From Escherichia phage vB_EcoM_G17: a stretch of 64,000 nt of DNA. Positions within the stretch are counted from its first letter, which is position 1, and each line of letters starts with the position of its first letter. Shown piece after piece: positions 1-64,000 of the stretch. Where the stretch lies: sequence record MK327931.1; one strand, written 5' to 3'. A model generated the notes under the pieces. The model had not been told where the DNA came from and did no database searches. It was given only the letters and a program-made list of their open reading frames with translations. The translations under genes and the position numbers were made by a program.

Positions 1-8975: not shown

Positions 8976-9344
8976 CTAACCTCGTTTACGTTTTTTAATT
9001 GTACTGTGCATCTTTTCGAAATAGGGAACCAAAACATATTGAACAGTTTGCCAGATAACCATTAGATTATGCACTGCACCACCAAGGATACCAAACACTA
9101 GAACAATAATTGCCATAATAGGATCACCGTCTACCATACCCCATTTAAAGATATGTAAAATCCAAGCAATGACTAGACAAAATAAACTAAGCCAATACGT
9201 AATGAAAAATCCGGCTTGTAATTCATAATCATCAGCAATTTCATCGTATACCGTTTCTAAAAATGATACACAAAAGAATTTACCAATTATAACCACAGTA
9301 CTAATAAACAGCATAGCAGTTAAGATAATAAGAGCAATTTCCAT
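8976..9344 (-). CDS. small polytopic membrane protein
   Basis: 122 aa; hydrophobic; basic C-terminal tail KKRKRG. Confidence 0.6.
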   Translation of the reverse strand: MEIALIILTAMLFISTVVIIGKFFCVSFLETVYDEIADDYELQAGFFITYWLSLFCLVIAWILHIFKWGMVDGDPIMAIIVLVFGILGGAVHNLMVIWQTVQYVLVPYFEKMHSTIKKRKRG

Positions 9345-9658
9345 TACATCCCTCGTTTACGCTTTTGATTGCGTCTAAATTCTGTTAGTCCACGGCTAAT
9401 CGGCGGCATCAGACTACATAAAAAAGTAACAGTTGTTGGTAGTAACATCAAGTCAATCATTGCTGTATTATCAGGTGGATCACATACCAAATAATACAAA
9501 CAAGTAATACTAATAATGGTTGACCCAATAAAAGGAATACAAAATTCTTTTATCTGTTTTTCAACATAATCAAACATCTTCAGTACAAATAAAAATCCAA
9601 CCCAACACATAATGAAATAGAATGAATACAACGTGTAAATCAATGTTACGATATCCAT
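9344..9658 (-). CDS. small polytopic membrane protein
   Basis: 104 aa; hydrophobic; basic tail RRNQKRKRGM like neighbour. Confidence 0.6.
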   Translation of the reverse strand: MDIVTLIYTLYSFYFIMCWVGFLFVLKMFDYVEKQIKEFCIPFIGSTIISITCLYYLVCDPPDNTAMIDLMLLPTTVTFLCSLMPPISRGLTEFRRNQKRKRGM

Positions 9659-9996
9659 TAGTACCTCGCATCAGGAACTTTAGCACGTAATTTATGAACG
9701 ACTGGGAACAACAACAAACTTACATATGCAATAGTTGAACCCCAATAGAATACTAATACAATTGGTTCACCATTAGAACGGAAACCTCTACTAATCATTG
9801 AGTAGTGAATAATAGGCATAATCATCGCCATACCAAACCATGCGTGTAATTTTAATTGCAGCATGTTATCAGCGATGAATACTGAAATTGGTCGTTTGAA
9901 GAACCACATCAGAAAGTAGAATCCAGCACTAATAATATAGTACAAAGTACTAACTTTCATATACCACGGCAGTAAATCAATAAAGTACTCCATCAT
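9658..9996 (-). CDS. small polytopic membrane protein (paralogue family)
   Basis: 112 aa; WFFKRP after first TM; tail KVPDARY. Confidence 0.6.
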   Translation of the reverse strand: MMEYFIDLLPWYMKVSTLYYIISAGFYFLMWFFKRPISVFIADNMLQLKLHAWFGMAMIMPIIHYSMISRGFRSNGEPIVLVFYWGSTIAYVSLLLFPVVHKLRAKVPDARY

Positions 9997-10340
9997 TCCT
10001 CCGGTATCTTATTTCGAAGTTCAATCATAACACAACAAATTTTAATGGTCAATATAAAAGTTAAACATATCATCCCAAGTGTGCCGTAAACTGCGGAAAA
10101 AGCTGGTAGTACCTTTCCTGTGAGTGTTGCTACAATACATGCAATCAATGTTGATGCAAACAACGATTGATTAATGACAGAATTCATAAAATCTTCACCA
10201 TTACGTTTATAGAATTGTCGTTTAAAATACCATCCTAGAAACATAACTACCCAAAATGATACATAAGTTGTTAGAATAATCCCTGCAAGTGAATGTGCAA
10301 CTGGACTACTCCTTAAAAACTCAAGATAAGCTTCAAACAT
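9993..10340 (-). CDS. small polytopic membrane protein (paralogue family)
   Basis: 115 aa; WYFKRQ after first TM; tail RNKIPEE. Confidence 0.6.
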   Translation of the reverse strand: MFEAYLEFLRSSPVAHSLAGIILTTYVSFWVVMFLGWYFKRQFYKRNGEDFMNSVINQSLFASTLIACIVATLTGKVLPAFSAVYGTLGMICLTFILTIKICCVMIELRNKIPEE

Positions 10341-10678
10341 TAGAAGTCTCCGCGAATTTTATCTCTACCATGAATAATGAGATGGATTAAGTATACAACT
10401 AACCAAATGAACAACCCAAAGAATACAATATATTGTGAGATTGAGTTCAAGTGAGGATTAGCACAATAAATTAAGTGTGCCATAAGACCAACAATTGCAA
10501 ACAAACCTTGAACAAGTGTGTAAAGAACTAGTGATGAATTCCTCACTGGATACAGTTTAAAAACAATTTTCTTTTTAAAATACCATAGTACTACAACTAG
10601 TGCATGATAAAAGAAAAAACCAAACAGATAAATCAAAGTAATACTAATCATTGTATCTGATTTAAAAAATTCTAACAT
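10340..10678 (-). CDS. small polytopic membrane protein (paralogue family)
   Basis: Start at MLEFFKSD aligns with neighbour MREFFESN; WYFKKK motif. Confidence 0.6.
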   Translation of the reverse strand: MLEFFKSDTMISITLIYLFGFFFYHALVVVLWYFKKKIVFKLYPVRNSSLVLYTLVQGLFAIVGLMAHLIYCANPHLNSISQYIVFFGLFIWLVVYLIHLIIHGRDKIRGDF

Positions 10679-11019
10679 TAGAATCCCCATTTAAAGTTAT
10701 TACGAGCTTTAATAATAAAGTACATAGTACACACCAATAACCAGACGATTAGTCCTGAAAACACAACATATTGTGTAATGTGTGGTGTGTTATCAATTTG
10801 TAACATGTAAATCACATATGTCATCACACCAAATAAAATAAACCCACCTTGTATAATGCTATATACAACTAAGAATACATTATCATACGAATACAATTTA
10901 AAAACAACTTTCCTTTTAAAATACCAAAGACTAATTACAATTGAATGATAAAACAAGAATACAAACATGTATATCAGTGTAATACCAAGCATTATATTAG
11001 ATTCAAAAAACTCACGCAT
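10678..11019 (-). CDS. small polytopic membrane protein (paralogue family)
   Basis: 113 aa; clear paralogue of 10340..10678. Confidence 0.65.
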   Translation of the reverse strand: MREFFESNIMLGITLIYMFVFLFYHSIVISLWYFKRKVVFKLYSYDNVFLVVYSIIQGGFILFGVMTYVIYMLQIDNTPHITQYVVFSGLIVWLLVCTMYFIIKARNNFKWGF

Positions 11020-11084
11020 TGGGTGTCTCCAGTGATTAAACTTTTGTTATAGTACTACACATTGTTAGTACTGTCAATATTGAA

Positions 11085-11855
11085 TTAAATTTTCTCAAGG
11101 AACAAGTTTTCGCACTGTTCTTCCCAATCGTATGGGTTGTTGTTATATACTGCCGAAATCAACAGTGGCATACGCAGTGAAGGTGAACGAAGAGAATCTT
11201 CATGTTTTAACATCCAGTTCAGAATTGCTTTACTACCGTTACTGTTAACACCTTTAGATGCAAGGATATTAGTCTTAGTCATTACATTTTCAATATGAAT
11301 CATGATATCACTTTTAGTCTGAATCTGTAAATCCACGTACACAGAACGAGACATAAGAGCAGCATAATGAGCAGACATTTTAGTTTTAGCTTTAGCATCT
11401 AACGCTAAATCTTTGTTAGTAATGAATACGATGCGACCATTAAAATCAAAGCTATTAGGAATTCCGTTAGTGCTCAAGTACTTAGAGCTAGTCATATAAG
11501 ACACGGTACGCTTACCACTATCCAGTACTGCTTTGAGCAGGTTCATACCGTCTTCAGAATCAAAAATACTGTCCATATCGTCCAGTACTAACACGTTGGT
11601 GCTGTGACGATTCTTGTACAGAACTTCGTACAGAGCCAGTGTAGTCATCTTACCACTGATAGTAGCTACGTTCCATTCTGCTGCGTCATGAGCCTTCTGG
11701 AGACGTTGGGACAAGGTGTAAGTCTTACCAACACCAGGAGCACCACTGACAACCATACTTTTTACAGTACTGCTATCATCGAGCAAACACTCAAGAGCAA
11801 CCATCATGGAGTTGAAGTTTTTCTGAATTTGAATGCTGCGTGCTTCTCTGGTCAT
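11085..11855 (-). CDS. P-loop NTPase (AAA-like ATPase)
   Basis: Walker A GAPGVGKT; Walker B-like VLVLDDMD. Confidence 0.7.
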   Translation of the reverse strand: MTREARSIQIQKNFNSMMVALECLLDDSSTVKSMVVSGAPGVGKTYTLSQRLQKAHDAAEWNVATISGKMTTLALYEVLYKNRHSTNVLVLDDMDSIFDSEDGMNLLKAVLDSGKRTVSYMTSSKYLSTNGIPNSFDFNGRIVFITNKDLALDAKAKTKMSAHYAALMSRSVYVDLQIQTKSDIMIHIENVMTKTNILASKGVNSNGSKAILNWMLKHEDSLRSPSLRMPLLISAVYNNNPYDWEEQCENLFLEKI

Positions 11856-11883
11856 TTCTTTACCCTCTTCAGTTGATGAAATG

Positions 11884-11920
11884 ATTATAGCAAAAAGGGC
11901 TGACCGAAGTCAACCCTTTT
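11884..11920 (-). promoter_or_regulatory. Stem-loop embedded in sigma70-like promoter (PeSL-like) / terminator
   Basis: Minus strand reads aaaagGGTTGACttcgGTCAGCCCtttttgcTATAAT: TTGACT, 18-nt spacer containing hairpin, TATAAT; copy 1 of 8. Confidence 0.6.
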
Positions 11921-11923
11921 GTT

Positions 11924-13042
11924 TTAGATAATTTGTACTTCACCATAGATCTGCACGATTTGCTTTCCTGGATTCTCTTCAATGAGTTTAAGGAAAGATT
12001 TCAATGCTCCAATATGGTCTTCATAATACGCAATACGAATGAAGTTATATCCATTTTTTATTGCGTATTCTGTTTTGATTTTATCGTGTTTTTTCCTCAT
12101 AAGTCCGTTTCCCCATCCTGATTCACGTTCTTCAAAGTGATTACTACCATCATATTCAAATAACGTATTAATATCACGAATATAAAAATCATATGGAAGT
12201 TTTGATTTATTTTTTAAATCAGGAAATGTTTTCTCTCTTTCAGTAACAAACATTCCTCTCAAAAACTCTTTACAATCATTATGACCAAATGAGTGTGTTT
12301 CTAATTGGGAACAACATCCACACTTTTGTGCTTGTTTACTAGTAAACGCATAATAGTCTTGATTACACTCGTGTCCTTTATCACATATATATTTTACATA
12401 ATAACGACCATTTGATTTCTTGTAAACTTCTTTTAATGTATATCCTAGTTCATTACAGCGTGTGTTAGCAATTGTTTCACGCATTTCAGGTGTTATAAAA
12501 TATCTAACGTTCATTGATGTTTTTGTAATTATATCATTTATTCTTCGTGGTTGTGTAAATCCATCGGAATATGTGAATTTAATATATGACATTATCCCAT
12601 TGTCTAAATGTTCATTTTCATATATATAGCATCCTCTTTCCTCAAGAGAACCCAATTTGGTTACATAGTAATAATAATTTTCATCTGTATAGGTAAATGA
12701 TGGCTTGAATTTATTGTTTGTTATTTTTTCAAGCTTTGTTTTTAAACCAGTTATTTTATAATTATCATACAATACCCCATTATACATAATCAGTAAATTG
12801 TTATTACTATTTCCGTTTTTACCAAACTCACGTGATGATTTAACTGATAATCCAATAATAGTAATATTGTCAATATCTTTGTTTTTTAATTTTGCTTCTA
12901 TGTCATCAACATGATCCTTAGCAGTGAGTCCTTTTGAAACCCTTTTTATATCTTCAGGCTTCATCCATTCAAAACGCATACCAAGTTCTTCATGAAAATA
13001 AACTTTTTCACCATCTTCATTTAAATAATACTGTTCAAACAT
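11924..13042 (-). CDS. Putative endonuclease with C-terminal Vsr/DUF559-like PD-(D/E)XK domain (possible homing endonuclease)
   Basis: 372 aa; C-terminus PYDFYIRDINTLFEYDGSNHFE...NGYNFIRI matches DUF559 pattern; Cys cluster CDKGHEC...CGCC. Confidence 0.55.
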   Translation of the reverse strand: MFEQYYLNEDGEKVYFHEELGMRFEWMKPEDIKRVSKGLTAKDHVDDIEAKLKNKDIDNITIIGLSVKSSREFGKNGNSNNNLLIMYNGVLYDNYKITGLKTKLEKITNNKFKPSFTYTDENYYYYVTKLGSLEERGCYIYENEHLDNGIMSYIKFTYSDGFTQPRRINDIITKTSMNVRYFITPEMRETIANTRCNELGYTLKEVYKKSNGRYYVKYICDKGHECNQDYYAFTSKQAQKCGCCSQLETHSFGHNDCKEFLRGMFVTEREKTFPDLKNKSKLPYDFYIRDINTLFEYDGSNHFEERESGWGNGLMRKKHDKIKTEYAIKNGYNFIRIAYYEDHIGALKSFLKLIEENPGKQIVQIYGEVQII

Positions 13043-13271
13043 TACTTAATACTCCTTTCCAGTACTGAACCCGTCCAGCACCATTAATCTTAGCTTTAAT
13101 CTTATCTTTTTCGACAAGACCTTCTTTGAAATCGATGGAAGTATTATCGCACTGAATTACATCTAAGTCAAGTACTTCTTGTGTACTTAATGAAGTATTA
13201 TCTGCAATTTGTTGTAAAGTAATTACATCAGTACCGAAGAATTCAGCTAATCGTATAAAAGATAGTTTCAT
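13035..13271 (-). CDS. hypothetical protein (78 aa)
   Basis: ORF in co-oriented array. Confidence 0.5.
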   Translation of the reverse strand: MKLSFIRLAEFFGTDVITLQQIADNTSLSTQEVLDLDVIQCDNTSIDFKEGLVEKDKIKAKINGAGRVQYWKGVLSNV

Positions 13272-13297
13272 TTGTTACCTCTTGTGTTGATGAAATA

Positions 13298-13334
13298 ATT
13301 ATAGCAAAAAGGGCTGACCGAAGTCAACCCTTTA
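13298..13334 (-). promoter_or_regulatory. PeSL-like stem-loop/promoter (copy 2)
   Basis: Same 45-bp element as at 11884: gggctgaccgaagtcaaccc + attata. Confidence 0.6.
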
Positions 13335-13336
13335 TG

Positions 13337-13696
13337 TTATTCTAATTCACTCATAGTACTAATAGTTAATCCCATTTCTTCTGCAATGTTGCATAACATA
13401 CCAACTGCATTACGAAGAATATCAGTGTTGTCCACCGATAATGATGAGTTTTCATTTACAGTTGAAGACTCAATGTAGTACTCAAAATAACGAGAAGTTG
13501 AACGCACAACTTTAACACCTTCATAGTTCTGTAGTTCAGAGTTGATACGCTCGATGAGCGAATCTTCCAGTACTCGATAGTCACCATTCATTCCACGTTT
13601 CCATCCATCAGCAGGACGGAAATAAAAAGTTTTTGTACGTTGAATTGTTGAGATTGTTAGTGGGTTGTATTCTGCGATTTCACTTAAAGATGCCAT
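13337..13696 (-). CDS. hypothetical protein (119 aa)
   Basis: ORF after PeSL promoter; no motif. Confidence 0.55.
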   Translation of the reverse strand: MASLSEIAEYNPLTISTIQRTKTFYFRPADGWKRGMNGDYRVLEDSLIERINSELQNYEGVKVVRSTSRYFEYYIESSTVNENSSLSVDNTDILRNAVGMLCNIAEEMGLTISTMSELE

Positions 13697-13802
13697 GTTG
13701 TATTCCTCATTTGGTGATGTACATAATACAGAAAGATAGAACAGGTGTCAATGTTTATATATCAAATATCCAAATACTTTGGTGTATCACATACTACATC
13801 AA

Positions 13803-13997
13803 CTAATCCTCGCTGAAGACAACAAGAAGGAATGACACGAACAATGCCGCATAACAAGGAGCTATCTTCATGTACCACGGGACTTCATAATACCATGTAC
13901 CTAATTCATCCCACGAAAAGAGTATACTCAAACCGAAGCCGATTAGCGATAGTACAATAAAAGAAATCCAGAAACGCGTTGAATATACTAATAACAT
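13803..13997 (-). CDS. small membrane protein (64 aa)
   Basis: Two hydrophobic segments. Confidence 0.45.
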   Translation of the reverse strand: MLLVYSTRFWISFIVLSLIGFGLSILFSWDELGTWYYEVPWYMKIAPCYAALFVSFLLVVFSED

Positions 13998-14035
13998 GTT
14001 ATGTTCCTTTGTGTAACCGAAGTCAACCCTTTCCT

Positions 14036-14551
14036 TTAATAATTATTCATTTCATCTTTGATTTGTTCTTCAATTTCGTCGAACATATCAGTACTAGATT
14101 CGTTCTTACTACTTACGTTCTGCATATCTTTAACGTACTGTGGACATTCAACATCAGTAAACTTATACCACGTAGGCTTCATCTGGAGCTTCTCAATCAA
14201 ACGATCACGAGACATTTTAATCTCTGACTCCGTTGGTACGTAGTCATTACAAAACTCAGTAGGGAAGCCGCTAATGTCGTTTACTTCAGTGTTTTGAATC
14301 TTCATACCACGACGCAGACATTCGTTGACAATATCAATATGACGCTTCTGTAAGTACAATAACTTGTCGTAAAAGAATGTCACATGACCTGAACCTAACA
14401 GATAAGTACTATTAATTTTGAAATCACGTACACGCTTACGTGCTTGAACGTGTTTTTGTACAGCACCAAATACACGTGGGAGTTCACGATATTCAGCCAT
14501 CAGATGTTGGTCAGCAAGTTCTTTAACGTGTACTAAGTTAATGCGTGTCAT
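14036..14551 (-). CDS. denV: Endonuclease V (pyrimidine-dimer DNA glycosylase), T4 DenV-like
   Basis: N-terminus [31 protein letters not shown]...VRDFKI...[10 protein letters not shown] closely matches T4 endo V from memory; 171 aa, so C-terminus longer than T4's. Confidence 0.9.
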
Positions 14552-14579
14552 GTATTCATCCTCTCGTCTTGATGAAATA

Positions 14580-14616
14580 ATTATAGCAAAAAGGGCTGAC
14601 CGAAGTCAACCCTTTT
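14580..14616 (-). promoter_or_regulatory. PeSL-like stem-loop/promoter (copy 3)
   Basis: gatgaaataattatagcaaaaagggctgaccgaagtcaaccc, upstream of denV. Confidence 0.6.
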
Positions 14617-14618
14617 CT

Positions 14619-14888
14619 TTATTCAATGATCCCCAACTTCACAATCTCATACCCGTCCAGATAGCCGTAGGAACACTCAGGTGTTTCATAAGATGAACCA
14701 TCATGGATGCCCTGGCATTGACTTTTGGAATTCTCAAGCAATCGTTGCAGTACTGATACGTCATCAAGAACGTAATACAAGTTAGCATATAGGTCAGTTA
14801 CAATACAGTACTCCAACATATCAAATGTATCAATCGAAATTTCAACCTTAGCAAATCGTTTCTTTTCTTTATTATACAGTGCGTACAT
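14619..14888 (-). CDS. hypothetical protein (89 aa)
   Basis: Start MYALYNK placed directly after upstream stop (TAATATG). Confidence 0.5.
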   Translation of the reverse strand: MYALYNKEKKRFAKVEISIDTFDMLEYCIVTDLYANLYYVLDDVSVLQRLLENSKSQCQGIHDGSSYETPECSYGYLDGYEIVKLGIIE

Positions 14889-14889
14889 A

Positions 14890-15306
14890 TTAATCTCCAT
14901 AATCAAGTTTAACTAACTTACCACCCAGATACCCAAAGTTTTCTGGCTTCGCATCTGAATAGAAGAAGTCAGTACTTAACTCTGAATTCAATGCTAAAGC
15001 ACACAACTCCACCCAAAATAAACCCCTATGTTGAACTGGCTTACAACGTTTCTGTACAGTTACTAGTCCAGTACATGATGACCACAACGTAGGACAGATA
15101 CTACTATCACTACGATTGGAGTACTGCATCCACGAACGTTCATTGAGGTTAGCTATCATCCCTGTTAAGAATAGCTTCCAACTTTTAAAGGTTGGAATCT
15201 TGATAGCATATTCCCCAATGAGGATAACAGTTCGTGTTGCACCTTTCAAATCTATATTCATATTTTTAATTAGAAGAACACAAACCAAGTCCAGAACAAA
15301 TTCCAC
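14890..15306 (-). CDS. Protein-kinase-like mini protein (N-lobe plus catalytic loop only)
   Basis: LIGEYAIKIP (VAIK-like) and FYSDAKPENFGYLGGKLVKLDYGD (D-x-KPEN ... DFG-like); ORF ends right after DYG; start may be internal MNIDLKG at 15261. Confidence 0.5.
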   Translation of the reverse strand: MEFVLDLVCVLLIKNMNIDLKGATRTVILIGEYAIKIPTFKSWKLFLTGMIANLNERSWMQYSNRSDSSICPTLWSSCTGLVTVQKRCKPVQHRGLFWVELCALALNSELSTDFFYSDAKPENFGYLGGKLVKLDYGD

Positions 15307-15521
15307 ATTACAAATAAAGACATAGTGGTTTTATGTACAATATCAGCAGTACTGGTCCATCCTCCACCGTGTCCTATTCCATTTATGAATAGAACTAAGA
15401 ACAAGATACCATTTACTACAATAGTACATACTAAGTACACAAATACATTCCATGCAAGTCCAGGGGATACTAAAGTAAATGGTAAAACTATTAGTAGTAT
15501 TAGAACTAATAATATTTTCAT
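15270..15521 (-). CDS. small membrane protein (83 aa)
   Basis: Hydrophobic; overlaps upstream ORF start, so boundaries uncertain. Confidence 0.45.
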   Translation of the reverse strand: MKILLVLILLIVLPFTLVSPGLAWNVFVYLVCTIVVNGILFLVLFINGIGHGGGWTSTADIVHKTTMSLFVMWNLFWTWFVFF

Positions 15522-15560
15522 TTATCGCCTCACTTAATTAACGTGACATATCACGTAATA

Positions 15561-15737
15561 TTAGTACGAATCAGATTCCCAGTACTCGATTGCTTCTTTC
15601 AGCAATTCTTTAGCACGTTGTTTTGCAATGCGAGCGGGGAACTGATATGTGTACATTAACTGACGCTTCACTTCATTCAGTGAAAGCTGTTCATGGTACA
15701 GTGCATCCATCAGTCGATTACGAGTACGTAGTTTCAT
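15561..15737 (-). CDS. hypothetical small protein (58 aa), not in ORF track
   Basis: MKLRTRNRLMDALYHEQLSLNEVKRQLM...; RBS aaggataa upstream. Confidence 0.4.
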   Translation of the reverse strand: MKLRTRNRLMDALYHEQLSLNEVKRQLMYTYQFPARIAKQRAKELLKEAIEYWESDSY

Positions 15738-15748
15738 ATAAGTTATCC

Positions 15749-16303
15749 TTATTTCAAAGAATCATAGTAAGCAGTGTCAAAGATTGGAGTCATAATAACA
15801 TAGTCAATACGGTCAATGTAAGTTGAACTCCACATTTCTGGTTTGTCATATAACTGACGCTCGCGTTCATTCATACGAGTCAGTACTTCTTCCAATTTAC
15901 TACGTGAATCCATCAATGTATTACTCGAACCATAAGTGAAGTACTCAGTCCAATGATATTCATATTCAGTACTGATAGATTGAATAGTACCATCTTTGAA
16001 ATGAGCTAAGGCATAACCTTTCTCTACAAAGTTATCAGGTGGAAGAACACCATCTGGATTAGTTTTCAATGCTTGTGCTAACTTTTCTTTAATTTCATTT
16101 AACGTGCATACTGAACGAATGTTCTTCAGGTTTGATACTTGAAAATCACTGTACTTTCCAAAGAAAAAGACACGCCAATCTTTAGGTTCATTATCAGATA
16201 CGGTAGCATCAGGGTGATGGGCGAGTAAACGAAGAAGGCCAGCTTTGTGACCGTTAATGTAGATTTCATGGATGTGGTTAGCAGTTTTCTTAAAAGTAAT
16301 CAT
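15749..16303 (-). CDS. hypothetical protein (184 aa)
   Basis: ORF downstream of consensus promoter at 16351. Confidence 0.6.
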   Translation of the reverse strand: MITFKKTANHIHEIYINGHKAGLLRLLAHHPDATVSDNEPKDWRVFFFGKYSDFQVSNLKNIRSVCTLNEIKEKLAQALKTNPDGVLPPDNFVEKGYALAHFKDGTIQSISTEYEYHWTEYFTYGSSNTLMDSRSKLEEVLTRMNERERQLYDKPEMWSSTYIDRIDYVIMTPIFDTAYYDSLK

Positions 16304-16350
16304 GGTAGTTCCTCGATTGTAGGGATGAGAAGTTCATCCCCTTGATAAGC

Positions 16351-16378
16351 ATTATACAGTACTGAATGTGTTTGTCAA
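16351..16378 (-). promoter_or_regulatory. sigma70-like promoter TTGACA-N16-TATAAT with CAGTACTG abutting -10
   Basis: Minus strand: TTGACAaacacattCAGTACTGTATAAT. Confidence 0.6.
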
Positions 16379-16379
16379 C

Positions 16380-16775
16380 TCAAAATAAATTCATTTCATG
16401 TGCGTATTGTGGTTCAAGATAAGATAAGTTTTTGAAACTGTCTTTCAATTCTGCATCATCTACGTACACAGTACCAGGTACATTCCCCATAGTGAAGCCA
16501 ACCCAAACAGTCATGTTTCCAGTTCCTAAGCGGGGCATTGATAGCGTCCCGTCAGGTGAAACATCAAACGCTACACTAAAGTCATCCGTTACAACTTCCG
16601 AACCATTTTCCAGAATAATACAACCACGTTCTTTAAGCTTCTGAATGTGGATAGAAGCCTCTACTGCACGTTTAAAGTTATAGTAAGACTCTTTATCCTC
16701 AAACATAGATTGTTTAACCAGACGCTTGTTTAGCTCGGTTACTTTGTACATTTGTCGCATTACTTCAACTCCCAC
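16380..16775 (-). CDS. hypothetical protein (131 aa)
   Basis: ORF in array. Confidence 0.55.
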   Translation of the reverse strand: MGVEVMRQMYKVTELNKRLVKQSMFEDKESYYNFKRAVEASIHIQKLKERGCIILENGSEVVTDDFSVAFDVSPDGTLSMPRLGTGNMTVWVGFTMGNVPGTVYVDDAELKDSFKNLSYLEPQYAHEMNLF

Positions 16776-17014
16776 AGTTGTAGAATTTCATAAGAGCCTG
16801 GTGGTGCTGGATTGATAATCTCAGGGTATTCAGTACTGTTAGGATTACCACCAGCATTGAACTCAGCAAGTAATAATTCGAGTTCATTCCTATCATGTAC
16901 AACAAACACGCAATATCCAGTTCCTTCTTCAAGAACTGTAGTTGACCCCGCACAATCCCATACGGTATCAATACATAATAATTCTTTAGTGTTTTTATTA
17001 CGCAACGCAAACAT
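16760..17014 (-). CDS. hypothetical protein (84 aa)
   Basis: Balanced composition; preferred over overlapping 16765..17178 frame. Confidence 0.5.
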   Translation of the reverse strand: MFALRNKNTKELLCIDTVWDCAGSTTVLEEGTGYCVFVVHDRNELELLLAEFNAGGNPNSTEYPEIINPAPPGSYEILQLWELK

Positions 17015-17023
17015 ATTTGTCTC

Positions 17024-17392
17024 CTATCGATTCGGCATATTCTTTCGTAGTCGCAAGAGAAATTCAACCACTGACCATGTTGTAATGAAGGCAATATAAG
17101 TTGCAAGGAATCCAGTAAGAATAAATGCAACCAGCGTACTACCATTTGGGGAATCAGTTTTAATGCCGATGACACCATCGGCTACAGTGAAACATGTAGC
17201 CATTAATGTGTAACCTACGTACAACACAAAGAAAAACTCATTCTCCATTGAAGGATAGAAACGGTTAAACACTTTATAAAATTTAAAGTACAGTAGGATT
17301 ATACCAACAAAGGCATAGAATGTAAACAGTGTTGTTATAATATATGAGATTAGGTTCAAATTATACATATCAACGCTCCGGTAGATTATCAC
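17024..17392 (-). CDS. small polytopic membrane protein (paralogue family, tail NMPNR)
   Basis: Hydrophobic; paralogue of next two ORFs; start may be MYNLNL at 17368. Confidence 0.6.
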   Translation of the reverse strand: MIIYRSVDMYNLNLISYIITTLFTFYAFVGIILLYFKFYKVFNRFYPSMENEFFFVLYVGYTLMATCFTVADGVIGIKTDSPNGSTLVAFILTGFLATYIAFITTWSVVEFLLRLRKNMPNR

Positions 17393-17717
17393 GTAATGTT
17401 TTAATTCGATGATACATTTTCATACCAATATTACCAAAGATACCATATCCAAGTACTAAAATGTATGCGATAAGCATAGTAATAATTACTATAGTACCAA
17501 AACTATAATGTACACTACTGATACCCATTGTAGTTTCAACGATTATTTGAGAAACTGAAAGAATCAAAAGTACAACTACAATTGGATGATTTGGGTACAT
17601 TCGGTTGAACAACGTTTTGTACTTAAAGAAGCACAGTACTCCACCAAATAAGAAGTAAACAATGTAAATGCAAGCAACAGCATAGGCAAACATGTTAGTG
17701 TAATAAATCATTACCAA
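17370..17717 (-). CDS. small polytopic membrane protein (paralogue family, tail NLPER)
   Basis: 115 aa; hydrophobic. Confidence 0.6.
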   Translation of the reverse strand: MVMIYYTNMFAYAVACIYIVYFLFGGVLCFFKYKTLFNRMYPNHPIVVVLLILSVSQIIVETTMGISSVHYSFGTIVIITMLIAYILVLGYGIFGNIGMKMYHRIKTLRDNLPER

Positions 17718-17720
17718 TCC

Positions 17721-18059
17721 TTACTTTTCAGGGATATTAGAACGCCATATATCAATGCGATGAACTAGTCCAAAGAACAACCATACTGGAACGGCAGCTA
17801 TCATAACAACAAATGAAAACCCAGTCAAGACCGATACCAGATTTAATTCATCAGTACTATACCCACATATCAGTACTTCTAATATTCCCCACGTACATGC
17901 ACAAAACATCAAGAATGAAATTGGGGCATCATAGTAGATACGTTCATATAAAGTAGTGTATCGGAAGAATGCAATAATGTAGCAAAACATATAATACACC
18001 CAAACCAAAGATACTACATAAAATGATACTTTGTTTATTAATTCAAAATATTGTTCCAT
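17721..18059 (-). CDS. small polytopic membrane protein (paralogue family, tail NIPEK)
   Basis: 112 aa; hydrophobic. Confidence 0.6.
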   Translation of the reverse strand: MEQYFELINKVSFYVVSLVWVYYMFCYIIAFFRYTTLYERIYYDAPISFLMFCACTWGILEVLICGYSTDELNLVSVLTGFSFVVMIAAVPVWLFFGLVHRIDIWRSNIPEK

Positions 18060-18061
18060 TT

Positions 18062-18343
18062 TTACCCCAATATATATTCAGAGAGTAATGTATTAGCTTC
18101 ATCTTTGTTCTTAAGGTAATACATGTAATATAGATTCGGTTCACCATCTTTAGCACTCAAATCGAAGTACTTTAAACTATGTACTTTCATAGTAAAAACA
18201 AATAATGACTTAAAACCAATCTCACCGTACTTAATAAACAGTTCATCCAAATGAATGTAACTTTTTGATTTGGATAATTCTTTAACGTCTGCATCAATTT
18301 CAGATAAAAGATGCTTACCTATTAAGTTTTCAAATGAACGCAT
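18062..18343 (-). CDS. hypothetical protein (93 aa)
   Basis: ORF in array. Confidence 0.5.
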   Translation of the reverse strand: MRSFENLIGKHLLSEIDADVKELSKSKSYIHLDELFIKYGEIGFKSLFVFTMKVHSLKYFDLSAKDGEPNLYYMYYLKNKDEANTLLSEYILG

Positions 18344-18404
18344 GATTTTATCCTTTACCGCAATTTTTATGGTTTATTAAGAATACATCAGAACATCAGT
18401 TCTG

Positions 18405-19079
18405 TCAATAAAAAACTGGATCTTCTTCAGTAATTGGTATTTCTCTACGCACATCACACGAAAGAGGATCAGTAATGAATACATTCCCATCTTTATCCAT
18501 CATCACATTACTTGAATGAATGTCTGGTACAAAACGCCCGTGAAACTCTTTCATGATGTTAGCAGCGACCGTTGCAATAGCAATCTCTTCAGAATTTCCA
18601 CGCATATCATTCACTGAAGTTGCGTACTGACCAGCATGTGCATACGAATACAAATCTCCAATTTTAGTACTAACAAAGTCATCATAATTATTTTTTTGTT
18701 TAATTATAGGATAGTACTTGTCCATCTCATACCATCCAAAGTTTCCTTGTTCGTTTGCACTGTAGATCACAGGAAGAAACTTGGTTCCTGCGTTTTCAAT
18801 GCAGTACTTTGCATAAGCACGAAAACCATCCCAGCGTGAAGTGGTTACTTTAAATGCACTTCCAGGATAGTTTTTATGTTCAACTACTACAGAGTACATC
18901 CCCATTCCAAGCAAAGTAAGTCCAGCAGCTTTAACTTGTGGAAAGATTACGCGTTCAGCATAAGGAATATCAAACTCCATCGCACAACGAGTTTTTGATG
19001 GACGCAAAATGTCAATTAAAGTTTTGAATATTTCTTGCTTAGTCATTACTTTATCCTCTGTAGTTAATACCAACATCAT
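18405..19079 (-). CDS. Putative atypical kinase-like protein
   Basis: LGMGMYSVVV (Gly-loop-like), AFKV, and DIHSSNVMMDKDGNVFITDP (catalytic-loop/DFG-like); weak, by eye. Confidence 0.35.
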   Translation of the reverse strand: MMLVLTTEDKVMTKQEIFKTLIDILRPSKTRCAMEFDIPYAERVIFPQVKAAGLTLLGMGMYSVVVEHKNYPGSAFKVTTSRWDGFRAYAKYCIENAGTKFLPVIYSANEQGNFGWYEMDKYYPIIKQKNNYDDFVSTKIGDLYSYAHAGQYATSVNDMRGNSEEIAIATVAANIMKEFHGRFVPDIHSSNVMMDKDGNVFITDPLSCDVRREIPITEEDPVFY

Positions 19080-19081
19080 AA

Positions 19082-19112
19082 CAAAAAAGGCTGACCGAAG
19101 TCAACCCTTTTA
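19082..19112 (-). promoter_or_regulatory. PeSL-like stem-loop / terminator (copy 4)
   Basis: aaaaaaggctgaccgaagtcaacccttttatta. Confidence 0.55.
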
Positions 19113-19115
19113 TTA

Positions 19116-19535
19116 TCATTTACAGTTTTCTATAACTATTGCACGTTTTAGTATTTTACTTTCATAAACATACTTAAGATGACCTTCTTCACGAATACGA
19201 TTGAACACATATCCTAGTTTATCTTTTAGTACTGAAGCGGTATCAATGTCAAGATTAACTTCAACCCCTCCTGTTAATTTAACTTTATATGTAAAGCTAA
19301 AAGCATCACCAGATTCAACCAATGGGACTACTTGTTCATACGTATTCAACATAACTCGTTCATCATTAACTAAATTATATATTACTATATCACAAGTTTT
19401 TACCCCAATTTCCTCTAAGGTAGGAGCATTGTCTACTATAACATCTTTTACTGTATTAGCAACCTGTTTAGCATCTGCTGCATATACATTAAAACTAAAA
19501 AGTACTAAAATAATACTTAAAAAAATCTTTTTCAT
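19116..19535 (-). CDS. secreted protein (signal peptide)
   Basis: MKKIFLSIILVLFSFNVYAADA... Confidence 0.6.
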   Translation of the reverse strand: MKKIFLSIILVLFSFNVYAADAKQVANTVKDVIVDNAPTLEEIGVKTCDIVIYNLVNDERVMLNTYEQVVPLVESGDAFSFTYKVKLTGGVEVNLDIDTASVLKDKLGYVFNRIREEGHLKYVYESKILKRAIVIENCK

Positions 19536-19544
19536 TATATATCC

Positions 19545-19874
19545 TTATTTTATTTTACACGTCATATCGGGTTGTGCTGGTTTATTATTTTTAAACGGAT
19601 TAGGTTTTTTATCTTTCTTTTTATCTTTTAAAGGTTTTTTGTCTTCTTTTTTATCTTTATCTTTGTCTTTTTTATTTTTATCAGGTTCAGAGGGAGTATT
19701 ACATTGTGCTGGGGGTTGATTAGTTGGAGTACAGCTATTGTCTGATGGGAGTATTACTTCTTTACAATTGTAAAATAGTAAACTTTTATTTGTGGTTAAA
19801 TTATGAAAACGATAGTTACGTTCATTATTATAATAAATTGTTTTAGTACTTTCAATGTCATTACACATTGCCAC
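19545..19874 (-). CDS. hypothetical Lys/Asp-rich protein (109 aa)
   Basis: KDKDKDKKEDKK low-complexity tail. Confidence 0.5.
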   Translation of the reverse strand: MAMCNDIESTKTIYYNNERNYRFHNLTTNKSLLFYNCKEVILPSDNSCTPTNQPPAQCNTPSEPDKNKKDKDKDKKEDKKPLKDKKKDKKPNPFKNNKPAQPDMTCKIK

Positions 19875-19878
19875 GGAA

Positions 19879-20130
19879 TCACCGAAACTCTTTTTCTATT
19901 CCCATTACATCAGTCTTACGCTCAGATAGTATACCTGAAGTATATGAATCTTTGTTGTCAAACGCATTAAATCCAATAGTTCTGTCGGTGTCGTGTATTA
20001 TTCCTTTTGTGTATGAGGTAGTATAGAACTCCCCATTTCTGAAATCCTGCCTTGCTACGGAGCAATGATAATCTGCACCATAAGCAGTACTGGAAAATAA
20101 TACAATTCCAAATATAATATATTTTTTCAT
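19879..20130 (-). CDS. secreted protein (signal peptide)
   Basis: Start at MKKYIIFGIVLFSSTAYGA (RBS agaggg); the longer track ORF would run through the PeSL element. Confidence 0.55.
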   Translation of the reverse strand: MKKYIIFGIVLFSSTAYGADYHCSVARQDFRNGEFYTTSYTKGIIHDTDRTIGFNAFDNKDSYTSGILSERKTDVMGIEKEFR

Positions 20131-20164
20131 TGTAATCCCTCTTCTTAATTCCTCTTTTGTATTT

Positions 20165-20200
20165 ACAAAAAAAGGCTGACCGAAGTCAACCTTTAGTTTT
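20165..20200 (-). promoter_or_regulatory. PeSL-like stem-loop (copy 5)
   Basis: acaaaaaaaggctgaccgaagtcaaccttt. Confidence 0.55.
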
Positions 20201-20201
20201 A

Positions 20202-21746
20202 TCATTTACCGTATTTGCTCATGATGTCCTTTTCCCAATGAGTTACGTTACCGTTATCGTAATCTTTAAAGGAATTATCAAGAGTAGTTAATGCATATTC
20301 GTATGCTTCAGGTGATTCAATGTCAACATCATCAGCACCATTTACTAAATCAGTCCATGCTTTTTGTAGTTTACGAGCATTTTTACCAACATTACTTTTA
20401 ATCCAACTAATGTTTTTGTTGATACTCTTATTATCAGCACCAGCTTTTTTACCAATATCGGATATCCACATCATTAGCTTTTGGAGTTCATGAATGGAGT
20501 TGTCGTTCATTTCACGATCTTTAGCCAATTCTGCTTCCATGCCATCAGTATCAGTACCATCTTTAGAACCTACATCAATTCCATGTTTAGCTAATAGTTT
20601 ACCAAGTTCAAAGAATGCTGCCTCAGCAGGGAAGTCATAACCTTTGTCTTTGTAGTTGTTCCATGCACTATCAAACTCATCTACAAATCGGTTGGCATAA
20701 TCTGGATTGTCCACGAGAGCTTTGTACACTGCCATTGCATGTTCAAATCCTTCTTTGTCAGAACCAAACTCTCCCATTTCTGGACGATGAATGTAACCAT
20801 CCATATCAACAGTATCAGGTAAATCATCATGAGATGTTTCAGCATCTTTCTGGTCAACTGCACCTTCTTCATCTGCACGAACTAAGTAACCATCTTTTGA
20901 TACTTTCTCACCATGTTCAGCTTCATACTTTTTCATAGTATTGAATGCAGAATTCATAACAGTGATGAATCGAGACTTCTCACCTGGTGAGTAAGAATCT
21001 AATGCTGCTTTAATAGCATCATGTACTAATTGAATCTTATCATCTTTGCCTTCAAGACGATTTTCTAACTTAGCAAGAACATTCTTAACTTGCTGGGCGT
21101 TAGCACGGTCTTCTTTACCTATACGGTTAACAGTATGGAGGATGCTTTCAAGACTTGCTTCTTCAGCAGTCGCTTCTTCTTGTCCTTCAAGTGCACGCAT
21201 GATAGTACTGAATACTTCAGTTGGTTCAGTACTGGTATTTCCACTCATTGCATCAAGTACAGCTTGTGCTTTGACTTTTAATTCTTCTTTAGGTACAGAT
21301 TGCAATTCTTTCACAATACCTTGGATAAGTTGTGGTTTATTAGCAAAAATCTTACCTAACTTATCAGACAATTCTTTGACAGGGTTAACCGCCTTTGGTG
21401 CTTCTTGTTTTGGTTCTTCTTTCGCAGGAGAAGACTTTTCTTTTTCTTCACGTTCCATATCAGCTAGGCGTTGTTTTTGTGTAGCATTAAGAAGTCCCAA
21501 TGAATTAACATAACGTAGCTTTTCTAGCTCAGTCATGTTCTCAGTACTCTTAACTTCACCTGCTTCTGCGTTTGCTTTACCAGCTAGACCAGTTCCTTGG
21601 TTACGTGATCCACGTGAACCTTGACCTGCTTGATAACTATTTGGTCGGCGGTTGCGTTCACTCCATTTATCCGAGTGACCAGCCATGTTACCACCATTTT
21701 TATCAGTAAAATTACTTGGCATTTGATTTCTCTCCATAGATTTCAT
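20202..21746 (-). CDS. hypothetical Lys/Glu-rich protein (514 aa)
   Basis: Basic low-complexity N-terminus, YVNSLGLL motif shared with 21992..22375, acidic C-terminal half. Confidence 0.7.
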   Translation of the reverse strand: MKSMERNQMPSNFTDKNGGNMAGHSDKWSERNRRPNSYQAGQGSRGSRNQGTGLAGKANAEAGEVKSTENMTELEKLRYVNSLGLLNATQKQRLADMEREEKEKSSPAKEEPKQEAPKAVNPVKELSDKLGKIFANKPQLIQGIVKELQSVPKEELKVKAQAVLDAMSGNTSTEPTEVFSTIMRALEGQEEATAEEASLESILHTVNRIGKEDRANAQQVKNVLAKLENRLEGKDDKIQLVHDAIKAALDSYSPGEKSRFITVMNSAFNTMKKYEAEHGEKVSKDGYLVRADEEGAVDQKDAETSHDDLPDTVDMDGYIHRPEMGEFGSDKEGFEHAMAVYKALVDNPDYANRFVDEFDSAWNNYKDKGYDFPAEAAFFELGKLLAKHGIDVGSKDGTDTDGMEAELAKDREMNDNSIHELQKLMMWISDIGKKAGADNKSINKNISWIKSNVGKNARKLQKAWTDLVNGADDVDIESPEAYEYALTTLDNSFKDYDNGNVTHWEKDIMSKYGK

Positions 21747-21774
21747 TTTTTCTCTATGTCTATATTTATAGTAT

Positions 21775-21805
21775 AAAGAAAAGGCTGACCGAAGTCAACC
21801 TTATT
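21775..21805 (-). promoter_or_regulatory. PeSL-like stem-loop (copy 6)
   Basis: aaaaggctgaccgaagtcaacctta. Confidence 0.55.
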
Positions 21806-21808
21806 TTG

Positions 21809-21922
21809 TTACTTAGATTGTTCTTGTGCAGGTGGATTTACTTTTTGATCCACTACATAGAATACACCACCAACCAGTACTGCGGCGATGAGTGCAGCAA
21901 CTACAAATTTCAAACCTTGCAT
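21809..21922 (-). CDS. small membrane protein (37 aa), not in ORF track
   Basis: MQGLKFVVAALIAAVLVGGVFYVVDQK...; RBS gaggta. Confidence 0.35.
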   Translation of the reverse strand: MQGLKFVVAALIAAVLVGGVFYVVDQKVNPPAQEQSK

Positions 21923-21949
21923 ATATGATACCTCAGTTATATTGAGAAG

Positions 21950-21990
21950 TTATGATACAACAAAGGGCTGACCTTAGTCAACCCCTTTTT
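21950..21990 (-). promoter_or_regulatory. PeSL-like stem-loop (copy 7, loop variant)
   Basis: gggctgaccTTAGtcaacccc; minus strand TTGACT-N18-TATCAT. Confidence 0.5.
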
Positions 21991-21991
21991 A

Positions 21992-22375
21992 TTACTTCTT
22001 GAACTTATGTTTTTCACTTTCGATTGCATTCACGATTTCATCATGAATTTTACGAAGATTGTGAGTTTTCTTGAGAGAATCATGCAATGCACGGAATGCA
22101 GAGTGTACAGTTGCTTTAAAGTGCTCTTTAGGAGTTACTTTAAGTTTCTCGATAATATCACGTACATAGATTGGGTGATCTTCAAACACACGGTTTAGCT
22201 CGTGGCCTAGAGACTCTAGACTAAACGCTTTTTCACGTGAAGGACGATCATGTGCAAGACTTTGGTCAGGTTTTAGAAGACCTAGTGAATCTAGATATTT
22301 GTGCTTATGTGCATTGTCTAGACCAGAAATATCAACATCATGGGATGGATCTTTCTTATTCCATTTATCAACCAT
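21992..22375 (-). CDS. hypothetical protein (127 aa), N-terminal paralogue of 20202..21746
   Basis: Shares DKW...KYLDSLGLL motif. Confidence 0.6.
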   Translation of the reverse strand: MVDKWNKKDPSHDVDISGLDNAHKHKYLDSLGLLKPDQSLAHDRPSREKAFSLESLGHELNRVFEDHPIYVRDIIEKLKVTPKEHFKATVHSAFRALHDSLKKTHNLRKIHDEIVNAIESEKHKFKK

Positions 22376-22490
22376 TTTTATAACTCCTATAAGAGATAAA
22401 TTTTACTATAATATTTATAGTTCCTGTGTCATTTATATGAACTGACATAGAAAATTATATCATATTAAAAATGGTTGTCCCAAAGTTAAA

Positions 22491-22964
22491 TCAGTACTGA
22501 TCAAGTTCAGATGTAAAAATGAATGCATCCATGTCTTCCAACGTAAGTTTTAAGTCTGGTACGTACTTAAGAATAACGCACTCTGGCTTCTTAATAGCAG
22601 CTTGATAAGCAGCAATGGCAAGGGATTCCAACTGCTGTGCTGTATAATTTTTACGTTCTGCATTAAAAACTTTGTTTTTGATATCACCACCTGGGAGTTT
22701 TTCAAACTCACGCATAACTGCGGTAAGAACATCGTCAGCAGTGTTACTATATACCCATTGGGGTAATTGCATTACATTATAAATCACACCACTATCATCC
22801 ATCAAAGAGATCCATTTATATCCATCACTCGCACTAAACAAACGCCCTTTTAGTACTGTGTTATTAGTTAAATTTACAAATGCAAAAATATCTTGTTCGT
22901 TAAGTTCAATACTATTAACATTTACCCAACTCATTACGATTCCCCATTCATAAATCACGAACAA
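22491..22964 (-). CDS. hypothetical protein (157 aa)
   Basis: ORF in array. Confidence 0.55.
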   Translation of the reverse strand: MFVIYEWGIVMSWVNVNSIELNEQDIFAFVNLTNNTVLKGRLFSASDGYKWISLMDDSGVIYNVMQLPQWVYSNTADDVLTAVMREFEKLPGGDIKNKVFNAERKNYTAQQLESLAIAAYQAAIKKPECVILKYVPDLKLTLEDMDAFIFTSELDQY

Positions 22965-23544
22965 TATTCATTAAACACAATTTAGGTTTTATAGCATTCA
23001 ACACCCATATGCATTCTTTGTAAGTAGCTATTATATCATCTAAATGCTCAGTTACAATGCTTTCTTGAAAATATTCTTCATCATTGAGCTTTGCTAATTT
23101 AGTAACATCACACGTAGGCACTATAGGTCTGGATTGTACACCCATTCCATTATTGATATTAGTGAAATGTACAAAATGGTACTTCACAACACCTTTATCT
23201 AGATTTACTATACATGACAAGTTTTCCAACTCAGTTAGTTCTTTACTACAAGTAACATTAATGAAACCAGTATTATAGGCTCTATAATCATCTACTGATA
23301 TCTCAAAATCATTACGCTGAAATATAAGTGAAATGAGTTTGTCCAGTGGTTTTACATTCATATATTTTAATGAATTTACGTATGATACTTCAATCTTAGA
23401 TGAAATTATTTTTTTACTAAGTGCAGTCAATTCTTTATTAGATTTACCTGTTAATACTATAGGTTTAAACCTAGAACTCTTATTTTTCTTTGATACTTTA
23501 AAACGACCTTTACGATTCATATTTTCCTCAATTAATAATTTCAC
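22948..23544 (-). CDS. hypothetical protein (198 aa)
   Basis: ORF in array. Confidence 0.55.
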   Translation of the reverse strand: MKLLIEENMNRKGRFKVSKKNKSSRFKPIVLTGKSNKELTALSKKIISSKIEVSYVNSLKYMNVKPLDKLISLIFQRNDFEISVDDYRAYNTGFINVTCSKELTELENLSCIVNLDKGVVKYHFVHFTNINNGMGVQSRPIVPTCDVTKLAKLNDEEYFQESIVTEHLDDIIATYKECIWVLNAIKPKLCLMNIVRDL

Positions 23545-23749
23545 ATTTAACGTGTGGTTTATATAACATAATTAACCCATTTTTAAGTACAATGATTGTT
23601 CCTCGGTCAGTAATAGAAACGTTTTTAATTATACTTTTTTTATATGTTTCAACATATTTCTCTTCGTAATTTATACATTTAACATATTCTTTTTGTTTAG
23701 CACTTACAACAGTACTGAATAATATCAGTACAAGTACTATATATTTCAT
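23528..23749 (-). CDS. small secreted protein (73 aa)
   Basis: MKYIVLVLILFSTVVSA signal peptide. Confidence 0.55.
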   Translation of the reverse strand: MKYIVLVLILFSTVVSAKQKEYVKCINYEEKYVETYKKSIIKNVSITDRGTIIVLKNGLIMLYKPHVKCEIIN

Positions 23750-23801
23750 TACTATACCTTATAAACAAAAAGGAATTCATTTAAGAATTCCTATTTTACA
23801 A

Positions 23802-24095
23802 TCATTTATCTAACATACCATTGTGTAAACGTTCATATACTTCAGTTCGACGCAAATTCACAATATCTTCTGCGTATTTTAATGTAAATGCCCATGCTTT
23901 TGGATGTACGTTAAGCTTCATACGAATTCGATTTTTCATCAACTCTCCACTTAAACGAATAAATTCGTGTACACCACGACTACCGTATTCAGTAATTAAA
24001 TCATTAATGTACATATCACGAAGAGTTTCATCTGCACATTCTTTAACCATTTCTACGTCAGCGACGATGCTTTCATTAACTGAAGTACTGATCAT
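23802..24095 (-). CDS. hypothetical protein (97 aa)
   Basis: ORF in array. Confidence 0.5.
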   Translation of the reverse strand: MISTSVNESIVADVEMVKECADETLRDMYINDLITEYGSRGVHEFIRLSGELMKNRIRMKLNVHPKAWAFTLKYAEDIVNLRRTEVYERLHNGMLDK

Positions 24096-24106
24096 TTTAA
24101 TTTACC

Positions 24107-24373
24107 TTATTTAAATTCGACTGTAATTTTATCACCTTCAACTACGAACTTACAGTTGTAGCGACGTGCCATATCCATGTACATATGCTCAGAGTACCAG
24201 GGAACATCAATAATCGGATGCTCTGCGTATTGTAGAACTTCACGGTCGCCAACTGTAGTGATGACGAAAGAAATGTTCATCTCTCGTAAAAACAGTTCAG
24301 CACCAGGAGAACGATTAATAAATTCAGTATCATTACGTAAAGTAAATCCATTATATTGTAATTTAAGCTTCAT
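24107..24373 (-). CDS. hypothetical protein (88 aa)
   Basis: ORF in array. Confidence 0.5.
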   Translation of the reverse strand: MKLKLQYNGFTLRNDTEFINRSPGAELFLREMNISFVITTVGDREVLQYAEHPIIDVPWYSEHMYMDMARRYNCKFVVEGDKITVEFK

Positions 24374-24387
24374 ATGTTATCCTCTAT

Positions 24388-24732
24388 TCAATACCATTCT
24401 TTAAAACCATTAAGTTCGGCTATGTGAGTAATTATAACACATATAACATTCAGGTCAAGTATAATTTGATCATAATTTAATTTTATACGATCATCATTAT
24501 ATGCCCTAAAGACTACATCGTAATCAAAGAAATTTGCGTTTTCATCATTCATTGAAACGATTCGGTATCTACGTCTTCCATCTGTATTGAATATTGTTAA
24601 ACACTGTTGAAACTTTCTCATTAACTGTTTAGATAGGATATTATAATATTCAATATCTTTTTGTGAATTACGTGGGTCATCAGGAAGATAGAATGAAACA
24701 AATTTCTTTAATTCTATTTGAGTTTTATCCAT
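24388..24732 (-). CDS. hypothetical protein (114 aa)
   Basis: ORF in array. Confidence 0.5.
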   Translation of the reverse strand: MDKTQIELKKFVSFYLPDDPRNSQKDIEYYNILSKQLMRKFQQCLTIFNTDGRRRYRIVSMNDENANFFDYDVVFRAYNDDRIKLNYDQIILDLNVICVIITHIAELNGFKEWY

Positions 24733-25165
24733 ATATTACCTCATGTGTTTCTCTTTTACTTTGTCGGAACTCATCCTTTGCTTCCTTAACTGACATGATA
24801 CGAACTAATTTAGCACTACCGCAATAGTACTGAACCTGATTACGACCAATGTCTACATGGTGGTCTGGAACTTCATATACAGATATAGCAAACCCAGCAC
24901 GATGCAATTTACCTAAGTCCATAGTGAAGAATCTGAACAAATCTTTCAAACTTTGACAGCCAAATACCCATCCACTTTTGATTGAATAGATCCCATCCTC
25001 AGTTGGTTCAGGTTGGAATTGAGAAGGTGTAGTCATGAGCATACGGTCAAATCCATTTTTAGTACTGTATCTGGTTGAATACCGTGCAAACGGACCTACA
25101 GTTCGTGCAGGATCTAAGTTAGGTTCAATGTAACTAAATTTAAGTTCAAAACGATATACATACAT
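24725..25165 (-). CDS. hypothetical protein (146 aa)
   Basis: ORF in array. Confidence 0.55.
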   Translation of the reverse strand: MYVYRFELKFSYIEPNLDPARTVGPFARYSTRYSTKNGFDRMLMTTPSQFQPEPTEDGIYSIKSGWVFGCQSLKDLFRFFTMDLGKLHRAGFAISVYEVPDHHVDIGRNQVQYYCGSAKLVRIMSVKEAKDEFRQSKRETHEVIYG

Positions 25166-25193
25166 AATTAAAATCCTCTAATTTATTAAGAGA

Positions 25194-25230
25194 ATTATAA
25201 CAAAAAAGGCTGACCGAAGTCAACCTTTGT
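25194..25230 (-). promoter_or_regulatory. PeSL-like stem-loop/promoter (copy 8)
   Basis: attataacaaaaaaggctgaccgaagtcaaccttt; overlaps stop of 25220..25411. Confidence 0.55.
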
Positions 25231-25411
25231 TTTGAAGTTCTTGAACTAATTGTCGTACTTCGTTAATATTTTTACACTGCTTTACAGTGAAGTAATCATA
25301 CTTACGACCATAGGTTCTTGGGTCATCACCTTCCATATACTGCTGCACATCAAAGATTTGTAAGTAGGGATGCTGCATAACACGAATATTATCACTTTGA
25401 TAAATCAACAT
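25220..25411 (-). CDS. hypothetical protein (about 63 aa)
   Basis: Start chosen at MLIYQSD to avoid overlap with upstream gene; track gives 25220..25465. Confidence 0.45.
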   Translation of the reverse strand: MLIYQSDNIRVMQHPYLQIFDVQQYMEGDDPRTYGRKYDYFTVKQCKNINEVRQLVQELQNKG

Positions 25412-25415
25412 AATA

Positions 25416-25766
25416 TCAATCCTTATATTTACACAAGCCACCAAAACTAGTTTCTTTAGCACCACGACGCATCATAACTAATTTAGCATATTGTGTGCCA
25501 TTACTATCTTCATATACATCTACTTCAATAAACGCTAAGAAGTTAGGGTCTGTGTCGTTAGAAAACTCAGTGAAGCTAATGTCGCCTACTGTATGCTCTT
25601 TAACAAACGTATATGATTGTCCATCAATATATACAATATCTCGATCGTCACTATCACCTTGATAGATATGTTTAATATTACCATCGGTACAAACTAAACC
25701 TTCCAATGGTTCAGCATATGACAATCCACACATTAACATACATACAAAAAATAAAATAATTTTCAT
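25416..25766 (-). CDS. secreted protein (signal peptide)
   Basis: MKIILFFVCMLMCGLSYAEP. Confidence 0.6.
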   Translation of the reverse strand: MKIILFFVCMLMCGLSYAEPLEGLVCTDGNIKHIYQGDSDDRDIVYIDGQSYTFVKEHTVGDISFTEFSNDTDPNFLAFIEVDVYEDSNGTQYAKLVMMRRGAKETSFGGLCKYKD

Positions 25767-25768
25767 GA

Positions 25769-26146
25769 TTATTTTCCTCCAACGTTAAGTGATTTCTTGT
25801 ACTGATATTCTTTATAAGTACTATACCATATATCACCAACGTAAATCAAGTACCACGTAGCAGGATAAAGAGCCAATCCAGTACTGATATATACGAACTT
25901 TTGGTCAAGGACATCAAATACATACAGAAGGAAAGTTACTCCCATAATGCAAGAACAAATTAACCACAAGTTATAAGCAATCGAATCGCAAGCAAAAATA
26001 GAATCAAGCTTAGAAATTAGGACATATTTGTTTGTTAAAATGAAATGAATTACTGCAACTAAACAATATCCTGCCATAAAAATAGAAATTAAAAAAGACA
26101 GAATAATTGGAATATTCAACAACAAAAGTAAAATAGTGTTTACCAT
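25769..26146 (-). CDS. membrane protein (125 aa)
   Basis: Multiple hydrophobic segments. Confidence 0.55.
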   Translation of the reverse strand: MVNTILLLLLNIPIILSFLISIFMAGYCLVAVIHFILTNKYVLISKLDSIFACDSIAYNLWLICSCIMGVTFLLYVFDVLDQKFVYISTGLALYPATWYLIYVGDIWYSTYKEYQYKKSLNVGGK

Positions 26147-26157
26147 TTTTTTAAGTC

Positions 26158-26517
26158 CTATATTTCACAGTGTAAGTTCAATTTATCTATATCTAGGTCA
26201 CGGCGTACCGATGAGTCCAAGTAAATTACTATATAGATATCACCATTACCAGTTCTTGGGTCTACAATTAATATTACGTTTGCTAATGTACCAGAATCAT
26301 CTCTATAAGTCGAGATTTTTTTATTACCGATAATACTTTCTACTTTAAAACGATAAATCACACCATCAACAACTATATTTTTACCATTTCTAGGGTCGTT
26401 AGTCAATACATGCCACGTTCCCTTAGTACTACGACAATATGTTTCTGCTGCTGCACCATAACTAAAACATGAAAATAATGCACACACAAGTGCTATTAAT
26501 TTTATATAACTCTTCAT
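26158..26517 (-). CDS. secreted protein (signal peptide)
   Basis: MKSYIKLIALVCALFSCFSYGAAA. Confidence 0.6.
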   Translation of the reverse strand: MKSYIKLIALVCALFSCFSYGAAAETYCRSTKGTWHVLTNDPRNGKNIVVDGVIYRFKVESIIGNKKISTYRDDSGTLANVILIVDPRTGNGDIYIVIYLDSSVRRDLDIDKLNLHCEI

Positions 26518-26595
26518 AACAAACCTCTAACGAGAAATACTTCTGTACTATATATATGTACAGAAGTATTTAATACTATAGAGATATTTTCACTG

Positions 26596-26922
26596 TTACA
26601 TCTTATTCGTGAACTTGAATTTGATAATATCAATCCAAATTTTAACATTTCCTGCAAATAGTGCTTTGATTAGCCACATAATTGCAACAAAGTTCTCAAC
26701 TAAATCCAAAGTTTTAACTACTGCACCGAGTGGGAAGATAAAACTCAAAACCCATACAATTACTGAAACCACAACGACTGTATAGAAAATACGCACAATC
26801 GGTGAATCAAGCATAAACAACTCAGAGAACTCTTTTTTATCATTATCATCAGTAATAAAGCATTCGTAAACCAGAAGCCAAATCAGAATTAAAGACGGAA
26901 TTGAAATTAGTACTGATAGCAT
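26596..26922 (-). CDS. membrane protein (108 aa)
   Basis: Hydrophobic segments. Confidence 0.55.
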   Translation of the reverse strand: MLSVLISIPSLILIWLLVYECFITDDNDKKEFSELFMLDSPIVRIFYTVVVVSVIVWVLSFIFPLGAVVKTLDLVENFVAIMWLIKALFAGNVKIWIDIIKFKFTNKM

Positions 26923-26968
26923 ATTTTTTACCTCAAGTTTAAGTGTTAAGTTTCAGACTACAGGAACC

Positions 26969-26996
26969 ATTATACAGTACTACGAACGTTTGTCAA
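26969..26996 (-). promoter_or_regulatory. sigma70-like promoter TTGACA-N16-TATAAT
   Basis: Minus strand: TTGACAaacgttcgtagtactgTATAAT. Confidence 0.55.
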
Positions 26997-27222
26997 CATT
27001 TGTTTCTTCAATAAGCATAAGATAACTTAACACGAAGAGTAATACCGAAATAATATCAATAACTGTAAAGCTCACTGGAATGATAATAGACACCAGTACT
27101 AATGCCACGTTTAGCAAGAATACAGTAGTGAGATCTACCATCGTTCGTCTAGTGGCTAATGCCACTAGTGTAGGATAGAACATAAACAATAGTGCAACAA
27201 CAAAACTTAGTACTAGATACAT
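26980..27222 (-). CDS. small membrane protein (80 aa)
   Basis: Two hydrophobic segments. Confidence 0.5.
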   Translation of the reverse strand: MYLVLSFVVALLFMFYPTLVALATRRTMVDLTTVFLLNVALVLVSIIIPVSFTVIDIISVLLFVLSYLMLIEETNVDKRS

Positions 27223-27893
27223 TTCTTTTTCACCTTAATAAAATTATAACACAAAACCACATCAACATCTGGTTCATCATACAAGTACTCAAAACGTTCT
27301 TTACTTCGTTTAGTACCGATATACTCACCATTCTTATGCCAACGCCATCCACCATCCTTTGGTTGTTCAGACTTAAGTACTGGGTGATAGCACAGGACAA
27401 TTTCTTCTGGACCTTCAATTAGGTTCTTGTACTTATTCATAATCTGTTCAAGCGTATCTGCTACACCATAAGATGGATGCATAAGATAAGACTCAGGACG
27501 TGGACGTCCACTTGGTAGAATATCATCAGTACTATTAAAGATAGCACGGAAGTCTTCAGATGTGTATAGACTTCCATCTTCATGGATCATTGGGTATTCA
27601 TCCACTACATCGTAATCAGTGAAGTGTTCAATTGCATGTCCAGGTCGATAACCTGCAAGGATACCTGCATGTTTAGTCTGGACAATAGTCATAACAGATG
27701 TATTGTTGTTTACAGTTGGATCATGAATTTCAGCCCAGAACGGATGATTTGGGTCAAAAGTTGCATTTACCAATGTACACTCACCAATGTAATCAAACAT
27801 AGTTTCCTTGAAGTTTAAAGAAACCCCACGTAATGCCCAGTCAGGTGAAGTGATGAAATTAAGATTAACTAACATAAGTATCCTCAGATGCAA
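27213..27893 (-). CDS. hypothetical protein (226 aa)
   Basis: Long ORF; no motif recognised. Confidence 0.65.
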   Translation of the reverse strand: MHLRILMLVNLNFITSPDWALRGVSLNFKETMFDYIGECTLVNATFDPNHPFWAEIHDPTVNNNTSVMTIVQTKHAGILAGYRPGHAIEHFTDYDVVDEYPMIHEDGSLYTSEDFRAIFNSTDDILPSGRPRPESYLMHPSYGVADTLEQIMNKYKNLIEGPEEIVLCYHPVLKSEQPKDGGWRWHKNGEYIGTKRSKERFEYLYDEPDVDVVLCYNFIKVKKKCI

Positions 27894-27906
27894 TTTTTTG
27901 ATGTGG

Positions 27907-28122
27907 TTATTGTATCAAAGATGTATCTATTTGTACAACATTTATTGTAACTATTTCGTACATATAGTCAGGTGCATTGAACTCAGCATACCACTCAATG
28001 ATCTCACAGGCAGCATCAACTTGGTTGTTCGCATTAACACGTCTTGCATAGGTACTAGACATTTTATATCTACCATTTACATACACGTTATATACACCAT
28101 GACACCACCACATCTTAGTCAT
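27907..28122 (-). CDS. hypothetical protein (71 aa)
   Basis: ORF in array. Confidence 0.45.
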   Translation of the reverse strand: MTKMWWCHGVYNVYVNGRYKMSSTYARRVNANNQVDAACEIIEWYAEFNAPDYMYEIVTINVVQIDTSLIQ

Positions 28123-28333
28123 TTATGCTAGGCCATACTTTGTATTGTAAGTTCTGGTATTGAAATTTACCAATTTCATTTTTCTTACGGAATGATTCAT
28201 CTACTTGAATTTCCGCATCGTACTGACCATCAGCCTGTACAACGTACTTAAATTCTTCTACGTGTGAAAAACGTTGACCTTCACCTTCTGGTTTATAGAC
28301 TTGTACTAAACCTTCAACTAGATATAAATTCAT
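28115..28333 (-). CDS. hypothetical protein (72 aa)
   Basis: ORF in array. Confidence 0.5.
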   Translation of the reverse strand: MNLYLVEGLVQVYKPEGEGQRFSHVEEFKYVVQADGQYDAEIQVDESFRKKNEIGKFQYQNLQYKVWPSIND

Positions 28334-28336
28334 TTA

Positions 28337-28558
28337 TCATTCCTCATCACTTTCAGTTAGCATAATGCTATGTACAGTTTCCACATAGCGGTGTGTTTTG
28401 GGTGTGTTATACTTTGTAATTTCATCAAACAATTTAAACAGTGCATCTACTTCACTAAGAGCACGAATGAATACATCCATCTTGGTGACTACTCTGGAAA
28501 ACCCGCGTATGTTATTAAATTCAGAGACGTGTTCATACACAACATAGTATCTATTCAT
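28337..28558 (-). CDS. hypothetical protein (73 aa)
   Basis: ORF in array. Confidence 0.5.
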   Translation of the reverse strand: MNRYYVVYEHVSEFNNIRGFSRVVTKMDVFIRALSEVDALFKLFDEITKYNTPKTHRYVETVHSIMLTESDEE

Positions 28559-29073
28559 ATATTAAAAAGTTCCATGAATTCATTGAATAAAGAAGTTCTA
28601 ATGCACATAACAAATTCAAAGTCAACATCGATGGTGTCAAGTAGTTTGAACAACTTTGGTACTAATGGATCATTCACCTCAAAGTTATGAATCAAACTTT
28701 GTTGAAACACATTTTCTTCAGTACTATAATCAATAACAAAATATTCAGCAATACCAGGTGGTGTGTAAACATCATATAAAATATGGCGGTGATGATTTGT
28801 TTTAGAACTAGGGGAATATATAAGTTCTATTTCATAAGATTTATCAGCACTGCGTGCGTAACAAACAATATCAGTACTTGTTATTTCTGAACCATCACTT
28901 CTCTCTGAAAAACAAACATCAGCATAGCGTTTTCCAGAGAGATTCAAAAGATCATGAGTTGTTTTACCATAACAGAAATCAGTTTCAATGCGTATCACAT
29001 CTTGATATTCAATTGGTCTTGTATCGCGGCGTTCACGATTAAACACTAATTTCAACAACTCATTAATATCCAT
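28555..29073 (-). CDS. EE-FQ-S family small protein (outlying member)
   Basis: STEENVFQQSLIHNF matches the family signature seen at 43-63 kb. Confidence 0.55.
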   Translation of the reverse strand: MDINELLKLVFNRERRDTRPIEYQDVIRIETDFCYGKTTHDLLNLSGKRYADVCFSERSDGSEITSTDIVCYARSADKSYEIELIYSPSSKTNHHRHILYDVYTPPGIAEYFVIDYSTEENVFQQSLIHNFEVNDPLVPKLFKLLDTIDVDFEFVMCIRTSLFNEFMELFNI

Positions 29074-29273
29074 TACTTAGTCTCAATAACCTTTAGATTT
29101 ACAAAGTCACCTTTAACCTTCATACATTTGTATTCAGTGCGAGTTTCATCACCAGCATCACGAGGCCAATGAGTTGCAGAGTAACACTGATCAGGTGTTT
29201 TATATACACCTTCACCAACGGTGCGAGTGATTTCACCATTAGTTAGTACTACTGCAAGATATAAAGTAAACAT
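29073..29273 (-). CDS. hypothetical protein (66 aa)
   Basis: ORF in array. Confidence 0.45.
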   Translation of the reverse strand: MFTLYLAVVLTNGEITRTVGEGVYKTPDQCYSATHWPRDAGDETRTEYKCMKVKGDFVNLKVIETK

Positions 29274-29424
29274 ATTAGTCCTTAGAATAATTTATTAATA
29301 ATAATAGCACCCAAACCAAGTACTGCAATAATTGCAGATACCCACATTACCGCGTTCACTGCACCTGTGAGTTCTTTATCAAACTCTCGGCACTTCTTGC
29401 GGTAATCTTCCCACTCTTTGTTAT

Positions 29425-29640
29425 TCACACTACCACTCCTAATAGGTCGGTAGCTTTCTTGAGAACTACATCAATCGTTTCCAGTACTGCACCTTTGTGT
29501 TCAATTGATACAATATTATTATAAGTATCAAGGTCCAAGTACTCCATATATTCTGTTTTGAATACACGAACTTCAGTACTGGTGATTTTAATATCACAAC
29601 CTTTATCCCAAATAACCTGCATCATTTCATTGGTAGTCAT
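29425..29640 (-). CDS. hypothetical protein (71 aa)
   Basis: ORF in array. Confidence 0.5.
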   Translation of the reverse strand: MTTNEMMQVIWDKGCDIKITSTEVRVFKTEYMEYLDLDTYNNIVSIEHKGAVLETIDVVLKKATDLLGVVV

Positions 29641-29915
29641 TATTCAACCTTATCATAAACAAGTTTGTGTGTGCTTAGTACTTTGTTGTGATGTCCAGGG
29701 CATTCATATACATACAATCGCTCCTGACGTTTTTCCCAACCACCACAGATACGACCTGATTGTGTACATATTTCATACTCGTTAATAAAAGACTTGCCTG
29801 TGAATGTACAATCCTGACGAACTAAGTCTTTTGCACTAAACCTGCCGTCATCATTACATGCTGTAAGAAACATTGTACAGAATACAAAGACAACTGTCAA
29901 TAGTTTTTTAATCAT
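29640..29915 (-). CDS. putative lipoprotein
   Basis: MIKKLLTVVFVFCTMFLTAC lipobox-like. Confidence 0.6.
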   Translation of the reverse strand: MIKKLLTVVFVFCTMFLTACNDDGRFSAKDLVRQDCTFTGKSFINEYEICTQSGRICGGWEKRQERLYVYECPGHHNKVLSTHKLVYDKVE

Positions 29916-30280
29916 TGAATATCACCCCAACGGAAACCTTTCATATAATTCAAATTCACCTCAACTAGTTCATGTGTTTTTGTACACCAAATGGAGAGAG
30001 TTTTTGTAACATCACCAGGTTCAGATTCATAATTCACACAATAACCTTCAATGCGTAGAGTTTTGTTAGTCCAATGTTCCCACTCAATCCAAATTTCATT
30101 TGGATAATAAACCATATCTTCTTTGAACGTATGGAATTGATCCATTGGTAAATGACCTTTAACTTCAATTACTTCAGCACTTCGAGCCAGTTTTTCAAGC
30201 TTGTACTTTATTTCAGCAAGATATTCTTCATCATTCAGACGAGTGAATAAATCTGTTGCACGGGTTGTATCAAGGCTCAT
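29912..30280 (-). CDS. hypothetical protein (122 aa)
   Basis: ORF in array. Confidence 0.55.
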   Translation of the reverse strand: MSLDTTRATDLFTRLNDEEYLAEIKYKLEKLARSAEVIEVKGHLPMDQFHTFKEDMVYYPNEIWIEWEHWTNKTLRIEGYCVNYESEPGDVTKTLSIWCTKTHELVEVNLNYMKGFRWGDIQ

Positions 30281-30528
30281 TGTTGTACTCCATTAATCAC
30301 TGAAGTGTTGATTCGTGTTTTTCCGCTAGTGTATCCAGTACTGGTGTTTGCATTAGGACAATAAACTGTATACAACGTTGCACCAGCACCTTCCTGTTGC
30401 ATACGATAAATCTTACATCCTGCTTCTTTTAATTCAGTAGGGAGTTCAAAATCACTTGTGCGTTCTTTGGTTGAAGCATCACATGCAGTGAGTAAAAATG
30501 CGACGAGTACTGCTACAATGTATTTCAT
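30277..30528 (-). CDS. putative lipoprotein
   Basis: MKYIVAVLVAFLLTAC lipobox-like. Confidence 0.6.
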   Translation of the reverse strand: MKYIVAVLVAFLLTACDASTKERTSDFELPTELKEAGCKIYRMQQEGAGATLYTVYCPNANTSTGYTSGKTRINTSVINGVQQ

Positions 30529-30836
30529 TAACGAACCTCCACTTCTTGAGAAAGAGCATGAGTCAGTGCATTTGAGTTCGAACCATTCATTTCACGCTGA
30601 CATACAAACATAATGGCATCTTGTACTGAACCTGCGATTTCATACTCACGACCTTCTGGATCAGTTACCAGATGTTCAACGATACAACCACCTCTCAGTA
30701 CAGAAGCACCAGTACTTACACTAATTCTGTAACCTAAGAAATCAAACTGCATACATGCGTCAGTAGGTTTCATCCAATAACCGCTGTTTTGATTCAAATC
30801 GATGATTACAAAACCTTGAGTGTTAGTTTGAAACAT
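30528..30836 (-). CDS. hypothetical protein (102 aa)
   Basis: ORF downstream of promoter at 30930. Confidence 0.55.
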   Translation of the reverse strand: MFQTNTQGFVIIDLNQNSGYWMKPTDACMQFDFLGYRISVSTGASVLRGGCIVEHLVTDPEGREYEIAGSVQDAIMFVCQREMNGSNSNALTHALSQEVEVR

Positions 30837-30929
30837 AGTTAATTCCTCATTTAATTTAAAAGGGCGGGAACGCAGTGACGAGTACGATTATGCTGTCTTT
30901 CCTTTCACTGCATTCCCTTTGATATAAAC

Positions 30930-30958
30930 ATTATACTGCTATTATTCAGTACTGTCAA
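30930..30958 (-). promoter_or_regulatory. sigma70-like promoter TTGACA-N17-TATAAT
   Basis: Minus strand: TTGACAgtactgaataatagcagTATAAT; shares tttgatataaacattata block with 31279 promoter. Confidence 0.55.
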
Positions 30959-31248
30959 TCGATATAAGTACCTTTTTTAACATCACAGACTTCTTCCATC
31001 CAATGTGGATTTTCGTTTTTATCAGTGAAGATTTGTTCTGCTTCTTCTTTTGTTTCAGCTAGGACAATACGATCCCCTTCATCCAAATCACGGATACGAT
31101 ACACTTTCAGTTCTTGTTTCTTCTCAAGGATATTACACAGTTCACGTGCTTTTTCTTCATCGCACTTCCCTTCATTAGCATAAAACCAAATTGCTTTTTT
31201 AATAAGGTCACGTTCTTCTTTAGAAAAAGACATAATATTTCCTATCAT
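30955..31248 (-). CDS. hypothetical protein (97 aa)
   Basis: ORF in array. Confidence 0.55.
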   Translation of the reverse strand: MIGNIMSFSKEERDLIKKAIWFYANEGKCDEEKARELCNILEKKQELKVYRIRDLDEGDRIVLAETKEEAEQIFTDKNENPHWMEEVCDVKKGTYID

Positions 31249-31278
31249 TTGTTAAAGTGGATTTCGTTTGATATAAAC

Positions 31279-31306
31279 ATTATACAGTACTGATATCTTC
31301 TGTCAA
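31279..31306 (-). promoter_or_regulatory. sigma70-like promoter TTGACA-N16-TATAAT with CAGTACTG
   Basis: Minus strand: TTGACAgaagatatCAGTACTGTATAAT. Confidence 0.6.
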
Positions 31307-31403
31307 GTATTAATCACCAAAAATCATCATATACCCAAAGCAAGCAACACAGATGACTAAAACTAACAATACCAACGATAGCCTCTAACATCATTTTATA
31401 TCC

Positions 31404-31622
31404 TTAATCGATAATTTTATATTCACGATGACCATAGAAGCCAGCTTCAAGGATGCGATTACCATCAGCATCTTCCAAGTCCCAACCACGGGATGTTTCG
31501 GCAATAATAGTCATGATGTGACCTCTTGGGAAAATTCCACTCAGAGTGGATACATCCTCAAGTAATTGAACTTTCTTTCCAACATTGGAATTCGGTTTAA
31601 ACATTTTATGGCCCTTATTCAT
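31404..31622 (-). CDS. hypothetical protein (72 aa)
   Basis: ORF in array. Confidence 0.5.
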   Translation of the reverse strand: MNKGHKMFKPNSNVGKKVQLLEDVSTLSGIFPRGHIMTIIAETSRGWDLEDADGNRILEAGFYGHREYKIID

Positions 31623-31797
31623 TGATCACATCAAGTACTTTGTCCAGCTTTTTACCAATACTTTCCTTTGGTTTCTCACCATTCTGGAATACATTAGTAC
31701 TGCAATACTCAGGACGCGTATTAGGAAACTTCTCGTTCATCCAGGAGTGACCGTAAACACCCAGCATGATGCCAACGATAAGAATGATAATTTGCAT
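31615..31797 (-). CDS. small membrane protein (60 aa)
   Basis: N-terminal hydrophobic segment. Confidence 0.45.
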   Translation of the reverse strand: MQIIILIVGIMLGVYGHSWMNEKFPNTRPEYCSTNVFQNGEKPKESIGKKLDKVLDVINE

Positions 31798-31812
31798 GAT
31801 AATTTCCTCTGA

Positions 31813-32601
31813 TTAAATGTTAGTAGTATAGTACTTGATTTCGTTTTGAATTGCAAGTTCTATTTGTTTATTGAAAAGAATTCCAAACTCTTTAATTGAT
31901 TCACAATCGAATTCAATAGAAAAAGTATACTCTGGTACACGTACATTGTCAATACCCAAATACTCTTTTATGTAAATTTTAATGAGTTTACATAGTGCAG
32001 TACTAAGACATTGAATTTCAAAATGTTTTGCACCTTTGTCAAAATACTTGAATGCATCAATATCACCGACAATAAAACTATTCTTTAATGTAGTGAATAG
32101 GTTCTCAGGAAACACGGTAATAGGTGACATTGATTTAAGAATGTATGTATCTTTGGCATTCTTAATGTACTCAATGAAGCAGTAGTTAACGTCAGGCTCG
32201 ATTGAACGATCCGCGTTATGATACCAGTGTTTAAACTCACTGTACTCAGCAAACTTATGCTGGCGTAATGCGTTACAATCTTCACACAATGCAGTCATGT
32301 TCTCTTTATCATTACCGCCCTGAAGACAGTCCAGTATGTTATGGTCTAACGTCATGCGTACAAGACGTTTCCCTTTAAGTACATAAGGTCTGAATTTATA
32401 ACGTTCTTTAGTACTGTGCTTATGTAAAGTGAATACCACATTGGATTCACCACAACAATCACATTTAAAGCCATCACGTGACATTACATGAATGAGTTTG
32501 CGTGTGTTCGGTCCAAACTCAGATTTAGTAATGTTATCCACAATTTCTGATGGTTGGTAATATTTTGAATTCCGTTGAATCAGTTCATCGATAGTGCTCA
32601 T
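31813..32601 (-). CDS. HNH endonuclease (putative homing endonuclease)
   Basis: CDCCGESNV ... TLDHNILDCLQGGNDKENMTALCEDCNALRQHKF = HNH with flanking Cys pairs. Confidence 0.75.
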   Translation of the reverse strand: MSTIDELIQRNSKYYQPSEIVDNITKSEFGPNTRKLIHVMSRDGFKCDCCGESNVVFTLHKHSTKERYKFRPYVLKGKRLVRMTLDHNILDCLQGGNDKENMTALCEDCNALRQHKFAEYSEFKHWYHNADRSIEPDVNYCFIEYIKNAKDTYILKSMSPITVFPENLFTTLKNSFIVGDIDAFKYFDKGAKHFEIQCLSTALCKLIKIYIKEYLGIDNVRVPEYTFSIEFDCESIKEFGILFNKQIELAIQNEIKYYTTNI

Positions 32602-32832
32602 TTACATTATTCCTTCTATGCAACAACCAAGAATTACTTTTTTAACTTCAACAACTCGTACCAAATAGAATCCATTTGAAAAGTTAAAACTATACATTTG
32701 TACTAAGGCATCTGCTTCAGATTTCGCACGGATACATGATAGATAAATTTCACGTATATCATCATCCAACGATACTTGTTTCTCTGCATTGATGACAATA
32801 GAACGAATCTCAAAACTAACACCATAACTCAT
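32602..32832 (-). CDS. hypothetical protein (76 aa)
   Basis: ORF in array. Confidence 0.5.
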   Translation of the reverse strand: MSYGVSFEIRSIVINAEKQVSLDDDIREIYLSCIRAKSEADALVQMYSFNFSNGFYLVRVVEVKKVILGCCIEGIM

Positions 32833-33038
32833 TGAGTTTGTCCTACAATAAGCTTTGTGTTAGTATTACTATTGTAACACCACATTTGTTCTTTATTAAC
32901 TGTAATCCAAATATCTTTGTTTACTTGTTCGTATGTACTATCACGTACTGCTATGCATTGATTCATGGAATTCATTGGGGTTATTTGTATACCGGAATTA
33001 ACAGAGAAAGCGACTACTAAAAAGATTACTGAATTCAT
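32829..33038 (-). CDS. small secreted protein (69 aa)
   Basis: MNSVIFLVVAFSVNSG signal-like N-terminus. Confidence 0.5.
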   Translation of the reverse strand: MNSVIFLVVAFSVNSGIQITPMNSMNQCIAVRDSTYEQVNKDIWITVNKEQMWCYNSNTNTKLIVGQTQ

Positions 33039-33102
33039 TGGATATTCCTTAATGGTTAATCATCCATCTCTTCGAGATGTCTGTTCGCTTCTAATACTAC
33101 GT

Positions 33103-33131
33103 ATTCTACGCGAATGATTAATAACTGTCAA
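33103..33131 (-). promoter_or_regulatory. sigma70-like promoter TTGACA-N17-TAGAAT
   Basis: Minus strand: TTGACAgttattaatcattcgcgTAGAAT upstream of 32829..33038. Confidence 0.5.
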
Positions 33132-33655
33132 GGACTTTTAATATTGACGGGATTTGAGGAAGGGATTTTTCTTCCCCCCACAAGGAGGGAAATTTGACGC
33201 TGATGGTATCAGAGCTATTGCATTGAAGATTACTCATAACGAGTGCGAAAGCGGGTCATCCTGTTTCTCTCTACTTCAGTTTCATATGACGGTCTACACT
33301 TTTAAACATAGTGTATCTTCATTAAGTATCTATGCAATCAAATACTTAATGTGAGTACTCAAATTTTGGACGCAACTTTCCTGTACAAAATTCGATAACT
33401 CTCCCTTAGATAATTCGTAAGGTGTTATCCTTATATGTCTATCAAGGAACCACCAGCTATCCTAACGTGGTTCTTTATACAGCCGCATTGCCGTGAGGGG
33501 TTCAAACTATGCCCACATCTAACGGGTTTCTTTTGCTGTTCGCACTGTCGGACTGCTCAACTGCCCTCTACGTTTTCGAGTGGATCAGGTACATGAATAT
33601 CATGCCAACAGAATTGTACAAGATAATTATATCACAAACTTTTACTTCATCCCAT
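33132..33655. other. ORF-free island with raised GC; candidate structured non-coding RNA (strand undetermined)
   Basis: About 530 bp without credible ORF in a very dense genome; GC-rich stretches (cgcactgtcggactgctcaactgccctc); ends at a bidirectional terminator. Confidence 0.35.
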
Positions 33656-33690
33656 AAAAAAAGGTTGGCATAAGCCAACCTTTTTTCTTT
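33656..33690. terminator. bidirectional rho-independent terminator
   Basis: aaaaaaaGGTTGGCataaGCCAACCttttttcttt. Confidence 0.75.
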
Positions 33691-34654
33691 AGAAATCTTC
33701 GTATTCGTACCCTTTTGCAAGTACTAGCTTCTTAAGCTTTTGCATAGCTTCACTGTACTTTCGATGTATTGATGAACGGGATTTAACATATTTTCCATTA
33801 TCATCAACAAAACCATTATCAGCAATCTCACGAAGCGTTTCAGGTTCATATTCACCTAGACCATGAACACGCTGGATAATCTCACGTTCTTTAGTACTCA
33901 ATTCGTTAGTCAGTTCATTGATAGCATAACGTAAAGGTGCACGAATACTATCAACATTGAGGTTAAAATCAGAAGCAGGTGAATGAATAATGTCACCTAG
34001 TGTACCATCGGTAACACCGTCTAATGGTGCATCCAGAGAAGTGTATTCGCTTTGAAATAACAAACAGTTATTAACATGCTGAATCTCAATCCCAGTACCC
34101 TCTGAGATTATTTCAGGAGTTGGGCGAACACCATGTTTACGCATATATTCCTGGCAGAATCTTTTTACTTTGATCTTATGAACACTCATATAACGTGGGA
34201 AGTGTACCATATAGTTAGCGTCAGAACTTTCGTTATAAACTGTCATGTAAATACTAGAAGAAGCATAGGTAATGAACTTCACATTCTTATTAAGATCAAA
34301 GGTTTTTAGTGCTCTCATGAACCCCTCAACACCATATGAAATCTTATCTTCAAATGGGATATAACAAGTACATTTACTTGCTACATCAATAATAAGTCCA
34401 TAATTGTAACGAACTAACAGTTCAGTGTTTTTCTTTACATTGATACCAGCTTGAATATCACGAATTAGATCTTCATTGGAAACATTTGGTGGTCGCTTAA
34501 GTGTAATATTATATTTGAAACTGCTTTGTACTTTACCTTCATTTTCATCTTTATCTTCAACGAAATCTAAGGCTTCTAGTGTGTTGACTTCTTCATTAGC
34601 AAAACATTCATCCAGAACTTCTTCGGCAATTGTATTTAAATCAAGCTTTTTCAC
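33689..34654 (-). CDS. sigma-70 family sigma factor (regions 2 and 4 recognisable)
   Basis: YGVEGFMRALKTFDLNKNVKFITYA (region 2.2-like), VHFPRYMSV (2.4-like), C-terminal LSTKEREIIQRVHGLGEYEPETLREIA...KYSEAMQKLKK (region 4.2 HTH-like). Confidence 0.7.
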   Translation of the reverse strand: MKKLDLNTIAEEVLDECFANEEVNTLEALDFVEDKDENEGKVQSSFKYNITLKRPPNVSNEDLIRDIQAGINVKKNTELLVRYNYGLIIDVASKCTCYIPFEDKISYGVEGFMRALKTFDLNKNVKFITYASSSIYMTVYNESSDANYMVHFPRYMSVHKIKVKRFCQEYMRKHGVRPTPEIISEGTGIEIQHVNNCLLFQSEYTSLDAPLDGVTDGTLGDIIHSPASDFNLNVDSIRAPLRYAINELTNELSTKEREIIQRVHGLGEYEPETLREIADNGFVDDNGKYVKSRSSIHRKYSEAMQKLKKLVLAKGYEYEDF

Positions 34655-34675
34655 TTACATCTCCTAATGACGAAA

Positions 34676-35173
34676 TCAAAATCGATATACATTAATATTA
34701 TCATCTGTGAAGCAATCATGGTTATGCACATCCATGAAAGTACTAAACACTTTATCATATAAAGTTGTATGTTCTTCATGAATAGCAGCATCTAGCATGT
34801 ATTCTCCACCACTACCCATAAAGAAAGTGTAGTCTTCATGTAGATATTCAAGTTTTTTAATAAACTTTCCTTTAGTTAAAATCATATGAATAACATAATC
34901 TTTAGAAAGAAGCACACAATGGCAACTTAACTTTCTGTCAGGTATAACTGGTACTTTATTAATTAACCAATCCAGTACTTTATCAATTTCACTTACTGAC
35001 CCACTAGCACTGAATAAACGGTCATGTACATATAAAGTTTTTTGATTAACAACTCCATATTGATATTTTGGTCTTAGTGGGAAAAAACCAAATAAGTTTC
35101 GTGGTATAGTTGACGTAACTCTAGAATCGGTAATCAATAAATTTAATCGTTTATCAATATAAACAGTTGTCAT
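34676..35173 (-). CDS. hypothetical protein (165 aa), immediately downstream of sigma gene
   Basis: ORF in array. Confidence 0.55.
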   Translation of the reverse strand: MTTVYIDKRLNLLITDSRVTSTIPRNLFGFFPLRPKYQYGVVNQKTLYVHDRLFSASGSVSEIDKVLDWLINKVPVIPDRKLSCHCVLLSKDYVIHMILTKGKFIKKLEYLHEDYTFFMGSGGEYMLDAAIHEEHTTLYDKVFSTFMDVHNHDCFTDDNINVYRF

Positions 35174-35174
35174 A

Positions 35175-35594
35175 TTAAACCTTATCTAAGAATTTATCGT
35201 ATATATAAAATTCTTTATCGGTGAATACATTAATTCTAGTATCGAATCTTTGCATCGTGTTCATATACAATGAACTTTTTAAATAAAAATACAAAGCAAC
35301 AAATTCTGATATATGCATATTCTTTTTATTGTTACATAAATTCTTTAGCATTTTGATGCTATCAAATTCTTCTTTATCAAATCTGTACTGGTAAAAATTG
35401 TATCTATTGGAACGGCACTCATAGATACGAAGTGCCATTATATCAATACATTCTTTAGATTTACAGTACTTATTCAATACGTCATAATCACCCGTACATA
35501 ATGCTACAAAGATTTTATGTGCAAGCGTAGCTTTGCCCTCAATCGTATAATAGCCAAAGAATTTAATGATTAAGTACTGAATGAATGTAATCAT
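35175..35594 (-). CDS. hypothetical protein (139 aa)
   Basis: ORF in array. Confidence 0.55.
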   Translation of the reverse strand: MITFIQYLIIKFFGYYTIEGKATLAHKIFVALCTGDYDVLNKYCKSKECIDIMALRIYECRSNRYNFYQYRFDKEEFDSIKMLKNLCNNKKNMHISEFVALYFYLKSSLYMNTMQRFDTRINVFTDKEFYIYDKFLDKV

Positions 35595-35599
35595 TTGAT

Positions 35600-35860
35600 T
35601 TAGAATTTCTCCGAAATTACTAGAGTGTCATCATAATCTTCTGCAATCTCATGAAGAACTTTTAAGTTACTTTCACCAGAAACGCTTTGTACTTCGTTCA
35701 AAAGATAGTTTAGATCAACTTTAGTTACTTTTTCTGAATCAAATACACAGAAAGTCAATTCAGCGTTTGGACAGATCTTCTTCAGATTATCAGCAACAAC
35801 TTGTTTGAAGTTGAAAGATGGGGAAGCAACCAGGTTAACTGCAACGAGAATAGATTTCAT
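35600..35860 (-). CDS. hypothetical protein (86 aa)
   Basis: ORF in array. Confidence 0.5.
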   Translation of the reverse strand: MKSILVAVNLVASPSFNFKQVVADNLKKICPNAELTFCVFDSEKVTKVDLNYLLNEVQSVSGESNLKVLHEIAEDYDDTLVISEKF

Positions 35861-35934
35861 AATGTTTTCCTTTTTAGCTGATAATTAAATTAGGAGCACA
35901 TTGTACTCCATATTATTTGTTATGTAAAATACTT

Positions 35935-36186
35935 TTAGATACCAAGTGCAGTAGATAACTCTTTACGTTTGTTATATGAATCAGATTCAATCTTACTTTT
36001 CTTGTTGAAAAGGGATTCAATATCCTTATAGATTGCTTCGATAGATTTAGTTACTACCCATTCTGATTCTTGAAGCATACCTTGGAGTCGTGCGTACTCA
36101 ACTTTAATAGTACTGCGAAGTTCTTCACAAACTTCTTCATTCTTAATTAGTGCAGCACTAAGTTCTTTGACCTTATCGATGTTCAT
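35935..36186 (-). CDS. hypothetical protein (83 aa)
   Basis: ORF in array. Confidence 0.5.
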   Translation of the reverse strand: MNIDKVKELSAALIKNEEVCEELRSTIKVEYARLQGMLQESEWVVTKSIEAIYKDIESLFNKKSKIESDSYNKRKELSTALGI

Positions 36187-36245
36187 AAGTTCCTTACTCT
36201 AATTTGTTTTTAACAAAATAATTATATATAACATACTAAATTATG

Positions 36246-36671
36246 TCAAGTATTTTTAGTACCTTCTTCTGCCATTTTTGTGATATACCAATTAAGTACT
36301 GATTTGTGTACCATAAAAAATGTGAATGCAAATATAGCAATAGCTGCTGATGTAACACTATTAGATAATGACCCAAGTTGGATGTTAGTACCTAAAATAA
36401 CAATAAATGGATACAACACAATTAATCTACTGTAAGGTTCGTCTCCAGTATCACGGAGAAATACAAGCCTTTCATGATCAGTATCCATTGTGACAATTGA
36501 ACAGAACATAAGTGCAGACATAAGAGCAATACCAATTTGTGCTACATTAGAAATTGTAAACCACAAAGGATTTAAACCATATGAAATATTATTTTCTGTA
36601 CAGTAGTAACCAAACGAATTGAATGCACAAACTAAAAATACAAAAATACAAATCTTATTATAACCTCTCAT
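36246..36671 (-). CDS. polytopic membrane protein (141 aa)
   Basis: Multiple hydrophobic segments. Confidence 0.55.
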   Translation of the reverse strand: MRGYNKICIFVFLVCAFNSFGYYCTENNISYGLNPLWFTISNVAQIGIALMSALMFCSIVTMDTDHERLVFLRDTGDEPYSRLIVLYPFIVILGTNIQLGSLSNSVTSAAIAIFAFTFFMVHKSVLNWYITKMAEEGTKNT

Positions 36672-37090
36672 TTGTTTAGCTCCGTTAATTTTCGTTTAAC
36701 TTCTAGATCATGAAACTCATCTGCATATGAGTTTTGAACAGTTCTGATGTATTCCAACATAACAAACATAGTTCCACATACCCATAGATATGTATAGTAA
36801 TCAAATACAAATGCATATAACATACACGGTACTAAAATGAAAGTGTAAACAAAACTATATCGTGTAGTTCCAAATACTTTCAGATATAACAAACGTCTAT
36901 AATCACGGGCAAATGTATTGATGCACACTGAAAATGTAATTAATGTATACCATGAAATACCCTGAATTAAACCTGAAACATTTAAAAGTTTATGTTCATC
37001 GGAAAACCCCAGTGCATTTAGCACTGGAGCCATAACCCAACCAATAATACTAATAAGAAAAAGATATTTTGCATTACTTAGTGTGAACAT
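36668..37090 (-). CDS. polytopic membrane protein (140 aa)
   Basis: Multiple hydrophobic segments. Confidence 0.55.
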   Translation of the reverse strand: MFTLSNAKYLFLISIIGWVMAPVLNALGFSDEHKLLNVSGLIQGISWYTLITFSVCINTFARDYRRLLYLKVFGTTRYSFVYTFILVPCMLYAFVFDYYTYLWVCGTMFVMLEYIRTVQNSYADEFHDLEVKRKLTELNK

Positions 37091-37091
37091 A

Positions 37092-37550
37092 TTACTTTAG
37101 TCCCCATGCTTTTTTGATTGCATCAACAGAGTTTTGGTCCACTACTTCCTTTTTTTCTGATGTAGTTTGAAGTTTATTAATTACATATTCCTTTGCATCT
37201 TTTTCTATCATAAATTTACCATCAACCAACACACCAAAAACTTTAGAATTTCGGGCTGGATATGGATTAATTTCATCAAGAGTACGGACTTTCTTATCAA
37301 CTATAATGGCTTTGATGTAACCAGTTTCAAGTACTGTTGTAATCACAGTCATTTCAATTGCAACTGGTGAATCTTCCCAATACGCAATCCATTTAGTAAA
37401 GCTACGATCAGGTGAATCTTTTGTGCATTTTAATTTAATTGCACTATTAAAAATGTATTGTTTAAAATTGTCATCGACAACTTCACTAATACTAAAATAA
37501 CCTTCACGCTCTTCAACATTACGTTTGAAATTTGTAGCTAATACATCCAT
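37092..37550 (-). CDS. hypothetical protein (152 aa)
   Basis: ORF in array. Confidence 0.55.
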   Translation of the reverse strand: MDVLATNFKRNVEEREGYFSISEVVDDNFKQYIFNSAIKLKCTKDSPDRSFTKWIAYWEDSPVAIEMTVITTVLETGYIKAIIVDKKVRTLDEINPYPARNSKVFGVLVDGKFMIEKDAKEYVINKLQTTSEKKEVVDQNSVDAIKKAWGLK

Positions 37551-37591
37551 TTTCCATCCCCCTTGGGTTACTTGGTGTGTTAATTATAATA

Positions 37592-38068
37592 CTAAGAATC
37601 TTTGTTGTCAAACTTTTCCCTCAAATATTTTTCTATTAATCTAATTTGTGTTGGTGGTAAGATAAAGTAATCGTACATAGATTTACTACCATGTATCGAA
37701 CAACCTACACTAATACTATAATCATATGGATATAAGTATATTGGGTCTTGTATATCAGGTATGAAAACTATTCTTGATATATTACCATTTCCTATTCTTA
37801 CTTGGACGTTATCATTATTATTAAGATAATTTCTTATACAGTACTCAATTATACCATTTACTTTAGAATCATAACCATAATTTTTATATTCAGGAAAAAT
37901 GAAATAGCGTTCATGGTATAGATATGAGCATAGTAACGCTGGGAAAAAATTCCAAAATCCTTCATGTTTTGCAATTGTTTGTGCATATTTAAAATGATTA
38001 GCATTACTAAAAATATTATACAGCACAAAATACACAAATGGACTTACCAACAACACTATTGTTAACAT
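37592..38068 (-). CDS. hypothetical protein with N-terminal TM (158 aa)
   Basis: MLTIVLLVSPFVYFVLYNIF hydrophobic N-terminus. Confidence 0.55.
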   Translation of the reverse strand: MLTIVLLVSPFVYFVLYNIFSNANHFKYAQTIAKHEGFWNFFPALLCSYLYHERYFIFPEYKNYGYDSKVNGIIEYCIRNYLNNNDNVQVRIGNGNISRIVFIPDIQDPIYLYPYDYSISVGCSIHGSKSMYDYFILPPTQIRLIEKYLREKFDNKDS

Positions 38069-38529
38069 CAGAAGCCTCTGTATTTTTCATACACTTCAAC
38101 GCATTCCATGATTTTGTCATCGTCCATCATATCATAGCCTTGTAGAAATTCTTCTTTATCAACCTTCCCTGCCATCATGTCTGTGTCAGAAATTCTGGAG
38201 TCATAGAAGGAATACATATCTTTATAGTACTGGTTTTTGTGCTGCTCAATCTTTACTTTAGCATATCCAGCACAAAATGAAGGAGATTTAACAACTTCCC
38301 ATTTATGCTTCTTGATGGGTTTATCATTAGCATGTTTTTCTCTGTATGTCTGACGATAACGTTCACGCATTTCAGGCATGTATTCTTCAGCAGTACGTTT
38401 AGGGGGAGTTTTACCAGTCCCAATAGTTTTAATAGTTTGACGTTGTTCTTCTGCGTGTACTGGGGAAATAAAACATGATGTACCAAACAGTACTGCTACG
38501 ATAACCATAAAATTCTTAAACATAATCAA
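38068..38529 (-). CDS. secreted protein (signal peptide)
   Basis: MIMFKNFMVIVAVLFGTSCFISPVHA. Confidence 0.6.
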   Translation of the reverse strand: MIMFKNFMVIVAVLFGTSCFISPVHAEEQRQTIKTIGTGKTPPKRTAEEYMPEMRERYRQTYREKHANDKPIKKHKWEVVKSPSFCAGYAKVKIEQHKNQYYKDMYSFYDSRISDTDMMAGKVDKEEFLQGYDMMDDDKIMECVEVYEKYRGF

Positions 38530-38753
38530 ACCTCTTTTACAATAATATCGATTGATACTGGAATTGCAATTTCACTATTACATGAATATACATCAGCACA
38601 GTACTCAATATCTAGTACTTTATAATATTTCTCAAAACCACAAATGGTAAGATTCAACGTTGACCCAACTGCTGGGAGTTCAGGAAATGATAAGAACGCA
38701 ATTTTAGAATGAAATTCTTCATTGATATCTTGATATACAGTTGCAGTAATCAC
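38526..38753 (-). CDS. hypothetical protein (75 aa)
   Basis: ORF in array. Confidence 0.5.
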   Translation of the reverse strand: MITATVYQDINEEFHSKIAFLSFPELPAVGSTLNLTICGFEKYYKVLDIEYCADVYSCNSEIAIPVSIDIIVKEV

Positions 38754-39334
38754 AATGGTAACTCCTGTAGTGGTTTCATAATACCGAGTACTGGGTGATT
38801 TTCAATCATTGGTCGCCCTGGTACACCAGTGAGGATAACTGGGATAGAACTAATATCTTTTACATAGTTGAATCCCTCAAACGTGAACTCTTGTTTTTTC
38901 TCATTATACAATACCCATAGTATTACGTCAGCTTTTTTCTGGATATTTTTTAACTGTCGAGTACTAACACATGGTCCAAAGTCAGTCCATGATTTATACT
39001 TGATACCTTTTACTTCAATACGAAGGTTGTTTACCTTAATATCACATTCACCGTCACGTGCTTCATTTTGGAATGCTGGATCGATATTAAGTTTAATACC
39101 AGTATTGTTTTCAATTTCATTAAAAAGTACTAAAGATGCGTGCTCACATACCATACCAACAAAATGACTATGTGCATGATTAAAACCATATGGCGATTTA
39201 CTGGCTGGAGCCAAAAGTTTATATCGTTCTGATTTTTCAATCGCTTTTGCCATGAAAGAATCAGCTTCATCTTTATATAACTTAACAGTCATTTTTCCAT
39301 TTTTCAGTACTAATCTATTATCAATAACATTCAT
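38750..39334 (-). CDS. hypothetical protein (194 aa)
   Basis: ORF in array. Confidence 0.6.
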   Translation of the reverse strand: MNVIDNRLVLKNGKMTVKLYKDEADSFMAKAIEKSERYKLLAPASKSPYGFNHAHSHFVGMVCEHASLVLFNEIENNTGIKLNIDPAFQNEARDGECDIKVNNLRIEVKGIKYKSWTDFGPCVSTRQLKNIQKKADVILWVLYNEKKQEFTFEGFNYVKDISSIPVILTGVPGRPMIENHPVLGIMKPLQELPL

Positions 39335-39450
39335 AAAAACACCTCATTATTCATTCACTACATGATAACACCAAATCATACACCAGTCAAGCTCATTTTT
39401 TGGATATGCATAATAAATACGTTATAATAATTATACCAATGGAGGGATAA

Positions 39451-40605
39451 ATGTCAAGGTCAATTGCTGCGGCTGGACGCTATAAGTTTGGTGAATGTGG
39501 TTATGTTGTTGATGGTGCAATCCTCAACGATGGAACTAGACTAAAAAATATTAGAATCTATCGCCAAAGAAGCCATAGATTATATGATTTAGTTGATCCC
39601 AGAACTAATATAATATATCGTAAAGTACAAATAACAACTAAAGATAATAAAGGTTATCTATTAAATTACAATAAAACTAATGACCAACTATTAAGTGAAA
39701 TTAATAAAAATTGTTTCTTTGTTCGTGGATATTCCGAAGAGCCACAAGAAACTGATACTGGATTTGTATATAAATTCATGCTACATAAAACAATTTTAGG
39801 TAGTTCACAAACCTTGTATCATATGTATACACCTGAATGTGGTATTATAGATCGTGATATAGATAATATTCTCATTTCACCAGTATTTGTTGGTAATGAC
39901 TCAATTAGTGGTAAATTATTCAACACTGGTTCAGAAATTGATACTAACGGTATGGTAATAACAATCGTATTACCAGACGGGACAGAATACTTTACTACCC
40001 AATTTGTTAATGATGCATTTACAATTCCAGTTGATGTTATCACACAATCAGGGAAAGGTACTGCTACGCTCACTTCTCCATATTATAACACTAAAGTGGT
40101 GGAATTTGATGTTCTTGAAAGTGGTGAGGATATTGATTTTGTTACATCAGTTCTTCTATCCCAATTTGAACCTGTTTCGGAAGGTGTATTTTCTGCGGTT
40201 GTTCCATTTGATGTTCATGATCGTGGACAGTACTTAGCACTTCAAGCATACAGTGGTGACTTATATCAAGTTGGTGTAGATCTTTCTGTAGACGCAGAAG
40301 GTAATATTACTGTGTATCAAACTGATAATTTACCTGTTTCTTTGAGTATAATCGGAAAAACACTGCATACTACTCCTTTCCATAAAGAATATACTTTAAG
40401 TGAGTGGGTTCTCGGTGAAGACTCTATGTACTCTATCTCAGTTCCAGTAACTGAACATGGTAAAGCACTACCACAAGTTCAATTATATTCTTCAGACAAT
40501 CATGTAGTTCATAGTGAAATACAAGTGGATGAAGATGATAATGTAATTCTTAAAGTAGTAGAACCGCTTGACTGCTCAGTCGTAATAGTTGGTTACAACG
40601 CATAA
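39451..40605 (+). CDS. hypothetical protein (384 aa), lone plus-strand gene
   Basis: RBS ggaggg before ATG; beta-rich composition; followed by terminator. Confidence 0.7.
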   Translation: MSRSIAAAGRYKFGECGYVVDGAILNDGTRLKNIRIYRQRSHRLYDLVDPRTNIIYRKVQITTKDNKGYLLNYNKTNDQLLSEINKNCFFVRGYSEEPQETDTGFVYKFMLHKTILGSSQTLYHMYTPECGIIDRDIDNILISPVFVGNDSISGKLFNTGSEIDTNGMVITIVLPDGTEYFTTQFVNDAFTIPVDVITQSGKGTATLTSPYYNTKVVEFDVLESGEDIDFVTSVLLSQFEPVSEGVFSAVVPFDVHDRGQYLALQAYSGDLYQVGVDLSVDAEGNITVYQTDNLPVSLSIIGKTLHTTPFHKEYTLSEWVLGEDSMYSISVPVTEHGKALPQVQLYSSDNHVVHSEIQVDEDDNVILKVVEPLDCSVVIVGYNA

Positions 40606-40640
40606 TAAAAAAGCCACTACATTGTAGTGGCTTTAATTTT
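40605..40640. terminator. bidirectional rho-independent terminator
   Basis: aaaaaaGCCACTACattGTAGTGGCtttaatttt between convergent genes. Confidence 0.75.
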
Positions 40641-40646
40641 ATCTAA

Positions 40647-41459
40647 TTATTTGAAATTGTCACGTAGAACTTCTTCAAGTGTTTTATCTGGATTGCTAAT
40701 GGCTACATTATAAATCAATTCTTTAAATGCAGTTAGTGCCTGCTCAGTTGCTTCTGGACCAAAGTTCTCACTAATGCTTTTAAACATACTTTGTGCACGT
40801 TCTGATTTGATACAACTAGTTACAAACTTGTCAATTTCATTACGAAGCTGCTTAGTTGTCATGTCACCAATGAGCATCTCACTAATTTCTTTTGGTTCAT
40901 CTGCACTTGTTCGGTCATTCGTAAAACCAAACACATCATCACCTGAGCCAAAGCTACGTTTTTCTTTTTTAGTTTCTTTTACTGGTTCTTCTTCAACTTC
41001 TTGTTCGTATTCTTTAGTAAAGAGATGAGATAGTACATCATCAAGATTTTTAACCATACCGTCAATACGAGATTCAGCATTCTTGGATACATGTTTGAAT
41101 GCTTGCTCTAGTGCTTTTTCTTGAATCTGGTCACGAACATTATTAACTACATTACGAAGTTTTTCATTACAGTTGTCTAAAATTTCTAATACTTCACCAG
41201 TTTTGATTTTTTCCAAAAGTACATCTAAATCAGATTTTACATGTTGTTTTTGACTTACTTCACCATTAAGAATTGAATTCAATTCTTTAGCACCTTCAAC
41301 TGCTTCTTCATGTGTTTTAAATTCAACTGGTACGTCAACACCATCCAGTACAATATTAAGCACTTTACCATCAACGTAGGCGTAGGAGTAAGATGCTTTT
41401 TTGAAAGAAATAGTTTTGAAGAAAATGTTGCTCATATTGATATACTCCTTAATGCCCAC
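40647..41459 (-). CDS. hypothetical acidic protein (270 aa)
   Basis: Long ORF. Confidence 0.65.
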   Translation of the reverse strand: MGIKEYINMSNIFFKTISFKKASYSYAYVDGKVLNIVLDGVDVPVEFKTHEEAVEGAKELNSILNGEVSQKQHVKSDLDVLLEKIKTGEVLEILDNCNEKLRNVVNNVRDQIQEKALEQAFKHVSKNAESRIDGMVKNLDDVLSHLFTKEYEQEVEEEPVKETKKEKRSFGSGDDVFGFTNDRTSADEPKEISEMLIGDMTTKQLRNEIDKFVTSCIKSERAQSMFKSISENFGPEATEQALTAFKELIYNVAISNPDKTLEEVLRDNFK

Positions 41460-41790
41460 TAGCTGGGAAGGTTTTAAACATATAGTGACATTGTACTAAA
41501 TCATCGAACTTCAAGCCGAAGTCTTTAGTACCCATCAGTGTGTGGTAAAAATAATGCGAAATTGTATTAGTTTCAGCGTCTTTAATATAGATACCAAATT
41601 CGGTACAGCAAAACTGAACAACTTCATTATAACTTTCTAACTTGGAAATTACAAGTACTTGATCATAAGAATTTTTATCAAATCCAATGATGTACATTTC
41701 CTCTGTTTCTGGGTGTACAATCATCCCACCGCGAGAAATAATTTTCTCGAAGTTACTGCTCAAGTACTGAATTGTTGAACTTAAGTTCAT
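41449..41790 (-). CDS. hypothetical protein (113 aa)
   Basis: ORF in array. Confidence 0.55.
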   Translation of the reverse strand: MNLSSTIQYLSSNFEKIISRGGMIVHPETEEMYIIGFDKNSYDQVLVISKLESYNEVVQFCCTEFGIYIKDAETNTISHYFYHTLMGTKDFGLKFDDLVQCHYMFKTFPASGH

Positions 41791-42003
41791 TTACAACTCC
41801 TTACGTATTACTCGTCCGGTAAGATGTTCATCTGTACAGAACTTCATTATAAATGCTTTTAGATGGAAGTCTTCTAAAATTCTATATGCTTGCTTTTTCA
41901 TAACGACTTCCTTCTTCTCCACATCAACAATTATATCATGTTTCTCGTGAAGTTCCTGGATCATTTGATATGAATTCAAACTTAGTACGCTCATAACCAC
42001 CAA
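41791..42003 (-). CDS. hypothetical protein (70 aa)
   Basis: ORF; overlaps next ORF, so start uncertain. Confidence 0.4.
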   Translation of the reverse strand: MVVMSVLSLNSYQMIQELHEKHDIIVDVEKKEVVMKKQAYRILEDFHLKAFIMKFCTDEHLTGRVIRKEL

Positions 42004-42310
42004 TGTCCTCCATCTCCCACAAAATTTGAACTGCCACTTCTAATTCGTGGTGAATTTGAAAATAACCATTACTTGCAGTATAGATGTAGCCATTTTTAGT
42101 AATTGCATAACCCCACTTTTTACTTTGAGAATGCATCTCACGTTTCAACCCATAAGGTGATGGTGGCTTCTTGACTGGTTCTGGTTCTCGGTTTTCGTTG
42201 TAAATCTCTTGTTCGATTCGCAACGCTTTATAATATGAGTATACATGAATCAGGCGACAAAGTACAATAGTAATGCAACAAATAATTGTAAATGTTATCA
42301 AGCTCATCAA
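41936..42310 (-). CDS. hypothetical protein with N-terminal TM (124 aa)
   Basis: MMSLITFTIICCITIVLC hydrophobic start. Confidence 0.5.
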   Translation of the reverse strand: MMSLITFTIICCITIVLCRLIHVYSYYKALRIEQEIYNENREPEPVKKPPSPYGLKREMHSQSKKWGYAITKNGYIYTASNGYFQIHHELEVAVQILWEMEDIGGYERTKFEFISNDPGTSRET

Positions 42311-42726
42311 TTTGCCCTCTGCCTAGATACATATTCATTAATTGCATCTTCCAAATCATACCCTGACATTTTTACATTATCAATTGAAACATGATATTTT
42401 TTCAGCACTTTTTGTCCAGCAGTGTTCTCCCATATAGACCCATCAGGCTCAATATGAACTTTATGGTTCAGGATGAAATCGAACATTTCTTCTTTTGATA
42501 AGTTTGCTTTACGGGTTTCAATGTGATTAGTATTAAGTAATTCACGAGTATGTTTAATGCCATATTCAGTGTGCACACCAACACTACGATGCAAAACTTT
42601 TAACTGCTCGGAAGCAGTCTCTTCATCATAAACATGAATAGTTTCAGTACTATATAAAATATCCTGAATATTACCAGTACTTACTTCTGTCCAAGTGTCT
42701 TTGAAATGAATTTTGATTGTTTTCAT
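42307..42726 (-). CDS. hypothetical protein (139 aa)
   Basis: ORF in array. Confidence 0.55.
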   Translation of the reverse strand: MKTIKIHFKDTWTEVSTGNIQDILYSTETIHVYDEETASEQLKVLHRSVGVHTEYGIKHTRELLNTNHIETRKANLSKEEMFDFILNHKVHIEPDGSIWENTAGQKVLKKYHVSIDNVKMSGYDLEDAINEYVSRQRAN

Positions 42727-42737
42727 GGAAGCTCGTA

Positions 42738-43184
42738 TTAGTTATATGCTGTGAATAGGTCAATGTTTTTATCATCTACACTGATTAATTTACCAGTTGA
42801 ACTAACAAACACAATATTACCACCAGGGGTGATTTGAACACGCTGGTTTACTGAATATTGATCACTAAGGTTATAATTAGCCCATTCAACTACATAACGC
42901 TGTTCAACACCGTTAGTATCATATAGATAAACGTGTGTAACGTCACGCATTTTTAAACGGTCTAACAGTGTAGAGTTGTCCATGAAATCCGATGGTGTAT
43001 TGCTGCGTAATGCAATACCGAACTCACCGATAACAGTACTAATTGTCAGACCGTTTGAAAAACGGCTACAAAGAGTCTTCTCATCAGCAATATGCATCCA
43101 TAAAACATTCTTTACATCAATATCAACAAATTCACAGTTTTCAAAAACCAAACCTACTTTGGAAACTTTACCATTAAATTGCAT
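42738..43184 (-). CDS. hypothetical protein (148 aa)
   Basis: ORF in array. Confidence 0.55.
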   Translation of the reverse strand: MQFNGKVSKVGLVFENCEFVDIDVKNVLWMHIADEKTLCSRFSNGLTISTVIGEFGIALRSNTPSDFMDNSTLLDRLKMRDVTHVYLYDTNGVEQRYVVEWANYNLSDQYSVNQRVQITPGGNIVFVSSTGKLISVDDKNIDLFTAYN

Positions 43185-43629
43185 TAGTAACTCCTATTTT
43201 TTTATATTTTAAAATTAAATCACTCACTGCTTTCATTAGCTTATATGGAATAGCTAACTCTTGAACAGTACTTTCCATAAAATGTTCTTCTTCTGTATCA
43301 TAAAATGTTGAACTACAGTGTTCACAATCATCTATACTATCATAAAAAGAAGACGTAAGTTTATCAACAATGACAGTGATTTGTTTGTCAGTTTTGGTAC
43401 ATCCTACCTGAACGGTTAATCCAATATCATCAGCCTCTACACGAATTATAAACGAATTATTAGTATAGTTCAGCCAACAATCTTCACCAAAGTATACAAC
43501 ACTGTGTTTCTTCTGAAATGAAGTTGCGGTGTTAAGAACACCAATAACAACATCAACTGTTTTTTCATTTAAAATATTAGACATTTTTATTCCTGCTTCG
43601 TATGTTTCGTGAAATCTCAAATATTCCAT
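43174..43629 (-). CDS. EE-FQ-S family small protein
   Basis: DTEEEHFMESTVQEL. Confidence 0.55.
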   Translation of the reverse strand: MEYLRFHETYEAGIKMSNILNEKTVDVVIGVLNTATSFQKKHSVVYFGEDCWLNYTNNSFIIRVEADDIGLTVQVGCTKTDKQITVIVDKLTSSFYDSIDDCEHCSSTFYDTEEEHFMESTVQELAIPYKLMKAVSDLILKYKKIGVTNAI

Positions 43630-43993
43630 TCAACTGCTCAACAGTTAAACCCTGTAAATCGTAAACTGTTGATAGTTGAAAGAACATCTCTGAATCTATA
43701 GTATCATGTTCAATTGGAAGACTCAAGAGGTCTTTATTAATAAAATAATCATATGTTCGAATTGTCAAAGAATCACCAAAGATATCAATGTAAAATTTCG
43801 GAACATTATGTAACGAAACATCTATTAATATGTTTTCAGCATATCTACAAGAAATTTTAGAATTATTTTTATAAGATTGGTATGAAAAATTATAAGGTTC
43901 ATCGACCAATGTGTATGATGAGGTATCACCTTCGGAAAATATTACACCACATTCAATAAGATGTGTTAACGACTTAGGTGGAATTTTTAACAT
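43577..43993 (-). CDS. EE-FQ-S family small protein
   Basis: DSEMFFQLSTVYDLQGLTVEQL. Confidence 0.6.
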   Translation of the reverse strand: MLKIPPKSLTHLIECGVIFSEGDTSSYTLVDEPYNFSYQSYKNNSKISCRYAENILIDVSLHNVPKFYIDIFGDSLTIRTYDYFINKDLLSLPIEHDTIDSEMFFQLSTVYDLQGLTVEQLNGIFEISRNIRSRNKNV

Positions 43994-43994
43994 T

Positions 43995-44423
43995 TCACTT
44001 CCTATCCTTACTCATATTACTACGGATCACCCCACTAAGAAAACATATTTTCCTTAATGTATCATAACTGATATTTGTAAGATCATGTACAAAATTCAAC
44101 TGCAAGTACATTTCTTCAGTTAATTGATTAAATGTATCATCAACATGAATGTTAGTATGTTCCGTTATATCTATTTCTATATTATTTTCCCAAATATCAA
44201 TGTTAACAGCATAGTCTGATGTATGTCTGGATTGAACTGAAATAAAAATATTATTACTGTTGTATAATGTCTCGGTGTATCCATTCAAAAATGATCCAAC
44301 GACAACATCAAAAATGCCATCTCTAATTGGATTTTTTGTTTCAAACGTATCACTACAAACTTGACGGTATACAATGTCAACATACTTATCAATTAAAGTA
44401 AACAAATAACTCATTGCATTCAC
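43995..44423 (-). CDS. EE-FQ-S family small protein
   Basis: LTEEMYLQLNFVHDLTNISYDTL. Confidence 0.55.
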   Translation of the reverse strand: MNAMSYLFTLIDKYVDIVYRQVCSDTFETKNPIRDGIFDVVVGSFLNGYTETLYNSNNIFISVQSRHTSDYAVNIDIWENNIEIDITEHTNIHVDDTFNQLTEEMYLQLNFVHDLTNISYDTLRKICFLSGVIRSNMSKDRK

Positions 44424-44435
44424 CTATATAAGAAA

Positions 44436-44462
44436 AAAGGCCGATTCATCGAATCAGCCTTA
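44436..44462 (-). terminator. rho-independent terminator
   Basis: Minus strand aaGGCTGATTCgatGAATCGGCCttttttc. Confidence 0.6.
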
Positions 44463-44648
44463 AGTATAACACAGTAGAAGTTAAAAAGTCAACTTCTAAA
44501 TTACAGCATCCAAGAGGAATAAAAAGATACTGTTAGAGGGTAACGAATATAATGAATTTGAGGGTAATATCATTATACGTAAAAAAGTGATAGCTTCTAT
44601 ACATAAGGAGGAATCAGTACTGACTAGAAGCTATCGGGTTAAACGATT

Positions 44649-44933
44649 TCAGTACTGAGTGTTTAGTTTAGGATGAGTATTTCCATCTTCGATTTGTTTT
44701 AGAATCGAGTCACGAATTTCTACTGCCCCTTGATAACTATATTTATCTTTTGGGATCACCCATGTATATTCGCCATCAGTGGTTTTAAAATCAATACATG
44801 GATTATCCCTGTATTCAGATGCAATGATTGCAATAACATGTAATGAATTCAATGAATGATTTGTATAAGGATAATTGTTATTATCTCTGAACGTGAATGT
44901 TTTAAGTTCATCAGGTGCAACAATGAATTCCAT
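44649..44933 (-). CDS. hypothetical protein (94 aa)
   Basis: ORF in array. Confidence 0.5.
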   Translation of the reverse strand: MEFIVAPDELKTFTFRDNNNYPYTNHSLNSLHVIAIIASEYRDNPCIDFKTTDGEYTWVIPKDKYSYQGAVEIRDSILKQIEDGNTHPKLNTQY

Positions 44934-45124
44934 TATTCATCCTCGTACTTCTTGAATGGTGGAACATCTACCTTGAAGTCTTTGCACATCTTAGTTGTAC
45001 GAACTTCAGTATTGTTGTGATAATTTTTCTTAAATTCATAAGAAACATAATTACGAATACCAGGTGTATGAATAATAGCAAGAACCAATGTACGACCAAA
45101 CAAGCATAATAAATTCCAGAACAT
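44933..45124 (-). CDS. hypothetical protein (63 aa)
   Basis: ORF in array. Confidence 0.45.
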   Translation of the reverse strand: MFWNLLCLFGRTLVLAIIHTPGIRNYVSYEFKKNYHNNTEVRTTKMCKDFKVDVPPFKKYEDE

Positions 45125-45133
45125 ATGAATCTC

Positions 45134-45499
45134 CTAATTGTGGGTTTTAACCAAACGTGAGACAGCTAGTATAGCATTAACCTCATCCAATGTCAACCCA
45201 CCAATGTCATTAATCATTGAGTACTGAAATAGTGATTCTTCAGTGTAATGGTAATCATGAGAAGCAATAAAGATTGCTGGTTTAGAGGCATCCAAAATTA
45301 TCTTTGTCATTGTACTATATATATCAAATTGATATAATAGATTTTCACCTGTATATGCTACGTAGATATTATTTGAATAGGCTGGATGTACCATTGTAAA
45401 ACCATCATAACATAATATTTTTATGTTCGGATCGTCAAAATTGCCTGTATAAAGGTTATTACAAACATCTTGCATTATACGTACTATTAGACTAGTCAT
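45134..45499 (-). CDS. EE-FQ-S family small protein
   Basis: YTEESLFQYSMINDIGGLTLDEVNAIL. Confidence 0.6.
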   Translation of the reverse strand: MTSLIVRIMQDVCNNLYTGNFDDPNIKILCYDGFTMVHPAYSNNIYVAYTGENLLYQFDIYSTMTKIILDASKPAIFIASHDYHYTEESLFQYSMINDIGGLTLDEVNAILAVSRLVKTHN

Positions 45500-45917
45500 T
45501 TAATGGATTTAGTACCTCTTCTGGAATCAACTTTTGAACTTTAAGTATAGCTTTAATGTCCTCAAATGTTAATCCTAATATGTCGTTAAGGAGGCAGTAC
45601 TGGAAGAATTTTTCTTCAGTATCAATATCGTTAACATTCAATTCAATTGATTCATCATCATAATCATAATCTTCATTATCACATTCATAACTTCTGAATA
45701 TAACTTTTTCAAAATACACATCAAATGAATAAAAATGATTATTGAATTCATAACCAAGAAAAATATTAAAACATTTACTCAAATCTGTGGTTTGATTCAA
45801 ATCTGGATCATAGCAAAATACTCTAACTTCACCAATATCTTCTAATTGTACATCATGCAGTGACCATGCGTTGTTTTTTAATACATAGTTCACCATTTTA
45901 ACAATGTTGTATGTCAT
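45492..45917 (-). CDS. EE-FQ-S family small protein
   Basis: DTEEKFFQYCLLNDILGLTFEDIKAIL. Confidence 0.6.
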   Translation of the reverse strand: MTYNIVKMVNYVLKNNAWSLHDVQLEDIGEVRVFCYDPDLNQTTDLSKCFNIFLGYEFNNHFYSFDVYFEKVIFRSYECDNEDYDYDDESIELNVNDIDTEEKFFQYCLLNDILGLTFEDIKAILKVQKLIPEEVLNPLND

Positions 45918-45923
45918 AGTGTA

Positions 45924-46013
<90 letters not shown>

Positions 46014-46025
46014 AGAAGTAAGATA

Positions 46026-46126
<101 letters not shown>

Positions 46127-46178
46127 GCCAAGAGTCGGCATAGGTGCAGCACTACAAAGTTCTTCAAGCTGCTTGGTA

Positions 46179-46210
<32 letters not shown>

Positions 46211-46211
46211 T

Positions 46212-46268
<57 letters not shown>

Positions 46269-46270
46269 TA

Positions 46271-46398
<128 letters not shown>

Positions 46399-46417
46399 GC
46401 ATACTCGAAGTACCTCT

Positions 46418-46455
<38 letters not shown>

Positions 46456-46456
46456 A

Positions 46457-46821
<365 letters not shown>

Positions 46822-46830
46822 TAATACCCG

Positions 46831-47232
46831 CTAGTAGTTTAAGTCTGCGGCGTTGAATACACCAAGTGAAGTCTTACCACGTAGTTTAGGTGAAAGGACA
46901 TACTTTGTCAATTTCTTTTTACCGTACCAGCGATTGAATTCGTCTTCAGTGACATATGGGTTCTGGAAATCGTATTCGCGTTTCTTATGCAGTTCTTTAG
47001 CACGTTCTGCAATCTTGGTTCGTTGGTCTTCTGGAATGTCGAATGTATTGTTACGTTCACACCATTCGTGCTCTAATGCACCCTGAAGAAACTGTTCGGT
47101 TTCTTTGACTAGAGTGATTTTAGTCAAGCCTTTTTCGATGTTCATATAATCATCGACGTATCCATTCCAAATAACAATCTCTGGATTGCCGTCAATTTCT
47201 TGAAGCATTTTGATCAAGTCATTCTTTTTCAT
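46831..47232 (-). CDS. hypothetical protein (133 aa)
   Basis: Shares N-terminus with 46603..46818. Confidence 0.6.
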   Translation of the reverse strand: MKKNDLIKMLQEIDGNPEIVIWNGYVDDYMNIEKGLTKITLVKETEQFLQGALEHEWCERNNTFDIPEDQRTKIAERAKELHKKREYDFQNPYVTEDEFNRWYGKKKLTKYVLSPKLRGKTSLGVFNAADLNY

Positions 47233-47240
47233 TTAAATTC

Positions 47241-47498
<258 letters not shown>

Positions 47499-47519
47499 TT
47501 ATACCTCTCATTGTTTATG

Positions 47520-47591
<72 letters not shown>

Positions 47592-47595
47592 TAAT

Positions 47596-48203
<608 letters not shown>

Positions 48204-48254
48204 ATAAACCTCACTATACGTAACTTACACCATATACGTCTGATTGTGGAATTC

Positions 48255-48279
48255 ATTATATCAGTACTGAACTATTTAG

Positions 48280-48284
<5 letters not shown>
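48255..48284 (-). promoter_or_regulatory. sigma70 consensus promoter TTGACT-N17-TATAAT with CAGTACTG
   Basis: Minus strand: TTGACTaaatagttCAGTACTGATATAAT. Confidence 0.65.
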
Positions 48285-48693
<409 letters not shown>

Positions 48694-48702
48694 CTTTTTT
48701 TT

Positions 48703-48864
<162 letters not shown>

Positions 48865-48868
<4 letters not shown>

Positions 48869-49029
48869 AATCGTACCAGTAGTTCAATTAAGTACATTTC
48901 ATATGCTGGATCGTTGATAAGTTTATCATACAGATGTGGCTCTGAAATGAATTCCCAATGATACTTTAGCCATCTACCGATACCCGAATATCTAAAATTA
49001 ATGTCATTCATCCATTCTTCATGTGTCAT
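48865..49029 (-). CDS. MTHEEWM small protein (54 aa), tandem copy 2
   Basis: MTHEEWMNDINFRYSGIGRWLKYHWEFISEP...; ATGA overlap with neighbours; not in ORF track (<60 aa). Confidence 0.55.
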
Positions 49030-49190
49030 AATCGTACCATTATTTCAATAAAGAACCACGGATACACTTCATGATTCATAAGTTTATCGTATTCTGCTGG
49101 GTCTGATATGATTTCCCAATGATACTTTAGCCAACTACCGATACCCGAATATCTAAAATTAATGTCATTCATCCATTCTTCATGCGTCAT
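49026..49190 (-). CDS. MTHEEWM small protein (54 aa), tandem copy 3
   Basis: MTHEEWMNDINFRYSGIGSWLKYHWEIISDP...; about 70 bp nearly identical to copy 2. Confidence 0.55.
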   Translation of the reverse strand: MTHEEWMNDINFRYSGIGSWLKYHWEIISDPAEYDKLMNHEVYPWFFIEIMVRL

Positions 49191-49213
49191 GGTTTTTAAC
49201 CTTTAATTAAAAT

Positions 49214-49290
49214 TGGCCGAGGTAGAGGGACTTGAACCCCCAACCTAGAGATTAGAATTCTCTTGCACTATCCAATTGTGCTATACCCCG
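49214..49290 (-). tRNA. tRNA-Arg (anticodon UCU), CCA encoded
   Basis: Acceptor CGGGGTA/TACCTCG, D-arm GCAC-AATTGGATA-GTGC, anticodon arm AGAGA-ATTCTAA-TCTCT, T-arm GGGGG-TTCAAGT-CCCTC. Confidence 0.8.
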
Positions 49291-49294
49291 TATT

Positions 49295-49410
<116 letters not shown>

Positions 49411-49443
49411 ATGTTATGTCCCATTATATAATGAATTAATGAT

Positions 49444-49659
49444 TTATGCAAGTGCTTTAGATACACCGACACCAATAATTCCAGTGATATCGATATGGAT
49501 ATTGGCAAGTTGATTACTATCATATGGGTTTGTTTCTGTAATAACCAATGTTGTATCATTGACTAAAACCACAGTACCTTTTACACGATAACCATGTAGT
49601 AGTACTTGAACCTCATCTTCAGGTTTTAATGATTGAATAACTTCAAATAAAGTTGTTTC
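49444..49659 (-). CDS. hypothetical protein (71 aa)
   Basis: Start taken at internal METTLFEV with RBS aaggaa; longer track ORF (to 49770) would overlap neighbour. Confidence 0.45.
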   Translation of the reverse strand, partial: ETTLFEVIQSLKPEDEVQVLLHGYRVKGTVVLVNDTTLVITETNPYDSNQLANIHIDITGIIGVGVSKALA

Positions 49660-49678
49660 CATTTTTTGTATTCCTTGT

Positions 49679-49861
49679 TTAGTTTTGATTATTTGACTTT
49701 CTAAATGCCAGTTCGCATATAAACCAGGGTTTTCTGGTATCCAAAACATATGACCTGAAAAGATTTTCATCTCTTAATATATCATAATGTACCTGACGAA
49801 TGCCATTCCCAAAGCAGTCATGTTCTTTATGCTGTTTGGACATCCATTCTTCGTGTGTCAT
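49679..49861 (-). CDS. MTHEEW small protein, subfamily 2
   Basis: MTHEEWMSKQHKEHDCFGNGIRQVHYDILRDENLF...; track extends start to 49879. Confidence 0.55.
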   Translation of the reverse strand: MTHEEWMSKQHKEHDCFGNGIRQVHYDILRDENLFRSYVLDTRKPWFICELAFRKSNNQN

Positions 49862-49862
49862 T

Positions 49863-50198
<336 letters not shown>

Positions 50199-50203
50199 TC
50201 TTA

Positions 50204-50380
50204 CTATTTTTTATCTCTAATAGCAAGCTCGTAGATGAACCAGTGGTTGGAATCTTCGTCCAAAACCAATGATTCGAACGTTTTTTTATCGTTCAAAACA
50301 TCATAATGGCCTTGGCGTATACCAAATCCAAAATGATCATGTTTATATTTTAGTGACTCTATCCATTCTTCATGTGTCAT
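50204..50380 (-). CDS. MTHEEW small protein, subfamily 2
   Basis: MTHEEWIESLKYKHDHFGFGIRQGHYDVLNDKKTF... Confidence 0.55.
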   Translation of the reverse strand: MTHEEWIESLKYKHDHFGFGIRQGHYDVLNDKKTFESLVLDEDSNHWFIYELAIRDKK

Positions 50381-50458
50381 TTTATGTATCCAGTTCAATT
50401 AAGTGTTTCATTTATTCTTCTGTAAAGAAAGCATTGCAATGGACAATGGAAAAGGTTA

Positions 50459-50638
50459 TTATATTTTTTTGTCTCTAACCGCAAGCTCATAGATGAACCA
50501 ACGATTTCCATTCTCATCTAGTACATATGATTCGAACTTATATTTGTCTCGTAAAATATCGAAATGACCATCAATAAATCCATTTCCAAACTGGTCATAA
50601 CGTTTTTTCATCATTGCCATCCATTCTTCATGTGTCAT
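50459..50638 (-). CDS. MTHEEW small protein, subfamily 2 (59 aa, not in ORF track)
   Basis: MTHEEWMAMMKKRYDQFGNGFIDGHFDILRDKYKF... Confidence 0.5.
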   Translation of the reverse strand: MTHEEWMAMMKKRYDQFGNGFIDGHFDILRDKYKFESYVLDENGNRWFIYELAVRDKKI

Positions 50639-50820
50639 CTCTTAATATCCATAACGGCTATACTAAAATATGTACCAAAATCATCACAATTGATAATGTT
50701 GTTATAGTACTCAATTGGGTTACGCAATGATATATACAATTCAAGCTTAAAATAGTATATATCTGCTGCATTTATATTATAGTGTAGATTAAACCACTCA
50801 TCAAATGTCTTAGGCTGCAT
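50635..50820 (-). CDS. hypothetical protein (61 aa)
   Basis: ORF in array. Confidence 0.45.
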   Translation of the reverse strand: MQPKTFDEWFNLHYNINAADIYYFKLELYISLRNPIEYYNNIINCDDFGTYFSIAVMDIKR

Positions 50821-51214
50821 TATATTTATCTTTATAAAAATCCATGATTTTAGTCAACAGTACTGCAATCGTATAATCTAAATCAGGATAAAGTAAATTG
50901 TACTGAAATTCTTCCTCAACACTATAGTTAGTGGTACAGTACTGGTAATCTTTATAACCTATTGAAAAATAATTCGGATACAATGTACAACGAAAGCGAT
51001 AAGCTTCATCTGTCATATAATCATTGTATTCAACACAGAAGTATAGTGATTTTGAATTTAATTCGATAAGCTCAACGAATCCATCAGGTAATGAATGGTT
51101 ATAAATTACTGAATCTTCATTAAACCATTCATAGTATTTTTCCAAAAAATCACTAATGGATACATCCAGACTTTGTATAGGTGGAGTTATGATAATTTGA
51201 ACTTCTTTATTCAT
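50810..51214 (-). CDS. EE-FQ-S family small protein (divergent)
   Basis: YSVEEEFQYNLLYPDLDYT. Confidence 0.5.
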   Translation of the reverse strand: MNKEVQIIITPPIQSLDVSISDFLEKYYEWFNEDSVIYNHSLPDGFVELIELNSKSLYFCVEYNDYMTDEAYRFRCTLYPNYFSIGYKDYQYCTTNYSVEEEFQYNLLYPDLDYTIAVLLTKIMDFYKDKYNAA

Positions 51215-51714
51215 TTCGACCCCTTACTATATTTCACGTATGGGTTATCATACAGATCATAACTTTTTTGTGCACGTTCTTTTCGGCGTTCATACATGAT
51301 TCTATCATACTCTTTAGCTTTCTGATTTGCTTCATTATACAATTTTAAAATTAGCAAAAATGCATCAAGATCGGGATAGTTTGCCGGATTGATAGTACTC
51401 AGCATAAATCGTTCTTCTTCAGTTCTAGCTAAGTCAAATTCATACTTAATAGTTTTATACCCACTCCATTTATATATATGCGTTACTTTATTAGTAAGTA
51501 CATTATATTCAACGAAGTCAGTACTACCATCAAGTACACGAGTAATCTTAATAGATGTACCAATGACAATCTGCACAGAACTCATTTCTGAAGTTTTAAA
51601 GTAATAAATGTTATTACGGCGAAGATTAACTTCTCGATCTCCAATGCGAACATGCTTAATAACTTCCATTAATGGTTCTGGGACACCACGAATCGGCATG
51701 TTAGTATTCCTCAA
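51211..51714 (-). CDS. EE-FQ-S family small protein
   Basis: RTEEERFMLSTINPANYPDLDAFL. Confidence 0.55.
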   Translation of the reverse strand: MRNTNMPIRGVPEPLMEVIKHVRIGDREVNLRRNNIYYFKTSEMSSVQIVIGTSIKITRVLDGSTDFVEYNVLTNKVTHIYKWSGYKTIKYEFDLARTEEERFMLSTINPANYPDLDAFLLILKLYNEANQKAKEYDRIMYERRKERAQKSYDLYDNPYVKYSKGSK

Positions 51715-52270
51715 TAACGGTTAGGAATCTATCCCAACCAGTATAAGTGAAATGATCAAAGTATTGTTTTTCGCCACCTACCATATATACTTCAATTAAA
51801 CCGTGGTCGAAATAATTTTTTGGTTTTTTAACTTCAGTTACGATTGCTTTATGTCTGAAACCATTATAATCAGTATATGTTACAATATCGTGAATTTTGA
51901 TATTATCAGGTGTATAAGTGTTGGCGTTATTATTGAGAACATGAAGATGATGGTCTACGATTTCTTTACTGGAAATTACTCCAAATATGTTACCAGAAAA
52001 TACTTTATTACCATTACAGGTCAATGCCCAGCCATCACCAACTTCAATAGATTCAAATACATAATGTGTGCAAATTTTAGATACATCTGACGTATCCCAG
52101 TAATCACCATCAAGATTGGTGAATTTATAAACAGTTTTGAGTTTTTCGCCATCAAATGAAAGCAATGATACTCCGATAACAACCGTTCCGTCTTTAAGAA
52201 TAATATTAAATTTATTATTTGTATTAAAATATGCTTCTGACTCATATGTGTTGAATTTAATAAAGTTCAT
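51701..52270 (-). CDS. hypothetical protein (189 aa)
   Basis: ORF in array. Confidence 0.6.
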   Translation of the reverse strand: MNFIKFNTYESEAYFNTNNKFNIILKDGTVVIGVSLLSFDGEKLKTVYKFTNLDGDYWDTSDVSKICTHYVFESIEVGDGWALTCNGNKVFSGNIFGVISSKEIVDHHLHVLNNNANTYTPDNIKIHDIVTYTDYNGFRHKAIVTEVKKPKNYFDHGLIEVYMVGGEKQYFDHFTYTGWDRFLTVIEEY

Positions 52271-52317
52271 ATGTTCTCCTTAGTAAGTCATAGTATTATA
52301 TCAGAGTTTCATTGCAC

Positions 52318-52710
52318 TTACCAGCATGTTTTCATAACTTCTGTGATGTAAATCATTTTATCTTTAAGTTCGTGAGGGATGCAAATTTCACCTGGGTTTA
52401 ACGTTGTGTTCTTTTGAAACTCATCTTCTTCGGAATCAGCCAGGTAAAATGGGTGTGTCACAAAGGTATCATCAACTGTACGCTTATTTGGTTTCATTAA
52501 TGCATCATGATTTATAAAATAATAGGCATCAATATCAGGACGGTAATACAAACAATCAACCTTGAAGTTCGGGTGTAACCATAAAGACAACGAATAGGTC
52601 ATTTGGTTACCAATTTGTCTTGGTCCAGTAGTAATTGTATTGATGTTATTTTTATCTTGCACCATTTCATAAATGAAATCTATCATTTCGTGTAGTTCTG
52701 ATTCAGTCAT
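52318..52710 (-). CDS. EE-FQ-S family small protein
   Basis: DSEEDEFQKNTTLNPGE. Confidence 0.55.
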   Translation of the reverse strand: MTESELHEMIDFIYEMVQDKNNINTITTGPRQIGNQMTYSLSLWLHPNFKVDCLYYRPDIDAYYFINHDALMKPNKRTVDDTFVTHPFYLADSEEDEFQKNTTLNPGEICIPHELKDKMIYITEVMKTCW

Positions 52711-52764
52711 TTTATTTCCTTAAAAAAATACCCAGTACTTGACTGGGTATTTACAAAGTAACGT

Positions 52765-52914
52765 TTAATCAGATTTCTTTTCGTAATCTGTAAAAACAGT
52801 CAGGATTGTTGCACATAGTGAATCAACTACTGATGCACGTGTGTTATCAAGGTCTTTAGCTAGTGCTTGAATCTCTTGAAGTTTTACTACTAAGTCGATT
52901 TTTTGATTACTCAT
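52765..52914 (-). CDS. hypothetical small protein (49 aa), not in ORF track
   Basis: MSNQKIDLVVKLQEIQALAKDLDN...; RBS aggag. Confidence 0.45.
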   Translation of the reverse strand: MSNQKIDLVVKLQEIQALAKDLDNTRASVVDSLCATILTVFTDYEKKSD

Positions 52915-52936
52915 TACTTCTCCTATTGGATGTTTT

Positions 52937-53227
52937 TTAGATATTAATTTTTATACCACTAAGGTCTAGAACTTTTTTATTAGATACTGTTTCTGATTCT
53001 AATTTAGTTTCTTTTACCTCAGTGTTAATATTTACGTCATCTTTGAGAATATCAGGGATAATACCATGTTGAATATCATCGTACATAGAAACAACGGTTT
53101 CGGCACAAGATAACATTTCACGAACTTTGTACTGATAACCCTGTGGTAACTCATTGATGATTTCCATAATATCTAGTAATTTAGTTTGGACATCAATAAG
53201 AATTTTTCTTGATTTTTCTGGTTCCAT
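52937..53227 (-). CDS. hypothetical protein (96 aa)
   Basis: ORF in array. Confidence 0.5.
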   Translation of the reverse strand: MEPEKSRKILIDVQTKLLDIMEIINELPQGYQYKVREMLSCAETVVSMYDDIQHGIIPDILKDDVNINTEVKETKLESETVSNKKVLDLSGIKINI

Positions 53228-53733
53228 TACTCCAACTCCACAACATTACTTTTTTTGGATTTAATCACTGATGGTGGCTCATTAACGCTTGTTTGACCAC
53301 GAAGTGATTTTTCCAACGCAATGATGCGTTTTAAAGTTTTTATTGATGGTCGCTTCTTCGTCAACTCAGCTTTTGCTTCTGAATAATATTTTCTTACATA
53401 TCCATAGGCATAATATTTTGAACCAATGAAAATTTCAGCAACTACTGGATTTGAGTATTGTGTATCAATTCCATCTAGATCCGTGTCTACCGAGTAGAAT
53501 GAAATATTTGTATCACATGCTGAAATTTTAGCCACCAAAAGATTTGCATCGAACTTATCTAAAATTAGAGAAATTGTTTTTTCGGCATCAGCACTATATG
53601 GCATAGCAGACATTAAAAGTTGGAATGTCTTAAAGTACTTACTTCCACTAATCATGGTATTGAAAATCAATCCAATGGTGATTAATGCAAGTGTACCAAT
53701 ACACACAAACAAAAACCAATATTCAACACTCAT
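53227..53733 (-). CDS. membrane-anchored protein (168 aa)
   Basis: N-terminal TM FLFVCIGTLALITIGLIFNTMI. Confidence 0.6.
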   Translation of the reverse strand: MSVEYWFLFVCIGTLALITIGLIFNTMISGSKYFKTFQLLMSAMPYSADAEKTISLILDKFDANLLVAKISACDTNISFYSVDTDLDGIDTQYSNPVVAEIFIGSKYYAYGYVRKYYSEAKAELTKKRPSIKTLKRIIALEKSLRGQTSVNEPPSVIKSKKSNVVELE

Positions 53734-53798
53734 TTATAAATCCTCTTACTTTATATGATTAAAATGCCCCATCAAAAATGATGAGGCGGTAAGATAAA

Positions 53799-54008
53799 TT
53801 ACTTACGATTTGCTTTACGCAGTTCAGATAGTTCTTCTTGAAGACTTTTCTTCCATGCAATCAAGTGAGCAAAACGGATTGGCCTTGCACCAGTACCGTG
53901 GAATACTGCTAGAGCTTCTTCTGCTTGATGAATCTGGAATTGAATGTAGTTCACAGTGCGGTCGAAGTCGGTGATATCTAGTACTTGTGCGTTAGTTTCT
54001 TTAGCCAT
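53799..54008 (-). CDS. hypothetical protein (69 aa)
   Basis: ORF in array. Confidence 0.5.
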   Translation of the reverse strand: MAKETNAQVLDITDFDRTVNYIQFQIHQAEEALAVFHGTGARPIRFAHLIAWKKSLQEELSELRKANRK

Positions 54009-54123
54009 TTTAATACCCTTTTATTTCTTTTTTATGAAAAACCCTCATCATTGAGGAATGGTTTGCATTTTAATATCTGCCGATAACAAACATTATATCA
54101 CAATATCTGTTCTTGTCCAATTT

Positions 54124-54420
54124 TTAATTATTAGAAAGAACAATTTTTGAAACTGGTAAATCTGTATTATTTACACGTTGTTCATTATATCCATTCTGTA
54201 CAAGAATGTCAATAACTTTAGACTTATCAATTGTAAATGATTCTAACATATCATATCGGTAATAACCAATAGTCTGACTGAACTCATATTTTCCTGGCTG
54301 TTGACGACAACACGTATTTGTTTCAGCCATAATCTTATTGATTAGGTAATATGTTTCAGTACTATCAATATTTGGAATATAGATCTTATCATCAAAATGA
54401 ATTACTTCATGTTTATTCAT
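54124..54420 (-). CDS. hypothetical protein
   Basis: Start taken at MNKHEVIHF to limit overlap; track gives 54124..54483. Confidence 0.45.
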   Translation of the reverse strand: MNKHEVIHFDDKIYIPNIDSTETYYLINKIMAETNTCCRQQPGKYEFSQTIGYYRYDMLESFTIDKSKVIDILVQNGYNEQRVNNTDLPVSKIVLSNN

Positions 54421-54682
54421 AGAGTGATTCAATCTCCGCTTTAAGAATGGAAATAATCTCTTTCTGAAGGCCAGTAATTTCACTGTTCAAAGATGATAGT
54501 CGCTTCGATAATGCCATGAATTGCTTTGCATCTTCTTTAGAACGGTCATTTCGTACTTTATCAGAACTCCAGTTAGCATATGATTGCTCATCTTTCCTGT
54601 TAAGGATATCCCAGTCTAAACGTACTAGTTTACGTTCTTTCTTCAGTTCGCTTAAGCGAGATTTCATTTCTTCTTTAGTCAT
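54413..54682 (-). CDS. hypothetical protein (89 aa)
   Basis: ORF in array. Confidence 0.5.
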   Translation of the reverse strand: MTKEEMKSRLSELKKERKLVRLDWDILNRKDEQSYANWSSDKVRNDRSKEDAKQFMALSKRLSSLNSEITGLQKEIISILKAEIESLYE

Positions 54683-54972
54683 TAAATTGTTCCTTTCATG
54701 AAGTCTGGAATAACGATTACGATAGGAGGATTATACTCTACATAACCATTTTTTGTCAATAGACTTTTAATATCTGAAATCACATTATCATGCTGTTCAA
54801 TATCTTTATCACAAAAGATTTCCAATTCTTTCTGAAACGGTTTTTTAACCGAGATGTTTTGAGTCAGTGTTTGGATTCTCTGTAACATATCAATTGGATC
54901 TGGACTGAACTCATTACCAACATAAAGAGTACCAGATGCATCTTTTTCTAGCAAGACTTCTAAAATTTTCAT
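54682..54972 (-). CDS. hypothetical protein (96 aa)
   Basis: ORF in array. Confidence 0.5.
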   Translation of the reverse strand: MKILEVLLEKDASGTLYVGNEFSPDPIDMLQRIQTLTQNISVKKPFQKELEIFCDKDIEQHDNVISDIKSLLTKNGYVEYNPPIVIVIPDFMKGTI

Positions 54973-55805
54973 TTCGTATCCTTCAATTTACTAAAGTTTT
55001 CTCGTGTAAATCCAGGAACTGGAAAATATACATCACAGTCAACATCAGGATTCATAATTACCATGTCATTACATATTATATCACGAATTTTACTGCCGTC
55101 CACGATTTTTTGCATTAAATCATTCCATTTTTTACGAGAAATAACGAATGTACTAATTATACATAAATCATGTCCACGTTTTGAAATATATCCTAGTACT
55201 TCATTATCGTAAACAACACGTATGGTAACTTTTCCAATTGTAACCCCTCTTACTGGATTAATACTAGTATCTTCAAAAATTAATTCTAATTTAAGTTTAC
55301 CATTCGAAATAAGTGATGAAGTATATTTAGAAACCATTTTATCAATTTCTTGAGTTAAATCATCTCTACCTAGATATTCAAATACAGAATAAGTTAATTC
55401 GTCTGCACCTAACTGTTGGATAGTTGGAAGCTGTGCAACCATATCTAAAGATACAGGTTCGATATATATTCTTTCAATATCAGAAGATTGTACAAATAGA
55501 CAACCATCAGGTGTCGTATCTCTAACAATTTCGGCATAATATGTATAAAGATAAAAAACATTAGACTCGGATGAGTCAGTTTCTACCCAAATCTCAGATT
55601 GTTTCATTTCATCTTTATGAAGAATTCGTTGAGTAAATCCTATGTAAAAACCAAGATATAAATCATCATCAGTTTCAAACGGATTAAACATCAAATACGG
55701 ATATTTGTCAAGGTACTCATTGAACTTACGCTGTACATCTCTATCACAATCCATGATATACTTTCGGAATTCAGAAATGATTATTTTTTCTAATGACATA
55801 ATCAA
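54969..55805 (-). CDS. hypothetical protein (278 aa)
   Basis: Long ORF. Confidence 0.65.
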   Translation of the reverse strand: MIMSLEKIIISEFRKYIMDCDRDVQRKFNEYLDKYPYLMFNPFETDDDLYLGFYIGFTQRILHKDEMKQSEIWVETDSSESNVFYLYTYYAEIVRDTTPDGCLFVQSSDIERIYIEPVSLDMVAQLPTIQQLGADELTYSVFEYLGRDDLTQEIDKMVSKYTSSLISNGKLKLELIFEDTSINPVRGVTIGKVTIRVVYDNEVLGYISKRGHDLCIISTFVISRKKWNDLMQKIVDGSKIRDIICNDMVIMNPDVDCDVYFPVPGFTRENFSKLKDTK

Positions 55806-55999
55806 TCCTCAAGATGCATGTAGTACATAAACATCGCCAACCATATAAAAAACCCGAAACAACGAAGTAAAATATCAATTGTTGGATCTGTCCCACCATT
55901 AACTTGGTAAACGATTACTGGGATTAAAGCAATAGTAATAGACACAGCACATAAGATGAATGCAACAAACACCTCAAACATAAACTTAATCGTTTCCAT
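55802..55999 (-). CDS. small membrane protein (65 aa)
   Basis: Two hydrophobic segments. Confidence 0.5.
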   Translation of the reverse strand: METIKFMFEVFVAFILCAVSITIALIPVIVYQVNGGTDPTIDILLRCFGFFIWLAMFMYYMHLED

Positions 56000-56558
56000 T
56001 ATTATCCTTCAATGTGTAGTGTAGTACATCTAAAAAGTTATACATTGATTCATTACGCATAACCTTGATTGTTAAATTACGACAACCCAACATACGTTTG
56101 AGGCGACGCTTCACCGCAGTTAAATCATGTGTACTATTCGTATACAGACCATTAACCTGACCTGGAACAGTTGGCACATGAAGAATGTAATCATAATTCA
56201 TTAGTAAGCGTTGATTATATTTCTTTAATGCTTGCTTGTATTCTGAAATATTTTCAAAGAATGTACAATAACGGTCGTAACGATTCATTTTATTCAAAAT
56301 TGAAATACGAAAAGCGTTACCACTATTCCAATCATCTTCAGTTGGGTTTGGGTTGATATGTGCCATGTTAGCTGTACTGTACCCACCACTTGTGAAAACT
56401 TCAGAATATCCATTCTCAAAAACATACAATGTTGCTTTGTGGCCTCGGAATTCTTTACGGTACTTTGACAGTACTTGAATGTGATTACGCTTGGACTTGT
56501 ACATCTCGTAACCTTCATAATCTGAACTGAATTCACAAATTTTATCAACACCAGCCAT
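55986..56558 (-). CDS. hypothetical protein (190 aa)
   Basis: Long ORF; no motif assigned. Confidence 0.6.
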   Translation of the reverse strand: MAGVDKICEFSSDYEGYEMYKSKRNHIQVLSKYRKEFRGHKATLYVFENGYSEVFTSGGYSTANMAHINPNPTEDDWNSGNAFRISILNKMNRYDRYCTFFENISEYKQALKKYNQRLLMNYDYILHVPTVPGQVNGLYTNSTHDLTAVKRRLKRMLGCRNLTIKVMRNESMYNFLDVLHYTLKDNNGND

Positions 56559-56758
56559 TTCGTATATCCTCGTTTAATTAATATAGGAGTATTATATATA
56601 CTCCATTTTCATGTGTCAAGCTTTATAATACGGAAGACTTTTTACTAAAGATTCAGACGTATTATTTTTTACCCATGTACTACCGTTATCATTAGATACG
56701 TATCCAGTACCATTAATAAATTTACGCATAATACCAGTAAAAATATTAGTATACACCA

Positions 56759-56956
56759 TTACTCAGTATCCTTTGGTTTAGAATGTAAACCATACTTTTC
56801 ATCATAACGATCATAGGTAGTACCATTAGTACTAGCTTTGATGCTTTCAGTACGATTGATTGGTTCAATCTTAACACCACGATAACCAATCTCTTCTTTA
56901 AATTGTTCCCATGATTCACGTAAACTCATTTTAGCCCCTTTTGTTATTTCATACAC
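56759..56956 (-). CDS. hypothetical protein (65 aa)
   Basis: ORF in array. Confidence 0.45.
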   Translation of the reverse strand: MYEITKGAKMSLRESWEQFKEEIGYRGVKIEPINRTESIKASTNGTTYDRYDEKYGLHSKPKDTE

Positions 56957-57087
56957 TCACGTAGGTCAATCTTTTCTACTGACCCACCGAGCACTAGATA
57001 GTGAAAATTAGAATCTTTGTTTGCCATATTCAAAAGATCTGCTTTCTGTTGAAGCGTAAAGCGTGAAGTACTGTTACGTACTGGCAT
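56944..57087 (-). CDS. hypothetical small protein (47 aa), not in ORF track
   Basis: MPVRNSTSRFTLQQKADLLNMANKD...; RBS aaggag. Confidence 0.4.
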   Translation of the reverse strand: MPVRNSTSRFTLQQKADLLNMANKDSNFHYLVLGGSVEKIDLRECMK

Positions 57088-57089
57088 AG

Positions 57090-57533
57090 TTACTCCTTAA
57101 AGTAGATATCACGAATTTGTTTAATCATCTCTAACTCTTGAAGTCCTATCATACCAAAGTCTTCTTGTATTGTCAACTGCTGAAAGTACATTTCCTCTAA
57201 ATTATCATAAGGAATATCCACTAATGATAAAGGAACACGTTCACCACGGTATAGCAGATCTTCAACTAAAAGTTTTAAAATCATGATAGAAAATGAATCT
57301 TTTTGGATATGAAATTTGTAAAATGTCTGGTTAGTACTGAACATTGTATTTGATGGATTGAAACCCATTTCAACAAATACTGTATCTTTATCATTATGTG
57401 TGACATATGTACATCTTGAATTCGCAAGAACTTTAGATTTTGGGAAATAAAAATCACCCATCAACTTCTGTCGTTTCCAATCCTCGTATACAACTGGATG
57501 CTTAACCTTCTTCAATTGGTGCAGTACTGTCAT
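57090..57533 (-). CDS. EE-FQ-S family small protein
   Basis: NLEEMYFQQLTIQEDFGMIGLQEL. Confidence 0.6.
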   Translation of the reverse strand: MTVLHQLKKVKHPVVYEDWKRQKLMGDFYFPKSKVLANSRCTYVTHNDKDTVFVEMGFNPSNTMFSTNQTFYKFHIQKDSFSIMILKLLVEDLLYRGERVPLSLVDIPYDNLEEMYFQQLTIQEDFGMIGLQELEMIKQIRDIYFKE

Positions 57534-57913
57534 AGTTTTTTCCAGTCCAATGAATCGAAATCGATTTGCTCAGGATTATCAACAGCGACAACTCGTGCAT
57601 TATGAAGAGTTTCAAAGTAGCCGTTCCACGGTGTTCGTAATGGAACTGTCACATCGCCAACTTTAACCAAGAATGAATATTCTGGTGATATTGGGTCAAA
57701 CCACTCTTTTTGTTTAGCATTTTCAACGATAGTTTCGTGTTCTTTAGTATAGCAATTATCTTGCTTCATATAAAACACCCAATGCTCTTTTAGGCACTGT
57801 AAAGCAGCAACTGCTTCCTCTTTAGAAGACCATTGAATATCAATTGTATTAAGAACGTCATAACAATTTTCAGTGTCCCCTGTAGTATAATGTACTTCAA
57901 TGCTGTATTTCAT
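57530..57913 (-). CDS. hypothetical protein (127 aa)
   Basis: ORF in array. Confidence 0.55.
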   Translation of the reverse strand: MKYSIEVHYTTGDTENCYDVLNTIDIQWSSKEEAVAALQCLKEHWVFYMKQDNCYTKEHETIVENAKQKEWFDPISPEYSFLVKVGDVTVPLRTPWNGYFETLHNARVVAVDNPEQIDFDSLDWKKL

Positions 57914-58368
57914 TAATCATCGCCTTTTAGTAATTTACAAATTTCAATCATATGATAATAACATGTATTCCAAAATTGTCCATTAGTACTTCCAACATCA
58001 TGCACAGTACTTTGCTGGAACACATATTCATCGTTGAACATCATTTTAATATCATCAATGTAAAATTCTGGTTTTGAATCATTATTGTATTCAATACTCG
58101 TTTCACCATCTGGATCAAGTGAAATTGATGATATGTCGTGAATTCCTCTCGGATTTGTTGGATAAATTCTCAACGTAAGAGGATAGAAGTCTGGATCGGT
58201 TTCATAGGTATATTCGATTATGTAATAACCATCACCAGTAATTGATTGATATTTAAATGTAGTTTCAATTGAATTTGAGATGTTATATCCCAGTTTCTTT
58301 ATCTCATGTAGATGTGATAATATTTTATGTAAAGATCCTAAAACATGAATCAAATTATCAATTTTCAT
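57913..58368 (-). CDS. EE-FQ-S family small protein
   Basis: NDEYVFQQSTVHDVGS. Confidence 0.6.
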   Translation of the reverse strand: MKIDNLIHVLGSLHKILSHLHEIKKLGYNISNSIETTFKYQSITGDGYYIIEYTYETDPDFYPLTLRIYPTNPRGIHDISSISLDPDGETSIEYNNDSKPEFYIDDIKMMFNDEYVFQQSTVHDVGSTNGQFWNTCYYHMIEICKLLKGDD

Positions 58369-58907
58369 TTACGATCCTTTGAAAAGTTCAGTTTAAAAGT
58401 TTTACCAAATTCCATTGTAGCTTTACCCAGATTGTTAATATTTTCTTTCAACATTTCTTGCATCTTCCTAATACTTTCAATCCAGGCTTCTTCTTCGATA
58501 CGAAGAATTGGTCGCAATCGTTCCTGAATATCGTTAAAACGTGTATTGAGTTCAACCAATGATTCATATGTGAAATCTTTCATATCGATAATAGTACTTC
58601 TTTGAAAGAATTCTTCTTCAGACAAATTACTTAAAATGATTTTATCACGACCAATAGATAATGTCAATTCATCATCTTTATTTTTTTTAATTACAATACT
58701 AATAGGTGTTTTTAATGTAATACAAATATCATGATTATTAAATGTTTCAGTTTGGTTTGACATTCTGAATTGAAGTTTCCCAGATAAAGCATGTACTGGT
58801 GATGGTTTCTTTTTACCAGTAATAACATCTTCCCATGAATCGAGAATATTATTAATAATTTTAACATAAGGAATTGGCATATATGCACCTATGAAAAATC
58901 CACGCAA
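58365..58907 (-). CDS. EE-FQ-S family small protein (extended C-terminus)
   Basis: LSEEEFFQRSTIIDMKDFTYESL. Confidence 0.6.
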   Translation of the reverse strand: MRGFFIGAYMPIPYVKIINNILDSWEDVITGKKKPSPVHALSGKLQFRMSNQTETFNNHDICITLKTPISIVIKKNKDDELTLSIGRDKIILSNLSEEEFFQRSTIIDMKDFTYESLVELNTRFNDIQERLRPILRIEEEAWIESIRKMQEMLKENINNLGKATMEFGKTFKLNFSKDRK

Positions 58908-58922
58908 TGCGTGGATTTGTAA

Positions 58923-59453
58923 TTATTCAAGTATAGTAATTTCAATTAAACGAATTTCGATAAACTCGTTTTCAGTTTCCCATGACGTGCCAAATTTCTT
59001 TTCAAGTTCAGATTTCACATCACTTTTAAATTTTCCCATAGTATTAGGAATAATTTGTTTGGTTAATTTGTCGTAACCACAATAAAACATAGGTTTCTCC
59101 CTTCGAGATATTAGCTGAACAAAATCTTTTGGATATGCAGGTATGTTATGCATCACTTCATGAATACACTCAGTACTTGAATCTTGTACTTTGTACATTA
59201 CATTAAGTTTACCTCTGAAATTTGCGGTCATATCAACAATAGTTCCTTTACCCGATTTAAGTAAAGTTCCATTCTTTGAATGAGAGCAATAAAATACCTC
59301 ATCACCAATATTAGGATAATACAAATTAAATTCTAATTCAGATTTTACAGCCAGCCGTTTGAAACTTTCTGTACGTTTTATATAAGTTTGGTATTTGTTT
59401 ATGTTCAAAAGAATATCTCTCTTAGTAAATGTGATATAACTGGCATAGTCCAT
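58923..59453 (-). CDS. hypothetical protein (176 aa)
   Basis: ORF; N-terminus overlaps end of methyltransferase gene. Confidence 0.55.
   Translation of the reverse strand: MDYASYITFTKRDILLNINKYQTYIKRTESFKRLAVKSELEFNLYYPNIGDEVFYCSHSKNGTLLKSGKGTIVDMTANFRGKLNVMYKVQDSSTECIHEVMHNIPAYPKDFVQLISRREKPMFYCGYDKLTKQIIPNTMGKFKSDVKSELEKKFGTSWETENEFIEIRLIEITILE

Positions 59454-64000: not shown

What the first reader, a model, noticed from the sequence alone, without database searches (positions are those of the whole stretch)
20202..22375. Two proteins of very different size share an N-terminal DKW...Y-x-(N/D)-SLGLL module
The 514-aa and 127-aa ORFs both begin with a basic region containing DKW and then (R/K)Y(V/L)(N/D)SLGLL, before diverging completely. 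Each is flanked by PeSL elements. This is another shared N-terminal module on different cargo, like the leader array at 313-7553.
Basis: seen in the sequence. Interest (0 to 1): 0.45.

Follow-up and report, generated by a model that had tools for sequence, protein, structure and literature searches.

The report
Paralogous late virion proteins, jumbo phage
Two neighbouring genes of the E. coli jumbo phage Sharanji encode related virion proteins, the small one being a stand-alone copy of the large one's N-terminal domain; this is a real but fairly ordinary gene-family relationship, and their function is still unknown.

Summary
The window is Escherichia phage Sharanji (Asteriusvirus, a RaK2-like jumbo myovirus). 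The two ORFs are gp148 (514 aa as an ORF, probably 506 aa from Met9) and gp150 (127 aa).

The DKW and (R/K)Y(V/L)(N/D)SLGLL matches are real, and the two proteins are homologous. BLASTP gives E=2e-8; Smith-Waterman gives z=9.1, with 0 of 2000 shuffles reaching the observed score.

They do not "diverge completely" after SLGLL. Taken alone, the stretch after the motif is just as significant (z=10.7). The small protein aligns end to end with residues ~60-190 of the large one, so it is the module alone and carries no different cargo.

An exhaustive profile search of 1.84 billion proteins found only 35 relatives. All are long forms or module-only forms from RaK2/GAP32/CBB-type jumbo phages.

Published virion mass spectrometry detects homologues in phAPEC6 (both proteins), CBB and RaK2. 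In RaK2 the large homologue has the second-highest peptide count.

Both genes sit behind a T4-type late promoter, TATAAATA. That motif occurs 15 times in the genome against ~67 expected, and 11 occurrences are in promoter position, including those for the capsid and scaffold genes. The phage encodes a gp55-like late sigma factor.

No Pfam, PDB or fold relative exists outside the family.

Best reading: paralogous, late-expressed, abundant virion proteins sharing a retained docking domain, possibly located inside the head. Interest is low to moderate.

The parts
20202..21746 (-). Large paralogue, Sharanji gp148. The ORF is 514 aa; the probable CDS is 20202-21722 (506 aa from Met9). It belongs to phrog_20398 'virion structural protein'.
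   Evidence: The AF2 model is all-alpha, a string of separate helical domains (mean pLDDT 73.8).
21555..21722 (-). Residues 1-56 of the large protein: a conserved but predicted-disordered, G/S/N/Q-rich, mildly basic N-terminal segment (MPxxFxxKNGxxxxGHSDKWSxxNRR..GSRGSRNQGTG..GKANT). It contains DKW at 21663-21671.
   Evidence: pLDDT is below 50. pI is 10.0. The segment is conserved across genera.
21432..21554 (-). Residues 57-97 of the large protein: a helix-turn-helix carrying (K)LRYVNSLGLL (motif at 21489-21515).
   Evidence: Helices 65-74 and 80-97, pLDDT 82-85. K68, Y71, L75, G76 and L77 are invariant in 36 sequences.
21183..21389 (-). Residues 112-180 of the large protein: the 4-helix bundle of the shared module (NPVKELSDKLGKIF...PKEELK...EVFSTIMRALEG).
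   Evidence: bundle HMM domain E=2.5e-34.
20205..21182 (-). Residues 181-506 of the large protein: an acidic helical C-terminal extension that the small paralogue lacks. The middle (181-390) is variable; the end domain (391-506) is conserved.
   Evidence: Among 65 relatives, residues 181-283 are found in 48, 284-390 in 12 and 391-506 in 61. Residues 284-506 have net charge -23. pLDDT is ~90 for 400-500.
21992..22375 (-). Small paralogue, Sharanji gp150 (127 aa), a module-only protein in phrog_16530 'virion structural protein'. DKW is at 22361-22369, KYLDSLGLL at 22274-22300 and the 4-helix bundle at 21995-22222.
   Evidence: It is 99.2% identical to phAPEC6 gp037c, which was detected in virions.
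21763..21770 (-). T4-type late promoter motif TATAAATA, 40 nt upstream of the Met9 ATG of the large gene. It directly abuts the -10 (TATACT) of the stem-loop promoter cassette.
22412..22419 (-). T4-type late promoter motif TATAAATA, 36 nt upstream of the ATG of the small gene.
21781..21802 (-). PeSL-like terminator/promoter cassette between gp149 and the large gene. It is a hairpin, AAGGTTGAC-TTCG-GTCAGCCTT, with the -35 (TTGACT) in the 5' arm and TATACT 17 nt downstream.
21966..21983 (-). PeSL-like cassette (core GGTTGACTAAGGTCAGCC) just after the stop codon of the small gene. It serves as terminator for the small gene and as promoter for the 37-aa gp149.
20171..20194 (-). PeSL-like hairpin followed by a T-run, just after the stop codon of the large gene.
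22454..22483 (-). Sigma70-like promoter match (TTGGGA-18-TGnTATAAT) upstream of the small gene, with no hairpin.
   Evidence: a consensus match only.
21809..21922 (-). gp149, a 37-aa single-pass membrane peptide between the two paralogues (phrog_35037). It is not part of the module family.

Best explanation
gp148 and gp150 are ancient paralogues (24% identity) of a small protein family confined to RaK2/GAP32/CBB-type jumbo myoviruses.

**The shared unit.** It is a module of ~120-180 aa with four parts:
- a conserved but disordered Gly/Ser/Asn/Gln-rich N-terminal tail, mostly deleted in the Sharanji small protein so that only DKW remains;
- an amphipathic helix ending in KLKY(F/V)NSLGLL;
- a short linker;
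- a 4-helix bundle.

The small protein is this module alone. That stand-alone form is the widespread and probably ancestral one. The large protein is the same module followed by an acidic, all-helical extension with an indel-prone middle.

**Expression and location.** Both genes are late-promoter islands (TATAAATA, read by the phage's gp55-like sigma factor) inside a region of small genes punctuated by early-type stem-loop promoter cassettes. Both proteins are built into virions.

**Inferred mechanism.**
- The module is not a cleaved targeting leader. It is a retained, folded docking or oligomerisation domain that fixes both paralogues to the same partner, or to each other, in the particle.
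- The part needed for incorporation lies in the helix-SLGLL plus bundle region. The reason is that the small protein reaches the virion without the disordered tail.
- The most likely location is inside the head, among the DNA-embedded internal or inner-body proteins whose identity is unknown in 121Q and phAPEC6. This last step is the weakest.

**Status of each step.**
- Shown here: homology, family architecture, promoter motifs.
- Shown in relatives by published mass spectrometry: presence in virions.
- Inferred: the docking role and the head-internal location.
For: **Homology and its extent**
- Pairwise, profile and shuffle tests all support it.
- Relatives of the small protein keep the full N-terminal tail: P0078, P0084, Serratia phage BF gp027 and CBB_38.

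**Family census**
- Tblastn with the large-family homologue K64-1 P0048 found matches in 69 phage records, all in jumbo phages of about 310-386 kb apart from one 52-kb record (phiKp_21).
- Only 35 clusters were found among 1.84e9 representative proteins.
- Only two ORFs in the whole Sharanji genome carry the module.

**Presence in virions (published ESI-MS/MS)**
- phAPEC6 gp035c: 8 peptides, 28.8% coverage. phAPEC6 gp037c: 5 peptides, 48% coverage (PMC7247149).
- CBB_38: 9 peptides, 56.6% coverage (PMC5259590).
- RaK2 gp275: 20 unique peptides, 34.3% coverage, second only to the tail sheath among 54 virion proteins (PMC3622015 Table S3).

**Late expression**
- TATAAATA occurs 3 times in the window against 14.4 +/- 3.9 expected, and two of the three precede these genes.
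- Genome-wide it occurs 15 times against ~67 expected. Eleven occurrences lie 16-56 nt upstream of a same-strand start with a Shine-Dalgarno sequence. These include the major capsid, scaffold, baseplate, endonuclease VII and two other virion-protein genes.
- The motif is conserved upstream of both genes in 121Q and phAPEC6 and upstream of the large gene in Klebsiella phage RCIP0023.
- Sharanji gp368 is a gp55-like late sigma factor (phrog_12791, 2.4e-154).
- The CBB paper reports an ATAAATA motif before structural genes.

**The module is a retained domain**
- The small protein consists of nothing else and is detected in virions.
- No (L/I)xE site is shared by the two families.

**Structure**
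- The bundle is predicted at pLDDT 81-88.

**Internal-head idea**
- 121Q and phAPEC6 show an inner body in bubblegrams, and its components are unidentified.
- The proteins are abundant.
- They are encoded away from the structural gene clusters.
- They are helical with disordered tails.
Against: - No experiment locates these proteins within the particle.
- The mass spectrometry was done on relatives, not on Sharanji. The small protein is 99.2% identical to its phAPEC6 homologue. The phAPEC6 large-family form (417 aa) is ~87% identical over only ~58% of the Sharanji protein.
- The phAPEC6 virion list also contains RecA-like, SSB and topoisomerase proteins, so some entries may be co-purifying DNA-bound proteins.
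- The large protein is acidic overall (pI 5.1), unlike the basic T4 internal proteins.
- In CBB and Serratia phage BF the homologue sits behind a consensus sigma70 promoter with no TATAAATA, so late-only expression is not universal.
- No fold or sequence relative of known function exists, so the docking role is an argument from architecture only.
- Peptide counts are a crude proxy for copy number.
Confidence: 0.55

Rival explanations
1. T4-style capsid-targeting leader or propeptide. The shared N-terminal segment would be a targeting signal that brings unrelated cargo proteins into the prohead and is then cut off by the gp21-like prohead protease.
For: - The phage has a T4 gp21-like prohead protease (gp358).
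- Both proteins are in virions.
- The shared part is N-terminal.
- A V-K-E site at the linker/bundle boundary is invariant in all 31 large-family sequences.
- T4 internal proteins share only a capsid-targeting sequence (PMC3012670).
Against: - The shared region is 120-180 aa and includes a folded 4-helix bundle. It makes up the whole of the small protein, which would have no cargo left.
- Similarity after the SLGLL motif is as strong as similarity including it.
- There is only one C-terminal family and no third architecture.
- No (L/I)xE site lies at a homologous position in both families.
- The small protein lacks most of the N-terminal tail yet is still found in virions.
Confidence: 0.1
2. 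External structural components. The two paralogues would be parts of the tail hairs or whiskers, the fibre-anchoring apparatus or the capsid decoration of these morphologically complex phages, with the module as the attachment domain.
For: - phAPEC6 and CBB carry unusual hair-like tail fibres whose genes are unassigned.
- The proteins are abundant and late-expressed.
- Elongated chains of helical domains could form fibrous material.
Against: - The family is present throughout the clade, including GAP32, for which the CBB paper leaves open whether hairs exist.
- The genes lie far from the tail and baseplate clusters.
- No trimeric fibre, beta-helix or Ig-like decoration features were found.
- None of this evidence is decisive.
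Confidence: 0.25
3. Not true virion components. They would be abundant DNA- or particle-associated infection proteins that co-purify with virions, with the shared module serving an intracellular function.
For: - The phAPEC6 virion list includes RecA-like, SSB and topoisomerase proteins.
- The genes lie among early-type genes with sigma70-like cassettes.
- The CBB and Serratia phage BF homologues have consensus sigma70 promoters.
Against: - The proteins were detected independently in three differently purified phages with high coverage.
- RaK2 gp275 has more unique peptides than the major capsid protein.
- Both genes carry the same rare late-promoter motif as the capsid and scaffold genes.
Confidence: 0.08
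4. Chance resemblance of two unrelated low-complexity helical proteins.
For: - Both proteins are K/E-rich and helical.
- The second BLAST segment (E=0.003) is weak, and a profile comparison did not confirm it.
Against: - z=9-11 with 0 of 2000 shuffles reaching the observed score.
- Reciprocal PHROG profile hits of 8.5e-38 and 1.2e-3.
- Bridging sequences such as P0078 and Serratia phage BF gp027 join the two families.
- Ten columns are invariant across both families.
Confidence: 0.01

Closest known systems
phrog_20398 and phrog_16530 'virion structural protein' families: RaK2 gp275, 121Q gp201/gp199, phAPEC6 gp035c/gp037c, CBB_38, GAP32 gp032, Serratia phage BF gp027
   Same: - Direct sequence membership: 1.8e-209 and 6.2e-56.
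- The small protein is 99-100% identical to those of PBECO4, 121Q and phAPEC6.
- Relatives are verified in virions by mass spectrometry.
   Different: - Nothing differs in kind.
- What this analysis adds: the two PHROG families are one superfamily, the small form equals the N-terminal module of the large form, and both genes carry late promoters.
- Function remains unknown in all members.
T4 internal proteins (IPI, IPII, IPIII, Alt) with the ~10-aa capsid-targeting sequence
   Same: - Virion-packaged proteins encoded outside the main structural clusters.
- Related N-termini.
- Late promoter TATAAATA with a gp55-type sigma factor.
- The phage has a gp21-like prohead protease.
   Different: - The shared part here is a 120-180-aa folded domain, not a short leader.
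- No shared (L/I)xE site.
- No diverse cargo.
- The large protein is acidic.
- Packaging inside the head is not demonstrated.
phiKZ / 201phi2-1 / SPN3US inner-body and ejection-protein paralogue families
   Same: - Jumbo phages with a bubblegram inner body (121Q and phAPEC6).
- Clustered paralogous abundant head proteins.
   Different: - No sequence similarity: the phAPEC6 paper reports none to any phiKZ inner-body protein, and there is no Pfam, PDB or fold link.
- Proteolytic processing and head location are untested here.
PeSL (promoter-early stem-loop) composite terminator/promoter cassettes of T4-like phages (Arbiol 2010, PMC2839356; Comeau 2014, PMC4122927)
   Same: - Small repeated intergenic hairpins fused to a sigma70-type promoter in regions of small variable genes.
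- Here there are 8 copies of the 18-nt core (7 exact, 1 differing in the loop), with the -35 in the stem and TATAAT 17 nt downstream.
   Different: - The sequence differs from the T4-like PeSLs, and the host phage is a RaK2-like jumbo phage.
- A role in recombinational shuffling was not tested here.
- The copy upstream of the large gene has its -10 abutted by a late promoter.

Membership tests
phrog_16530 / phrog_20398 (RaK2-like 'virion structural protein' families) | Significant match to the family profile over most of its length | tested here: met
   - Large protein against phrog_20398: 1.8e-209.
- Small protein against phrog_16530: 6.2e-56.
- Cross-hits: 8.5e-38 and 1.2e-3.
phrog_16530 / phrog_20398 (RaK2-like 'virion structural protein' families) | Physical presence in purified virions | not testable with these tools
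   - Not measured for Sharanji; its paper reports no virion mass spectrometry.
- Published mass spectrometry on phAPEC6, CBB and RaK2 homologues is positive.
T4-type internal proteins with a capsid-targeting sequence | A short (~10 aa) shared N-terminal targeting sequence on otherwise unrelated proteins | tested here: not met
   - The shared region is 120-180 aa and spans the entire small protein.
- Similarity after the motif alone gives z=10.7.
- There is a single C-terminal family.
T4-type internal proteins with a capsid-targeting sequence | Removal of the leader by the prohead protease at a conserved (L/I)xE site | tested here: inconclusive
   - No (L/I)xE site lies at a homologous position in both families.
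- The large family has an invariant V-K-E117 at the linker/bundle boundary. The small family has only I-I-E76, inside a helix.
- Actual cleavage is not testable here.
T4-type internal proteins with a capsid-targeting sequence | Late transcription from TATAAATA by a gp55-type sigma factor | tested here: met
   - The motif lies 36-40 nt upstream of both starts.
- Genome-wide it is depleted (15 against ~67 expected), with 11 of 15 in promoter position, including the capsid and scaffold genes.
- A gp55-like sigma factor is present.
- This is sequence evidence only; there are no transcript data.
T4-type internal proteins with a capsid-targeting sequence | Location inside the head and ejection with the DNA | not testable with these tools
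   No localisation data were found in the papers read.
phiKZ-type inner-body proteins | Sequence or fold homology to phiKZ gp89/90/93/95/97/162 | tested here: not met
   - No Pfam hit.
- No PDB sequence hit.
- Foldseek against BFVD returns only members of the protein's own family.
- The phAPEC6 paper reports no similarity.
phiKZ-type inner-body proteins | Constituent of a bubblegram-visible inner body | not testable with these tools
   An inner body is seen in 121Q and phAPEC6, but its components are unknown.
PeSL cassettes of T4-like phages (the flanking elements) | A repeated intergenic stem-loop terminator fused to an early sigma70-type promoter | tested here: met
   - Eight copies on the coding strand against 0.01 expected by chance.
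- Each follows a stop codon, with TTGACT in the stem, a T-run, and in most copies a close match to TATAAT at 17 nt (exact in 4 of 8).
- Three copies lie at this locus.
PeSL cassettes of T4-like phages (the flanking elements) | Demonstrated role as recombination points for gene shuffling between related genomes | not tested
   - Indel boundaries between Asteriusvirus genomes were not mapped.
- A gap in the megablast match to the phAPEC6-type genomes falls inside the large gene, not at a cassette.

The most novel reading that the evidence does not exclude
gp148/gp150 and their homologues would be major constituents of the still-unidentified DNA-embedded inner body, or the ejected-protein bolus, of RaK2-like jumbo phages (121Q, phAPEC6). 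The helix-SLGLL plus 4-helix-bundle module would then be the self-assembly or core-docking unit, and the conserved disordered Gly/Ser/Arg-rich tail would contact DNA or the portal. This would be a second, sequence-unrelated solution to the phiKZ inner body, and the module could be used to package foreign proteins into these heads.
Probability: 0.25. Interest if true: 0.5.

Novelty: new member of a known kind. Interest (0 to 1): 0.22.

Why it matters
Most virion proteins of RaK2-like jumbo phages have no assigned role, and the proteins that form the inner body seen in 121Q and phAPEC6 are unknown.

This analysis narrows the candidates. Two mass-spectrometry-verified virion proteins turn out to form one family built on a common ~120-aa helical module. 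They carry the same rare late promoter as the capsid and scaffold genes. One member ranks second by peptide count in RaK2. Together these points make a short, testable candidate list for internal head proteins.

The analysis also corrects the likely start codon of gp148. It shows that T4-style late promoters and PeSL-like early cassettes can be read directly from the sequence in this clade.

In itself, the finding is a routine paralogue relationship in an already sequenced phage.

Tried and rejected
1. **Internal repeats in the large protein.** A second BLAST segment (198-251 against small 52-100, E=0.003) suggested that the bundle recurs.
   - hhalign of family sub-alignments gave only E=0.03-0.2 over ~20 columns.
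   - The idea is rejected for this protein. Distant module-only relatives P0095 and P0091 do carry a real tandem second bundle (3.8e-10 and 2.8e-6).
2. **Known domains.** Pfam gave only sub-threshold noise. A PDB sequence profile search found nothing.
3. **Fold searches.**
   - Foldseek against PDB found no hit with E <= 1e-3.
   - BFVD returned only members of the protein's own family.
4. **"Different cargo".** Clustering the C-terminal parts gave one connected family. The exhaustive profile search found no other architecture.
5. **More copies of the module.** None in the window or in the whole genome.
6. **A shared T4-type cleavage site.** None found.
7. **Peptide-level mass-spectrometry data to map processing.** No phAPEC6 supplement is held.
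8. **Absence from a solved RaK2-like virion structure as evidence of an internal location.** This cannot be used, because no such structure is in the PDB. The best hits to the major capsid protein are T4-type gp23 chains at 1e-40.
9. **The neighbouring 460-aa gene in Klebsiella phage RCIP0023.** It is not a module carrier.
Full report
**Identity of the window**

Megablast of 20000-22600 gives a 100% match to Escherichia phage Sharanji (OR545507.1, Asteriusvirus, 350,079 bp). Window position x corresponds to record position 47,777+x. Close relatives include slurp01, PBECO4, 121Q and phAPEC6.

- The 514-aa ORF (20202-21746, minus strand) is Sharanji gp148.
- The 127-aa ORF (21992-22375, minus strand) is gp150.
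- A 37-aa membrane peptide, gp149, lies between them.
- Sharanji annotates all three as hypothetical. RefSeq annotates the 121Q homologues gp201 and gp199 as "virion structural protein".

**Checking the observation**

They are the only two matches to SLGLL or [RK]Y.[NDQK].LGL[LM] in the six-frame translation of the window.

The two proteins are homologous.
- BLASTP gives E=2e-8, 24% identity over 119 aa, aligning large 75-191 with small 23-123.
- The Smith-Waterman score is 85 against 36 +/- 5.4 for 2000 shuffles (z=9.1, none reaching it).
- The large protein hits the small protein's PHROG profile (phrog_16530) at 8.5e-38 over residues 9-189. The small protein hits the large family's profile at 1.2e-3.

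The claim that they then "diverge completely" is wrong.
- The segment after SLGLL alone scores 72 against 25 +/- 4.4 (z=10.7).
- The alignment continues to the last residues of the small protein.
- K, Y, L, G, L, F, P, I, L and A are invariant across 24 sequences from both families.

The large protein most likely starts at Met9 (ATG at 21722).
- GGAG lies 8 nt upstream of that ATG.
- All homologues start with MP.
- 121Q and phAPEC6 are annotated that way.

**Anatomy of the module**

A joint alignment and two AlphaFold2 models define four parts, numbered from Met9 in the large protein.

| Part | Residues | Description |
|---|---|---|
| i | 1-56 | Strongly conserved but predicted-disordered G/S/N/Q-rich tail (pI 10.0), containing GHSDKW and GSRGSRNQGTG |
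| ii | 57-97 | Two helices joined at KLRYVNSLGLL (pLDDT 82-85) |
| iii | 98-111 | Disordered linker |
| iv | 112-180 | 4-helix bundle |

- The Sharanji small protein has parts ii-iv. Of part i it keeps only "DKW".
- Other members of the small family still carry the whole tail: P0078 (171 aa), P0084, Serratia phage BF gp027 (155 aa) and CBB_38 (172 aa).
- DKW is therefore a true homologous remnant, and the small protein is a module-only protein.
- Only the large protein begins with a basic region. Residues 1-16 of the small protein have net charge -1.

The rest of the large protein (181-506) is acidic and all-helical, forming a string of separately folded helical domains (pTM 0.29). Among 65 relatives:
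- residues 1-180 are present in all, at >=56% identity;
- residues 181-283 are present in 48;
- residues 284-390 are present in 12;
- residues 391-506 are present in 61.

The C-terminal parts cluster as a single family.

**Distribution**

- Tblastn finds the module in 55-69 phage records, all but one RaK2/GAP32/CBB-type jumbo phages of Escherichia, Klebsiella, Salmonella, Erwinia, Yersinia, Serratia, Pectobacterium, Cronobacter and Xanthomonas; the exception is a 52-kb Klebsiella phage record, phiKp_21.
- In the CBB, GAP32 and BF group only the ~155-172-aa stand-alone form exists.
- An exhaustive HMM search of 1.84 billion representative proteins returned only 35 hits at E <= 1e-3. These are long forms (412-598 aa), module-only forms (127-270 aa) or fragments. 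No third kind of "cargo" appears.
- I assembled the complete Sharanji genome from fetched pieces. A six-frame HMM search of it finds the module in these two ORFs only.
- Two distant module-only relatives carry a genuine tandem second bundle: P0095 (3.8e-10) and P0091 (2.8e-6). No second copy is demonstrable in the Sharanji large protein.

**What they are**

Published ESI-MS/MS detects the family in purified virions of three phages.

| Phage | Protein | Unique peptides | Coverage | Source |
|---|---|---|---|---|
| phAPEC6 | gp035c (large form) | 8 | 28.8% | PMC7247149 Table 1, |
| phAPEC6 | gp037c (99.2% identical to the Sharanji small protein) | 5 | 48% | PMC7247149 Table 1, |
| CBB | CBB_38 | 9 | 56.6% | PMC5259590 Table 4, |
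| RaK2 | gp275 | 20 | 34.3% | PMC3622015 Table S3, |

RaK2 gp275 has the second-highest peptide count of 54 virion proteins, behind the tail sheath (21) and ahead of the major capsid protein (10). The Sharanji paper itself reports no virion proteomics.

**Regulation**

The T4 late-promoter octamer TATAAATA occurs 3 times in the window against 14.4 +/- 3.9 expected. Two of the three lie 36 and 40 nt upstream of these two start codons.

In the whole genome it occurs 15 times against ~67 expected from a first-order Markov model. Eleven occurrences lie 16-56 nt upstream of a same-strand gene start with a Shine-Dalgarno sequence. The genes served are:
- the major capsid protein (gp356) and the scaffold (gp357);
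- a baseplate protein (gp363);
- endonuclease VII (gp365);
- two other "virion structural protein" genes (gp287 and gp369);
- gp373, gp345 and gp459;
- the two genes studied here.

Further points:
- The motif is conserved upstream of both genes in 121Q and phAPEC6 and upstream of the large gene in Klebsiella phage RCIP0023. RaK2 has ATAAATA there instead.
- Sharanji gp368 is a gp55-like late sigma factor (phrog_12791, 2.4e-154; phrog_234, 8.4e-18).
- The CBB paper independently proposed ATAAATA as the late promoter of structural genes in that clade.

Both genes are therefore late-promoter islands in a long run of small minus-strand genes.

That run is punctuated by a repeated cassette with this layout: stop codon, AAAGGGTTGACTTCGGTCAGCCCTTTTTG, (C)TATAAT, ~25 nt, Shine-Dalgarno sequence, ATG.
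- There are eight copies in the window against 0.01 expected.
- The -35 lies in the 5' arm of a terminator-like hairpin.
- This is the architecture described as PeSL in T4-like phages (PMC2839356, PMC4122927).
- Three copies flank these genes, two around the large gene and one after the small gene. The "flanked by PeSL" remark is thus partly right.
- In the copy upstream of the large gene, the -10 (TATACT) runs straight into the late TATAAATA.
- In CBB and Serratia phage BF the homologue sits behind a consensus TTGACA-17-TATAAT promoter inside an inverted repeat, with no TATAAATA.

**Search for function**

- Pfam gave only sub-threshold noise.
- A PDB sequence profile search found nothing.
- Foldseek of the large model against PDB found no hit with E <= 1e-3.
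- Foldseek against BFVD returned only members of the protein's own family.
- No RaK2-like capsid is in the PDB. The best hits to the major capsid protein are T4-type gp23 chains at 1e-40. Absence from a solved particle therefore cannot be used as evidence.
- No (L/I)xE site is conserved at a homologous position in both families. The large family has an invariant V-K-E117 at the linker/bundle boundary. The small family has I-I-E76 inside a helix.

**Interpretation**

Shown here or in published work:
- The two proteins are paralogues.
- The small one is the module alone.
- The family is restricted to one clade of jumbo phages.
- Both genes carry the phage's rare late-promoter motif.
- Homologues are abundant in virions.

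Inferred:
- The module is a retained docking or oligomerisation domain rather than a removable leader. The small protein consists of nothing else and is still found in particles.
- The determinant common to both lies in the helix-SLGLL plus bundle region, because the small protein lacks the disordered tail.
- The proposed location is among the internal head proteins. 121Q and phAPEC6 show a phiKZ-like inner body whose proteins are unknown. The phAPEC6 authors suggested the RCC1-like proteins, which are the "leader array" of this window.
- The supports for that location are abundance, late expression, a position outside the structural clusters and helical/disordered character. All of these are circumstantial. 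I give it about 0.25-0.3.
- An external role (tail hairs, fibres or capsid decoration) remains a serious rival.

**Comparison with what is known, and verdict**

- By sequence, these are members of phrog_20398 and phrog_16530, that is, the RaK2 gp275 / 121Q gp201-gp199 / phAPEC6 gp035c-gp037c / CBB_38 family. That family is already flagged as virion structural and of unknown function.
- They resemble T4 internal proteins only in being late-expressed virion proteins with related N-termini. The defining short capsid-targeting sequence on diverse cargo is not met.
- They have no detectable relationship to phiKZ inner-body proteins.
- Novelty is low: a paralogue relationship within a catalogued family. 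The modest additions are the merging of the two PHROG families, a corrected start codon and a promoter map.
- Interest is 0.22.

Noticed in passing
window 313-7553 (+), continuing upstream of the window to record 40817 (L011): This is an array of RCC1-like paralogues, plus one Gly-rich protein at 1573-2310, all starting MLPF(A/G/S)RM(M/I/V/L)(N/K)YGN. Their phAPEC6 homologues (gp003-gp010, 'DNA condensation protein') are found in virions by mass spectrometry. The leader is unrelated to the DKW/SLGLL module. None of these genes has TATAAATA upstream.
   Followed up: partly
window ~225-312, ~1485-1572, ~2293-2380 (+): Three of the array genes share a different upstream cassette: the hairpin GCCAGTAC-NNNN-GTACTGGC, a T-run, (G/T)ATTAAATATA(G/T)TATAA, then AAAGGAGG and the ATG. 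It may be a terminator plus a variant promoter specific to the array.
   Followed up: no
whole Sharanji genome (assembled from L009-L016 plus the window): TATAAATA is about 4.5-fold depleted (15 occurrences against ~67 expected). Eleven of the 15 sit 16-56 nt upstream of gene starts, including capsid, scaffold, baseplate and endonuclease VII genes. The other four are at record 109390(+) (window 61613), 140537(+) inside gp301, 162061(-) inside exoX, and 301501(+), which lies 190 nt before gp489.
   Followed up: yes
L009:11053-11892 (-) = record 196052-196891, gp368: This gene is annotated as hypothetical but is a gp55-like sigma factor for late transcription (phrog_12791, 2.4e-154; phrog_234, 8.4e-18).
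   Followed up: partly
window 19879-20205 (-), gp147: The annotated 108-aa ORF probably starts at the internal MKKYIIFGIVLFSSTAYG, a signal-peptide-like N-terminus. The PHROG match (phrog_28901) begins at residue 26, and 121Q annotates the shorter form.
   Followed up: no
window 18405-19079 (-), gp144: This 224-aa protein is hypothetical in Sharanji. Its homologues in 121Q and phAPEC6 are annotated as a T7 gp0.7-like protein kinase (host transcription shut-off). It lies three genes downstream of the large paralogue.
   Followed up: no
window 11898, 13312, 14594, 19089, 20174, 21783, 21966, 25208 (- strand): There are eight copies of the hairpin/promoter cassette GGTTGACT(TC/AA)GGTCAGCC. All are on the coding strand immediately after a stop codon, and most have a close match to TATAAT 17 nt after the TTGACT (exact in 4 of 8). 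This is a PeSL-like element in a non-T4 jumbo phage.
   Followed up: partly
L004 ~3740-3841 (Serratia phage BF) and L008 ~2400-2500 (CBB): In the CBB and BF group, the module-only gene is preceded by a consensus TTGACA-17-TATAAT promoter embedded in the inverted repeat AATCCCCTAA...TTAGGGGATT. In CBB the gene lies inside the 22-kb terminal repeat, so it is present in two copies per genome.
   Followed up: no
L006 4448-5407 (Salmonella phage PHA46); L007 1261-2457 (RaK2): Homing-type endonuclease genes lie directly next to the module genes: an HNH endonuclease after the small gene in PHA46, and the endonuclease ORF274 before gp275 in RaK2. This suggests the locus is a hot spot for mobile-element insertion.
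   Followed up: no
proteins P0095 and P0091 (metagenomic relatives): These module-only relatives carry a tandem duplication of the 4-helix bundle (second copy at 3.8e-10 and 2.8e-6). The bundle therefore behaves as a repeatable unit in this family.
   Followed up: partly

What the first reader, a model, noticed from the sequence alone, without database searches (positions are those of the whole stretch)
33132..33690. A 530-bp ORF-free island with raised GC next to the sigma-factor gene: candidate structured RNA
Intergenic spacers elsewhere are usually under 100 bp, yet this interval has no credible ORF (the only track ORF, 33154..33354, has odd composition and no RBS). It contains GC-rich segments atypical of this AT-rich genome and ends at a strong bidirectional terminator, so a plus-strand transcript would terminate cleanly. 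Large structured RNAs have been reported in phage genomes. I could not recognise any known RNA family by eye.
Basis: inference. Interest (0 to 1): 0.65.

Follow-up and report, generated by a model that had tools for sequence, protein, structure and literature searches.

The report
New large structured phage RNA gene
The "empty" 650-bp gap beside the phage sigma-factor gene encodes, on the opposite strand from the one first proposed, a roughly 480-nt intricately folded non-coding RNA of a family I could not find described; jumbo phages carry 4-5 diverged copies and some enterobacterial prophage-like islands carry one.

Summary
In detail: window 33039-33688 has no conserved ORF and its GC is raised. 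The window is Escherichia phage Sharanji (Asteriusvirus). The gap holds a structured RNA gene on the MINUS strand. An extended -10 promoter (TGATATAAT, 33634-33626) lies just after the sigma-gene terminator. The RNA runs from about 33619 to about 33144 and ends before a sigma-70 promoter (33131-33103).

Sharanji has four co-oriented paralogs (60-72% identical); related genera have five. On 47 non-redundant copies, 68 proposed pairs in 14 helices (two of them pseudoknot helices) are 96% paired, and 49 pairs show compensatory changes. G-U outnumbers A-C 120 to 9, which fixes the strand.

Rfam 15 gives no match, and the searchable literature does not mention the RNA. Homologs also sit next to integrases and CI-like repressors in E. 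coli, Citrobacter and Serratia chromosomes.

Function is unknown. My best guess is a trans-acting folded RNA. The main rival is a ColE1/T4-like primer RNA at replication origins.

The parts
33656..33686 (-). Intrinsic terminator of the upstream sigma-factor gene: stem 33663-33669/33674-33680, loop ATAA, flanked by A7 and T6. It marks the upstream boundary of the RNA gene.
   Evidence: Sequence read directly. Weak terminator-type Rfam hits occur only here.
33626..33654 (-). Promoter of the RNA: -35-like TGGGAT (33654->33649), 17-nt spacer, extended -10 TGATATAAT (33634->33626).
   Evidence: The TGnTATAAT box is present in essentially every aligned copy. The -35-like box matches the 'divergent RpoD-like promoter' (TGAAACG + classic -10) reported for phages CBB and GAP32 (PMC5259590). 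The same promoter type precedes the tRNA cluster at 49403.
33144..33619 (-). Body of the structured non-coding RNA, copy A of four in this phage. The 5' end at about 33619 is inferred from the -10 box. The 3' end is not mapped; conservation runs to repeat R2 at 33144.
   Evidence: The nhmmer family profile covers 33630-33131 on the minus strand. Covariation is; helix coordinates are.
33545..33611 (-). 5' domain. P1 (33611-33604 with 33551-33545) encloses a variable hairpin and hairpin P1b, which has the conserved loop GAAAA(N)GUA. The short helix PK1 (33556-33554 with 33544-33542) crosses P1.
   Evidence: P1b covaries: CCUAUC/GAUGG, CCCUU/AAGGG, UCAAU/AUUGA, CCGAU/AUUGG.
33418..33539 (-). Central domain. 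P2 (33539-33535/33483-33479) and P2b (33525-33522/33494-33491) flank the nearly invariant CACGGCAAUGCGGC. P3 is a hairpin (33473-33468/33452-33447). GAUAGACAUAU (33443-33433) is nearly invariant. P4 is a hairpin (33433-33430/33421-33418). UAAGGGAG lies at 33408-33401; its AAGGGA core is invariant in all 47 copies.
   Evidence: P3 has compensatory changes at all 6 pairs.
33353..33401 (-). P5 (33401-33399/33355-33353) closes an optional ~31-nt hairpin module, AAUUUUGUACAGGAAAGUUGCGUCCAAAAUU (33392-33362). In other copies this module sits at a second site, inside P10. In Sharanji it occurs only inside the RNA copies.
33217..33338 (-). 3' domain closed by the long-range helix P6 (33338-33332/33223-33217). 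It contains P7, P8 (33278-33274/33228-33224), P9 (33271-33267/33251-33247) and P10, plus the H-type pseudoknot PK2 (33290-33286 pairing with the P9 loop at 33259-33255).
   Evidence: In this copy PK2 reads GUCAU/AUGAC, against GUUGU/ACAAC or GUUGC/GCAAC in other copies.
33144..33206 (-). 3' module: direct repeat R1 CCAUCAGCGUCAA (33206-33194), C-rich/G6 hairpin P11 (33192-33171), direct repeat R2 CAAAUCCCGUCAA (33156-33144). R1 and R2 change in the same way across copies and lineages. About half of the other copies carry an intrinsic-terminator-like hairpin plus a U7 run between R1 and P11; copy A does not.
   Evidence: in K64-1 both repeats read CUUCAA. P11 varies only by C-G/U-G exchange and shows no double changes.
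33103..33131 (-). Near-consensus sigma-70 promoter (TTGACA-17-TAGAAT) for the next transcription unit, whose first ORF is 33038->32829. It marks the downstream boundary of the RNA gene.
   Evidence: 11 of 12 matches. Other copies carry a -35 box (TTGACT or TGAACG/TAAACG type) at the equivalent place.

Best explanation
Window ~33619->~33144 on the minus strand is a free-standing gene for a large (about 480 nt here, 500-650 nt in relatives), highly structured non-coding RNA.

Shown:
- It has its own extended -10 promoter directly after the sigma-gene terminator, and it is followed by a separate sigma-70 promoter for the next genes.
- It folds into at least 15 helices in three domains, including two pseudoknot helices, with long stretches of conserved unpaired sequence.
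- It is one of four diverged, co-oriented paralogs in Sharanji. Eneladusvirus has five paralogs (mapped in fHe-Yen9-04) and blastn indicates about five in Mimasvirus; a divergent form occurs in Klebsiella phage K64-1.
- Single copies lie next to integrase and CI-repressor genes of integrated elements in E. coli, Citrobacter and Serratia.

Inferred:
- The RNA acts in trans as a folded molecule, either as the RNA core of an RNP or as a ribozyme-like or decoy RNA aimed at a host or phage machine. It does not act as a leader of its neighbouring genes.
- The paralogs have been kept distinct for a long time, which suggests partly specialised roles or a dosage effect.
- The biochemical activity is not known.

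The confidence of 0.85 is for 'a minus-strand structured RNA gene'. The trans-acting part alone I put at about 0.5.
For: Identity and copy number: the window is phage Sharanji OR545507.1. There are four copies, at 81.2, 192.0, 270.7 and 326.7 kb, all on the same strand. Most of the 61-71 phage records that match hold 3-5 copies, the weakest matches fewer.

Structure: RNAalifold on 33 copies predicts 57 pairs, 33 of them with compensatory changes. A named structure of 68 pairs is 98.0% paired on 33 sequences and 96.4% on 47 sequences, 14 of which were not used to derive it. Compensatory changes occur at 45 and 49 pairs respectively. The covariation score is 0.50-0.51, against 0.06-0.12 for slid controls, and 0 of 500 shuffles reach it. 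Hairpin P1b adds further covariation.

Strand: 120 G-U cells against 9 A-C cells, and the strand-neutral helix picking agrees. A conserved TGnTATAAT box lies upstream on the minus strand.

Not coding: the ORF is frameshifted in a close relative, and there is no shared frame across copies.

Not a leader: copy B converges on + strand genes. Copy A and the D-type copies are followed by their own promoters.

Not a known family: Rfam finds nothing at gathering score or at E<=10 in the window, and nothing at E<=5 in 13 diverse copies.

Outside jumbo phages: full-length chromosomal homologs with the same promoter type lie beside serine or tyrosine recombinases and S24/CI repressors.
Against: No transcript data exist for any of these phages in the searchable literature, so transcription, the ends and the stability of the RNA are all inferred. 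Single-sequence folding energy is not better than shuffles (z = -1.48). The helices were picked from the same kind of alignment on which they were then scored, which inflates the scores, although the slid controls and the 14 new sequences argue against an artefact. The 3' end is undefined: copy A has no intrinsic terminator, and hairpin P11 is supported only by C-G/U-G exchange. The roughly even spacing and shared orientation of the copies (about 24, 93, 175, 260 and 335 kb in fHe-Yen9-04) are not expected for ordinary trans-acting RNA genes and hint at a cis, chromosome-level role. No partner molecule has been identified.
Confidence: 0.85

Rival explanations
1. Primer RNA of replication origins (ColE1 RNA II-like or T4 ori-like). 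Each copy would be an origin. The promoter drives a structured transcript whose 3' module (R1, the C-rich/G6 hairpin, R2) forms a persistent RNA-DNA hybrid. Phage or host RNase H processes the hybrid and a DNA polymerase extends it. The chromosomal elements would carry one such origin.
For: There are 4-5 copies per genome, all co-oriented and roughly evenly spaced: 81/192/271/327 kb in Sharanji and about 24/93/175/260/335 kb in fHe-Yen9-04. By my own post hoc estimate, a smallest gap this large has a probability of roughly 0.005-0.05 under random placement. The copies are independent of the identity of neighbouring genes. The promoter is the class that the CBB paper found mainly in the region holding DNA-synthesis genes (PMC5259590). 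A G6 run opposite a C-rich tract, and two direct repeats that co-vary identically near the 3' end, recall the RNA-G/DNA-C interaction of ColE1 (from my own knowledge). The phage encodes RNase HI and a Pol I-like protein. In the E. coli island an AT-rich, GATC-clustered repeat region lies about 450 nt downstream of the RNA.
Against: Conserved sequence and covarying helices, including pseudoknots, extend over the whole ~450 nt and persist across genera. That is far more constraint than known primer RNAs show (from my own knowledge). In the temperate elements the RNA sits between the integrase and the CI repressor, which is a typical cargo position rather than the replication module. In the phages the next gene's promoter starts within about 15 nt of R2, leaving no obvious unwinding element. 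No antisense regulator was looked for or found.
Confidence: 0.2
2. A DNA-level repeated element (regulatory, recombination or packaging site) whose conservation reflects protein binding to double-stranded DNA rather than an RNA fold.
For: R1 and R2 are direct repeats that change identically, and their last base is the same in all paralogs of a genome (GUCAA throughout Sharanji, GUCAG throughout fHe-Yen9-04, CUUCAA in K64-1). That is what binding sites for one co-evolving trans factor would look like. R2 lies just upstream of the next promoter's -35 box.
Against: Across the body of the element, 49 of 68 pairs show compensatory double substitutions, and wobble pairs are strand-specific. Double-stranded DNA binding sites do not produce this. 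At most the 3' module could be a DNA-level element.
Confidence: 0.04
3. A long cis-regulatory 5' leader (riboswitch or attenuator type) controlling the genes downstream of each copy.
For: Copies A, C and D lie upstream of genes on the same strand. Some copies contain a terminator-like hairpin with a U7 run between R1 and P11.
Against: Copy B is convergent with its neighbours, so it has no downstream gene. Copy A and the D-type copies are followed by complete promoters of their own. The downstream genes are unrelated from one paralog to another and in the chromosomal elements.
Confidence: 0.03
4. One reading: a plus-strand structured RNA ending at the bidirectional terminator at 33657-33686.
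For: The hairpin with its T6 run could terminate plus-strand transcripts. Most helices are equally Watson-Crick on both strands, and the RNAalifold energies of the two strands are similar.
Against: No conserved plus-strand promoter lies upstream. There are 120 G-U cells on the minus strand, which would be A-C mismatches on the plus strand, against 9 the other way. The conserved TGnTATAAT box faces the other way. In most other copies no terminator occupies the equivalent position.
Confidence: 0.03
5. A missed protein-coding gene.
For: ORFs of 39-66 aa exist in the window copy.
Against: The 66-aa ORF is frameshifted in the 92%-identical UE-S1 ortholog. There is no common frame or strand among the 47 copies, indels are not multiples of three, and substitutions are pairwise compensatory.
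Confidence: 0.01

Closest known systems
GOLLD (RF01998) and ROOL (RF03087): large ornate RNAs of phages and prophages with unknown function
   Same: Size class (about 500-800 nt). Many covarying helices with pseudoknots and conserved unpaired nucleotides. Located in phage and prophage genomes as free-standing genes. No known function. (Properties of GOLLD and ROOL are from my own knowledge and from the abstract of 10.1101/2024.12.08.627333 listed.)
   Different: No sequence or structure match to either covariance model at E<=10. The hosts are Enterobacterales phages rather than Lactobacillales, rumen or lake organisms. There are 4-5 diverged paralogs dispersed through one genome, which I do not know to be a feature of GOLLD or ROOL. 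Whether this RNA multimerises is unknown.
ColE1 RNA II (plasmid replication primer) and T4 ori(uvsY)/ori(34) origin transcripts
   Same: An RNA of about 500 nt from its own promoter. A G-run and C-run near the 3' end. Several origins per T4-type genome. RNase H and Pol I-type enzymes are encoded by the phage.
   Different: No sequence homology was found. The structure is conserved much more deeply. No antisense RNA I equivalent is known. Hybrid formation has not been tested. The position in temperate elements is not that of a replication module.
Phage P4 CI RNA immunity system (seqA/seqC repeats pairing with seqB)
   Same: Two short direct repeats (R1, R2) that co-vary identically flank a terminator-like hairpin, which recalls P4 seqA/seqC. 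The RNA lies in the immunity-side region of temperate elements.
   Different: No complementary 'seqB' segment could be found inside the RNA, either by covariation or by direct complementarity search. The RNA is about seven times larger than P4 CI RNA. There is no sequence similarity.
PA5oct 'putative lncRNA' ncRNA001-004 (RNA-seq-defined, Pseudomonas jumbo phage related to the Rak2 group)
   Same: ORF-free regions of 236-619 nt in a related jumbo phage, two of them abundantly transcribed; ncRNA002 is 451 nt (PMC7318152).
   Different: No detectable homology between the family profile and the PA5oct region containing ncRNA001 and ncRNA002. ncRNA003 and ncRNA004 were not examined.

Membership tests
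Any Rfam 15 family (including GOLLD, ROOL, HEARO/IsrB, RNase P, tmRNA, group I/II introns, 6S, OLE, raiA) | Covariance-model score at or above the family's gathering threshold | tested here: not met
   The whole window at gathering score yields only 6 tRNAs. Window 32900-33800 at E<=10 yields only terminator-type chance hits at 33574-33792 and noise. Thirteen diverse copies at E<=5 give no hit on the element. ARAGORN finds no tRNA or tmRNA here.
Structured non-coding RNA (generic) | Base pairs maintained by compensatory substitutions beyond shuffled and slid controls | tested here: met
   On 47 sequences, 49 of 68 pairs have double changes and 96.4% of cells are paired, against 38-45% for slid controls. 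The covariation score is 0.509 against 0.06-0.12, and 0 of 500 shuffles reach it.
Structured non-coding RNA (generic) | A defined transcribed strand with a promoter | tested here: met
   G-U 120 against A-C 9. A conserved TGnTATAAT box with a TGGGAT/TGAAAC box lies upstream on the minus strand. Transcription itself is not testable with these tools.
Cis-regulatory leader / riboswitch | Lies in the 5' UTR of, and is co-transcribed with, a regulated downstream gene; related genes follow the different copies | tested here: not met
   Copy B is convergent with its neighbours. Separate promoters follow copy A and the D-type copies. The downstream genes are unrelated.
ColE1-type RNA II primer / R-loop origin | A ~500-nt promoter-driven RNA with a G-run able to pair with a C-run of template DNA near the 3' end | tested here: inconclusive
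   The length, the promoter and a nearly invariant run of five to six G opposite a C/U-rich arm are present. The same features fit an ordinary RNA hairpin.
ColE1-type RNA II primer / R-loop origin | Persistent RNA-DNA hybrid, RNase H processing, DNA synthesis starting at the 3' end; an antisense RNA I regulator | not testable with these tools
   This needs replication-intermediate mapping. The antisense promoter was not searched for systematically.
P4-type RNA immunity (CI RNA) | Repeated target sequences complementary to a segment of the immunity RNA | tested here: not met
   The repeats R1 and R2 exist and co-vary identically, but no consistently placed complementary segment was found.
Protein-coding gene | An ORF conserved in frame among relatives | tested here: not met
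   The ORF is frameshifted in UE-S1, and there is no shared frame or strand among the copies.

The most novel reading that the evidence does not exclude
The element is the founding member of a new class of phage-borne catalytic or RNP-core RNA. Its 4-5 long-diverged paralogs in each Rak2-group jumbo phage would work together, for example as a hetero-oligomeric RNA assembly or as specificity variants of one activity. Temperate elements of Enterobacterales would deploy a single copy, possibly as a decoy against jumbo-phage superinfection.
Probability: 0.2. Interest if true: 0.92.

Novelty: categorically new. Interest (0 to 1): 0.82.

Why it matters
Large, intricately folded bacterial and phage RNAs are rare, and almost every one characterised so far has revealed unusual biochemistry. 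This family has several points in its favour.

- It is backed by unusually rich covariation.
- It comes from cultivated, genetically tractable E. coli phages (Sharanji, 121Q, PBECO4, phAPEC6) that infect K-12, so it can be deleted, probed and purified directly.
- Each genome keeps 4-5 ancient paralogs, which is odd for an RNA of this size.
- It links virulent jumbo phages with small integrated elements in enterobacterial chromosomes.

If the rival origin-primer reading is right, it would instead identify the so-far unknown replication origins of the Rak2 group of jumbo phages. "New" here means a new RNA family or class. Whether its mechanism is new cannot yet be said.

Tried and rejected
- Rfam at gathering score and at permissive E-values, on the window and on 13 relatives: nothing. 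ARAGORN: nothing in the gap.
- Single-sequence MFE against shuffles: z = -1.48 on both strands, uninformative.
- Second copy inside the window: none.
- First IMG/VR pattern (GGTAAGGTG...TCTATC): too strict, it found only 121Q.
- Chance pattern matches: discarded after the nhmmer check (L020, L024, L040, L046, L047, L054, L056-L061, L064-L067, L087, L096, L106).
- Homology to the RNA-seq-defined PA5oct ncRNA001/002: none.
- Intramolecular partner for repeats R1 and R2: none found by covariation or by complementarity.
- Anti-Shine-Dalgarno mimicry by CCUUA (P4): rejected, because that arm covaries to CCUA or CUCA in other copies.
- Hammerhead-like reading of CAGAUGAG...GAAA: rejected, because the core differs at invariant positions and there is no Rfam hit.
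- Small conserved ORFs after UAAGGGAG or GGGGGGAUG: not conserved.
- Homologs of the E. coli island's neighbouring proteins in jumbo phages: none, so there is no evidence that the island is a jumbo-phage satellite.
- Plasmids: no copy.
- Literature: no mention of this element or of transcriptomics for Asteriusvirus, Mimasvirus or Eneladusvirus.
- Covariance model: none was built, because the element exceeds the size for which calibration is allowed. nhmmer profiles were used instead.

Full report
**What the window is.** The interval is 100% identical to Escherichia phage Sharanji OR545507.1, a 350-kb Asteriusvirus jumbo phage of the Rak2-related group. Window position equals record position minus 47,777. 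Nearly all genes around the finding are on the minus strand.

**Checking the observation.** Between the small ORF 32829-33038 and the sigma-factor gene 33689-34654 lies a 650-bp gap that holds only short ORFs.
- GC in 200-nt windows rises to 0.42-0.455, against a genome mean of 0.34.
- When ORFs of at least 45 aa are masked, only 20 ORF-free intervals of at least 150 nt remain in the whole genome.
No frame or strand is shared among family members.
- The A7-stem-loop-T6 hairpin at 33656-33686 is present as described.

**It is a repeated, conserved element.**
- blastn with the core (33120-33640) finds 61 phage records and 253 places, that is 3-5 copies per genome. The records cover Asteriusvirus, Mimasvirus (GAP32, CBB, XbC2), Eneladusvirus (Serratia BF, the Yersinia fHe-Yen9-03/04 phages, Erwinia phages), the Salmonella Munch group and others. 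Identity is about 70% over about 430 nt, and the places are almost never annotated.
- I fetched the rest of the Sharanji genome. It holds exactly four copies, at 81.2 kb (the window copy, A), 192.0 kb (B), 270.7 kb (C) and 326.7 kb (D). All are on the same strand, 60-72% identical to each other, and each sits in its own unannotated gap.
- Pattern scans of IMG/VR and of metagenome contigs, followed by an nhmmer check, raised the set to 93 hits and 47 sequences below 94% identity.
- A divergent member occurs in Klebsiella phage K64-1, an Alcyoneusvirus.

**Which strand.** The plus-strand reading fails and the minus-strand reading fits.
- To the right of every copy (in window orientation) lies ATTATAnCA, the reverse complement of the extended -10 box TGnTATAAT. 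A TGGGAT/TGAAAC-type box precedes it at a 17-nt spacing.
- In the window the -35-like box is at 33654->33649 and TGATATAAT at 33634->33626, immediately after the sigma-gene terminator.
- This matches the "divergent RpoD-like promoter" (TGAAACG plus a classic -10) reported for CBB and GAP32 (PMC5259590). The same promoter type precedes the phage tRNA cluster at 49403.
- Independently, in helices chosen by a strand-neutral criterion, A-C "pairs" read on the plus strand (which are G-U on the minus strand) outnumber G-T by 24 to 2. In the final structure, G-U cells outnumber A-C cells by 120 to 9.

**Structure.**
- RNAalifold on 33 copies, read as minus-strand RNA, predicts 57 pairs, 33 of them with compensatory changes.
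- Adding helices found by a covariation scan gives 68 pairs in 14 helices: P1-P11 and P2b, plus two crossing helices PK1 and PK2.
- On 33 sequences, 98.0% of cells are paired and 45 pairs have double changes. The covariation score is 0.50, against 0.07-0.11 when the partners are slid, and no shuffle out of 500 reaches it.
- On an independently made alignment of 47 sequences, 14 of them new, 96.4% of cells are paired and 49 pairs are compensatory. The score is 0.509 against 0.06-0.12.
- A further hairpin, P1b, with the conserved loop GAAAA(N)GUA also covaries.
- Conserved unpaired blocks lie between the helices: CACGGCAAUGCGGC, GAUAGACAUAU, UAAGGGAG, GACCGUUG and AACCCGC.
- Folding energy alone does not distinguish the RNA from shuffles.

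**Boundaries and modules.**
- The 5' end is inferred at about 33619.
- At the 3' side, two direct repeats, R1 (33206-33194) and R2 (33156-33144), flank a C-rich/G6 hairpin, P11 (33192-33171).
- About half of the copies (the B and C types), but not copy A, have a canonical terminator-like hairpin with a U7 run between R1 and P11.
- R1 and R2 change in parallel. One U/C position has the same base in both repeats in all 47 sequences. The last base is lineage-wide: GUCAA in every Sharanji copy and GUCAG in every fHe-Yen9-04 copy. In K64-1 both repeats read CUUCAA. I found no complementary partner for them. This remains unexplained.
- A 31-nt hairpin module (33392-33362) is optional. It occupies either of two sites in different copies, and in Sharanji it occurs nowhere outside the RNA copies.
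- Directly after R2 comes an 11/12 sigma-70 promoter (33131->33103) for the next genes. Other copies have a -35 box at the same place.

**What it is not.**
- It is not in Rfam 15.
- It is not a tRNA or a tmRNA.
- It is not protein-coding.
- It is not a leader: copy B converges on its neighbours, the other copies are followed by their own promoters, and the neighbouring genes are unrelated from copy to copy.
- It is not homologous to the RNA-seq-defined ncRNA001/002 of the related phage PA5oct.
- The papers on Sharanji, CBB, PA5oct and jumbo phages in general, and searches for phage structured RNAs and phage transcriptomics, do not mention it.

**An unexpected extension.** A scan of one genome per bacterial species found full-length homologs in bacterial records.
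- Citrobacter amalonaticus: the RNA lies directly after a 520-aa large serine recombinase and before a CI/S24 repressor.
- Serratia sp. 2723: it lies after a 568-aa serine recombinase.
- An Enterobacteriaceae MAG: it lies beside a CI/S24 repressor, next to thiM/thiD.
- Serratia sp. L9 chromosome: a partial copy.

In addition:
- Two of 5,426 complete E. coli genomes carry a copy in an island of roughly 11 kb between ffs and ybaA, which also holds an IS-disrupted integrase.
- That island shares a 118-aa protein (73% identity) with the Citrobacter element.
- The E. coli copy has the same TGGGAT...TGTGATATAAT promoter and all the modules.
- It is 80.6% identical to the B-type copy of Serratia phage BF.
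- No plasmid carries the element.
- Two neighbouring proteins of the E. coli island have no homologs in jumbo phages.

**Interpretation.** I consider it established, short of transcript data, that this is a gene for a large structured RNA on the minus strand. The function is inferred.
- Conserved architecture extends over the whole molecule. The gene has free-standing promoters. In temperate elements it occupies a cargo-like position between integrase and repressor. These points favour a trans-acting folded RNA, whether an RNP core, a ribozyme-like RNA or a decoy. I put this at about 0.5.
- The main rival is a ColE1/T4-type primer RNA marking replication origins. I put this at about 0.2.
  - In favour: all copies share one orientation and are roughly evenly spaced (about 24, 93, 175, 260 and 335 kb in fHe-Yen9-04). 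The 3' module carries the G6 run and the co-varying repeats. The promoter is the class the CBB paper found mainly in the region holding DNA-synthesis genes. The phage encodes RNase HI and a Pol I-like protein.
  - Against: the depth of structural conservation, and the lack of room for an unwinding element before the next promoter.
- DNA-only, leader, plus-strand and coding readings are each below 0.05.

**Verdict.** The element is a previously undescribed RNA family with a striking multi-copy distribution, and it occurs in cultivable E. coli phages, so it can be tested directly.

Noticed in passing
L119 15990-16589 (E. coli LR-29-1 chromosome NZ_AP027515.1, about 3,479,000); L116 3510-4125; L118 5335-5902; L115 6423-7037; L117 3513-3873: Homologs of the phage RNA, full-length except in L117 (partial), sit in bacterial chromosomes beside serine or tyrosine integrases and CI/S24 repressors. 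Local GC is low in three of the four 8-kb loci measured (0.40-0.44; 0.51 in the MAG locus). The E. coli copy is 80.6% identical to one paralog of Serratia jumbo phage BF, and only 2 of 5,426 E. coli genomes carry it.
   Followed up: partly
window 33206-33194 and 33156-33144 (R1, R2), and the same positions in all relatives: Two ~11-nt direct repeats inside the RNA change identically across paralogs and lineages (CGUCAG, CGUCAA, UGUCA, and CUUCAA in K64-1). No complementary partner was found. A common trans factor, or pairing to template DNA, is possible.
   Followed up: partly
window 33392-33362; also Sharanji record 270577, 270729 and 326741: A ~31-nt hairpin module (AAUUUUGUAC...GCGUCCAAAAUU) is optional. 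It occupies either of two different sites in the RNA in different copies, and copy C has it at both. In Sharanji it occurs nowhere outside the RNA copies.
   Followed up: partly
L119 about 17000-17140 (downstream of the E. coli island's RNA copy): An AT-rich stretch carries clustered GATC sites and short direct repeats (TATCGATCGTT...). It looks like a replication origin or a Dam/SeqA-regulated site and lies about 450 nt past the RNA.
   Followed up: no
window 11851-25250 (repeat families D1/D2: 11851, 13265, 14547, 19042, 20170, 21779, 21919, 25161): A repeated intergenic cassette on the minus strand. The terminator hairpin GGGTTGACTTCGGTCAGCCC contains a TTGACT -35 box in its stem and is followed by TGCTATAAT, so terminator and early promoter overlap.
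   Followed up: no
window 45934-50176: Seven minus-strand tRNA genes (Thr, Asn, Met, Ser x2, Arg, Gly). One group is driven by a TGGGAC-N17-TGATATAAT promoter at 49403, the same class as the RNA's promoter. A 161-nt tandem duplication lies at 48846-49167.
   Followed up: no
window 273-5947: Six paralogous plus-strand genes share a near-identical RBS and N-terminus (AGGAGG..ATG TTA CCT TTT ..; MLPF.RM..YGN), spaced about 0.8-1.3 kb apart. This is a tandem gene family at the start of the window.
   Followed up: no
window 31813-32601 (minus): A 262-aa ORF two genes downstream of the RNA has a Cys-rich motif that looks HNH-like by eye (CDCCGESN...LDHN...CEDCNALRQHKF), suggesting a homing-endonuclease-type gene. 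This was not tested.
   Followed up: no
window, many intergenic sites (e.g. 16347, 26965, 31275, 47797, 48257, 48661): A recurrent motif TATACAGTACTGA(N8-10)GTCAA(G/C), together with a general abundance of AGTACT in intergenic repeats, may be another promoter or regulatory class. AGUACU also recurs inside the RNA next to helix P6.
   Followed up: no
L002 35444-36073 and 36254-36710 (Sharanji record coordinates, outside the window): Two further ORF-free intervals with raised GC (630 nt at GC 0.41; 457 nt at GC 0.37) lie in a sparsely annotated 34.8-40.5 kb region. They have no Rfam hit and no similarity to the RNA family described here. They may be other non-coding elements.
   Followed up: partly
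Loci L029, L037, L021, L026 (5' ends of the D-type copies, e.g. L029 about 7994-8050): In several relatives a strong hairpin with a U6 run lies only about 4 nt after the -10 box of the RNA promoter. The upstream gene's terminator therefore overlaps the RNA's transcription start, and transcripts from the promoter would begin inside the hairpin.
   Followed up: no

What the first reader, a model, noticed from the sequence alone, without database searches (positions are those of the whole stretch)
33689..35173. Phage-encoded sigma-70 family factor with both region 2 and region 4
The 321-aa ORF carries recognisable region 2.2 (YGVEGFMRALKTFDLNKNVKFITYA), 2.4-like (VHFPRYMSV) and a region 4.2-like helix-turn-helix at the C-terminus. 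The T4 late sigma gp55, by my recollection, is much shorter and lacks region 4, so this is a different kind of sigma. The gene immediately downstream (34676..35173) could be a co-transcribed partner, but I have no evidence for that.
Basis: partly seen in the sequence, partly recalled or inferred. Interest (0 to 1): 0.7.

Follow-up and report, generated by a model that had tools for sequence, protein, structure and literature searches.

The report
Jumbo-phage RpoD-like sigma factor gene
The ORF is a genuine sigma-70-family transcription factor of the E. coli jumbo phage Sharanji, already annotated and published as a hallmark of this phage group, and probably used early in infection to retarget the host RNA polymerase to the phage's middle genes.

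Summary
The window is 100% identical to Escherichia phage Sharanji (Asteriusvirus, 350 kb). The ORF at 33689..34654 (minus strand, 321 aa) is Sharanji_gp182, deposited as 'rpoD, RNA polymerase sigma factor'. HMMs, PDB sequence matches and a fold search all confirm sigma-70 regions 1.2 to 4. The observation and the core interpretation hold, but the gene is already known. [quoted passage not shown]

Three corrections apply:
- The neighbouring gene 34676..35173 lies upstream of the sigma gene, not downstream.
- Region 4.2 carries a clade-specific 9-residue insertion in its helix-turn-helix.
- It is not a true RpoD, because the RpoD models score far below their cut-offs and the W433/W434, Q437, T440 and E458 equivalents are lost.

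The gene sits in an early operon, between a perfect sigma-70 promoter at 36249 and a terminator at 33656-33680. The Sharanji genome has three promoter classes:
- early, TTGACA/TATAAT;
- middle, G(A/G)GACAA-N15-TGnTATAAT;
- T4-like late, ATAAATA.

It also encodes a separate gp55-like late sigma, so I assign gp182 to the middle class by inference (about 0.5).

Two things were noticed in passing. The upstream partner is an HslV-like peptidase. An uncatalogued structured RNA of about 450 nt lies just 3' of the sigma gene.

The parts
33689..34654 (-). Sigma-70-family factor (Sharanji_gp182, 321 aa). Layout: acidic, disordered N-terminus 1-49; regions 1.2-2 at about 56-150; region 3 at about 154-226; region 4 at about 234-313, with a 9-residue insertion (278-286) in the 4.2 helix-turn-helix.
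34661..34665 (-). Ribosome-binding site AGGAG, 6 nt before the GTG start of the sigma gene.
34676..35173 (-). Upstream, co-oriented gene Sharanji_gp183 (165 aa), an HslV/proteasome-beta-like Ntn hydrolase. The family keeps Met-Thr-Thr at the N-terminus, D16/S17, K45 and G120-S121-G122 invariant. Its linkage to the sigma gene is conserved.
35175..36186 (-). Three small ORFs of unknown function (gp184, gp185, gp186) lying between the promoter and gp183. They probably belong to the same early transcript.
36221..36249 (-). Perfect sigma-70 consensus promoter TTGACA-N17-TATAAT, the nearest strong promoter upstream of the sigma gene. I infer that it starts the early operon.
35900..35928 (-). Weaker sigma-70-like site, TTTACA-N17-TACAAT (10 of 12 positions), in front of gp185.
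33656..33680 (-). Intrinsic terminator directly after the sigma stop codon: GGTTGGC-TTAT-GCCAACC followed by a T run (-22.1 kcal/mol, z = -4.9).
33626..33653 (-). Middle-class-like promoter GGGATGA-N15-TATAAT (with the TGn extended -10). It follows the terminator directly and drives the RNA element.
33142..33620 (-). Structured non-coding RNA, copy A of four paralogues in the genome. It is unannotated and matches no Rfam family. In RaK2 the same element also lies immediately 3' of the sigma gene.
33103..33131 (-). Sigma-70-like promoter TTGACA-N17-TAGAAT that starts the next early unit (gp181 onwards).
22454..22481 (-). Middle-class promoter GGGACAA-N15-TATAAT in front of gp150.
49395..49422 (-). 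Middle-class promoter GGGACAT-N15-TATAAT, about 10 nt upstream of the tRNA cluster.

Best explanation
gp182 is a functional alternative sigma factor of the sigma-70 family.

1. Host sigma-70 holoenzyme makes it early in infection, from an operon that starts at a consensus promoter (36249) and ends at a terminator just past the gene.
2. The protein then binds E. coli core RNA polymerase through its conserved region 2 and region 4.
3. It redirects the polymerase to the phage's 'middle' promoters, tG(A/G)GACAA-N15-(TGn)TATAAT. These precede the DNA replication, recombination and nucleotide-metabolism genes, the tRNA cluster, four copies of a structured RNA, and the gene for the gp55-like late sigma.
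4. The gp55-like sigma in turn reads the T4-like ATAAATA late promoters.

The result is a three-step cascade: host sigma-70, then gp182, then the gp55-like sigma. In this model the altered, insertion-bearing region 4.2 helix-turn-helix reads the clade-specific -35-like box.

Shown here: family membership, gene context, the three promoter classes and the second sigma. Inferred: binding to core polymerase and the assignment to the middle class.
For: Family membership: Pfam r2, r3 and r4, TIGR02937, PHROG 351, PDB sigma chains and the fold search all agree. Columns invariant across the family match sigma-70 N383, D403, G411, F427, Y430, A431 and P453.

Early expression:
- The window holds 11 perfect TTGACA-N16-18-TATAAT sites, all on the coding strand, against 0.25 expected.
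- The genome holds 31, all on the minus strand.
- One sits at 36249 upstream of the gene, and a terminator follows the stop codon.
- The CBB paper describes the same placement.

Middle class:
- G[AG]GACAA-N14-16-TA[TC]AAT occurs 15 times, all on the minus strand, against 0.3 expected.
- It lies in front of gyrB, the helicase, recombinase and polB blocks, thyA, the tRNAs, the RNA copies and the gp55-like gene.

Late class: ATAAATA occurs 31 times in upstream gaps against 1.8 expected, in front of the capsid, sheath and baseplate genes.

A second sigma of the gp55 type is present. No fourth motif was found. No MotA, AsiA or gp33 homologue was found.

The -35-like box varies together with the region 4.2 recognition helix:
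- Sharanji, helix SRSSIHRKY; Munch, helix SRTSLHRCY. The box is GGGACAA/GRGACAA in Sharanji and in the related phage 7t3.
- RaK2, helix VRGTLHYKF: box TGAACAA.
- CBB and Yersinia phage, helix SKATLSRRY: box TGAAAC.

The literature proposes the same general role without experiments.
Against: - No experiment exists, and none was found in the library.
- The middle promoters carry a near-invariant canonical extended -10, TGnTATAAT. By established knowledge, host sigma-70 reads this element through H455 and E458.
- In gp182 those positions are Y155 and V158. W433/W434 are replaced by S/S, Q437 by M and T440 by Y.
- The box/helix covariation rests on three or four clades. For RaK2 it rests on a handful of promoters, and for the 7t3/Munch group on one. 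The 7t3 sigma itself was not read; Munch stands in for it.
- Homologue searches for MotA and AsiA used single sequences and are insensitive.
Confidence: 0.5

Rival explanations
1. gp182 is a working sigma factor, but the GRGACAA/TGnTATAAT promoters are read by host sigma-70 through the extended -10, possibly helped by an unidentified phage activator in the manner of T4 MotA/AsiA. In this view gp182 serves another promoter set. It might take over the TTGACA/TATAAT early-type promoters once host sigma-70 is disabled, or it might read a sparse motif that was not detected.
For: TGn directly precedes the -10 hexamer in 17 of 19 middle promoters. The sigma-70 residues known to read TG and the -12 position are not conserved in gp182. 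The middle promoter layout, an upstream box plus an extended -10, resembles that of T4 middle promoters (my own knowledge). In CBB and XbC2 an HTH regulator gene lies next to the sigma gene.
Against: No MotA or AsiA homologue was found. No other enriched motif remains for gp182 to read. A conserved, clade-specific region 4 implies a clade-specific -35-like target, and the only such element found varies together with the recognition helix. Sharanji has no annotated HTH regulator beside the sigma gene.
Confidence: 0.3
2. gp182 acts mainly as a competitor or decoy. It would occupy host core polymerase, or titrate a host factor, to shut off host transcription, with little promoter-specific initiation of its own.
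For: The DNA-melting and -10 recognition residues are diverged: there is no W dyad, and Q437, T440 and R441 are changed. The N-terminus is acidic and disordered.
Against: The A(-11)-pocket residues are kept or conservatively replaced: F419, F427, Y430 and K426 are retained, E420 becomes D and R423 becomes K. Regions 3 and 4 are complete and conserved across genera at 30-45% identity. Such conservation is hard to explain without DNA recognition.
Confidence: 0.07
3. gp182 works together with the gp55-like protein on late promoters, for example by supplying a region 4 that gp55 lacks, rather than on middle promoters.
For: gp55-type sigmas lack region 4 (T4 gp55 is 185 aa). No gp33 homologue was detected in Sharanji, although Iyer et al. 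report gp33 orthologues in group 2 phages.
Against: Two full region-2-bearing sigmas cannot occupy one core polymerase (established knowledge). The late motif has no -35-like partner element. The gp182 gene is early, whereas the gp55-like gene lies behind a middle promoter.
Confidence: 0.05

Closest known systems
RpoD-like sigma factors of RaK2-like ('group 2.2') jumbo phages: 121Q gp167, PBECO4, phAPEC6, RaK2 ORF244, GAP32, CBB_513
   Same: This is the same protein family. Identity is 99-100% in 121Q, PBECO4 and phAPEC6, 43-46% in RaK2 and 30-35% in CBB, GAP32 and XbC2. All share the N-terminal motif, the region 4.2 insertion and an early-region location.
   Different: Nothing essential differs; gp182 is a member. 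None of these proteins has been tested biochemically, as far as the searched library shows.
Cellular group 1/2 sigma factors (E. coli RpoD and RpoS, mycobacterial SigA and SigB)
   Same: The domain order, regions 1.2-2-3-4, is the same. These are the best sequence and structure matches. The A(-11)-pocket residues and the core-binding region 2.2 are partly conserved.
   Different: Identity is only about 22-26%. gp182 has no region 1.1 or non-conserved region. W433/W434 become SS, Q437 becomes M, T440 becomes Y, H455 becomes Y and E458 becomes V. The 4.2 helix-turn-helix carries a 9-residue insertion. In the recognition helix E585 becomes S, R586 becomes S, R588 becomes H and Q589 becomes R. RpoD and RpoS equivalog scores are far below their cut-offs.
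T4 gp55 late sigma, and the T4 early/middle/late programme with MotA and AsiA
   Same: The phage is a distant T4 relative. It has a gp55-like sigma next to SbcCD-like genes, as with T4 genes 46, 47 and 55, and it has ATAAATA late promoters. Its middle promoters resemble T4 middle promoters in layout: an upstream box plus an extended -10.
   Different: gp182 is not gp55-like, since it matches PHROG 351 rather than 234 or 12791. No MotA or AsiA homologue was detected. The middle step would then be carried out by a replacement sigma rather than by appropriation of host sigma-70.
Bacillus phage SPO1 sigma cascade (gp28, then gp33/34)
   Same: The proposed logic is the same. Host sigma transcribes an early phage sigma gene, and its product switches the polymerase to the next temporal class (my own knowledge; SPO1 is mentioned).
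   Different: The SPO1 sigmas are short and divergent and are not close relatives of gp182. The cascade proposed here has not been tested.

Membership tests
Sigma-70 family (Pfam r2/r3/r4; TIGR02937) | Region 2 (core binding, -10 recognition and melting) | tested here: met
   Pfam Sigma70_r2 gives E 7e-5 and 23.0 bits, just under the cut-off of 24. Close homologues carry PF04542. PDB RpoD aligns across region 2 at E 5e-17. The equivalents of N383, D403, G411, F427, Y430 and A431 are invariant.
Sigma-70 family (Pfam r2/r3/r4; TIGR02937) | Region 3 | tested here: met
   Pfam Sigma70_r3 scores 37.8 bits against a cut-off of 25.3.
Sigma-70 family (Pfam r2/r3/r4; TIGR02937) | Region 4 with the 4.2 helix-turn-helix | tested here: inconclusive
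   Pfam Sigma70_r4 scores 23.8 against 24.1 and covers only profile positions 4-28 of 50. None of the 12 close homologues carries PF04545. The alignment to sigma-70 continues through 4.2 only if a 9-residue insertion is allowed. The AF2 model shows helix, beta-hairpin, helix at pLDDT 84-89. A region 4 fold is therefore present, but it is non-canonical.
Sigma-70 family (Pfam r2/r3/r4; TIGR02937) | Whole-protein superfamily model above its curated cut-off | tested here: met
   TIGR02937 scores 44.7 against 42.9.
Sigma-70 family (Pfam r2/r3/r4; TIGR02937) | Binds core RNA polymerase and confers promoter-specific initiation | not testable with these tools
   This needs a pull-down and in vitro transcription.
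Primary sigma RpoD (group 1), as the record names it | Score above the RpoD equivalog cut-offs, and presence of region 1.1 and the non-conserved region | tested here: not met
   TIGR02393 scores 88 against 354 and NF004208 scores 64 against 555. The protein is 321 aa with a disordered acidic N-terminus.
Primary sigma RpoD (group 1), as the record names it | Conserved -10 and extended -10 determinants (W433, W434, Q437, T440, H455, E458) | tested here: not met
   The equivalent residues are S133, S134, M137, Y140, Y155 and V158.
T4 gp55-type late sigma | Match to the gp55 family profiles; short protein without region 4 | tested here: not met
   gp182 matches PHROG 351 only. The gp55-like protein of this phage is gp368 (phrog_12791 and phrog_234).
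HslV / proteasome-beta Ntn hydrolases (for the upstream gene gp183) | N-terminal threonine nucleophile, plus the Asp, Lys and Gly-Ser-Gly catalytic set | tested here: met
   M1-T2-T3, D16, S17, K45 and G120-S121-G122 are invariant in 16 homologues that go down to 44% identity.
HslV / proteasome-beta Ntn hydrolases (for the upstream gene gp183) | Ntn alpha-beta-beta-alpha sandwich fold | tested here: met
   The AF2 model has pLDDT 82.9. The Foldseek top hits are HslV chains 1m4y, 6kui and 4hnz at E 7e-6 to 4e-5, followed by 20S beta subunits and connectase, with TM about 0.5.
HslV / proteasome-beta Ntn hydrolases (for the upstream gene gp183) | Sequence-profile membership (Pfam Proteasome) | tested here: not met
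   There is no Pfam or NCBIfam hit. The only profile link is a weak match to PHROG 1040 'peptidase HslV family', E 1.3e-6.
HslV / proteasome-beta Ntn hydrolases (for the upstream gene gp183) | Peptidase activity and partnership with an HslU-type ATPase | not testable with these tools
   No HslU-like gene was looked for. This needs biochemistry.

The most novel reading that the evidence does not exclude
gp182 would define a distinct, jumbo-phage-specific branch of sigma factors. Its region 4.2 helix-turn-helix carries a beta-hairpin insertion and reads the clade-specific middle-promoter box (GRGACAA, TGAACAA or TGAAAC). It would form a conserved early take-over module with an HslV-like peptidase gene upstream and an uncatalogued structured RNA of about 450 nt immediately downstream. 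That RNA, present at 3-5 copies per genome, would be one of the main products of gp182-dependent transcription.
Probability: 0.3. Interest if true: 0.6.

Novelty: already known. Interest (0 to 1): 0.27.

Why it matters
As a finding it adds little. [quoted passage not shown]

Its function, however, is entirely untested. RaK2-like jumbo phages lack their own RNA polymerase, so this protein is the most likely switch by which they take over the host enzyme.

The analysis turns that idea into testable predictions:
- a defined set of 15-19 candidate target promoters in Sharanji;
- a predicted sigma cascade ending in the gp55-like factor;
- specific recognition-helix residues that vary together with the promoter box across genera.

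The by-products may be worth more than the finding itself. They are an HslV-like peptidase linked to the sigma gene and a covariation-supported RNA family that is absent from Rfam.

Tried and rejected
- Searching the window for the CBB/GAP32 middle motif TGAAACG-N14-20-TATA gave 0 matches. Sharanji uses a different box, which only appeared after the whole genome was assembled and anchored on the -10.
- T4 gp55 against the Sharanji proteins by phmmer and tblastn gave only E = 0.03. The PHROG profiles settled the identification.
- T4 AsiA, MotA, gp33 and DsbA against Sharanji gave nothing significant. The weak AsiA hit to gp456 (E 0.008) has no support from Pfam or PHROGs.
- Rfam on the window at gathering thresholds found only tRNAs. 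Rfam on five copies of the RNA element at E up to 5 found no family. Group I intron, tmRNA, RNase P, 6S, GOLLD and ROOL were considered; none was reported by those scans, and their hallmark sequences, as I recall them, are not apparent.
- The four RNA-seq ncRNAs of PA5oct were considered as relatives of the RNA element. Their sizes are heterogeneous and no sequence link could be made.
- A k-mer search for a fourth promoter motif in the 133 unexplained upstream gaps found only NTAAATA late variants, ribosome-binding sites and terminators.
- The reading 'not really a sigma, just an HTH protein' was rejected, because all three regions match in the correct order and the fold search agrees.
- The built-in terminator scan missed the sigma terminator. 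Folding the sequence confirmed it.
Full report
**Identity of the sequence.** A 3-kb stretch around the finding is 100% identical to Escherichia phage Sharanji (OR545507.1, Asteriusvirus, 350,079 bp). It is 98-99.7% identical to 121Q, PBECO4, phAPEC6 and others. I assembled the whole Sharanji record from fetched pieces. The window overlaps it without a single mismatch and corresponds to record positions 47778-111777.

The ORF 33689..34654 (minus strand, 321 aa) is Sharanji_gp182. It is deposited as 'rpoD, RNA polymerase sigma factor'.

**Check of the observation.** The ORF, its length and the quoted peptide strings are all present. It starts at GTG 34654, with AGGAG six bases upstream. Every homologue begins MKKLDLN, so the start codon is right.

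The profile and structure evidence is as follows:
- Pfam Sigma70_r3 lies above its cut-off. r2 (23.0 against 24) and r4 (23.8 against 24.1) fall just below theirs, and all three occur in the correct order.
- The sigma-70 superfamily model TIGR02937 passes its cut-off, 44.7 against 42.9.
- PHROG 351 'RNA polymerase sigma factor' matches at 2.6e-60.
- Solved RpoD, SigA, SigB and RpoS chains match with E down to 5e-17 over residues 31-283.
- An AF2 model (pLDDT 70.5; residues 1-49 and the 3.2 linker disordered) finds sigma-S and SigA chains of initiation complexes first, at E 1.8e-11.

One factual slip concerns direction. Both genes are on the minus strand, so the gene at 34676..35173 is upstream of the sigma gene, not downstream.

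**Anatomy compared with E. coli sigma-70.** I aligned 13 family members with sigma-70 residues 355-613. The columns invariant across the family correspond to N383, D403, G411, F427, Y430, A431 and P453. Most residues that, by established knowledge (from memory), form the pocket for the flipped-out A(-11) are kept or conservatively replaced:
- F419, K426, F427 and Y430 are kept.
- E420 becomes D and R423 becomes K.

Other residues are lost:
- The W433/W434 dyad becomes S133/S134.
- Q437 becomes M and T440 becomes Y.
- H455 and E458, the readers of the extended -10 TG, become Y155 and V158.

In region 4.2 a 9-residue insertion (A278-N286) separates the two helices of the helix-turn-helix. G281, D284, G287 and K288 are near-invariant in the family. 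AF2 models the insertion as a short beta-hairpin at pLDDT 84-89.

The recognition helix reads SRSSIHRKY where sigma-70 has TRERIRQIE. R584 is therefore kept, while E585, R586, R588 and Q589 are changed.

This explains why the Pfam r4 match covers only the first half of the profile, and why none of the close homologues carries a precomputed r4 hit. A search with region 4 alone finds only 70 records, all of them RaK2-like jumbo phages. Their annotators call the protein RpoD, RpoS, FliA or 'group 2'.

The RpoD and RpoS equivalog models score 64-88 bits against cut-offs of 354-555. The label 'rpoD' is therefore over-specific. This is an alternative sigma with the domain set of groups 2 and 3.

**Transcription unit.** The window holds 11 perfect TTGACA-N16-18-TATAAT sites, all on the coding (minus) strand, against 0.25 expected. 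The whole genome holds 31, all on the minus strand and mostly between 17 and 105 kb.

One of them (36249..36221) precedes gp186, gp185, gp184, gp183 and the sigma gene. A strong hairpin with a T run follows the stop codon at 33680..33656 (-22.1 kcal/mol, z = -4.9).

The sigma gene is thus the last gene of a unit driven by a consensus host promoter, which makes it an early gene. Buttimer et al. drew the same conclusion for CBB_513.

**Promoter classes and a second sigma.** K-mer enrichment in 244 upstream gaps of the genome gave three signals:
- ATAAATA, 31 occurrences against 1.8 expected;
- GTATAAT;
- TTGACA.

Anchoring on the -10 hexamer revealed a further class, tG(A/G)GACAA-N15-(TGn)TA(T/C)AAT. 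The strict pattern occurs 15 times, all on the minus strand, against 0.3 expected in Markov simulations.

These sites precede the following:
- gyrB;
- the helicase, UvsX-like and polB blocks;
- the thyA and NTP-pyrophosphohydrolase blocks;
- the tRNA cluster (window 49395-49422);
- gp150 (window 22454-22481).

They also precede Sharanji_gp368, which PHROGs identify as a gp55-type late sigma (phrog_12791 2.4e-154, phrog_234 8e-18). gp368 lies next to SbcCD-like genes, as T4 gene 55 lies near genes 46 and 47.

ATAAATA sites precede the capsid, sheath and baseplate genes. No further motif remains in the other 133 gaps.

This matches the three classes reported for CBB and GAP32: RpoD-like, 'divergent RpoD-like' TGAAACG/TATA, and T4-late-like.

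There are thus three promoter classes and three sigmas: host sigma-70, gp182 and the gp55-like protein. No MotA, AsiA or gp33 homologue was detectable. The parsimonious reading is a cascade of host sigma-70, then gp182, then gp368.

**Test of the link between sigma and box.** The -35-like box is genus-specific. In register with the -10 it reads as follows:

| Phage | Box | Basis |
|---|---|---|
| Sharanji | GRGACAA | 15-19 sites |
| Salmonella phage 7t3 | GGGACAA | one site |
| RaK2 | TGAACAA | in front of rnh, ssb, two ORFs and the RNA element |
| CBB | GAAAC(C/G)n | published motif plus one site read here |
| Yersinia phage fHe-Yen9-03 | GAAACAG | one site |

The recognition helix varies in step:
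- Sharanji has SRSSIHRKY.
- Munch, which I take to be of the 7t3 group, has SRTSLHRCY. Its region 4 is otherwise only 25% identical to that of Sharanji. The 7t3 sigma itself was not read.
- RaK2 has VRGTLHYKF.
- CBB and XbC2 have SKATLSRRY.

This is consistent with direct readout by region 4.2. It rests on few clades and few sites and is not proof.

Against it stands the near-invariant canonical TGnTATAAT of the middle class. That is what host sigma-70 reads, whereas gp182 lacks the corresponding residues.

I therefore give the general role (binds host core polymerase, redirects transcription) about 0.85. I give the specific assignment to the middle class about 0.5. The main rival, at about 0.3, is host sigma-70 acting through the extended -10, with or without an unknown activator.

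**The neighbouring gene.** gp183 (34676..35173, 165 aa) ends 21 nt before the sigma start codon, with only the ribosome-binding site between them.
- It has no Pfam or NCBIfam hit. It belongs to phrog_24804 and weakly matches phrog_1040 'peptidase HslV family'.
- Sixteen homologues going down to 44% identity keep M1-T2-T3, D16, S17, K45 and G120-S121-G122 invariant.
- The AF2 model (pLDDT 82.9) finds HslV first, then 20S beta subunits and connectase. gp183 is therefore an HslV/proteasome-beta-like Ntn hydrolase with an apparently intact catalytic set.
- The same family lies directly upstream of the sigma gene in RaK2. In a metagenomic relative one small ORF separates the two genes.
- It is not upstream of the sigma gene in CBB, XbC2 or Munch.

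A functional link remains speculation, for example proteolysis of a host factor during take-over.

**Seen in passing: a structured RNA.** The 650-nt unannotated gap 3' of the sigma gene has three paralogues in Sharanji, all in unannotated gaps. Each is preceded by a middle-class promoter. The copy after the sigma gene has GGGATGA-N15-TATAAT at 33653..33626, directly after the terminator.

In RaK2 the element also follows the sigma gene directly (nhmmer E 2.5e-34). blastn finds it in 61 records, at 2-5 copies each, all of them RaK2-like jumbo phages. A conserved block occurs in IMG/VR mostly in contigs of about 350 kb and otherwise in shorter contigs that I take to be fragments of such genomes.

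An eight-sequence alignment gives 72 pairs in 13 helices, of which 38 show compensatory changes. In the controls:
- 95.5% of cells are paired, against 36-43% when the 3' partners are slid by 1-3 columns.
- The covariation score is 0.52, against 0.12 or less in the slid versions.
- None of 500 shuffles reaches the observed values.

Rfam has no matching family, and the papers searched do not mention the element. This looks like a genuine RNA family of about 450 nt that is not catalogued in Rfam. Its function is unknown.

[quoted passage not shown] The CBB paper lists regions 2, 3 and 4 for its homologue, and a 2026 review repeats the idea. I found no experimental work on this sigma.

The finding is correct but already known, so its interest is low. 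What this analysis adds is:
- the corrected gene order;
- the non-canonical region 4;
- a concrete and testable cascade model with named target promoters;
- two linked features that deserve their own follow-up, namely the HslV-like gene and the structured RNA.

Noticed in passing
window 33142..33620 (-). Paralogues at Sharanji record 326475-327088, 191704-192283 and 270412-271063 (L007, L004, L006).: A multi-copy structured RNA of about 450 nt lies immediately 3' of the sigma gene, and does so in RaK2 as well. Each copy has its own middle-class promoter. The consensus structure has 13 helices, and 38 of its 72 pairs show compensatory changes. 95.5% of cells are paired, against about 40% in slid controls. 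No Rfam family matches. The element is found in 61 RaK2-like jumbo phage records at 2-5 copies each, mostly unannotated or covered by tiny 'hypothetical proteins'. Its function is unknown.
   Followed up: partly
window 34676..35173 (-): gp183 is annotated as hypothetical but is an HslV/proteasome-beta-like Ntn hydrolase. Its family keeps an invariant Met-Thr-Thr N-terminus and a Gly-Ser-Gly motif. Its position just upstream of the sigma gene is conserved in Asteriusvirus, in RaK2 and in a metagenomic relative. The phage also encodes ClpA, ClpP and a Clp adaptor elsewhere (record gp377, gp496, gp293).
   Followed up: partly
L004 36052..36891 (-) = Sharanji record 196052..196891: gp368, annotated as hypothetical, is a gp55-type late sigma factor of 279 aa, with an N-terminal extension relative to T4 gp55. 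It lies next to SbcCD-like genes and directly behind the middle promoter GGGACAA-N15-TGCTATAAT at record 196949-196976.
   Followed up: partly
window 49395..49422 (-), with tRNAs at 45935-49384 (-): A middle-class promoter (GGGACAT-N15-TGATATAAT) lies about 10 nt upstream of the first tRNA of the cluster. The phage tRNAs may therefore be expressed with the middle genes.
   Followed up: no
-10 hexamers (-) starting at window 11889, 13303, 14585 and 25199 (record 59666, 61080, 62362, 72976): Four near-identical terminator-promoter cassettes. The hairpin GGGTTGAC-TTCG-GTCAGCCC and its T run are followed at once by TATAAT, so the -35 hexamer TTGACT lies inside the terminator stem.
   Followed up: no
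window 16351-56619 (-), 11 sites (16351, 26969, 30930, 31279, 36221, 37583, 39430, 46300, 54184, 54730, 56591): Eleven perfect TTGACA-N16-18-TATAAT promoters lie on the coding strand, against 0.25 expected. Many share the spacer ...AGTACTG immediately before TATAAT, which suggests a duplicated promoter module in the early region.
   Followed up: partly
window 31813..32601 (-): A free-standing HNH homing-endonuclease gene (gp179, phrog_35175; weak Pfam HNH hit) lies about 1 kb 3' of the sigma/RNA module and is annotated as hypothetical.
   Followed up: no
window 1..~8000 (+); L002 40817..50000: A run of similar-sized (about 1.1-1.2 kb) plus-strand genes (gp106-gp113 onwards) has alternating, repeated upstream sequences. 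GC skew changes sign near window position 8000. This may be a tandem paralogue array, but paralogy was not checked.
   Followed up: no
L002, about 26-35 kb of the Sharanji record (outside the window): About ten early promoters share the variant -35 hexamer TTGCAA, within GTACTTGCA, paired with a perfect TATAAT. They form a sub-family of the early class.
   Followed up: no
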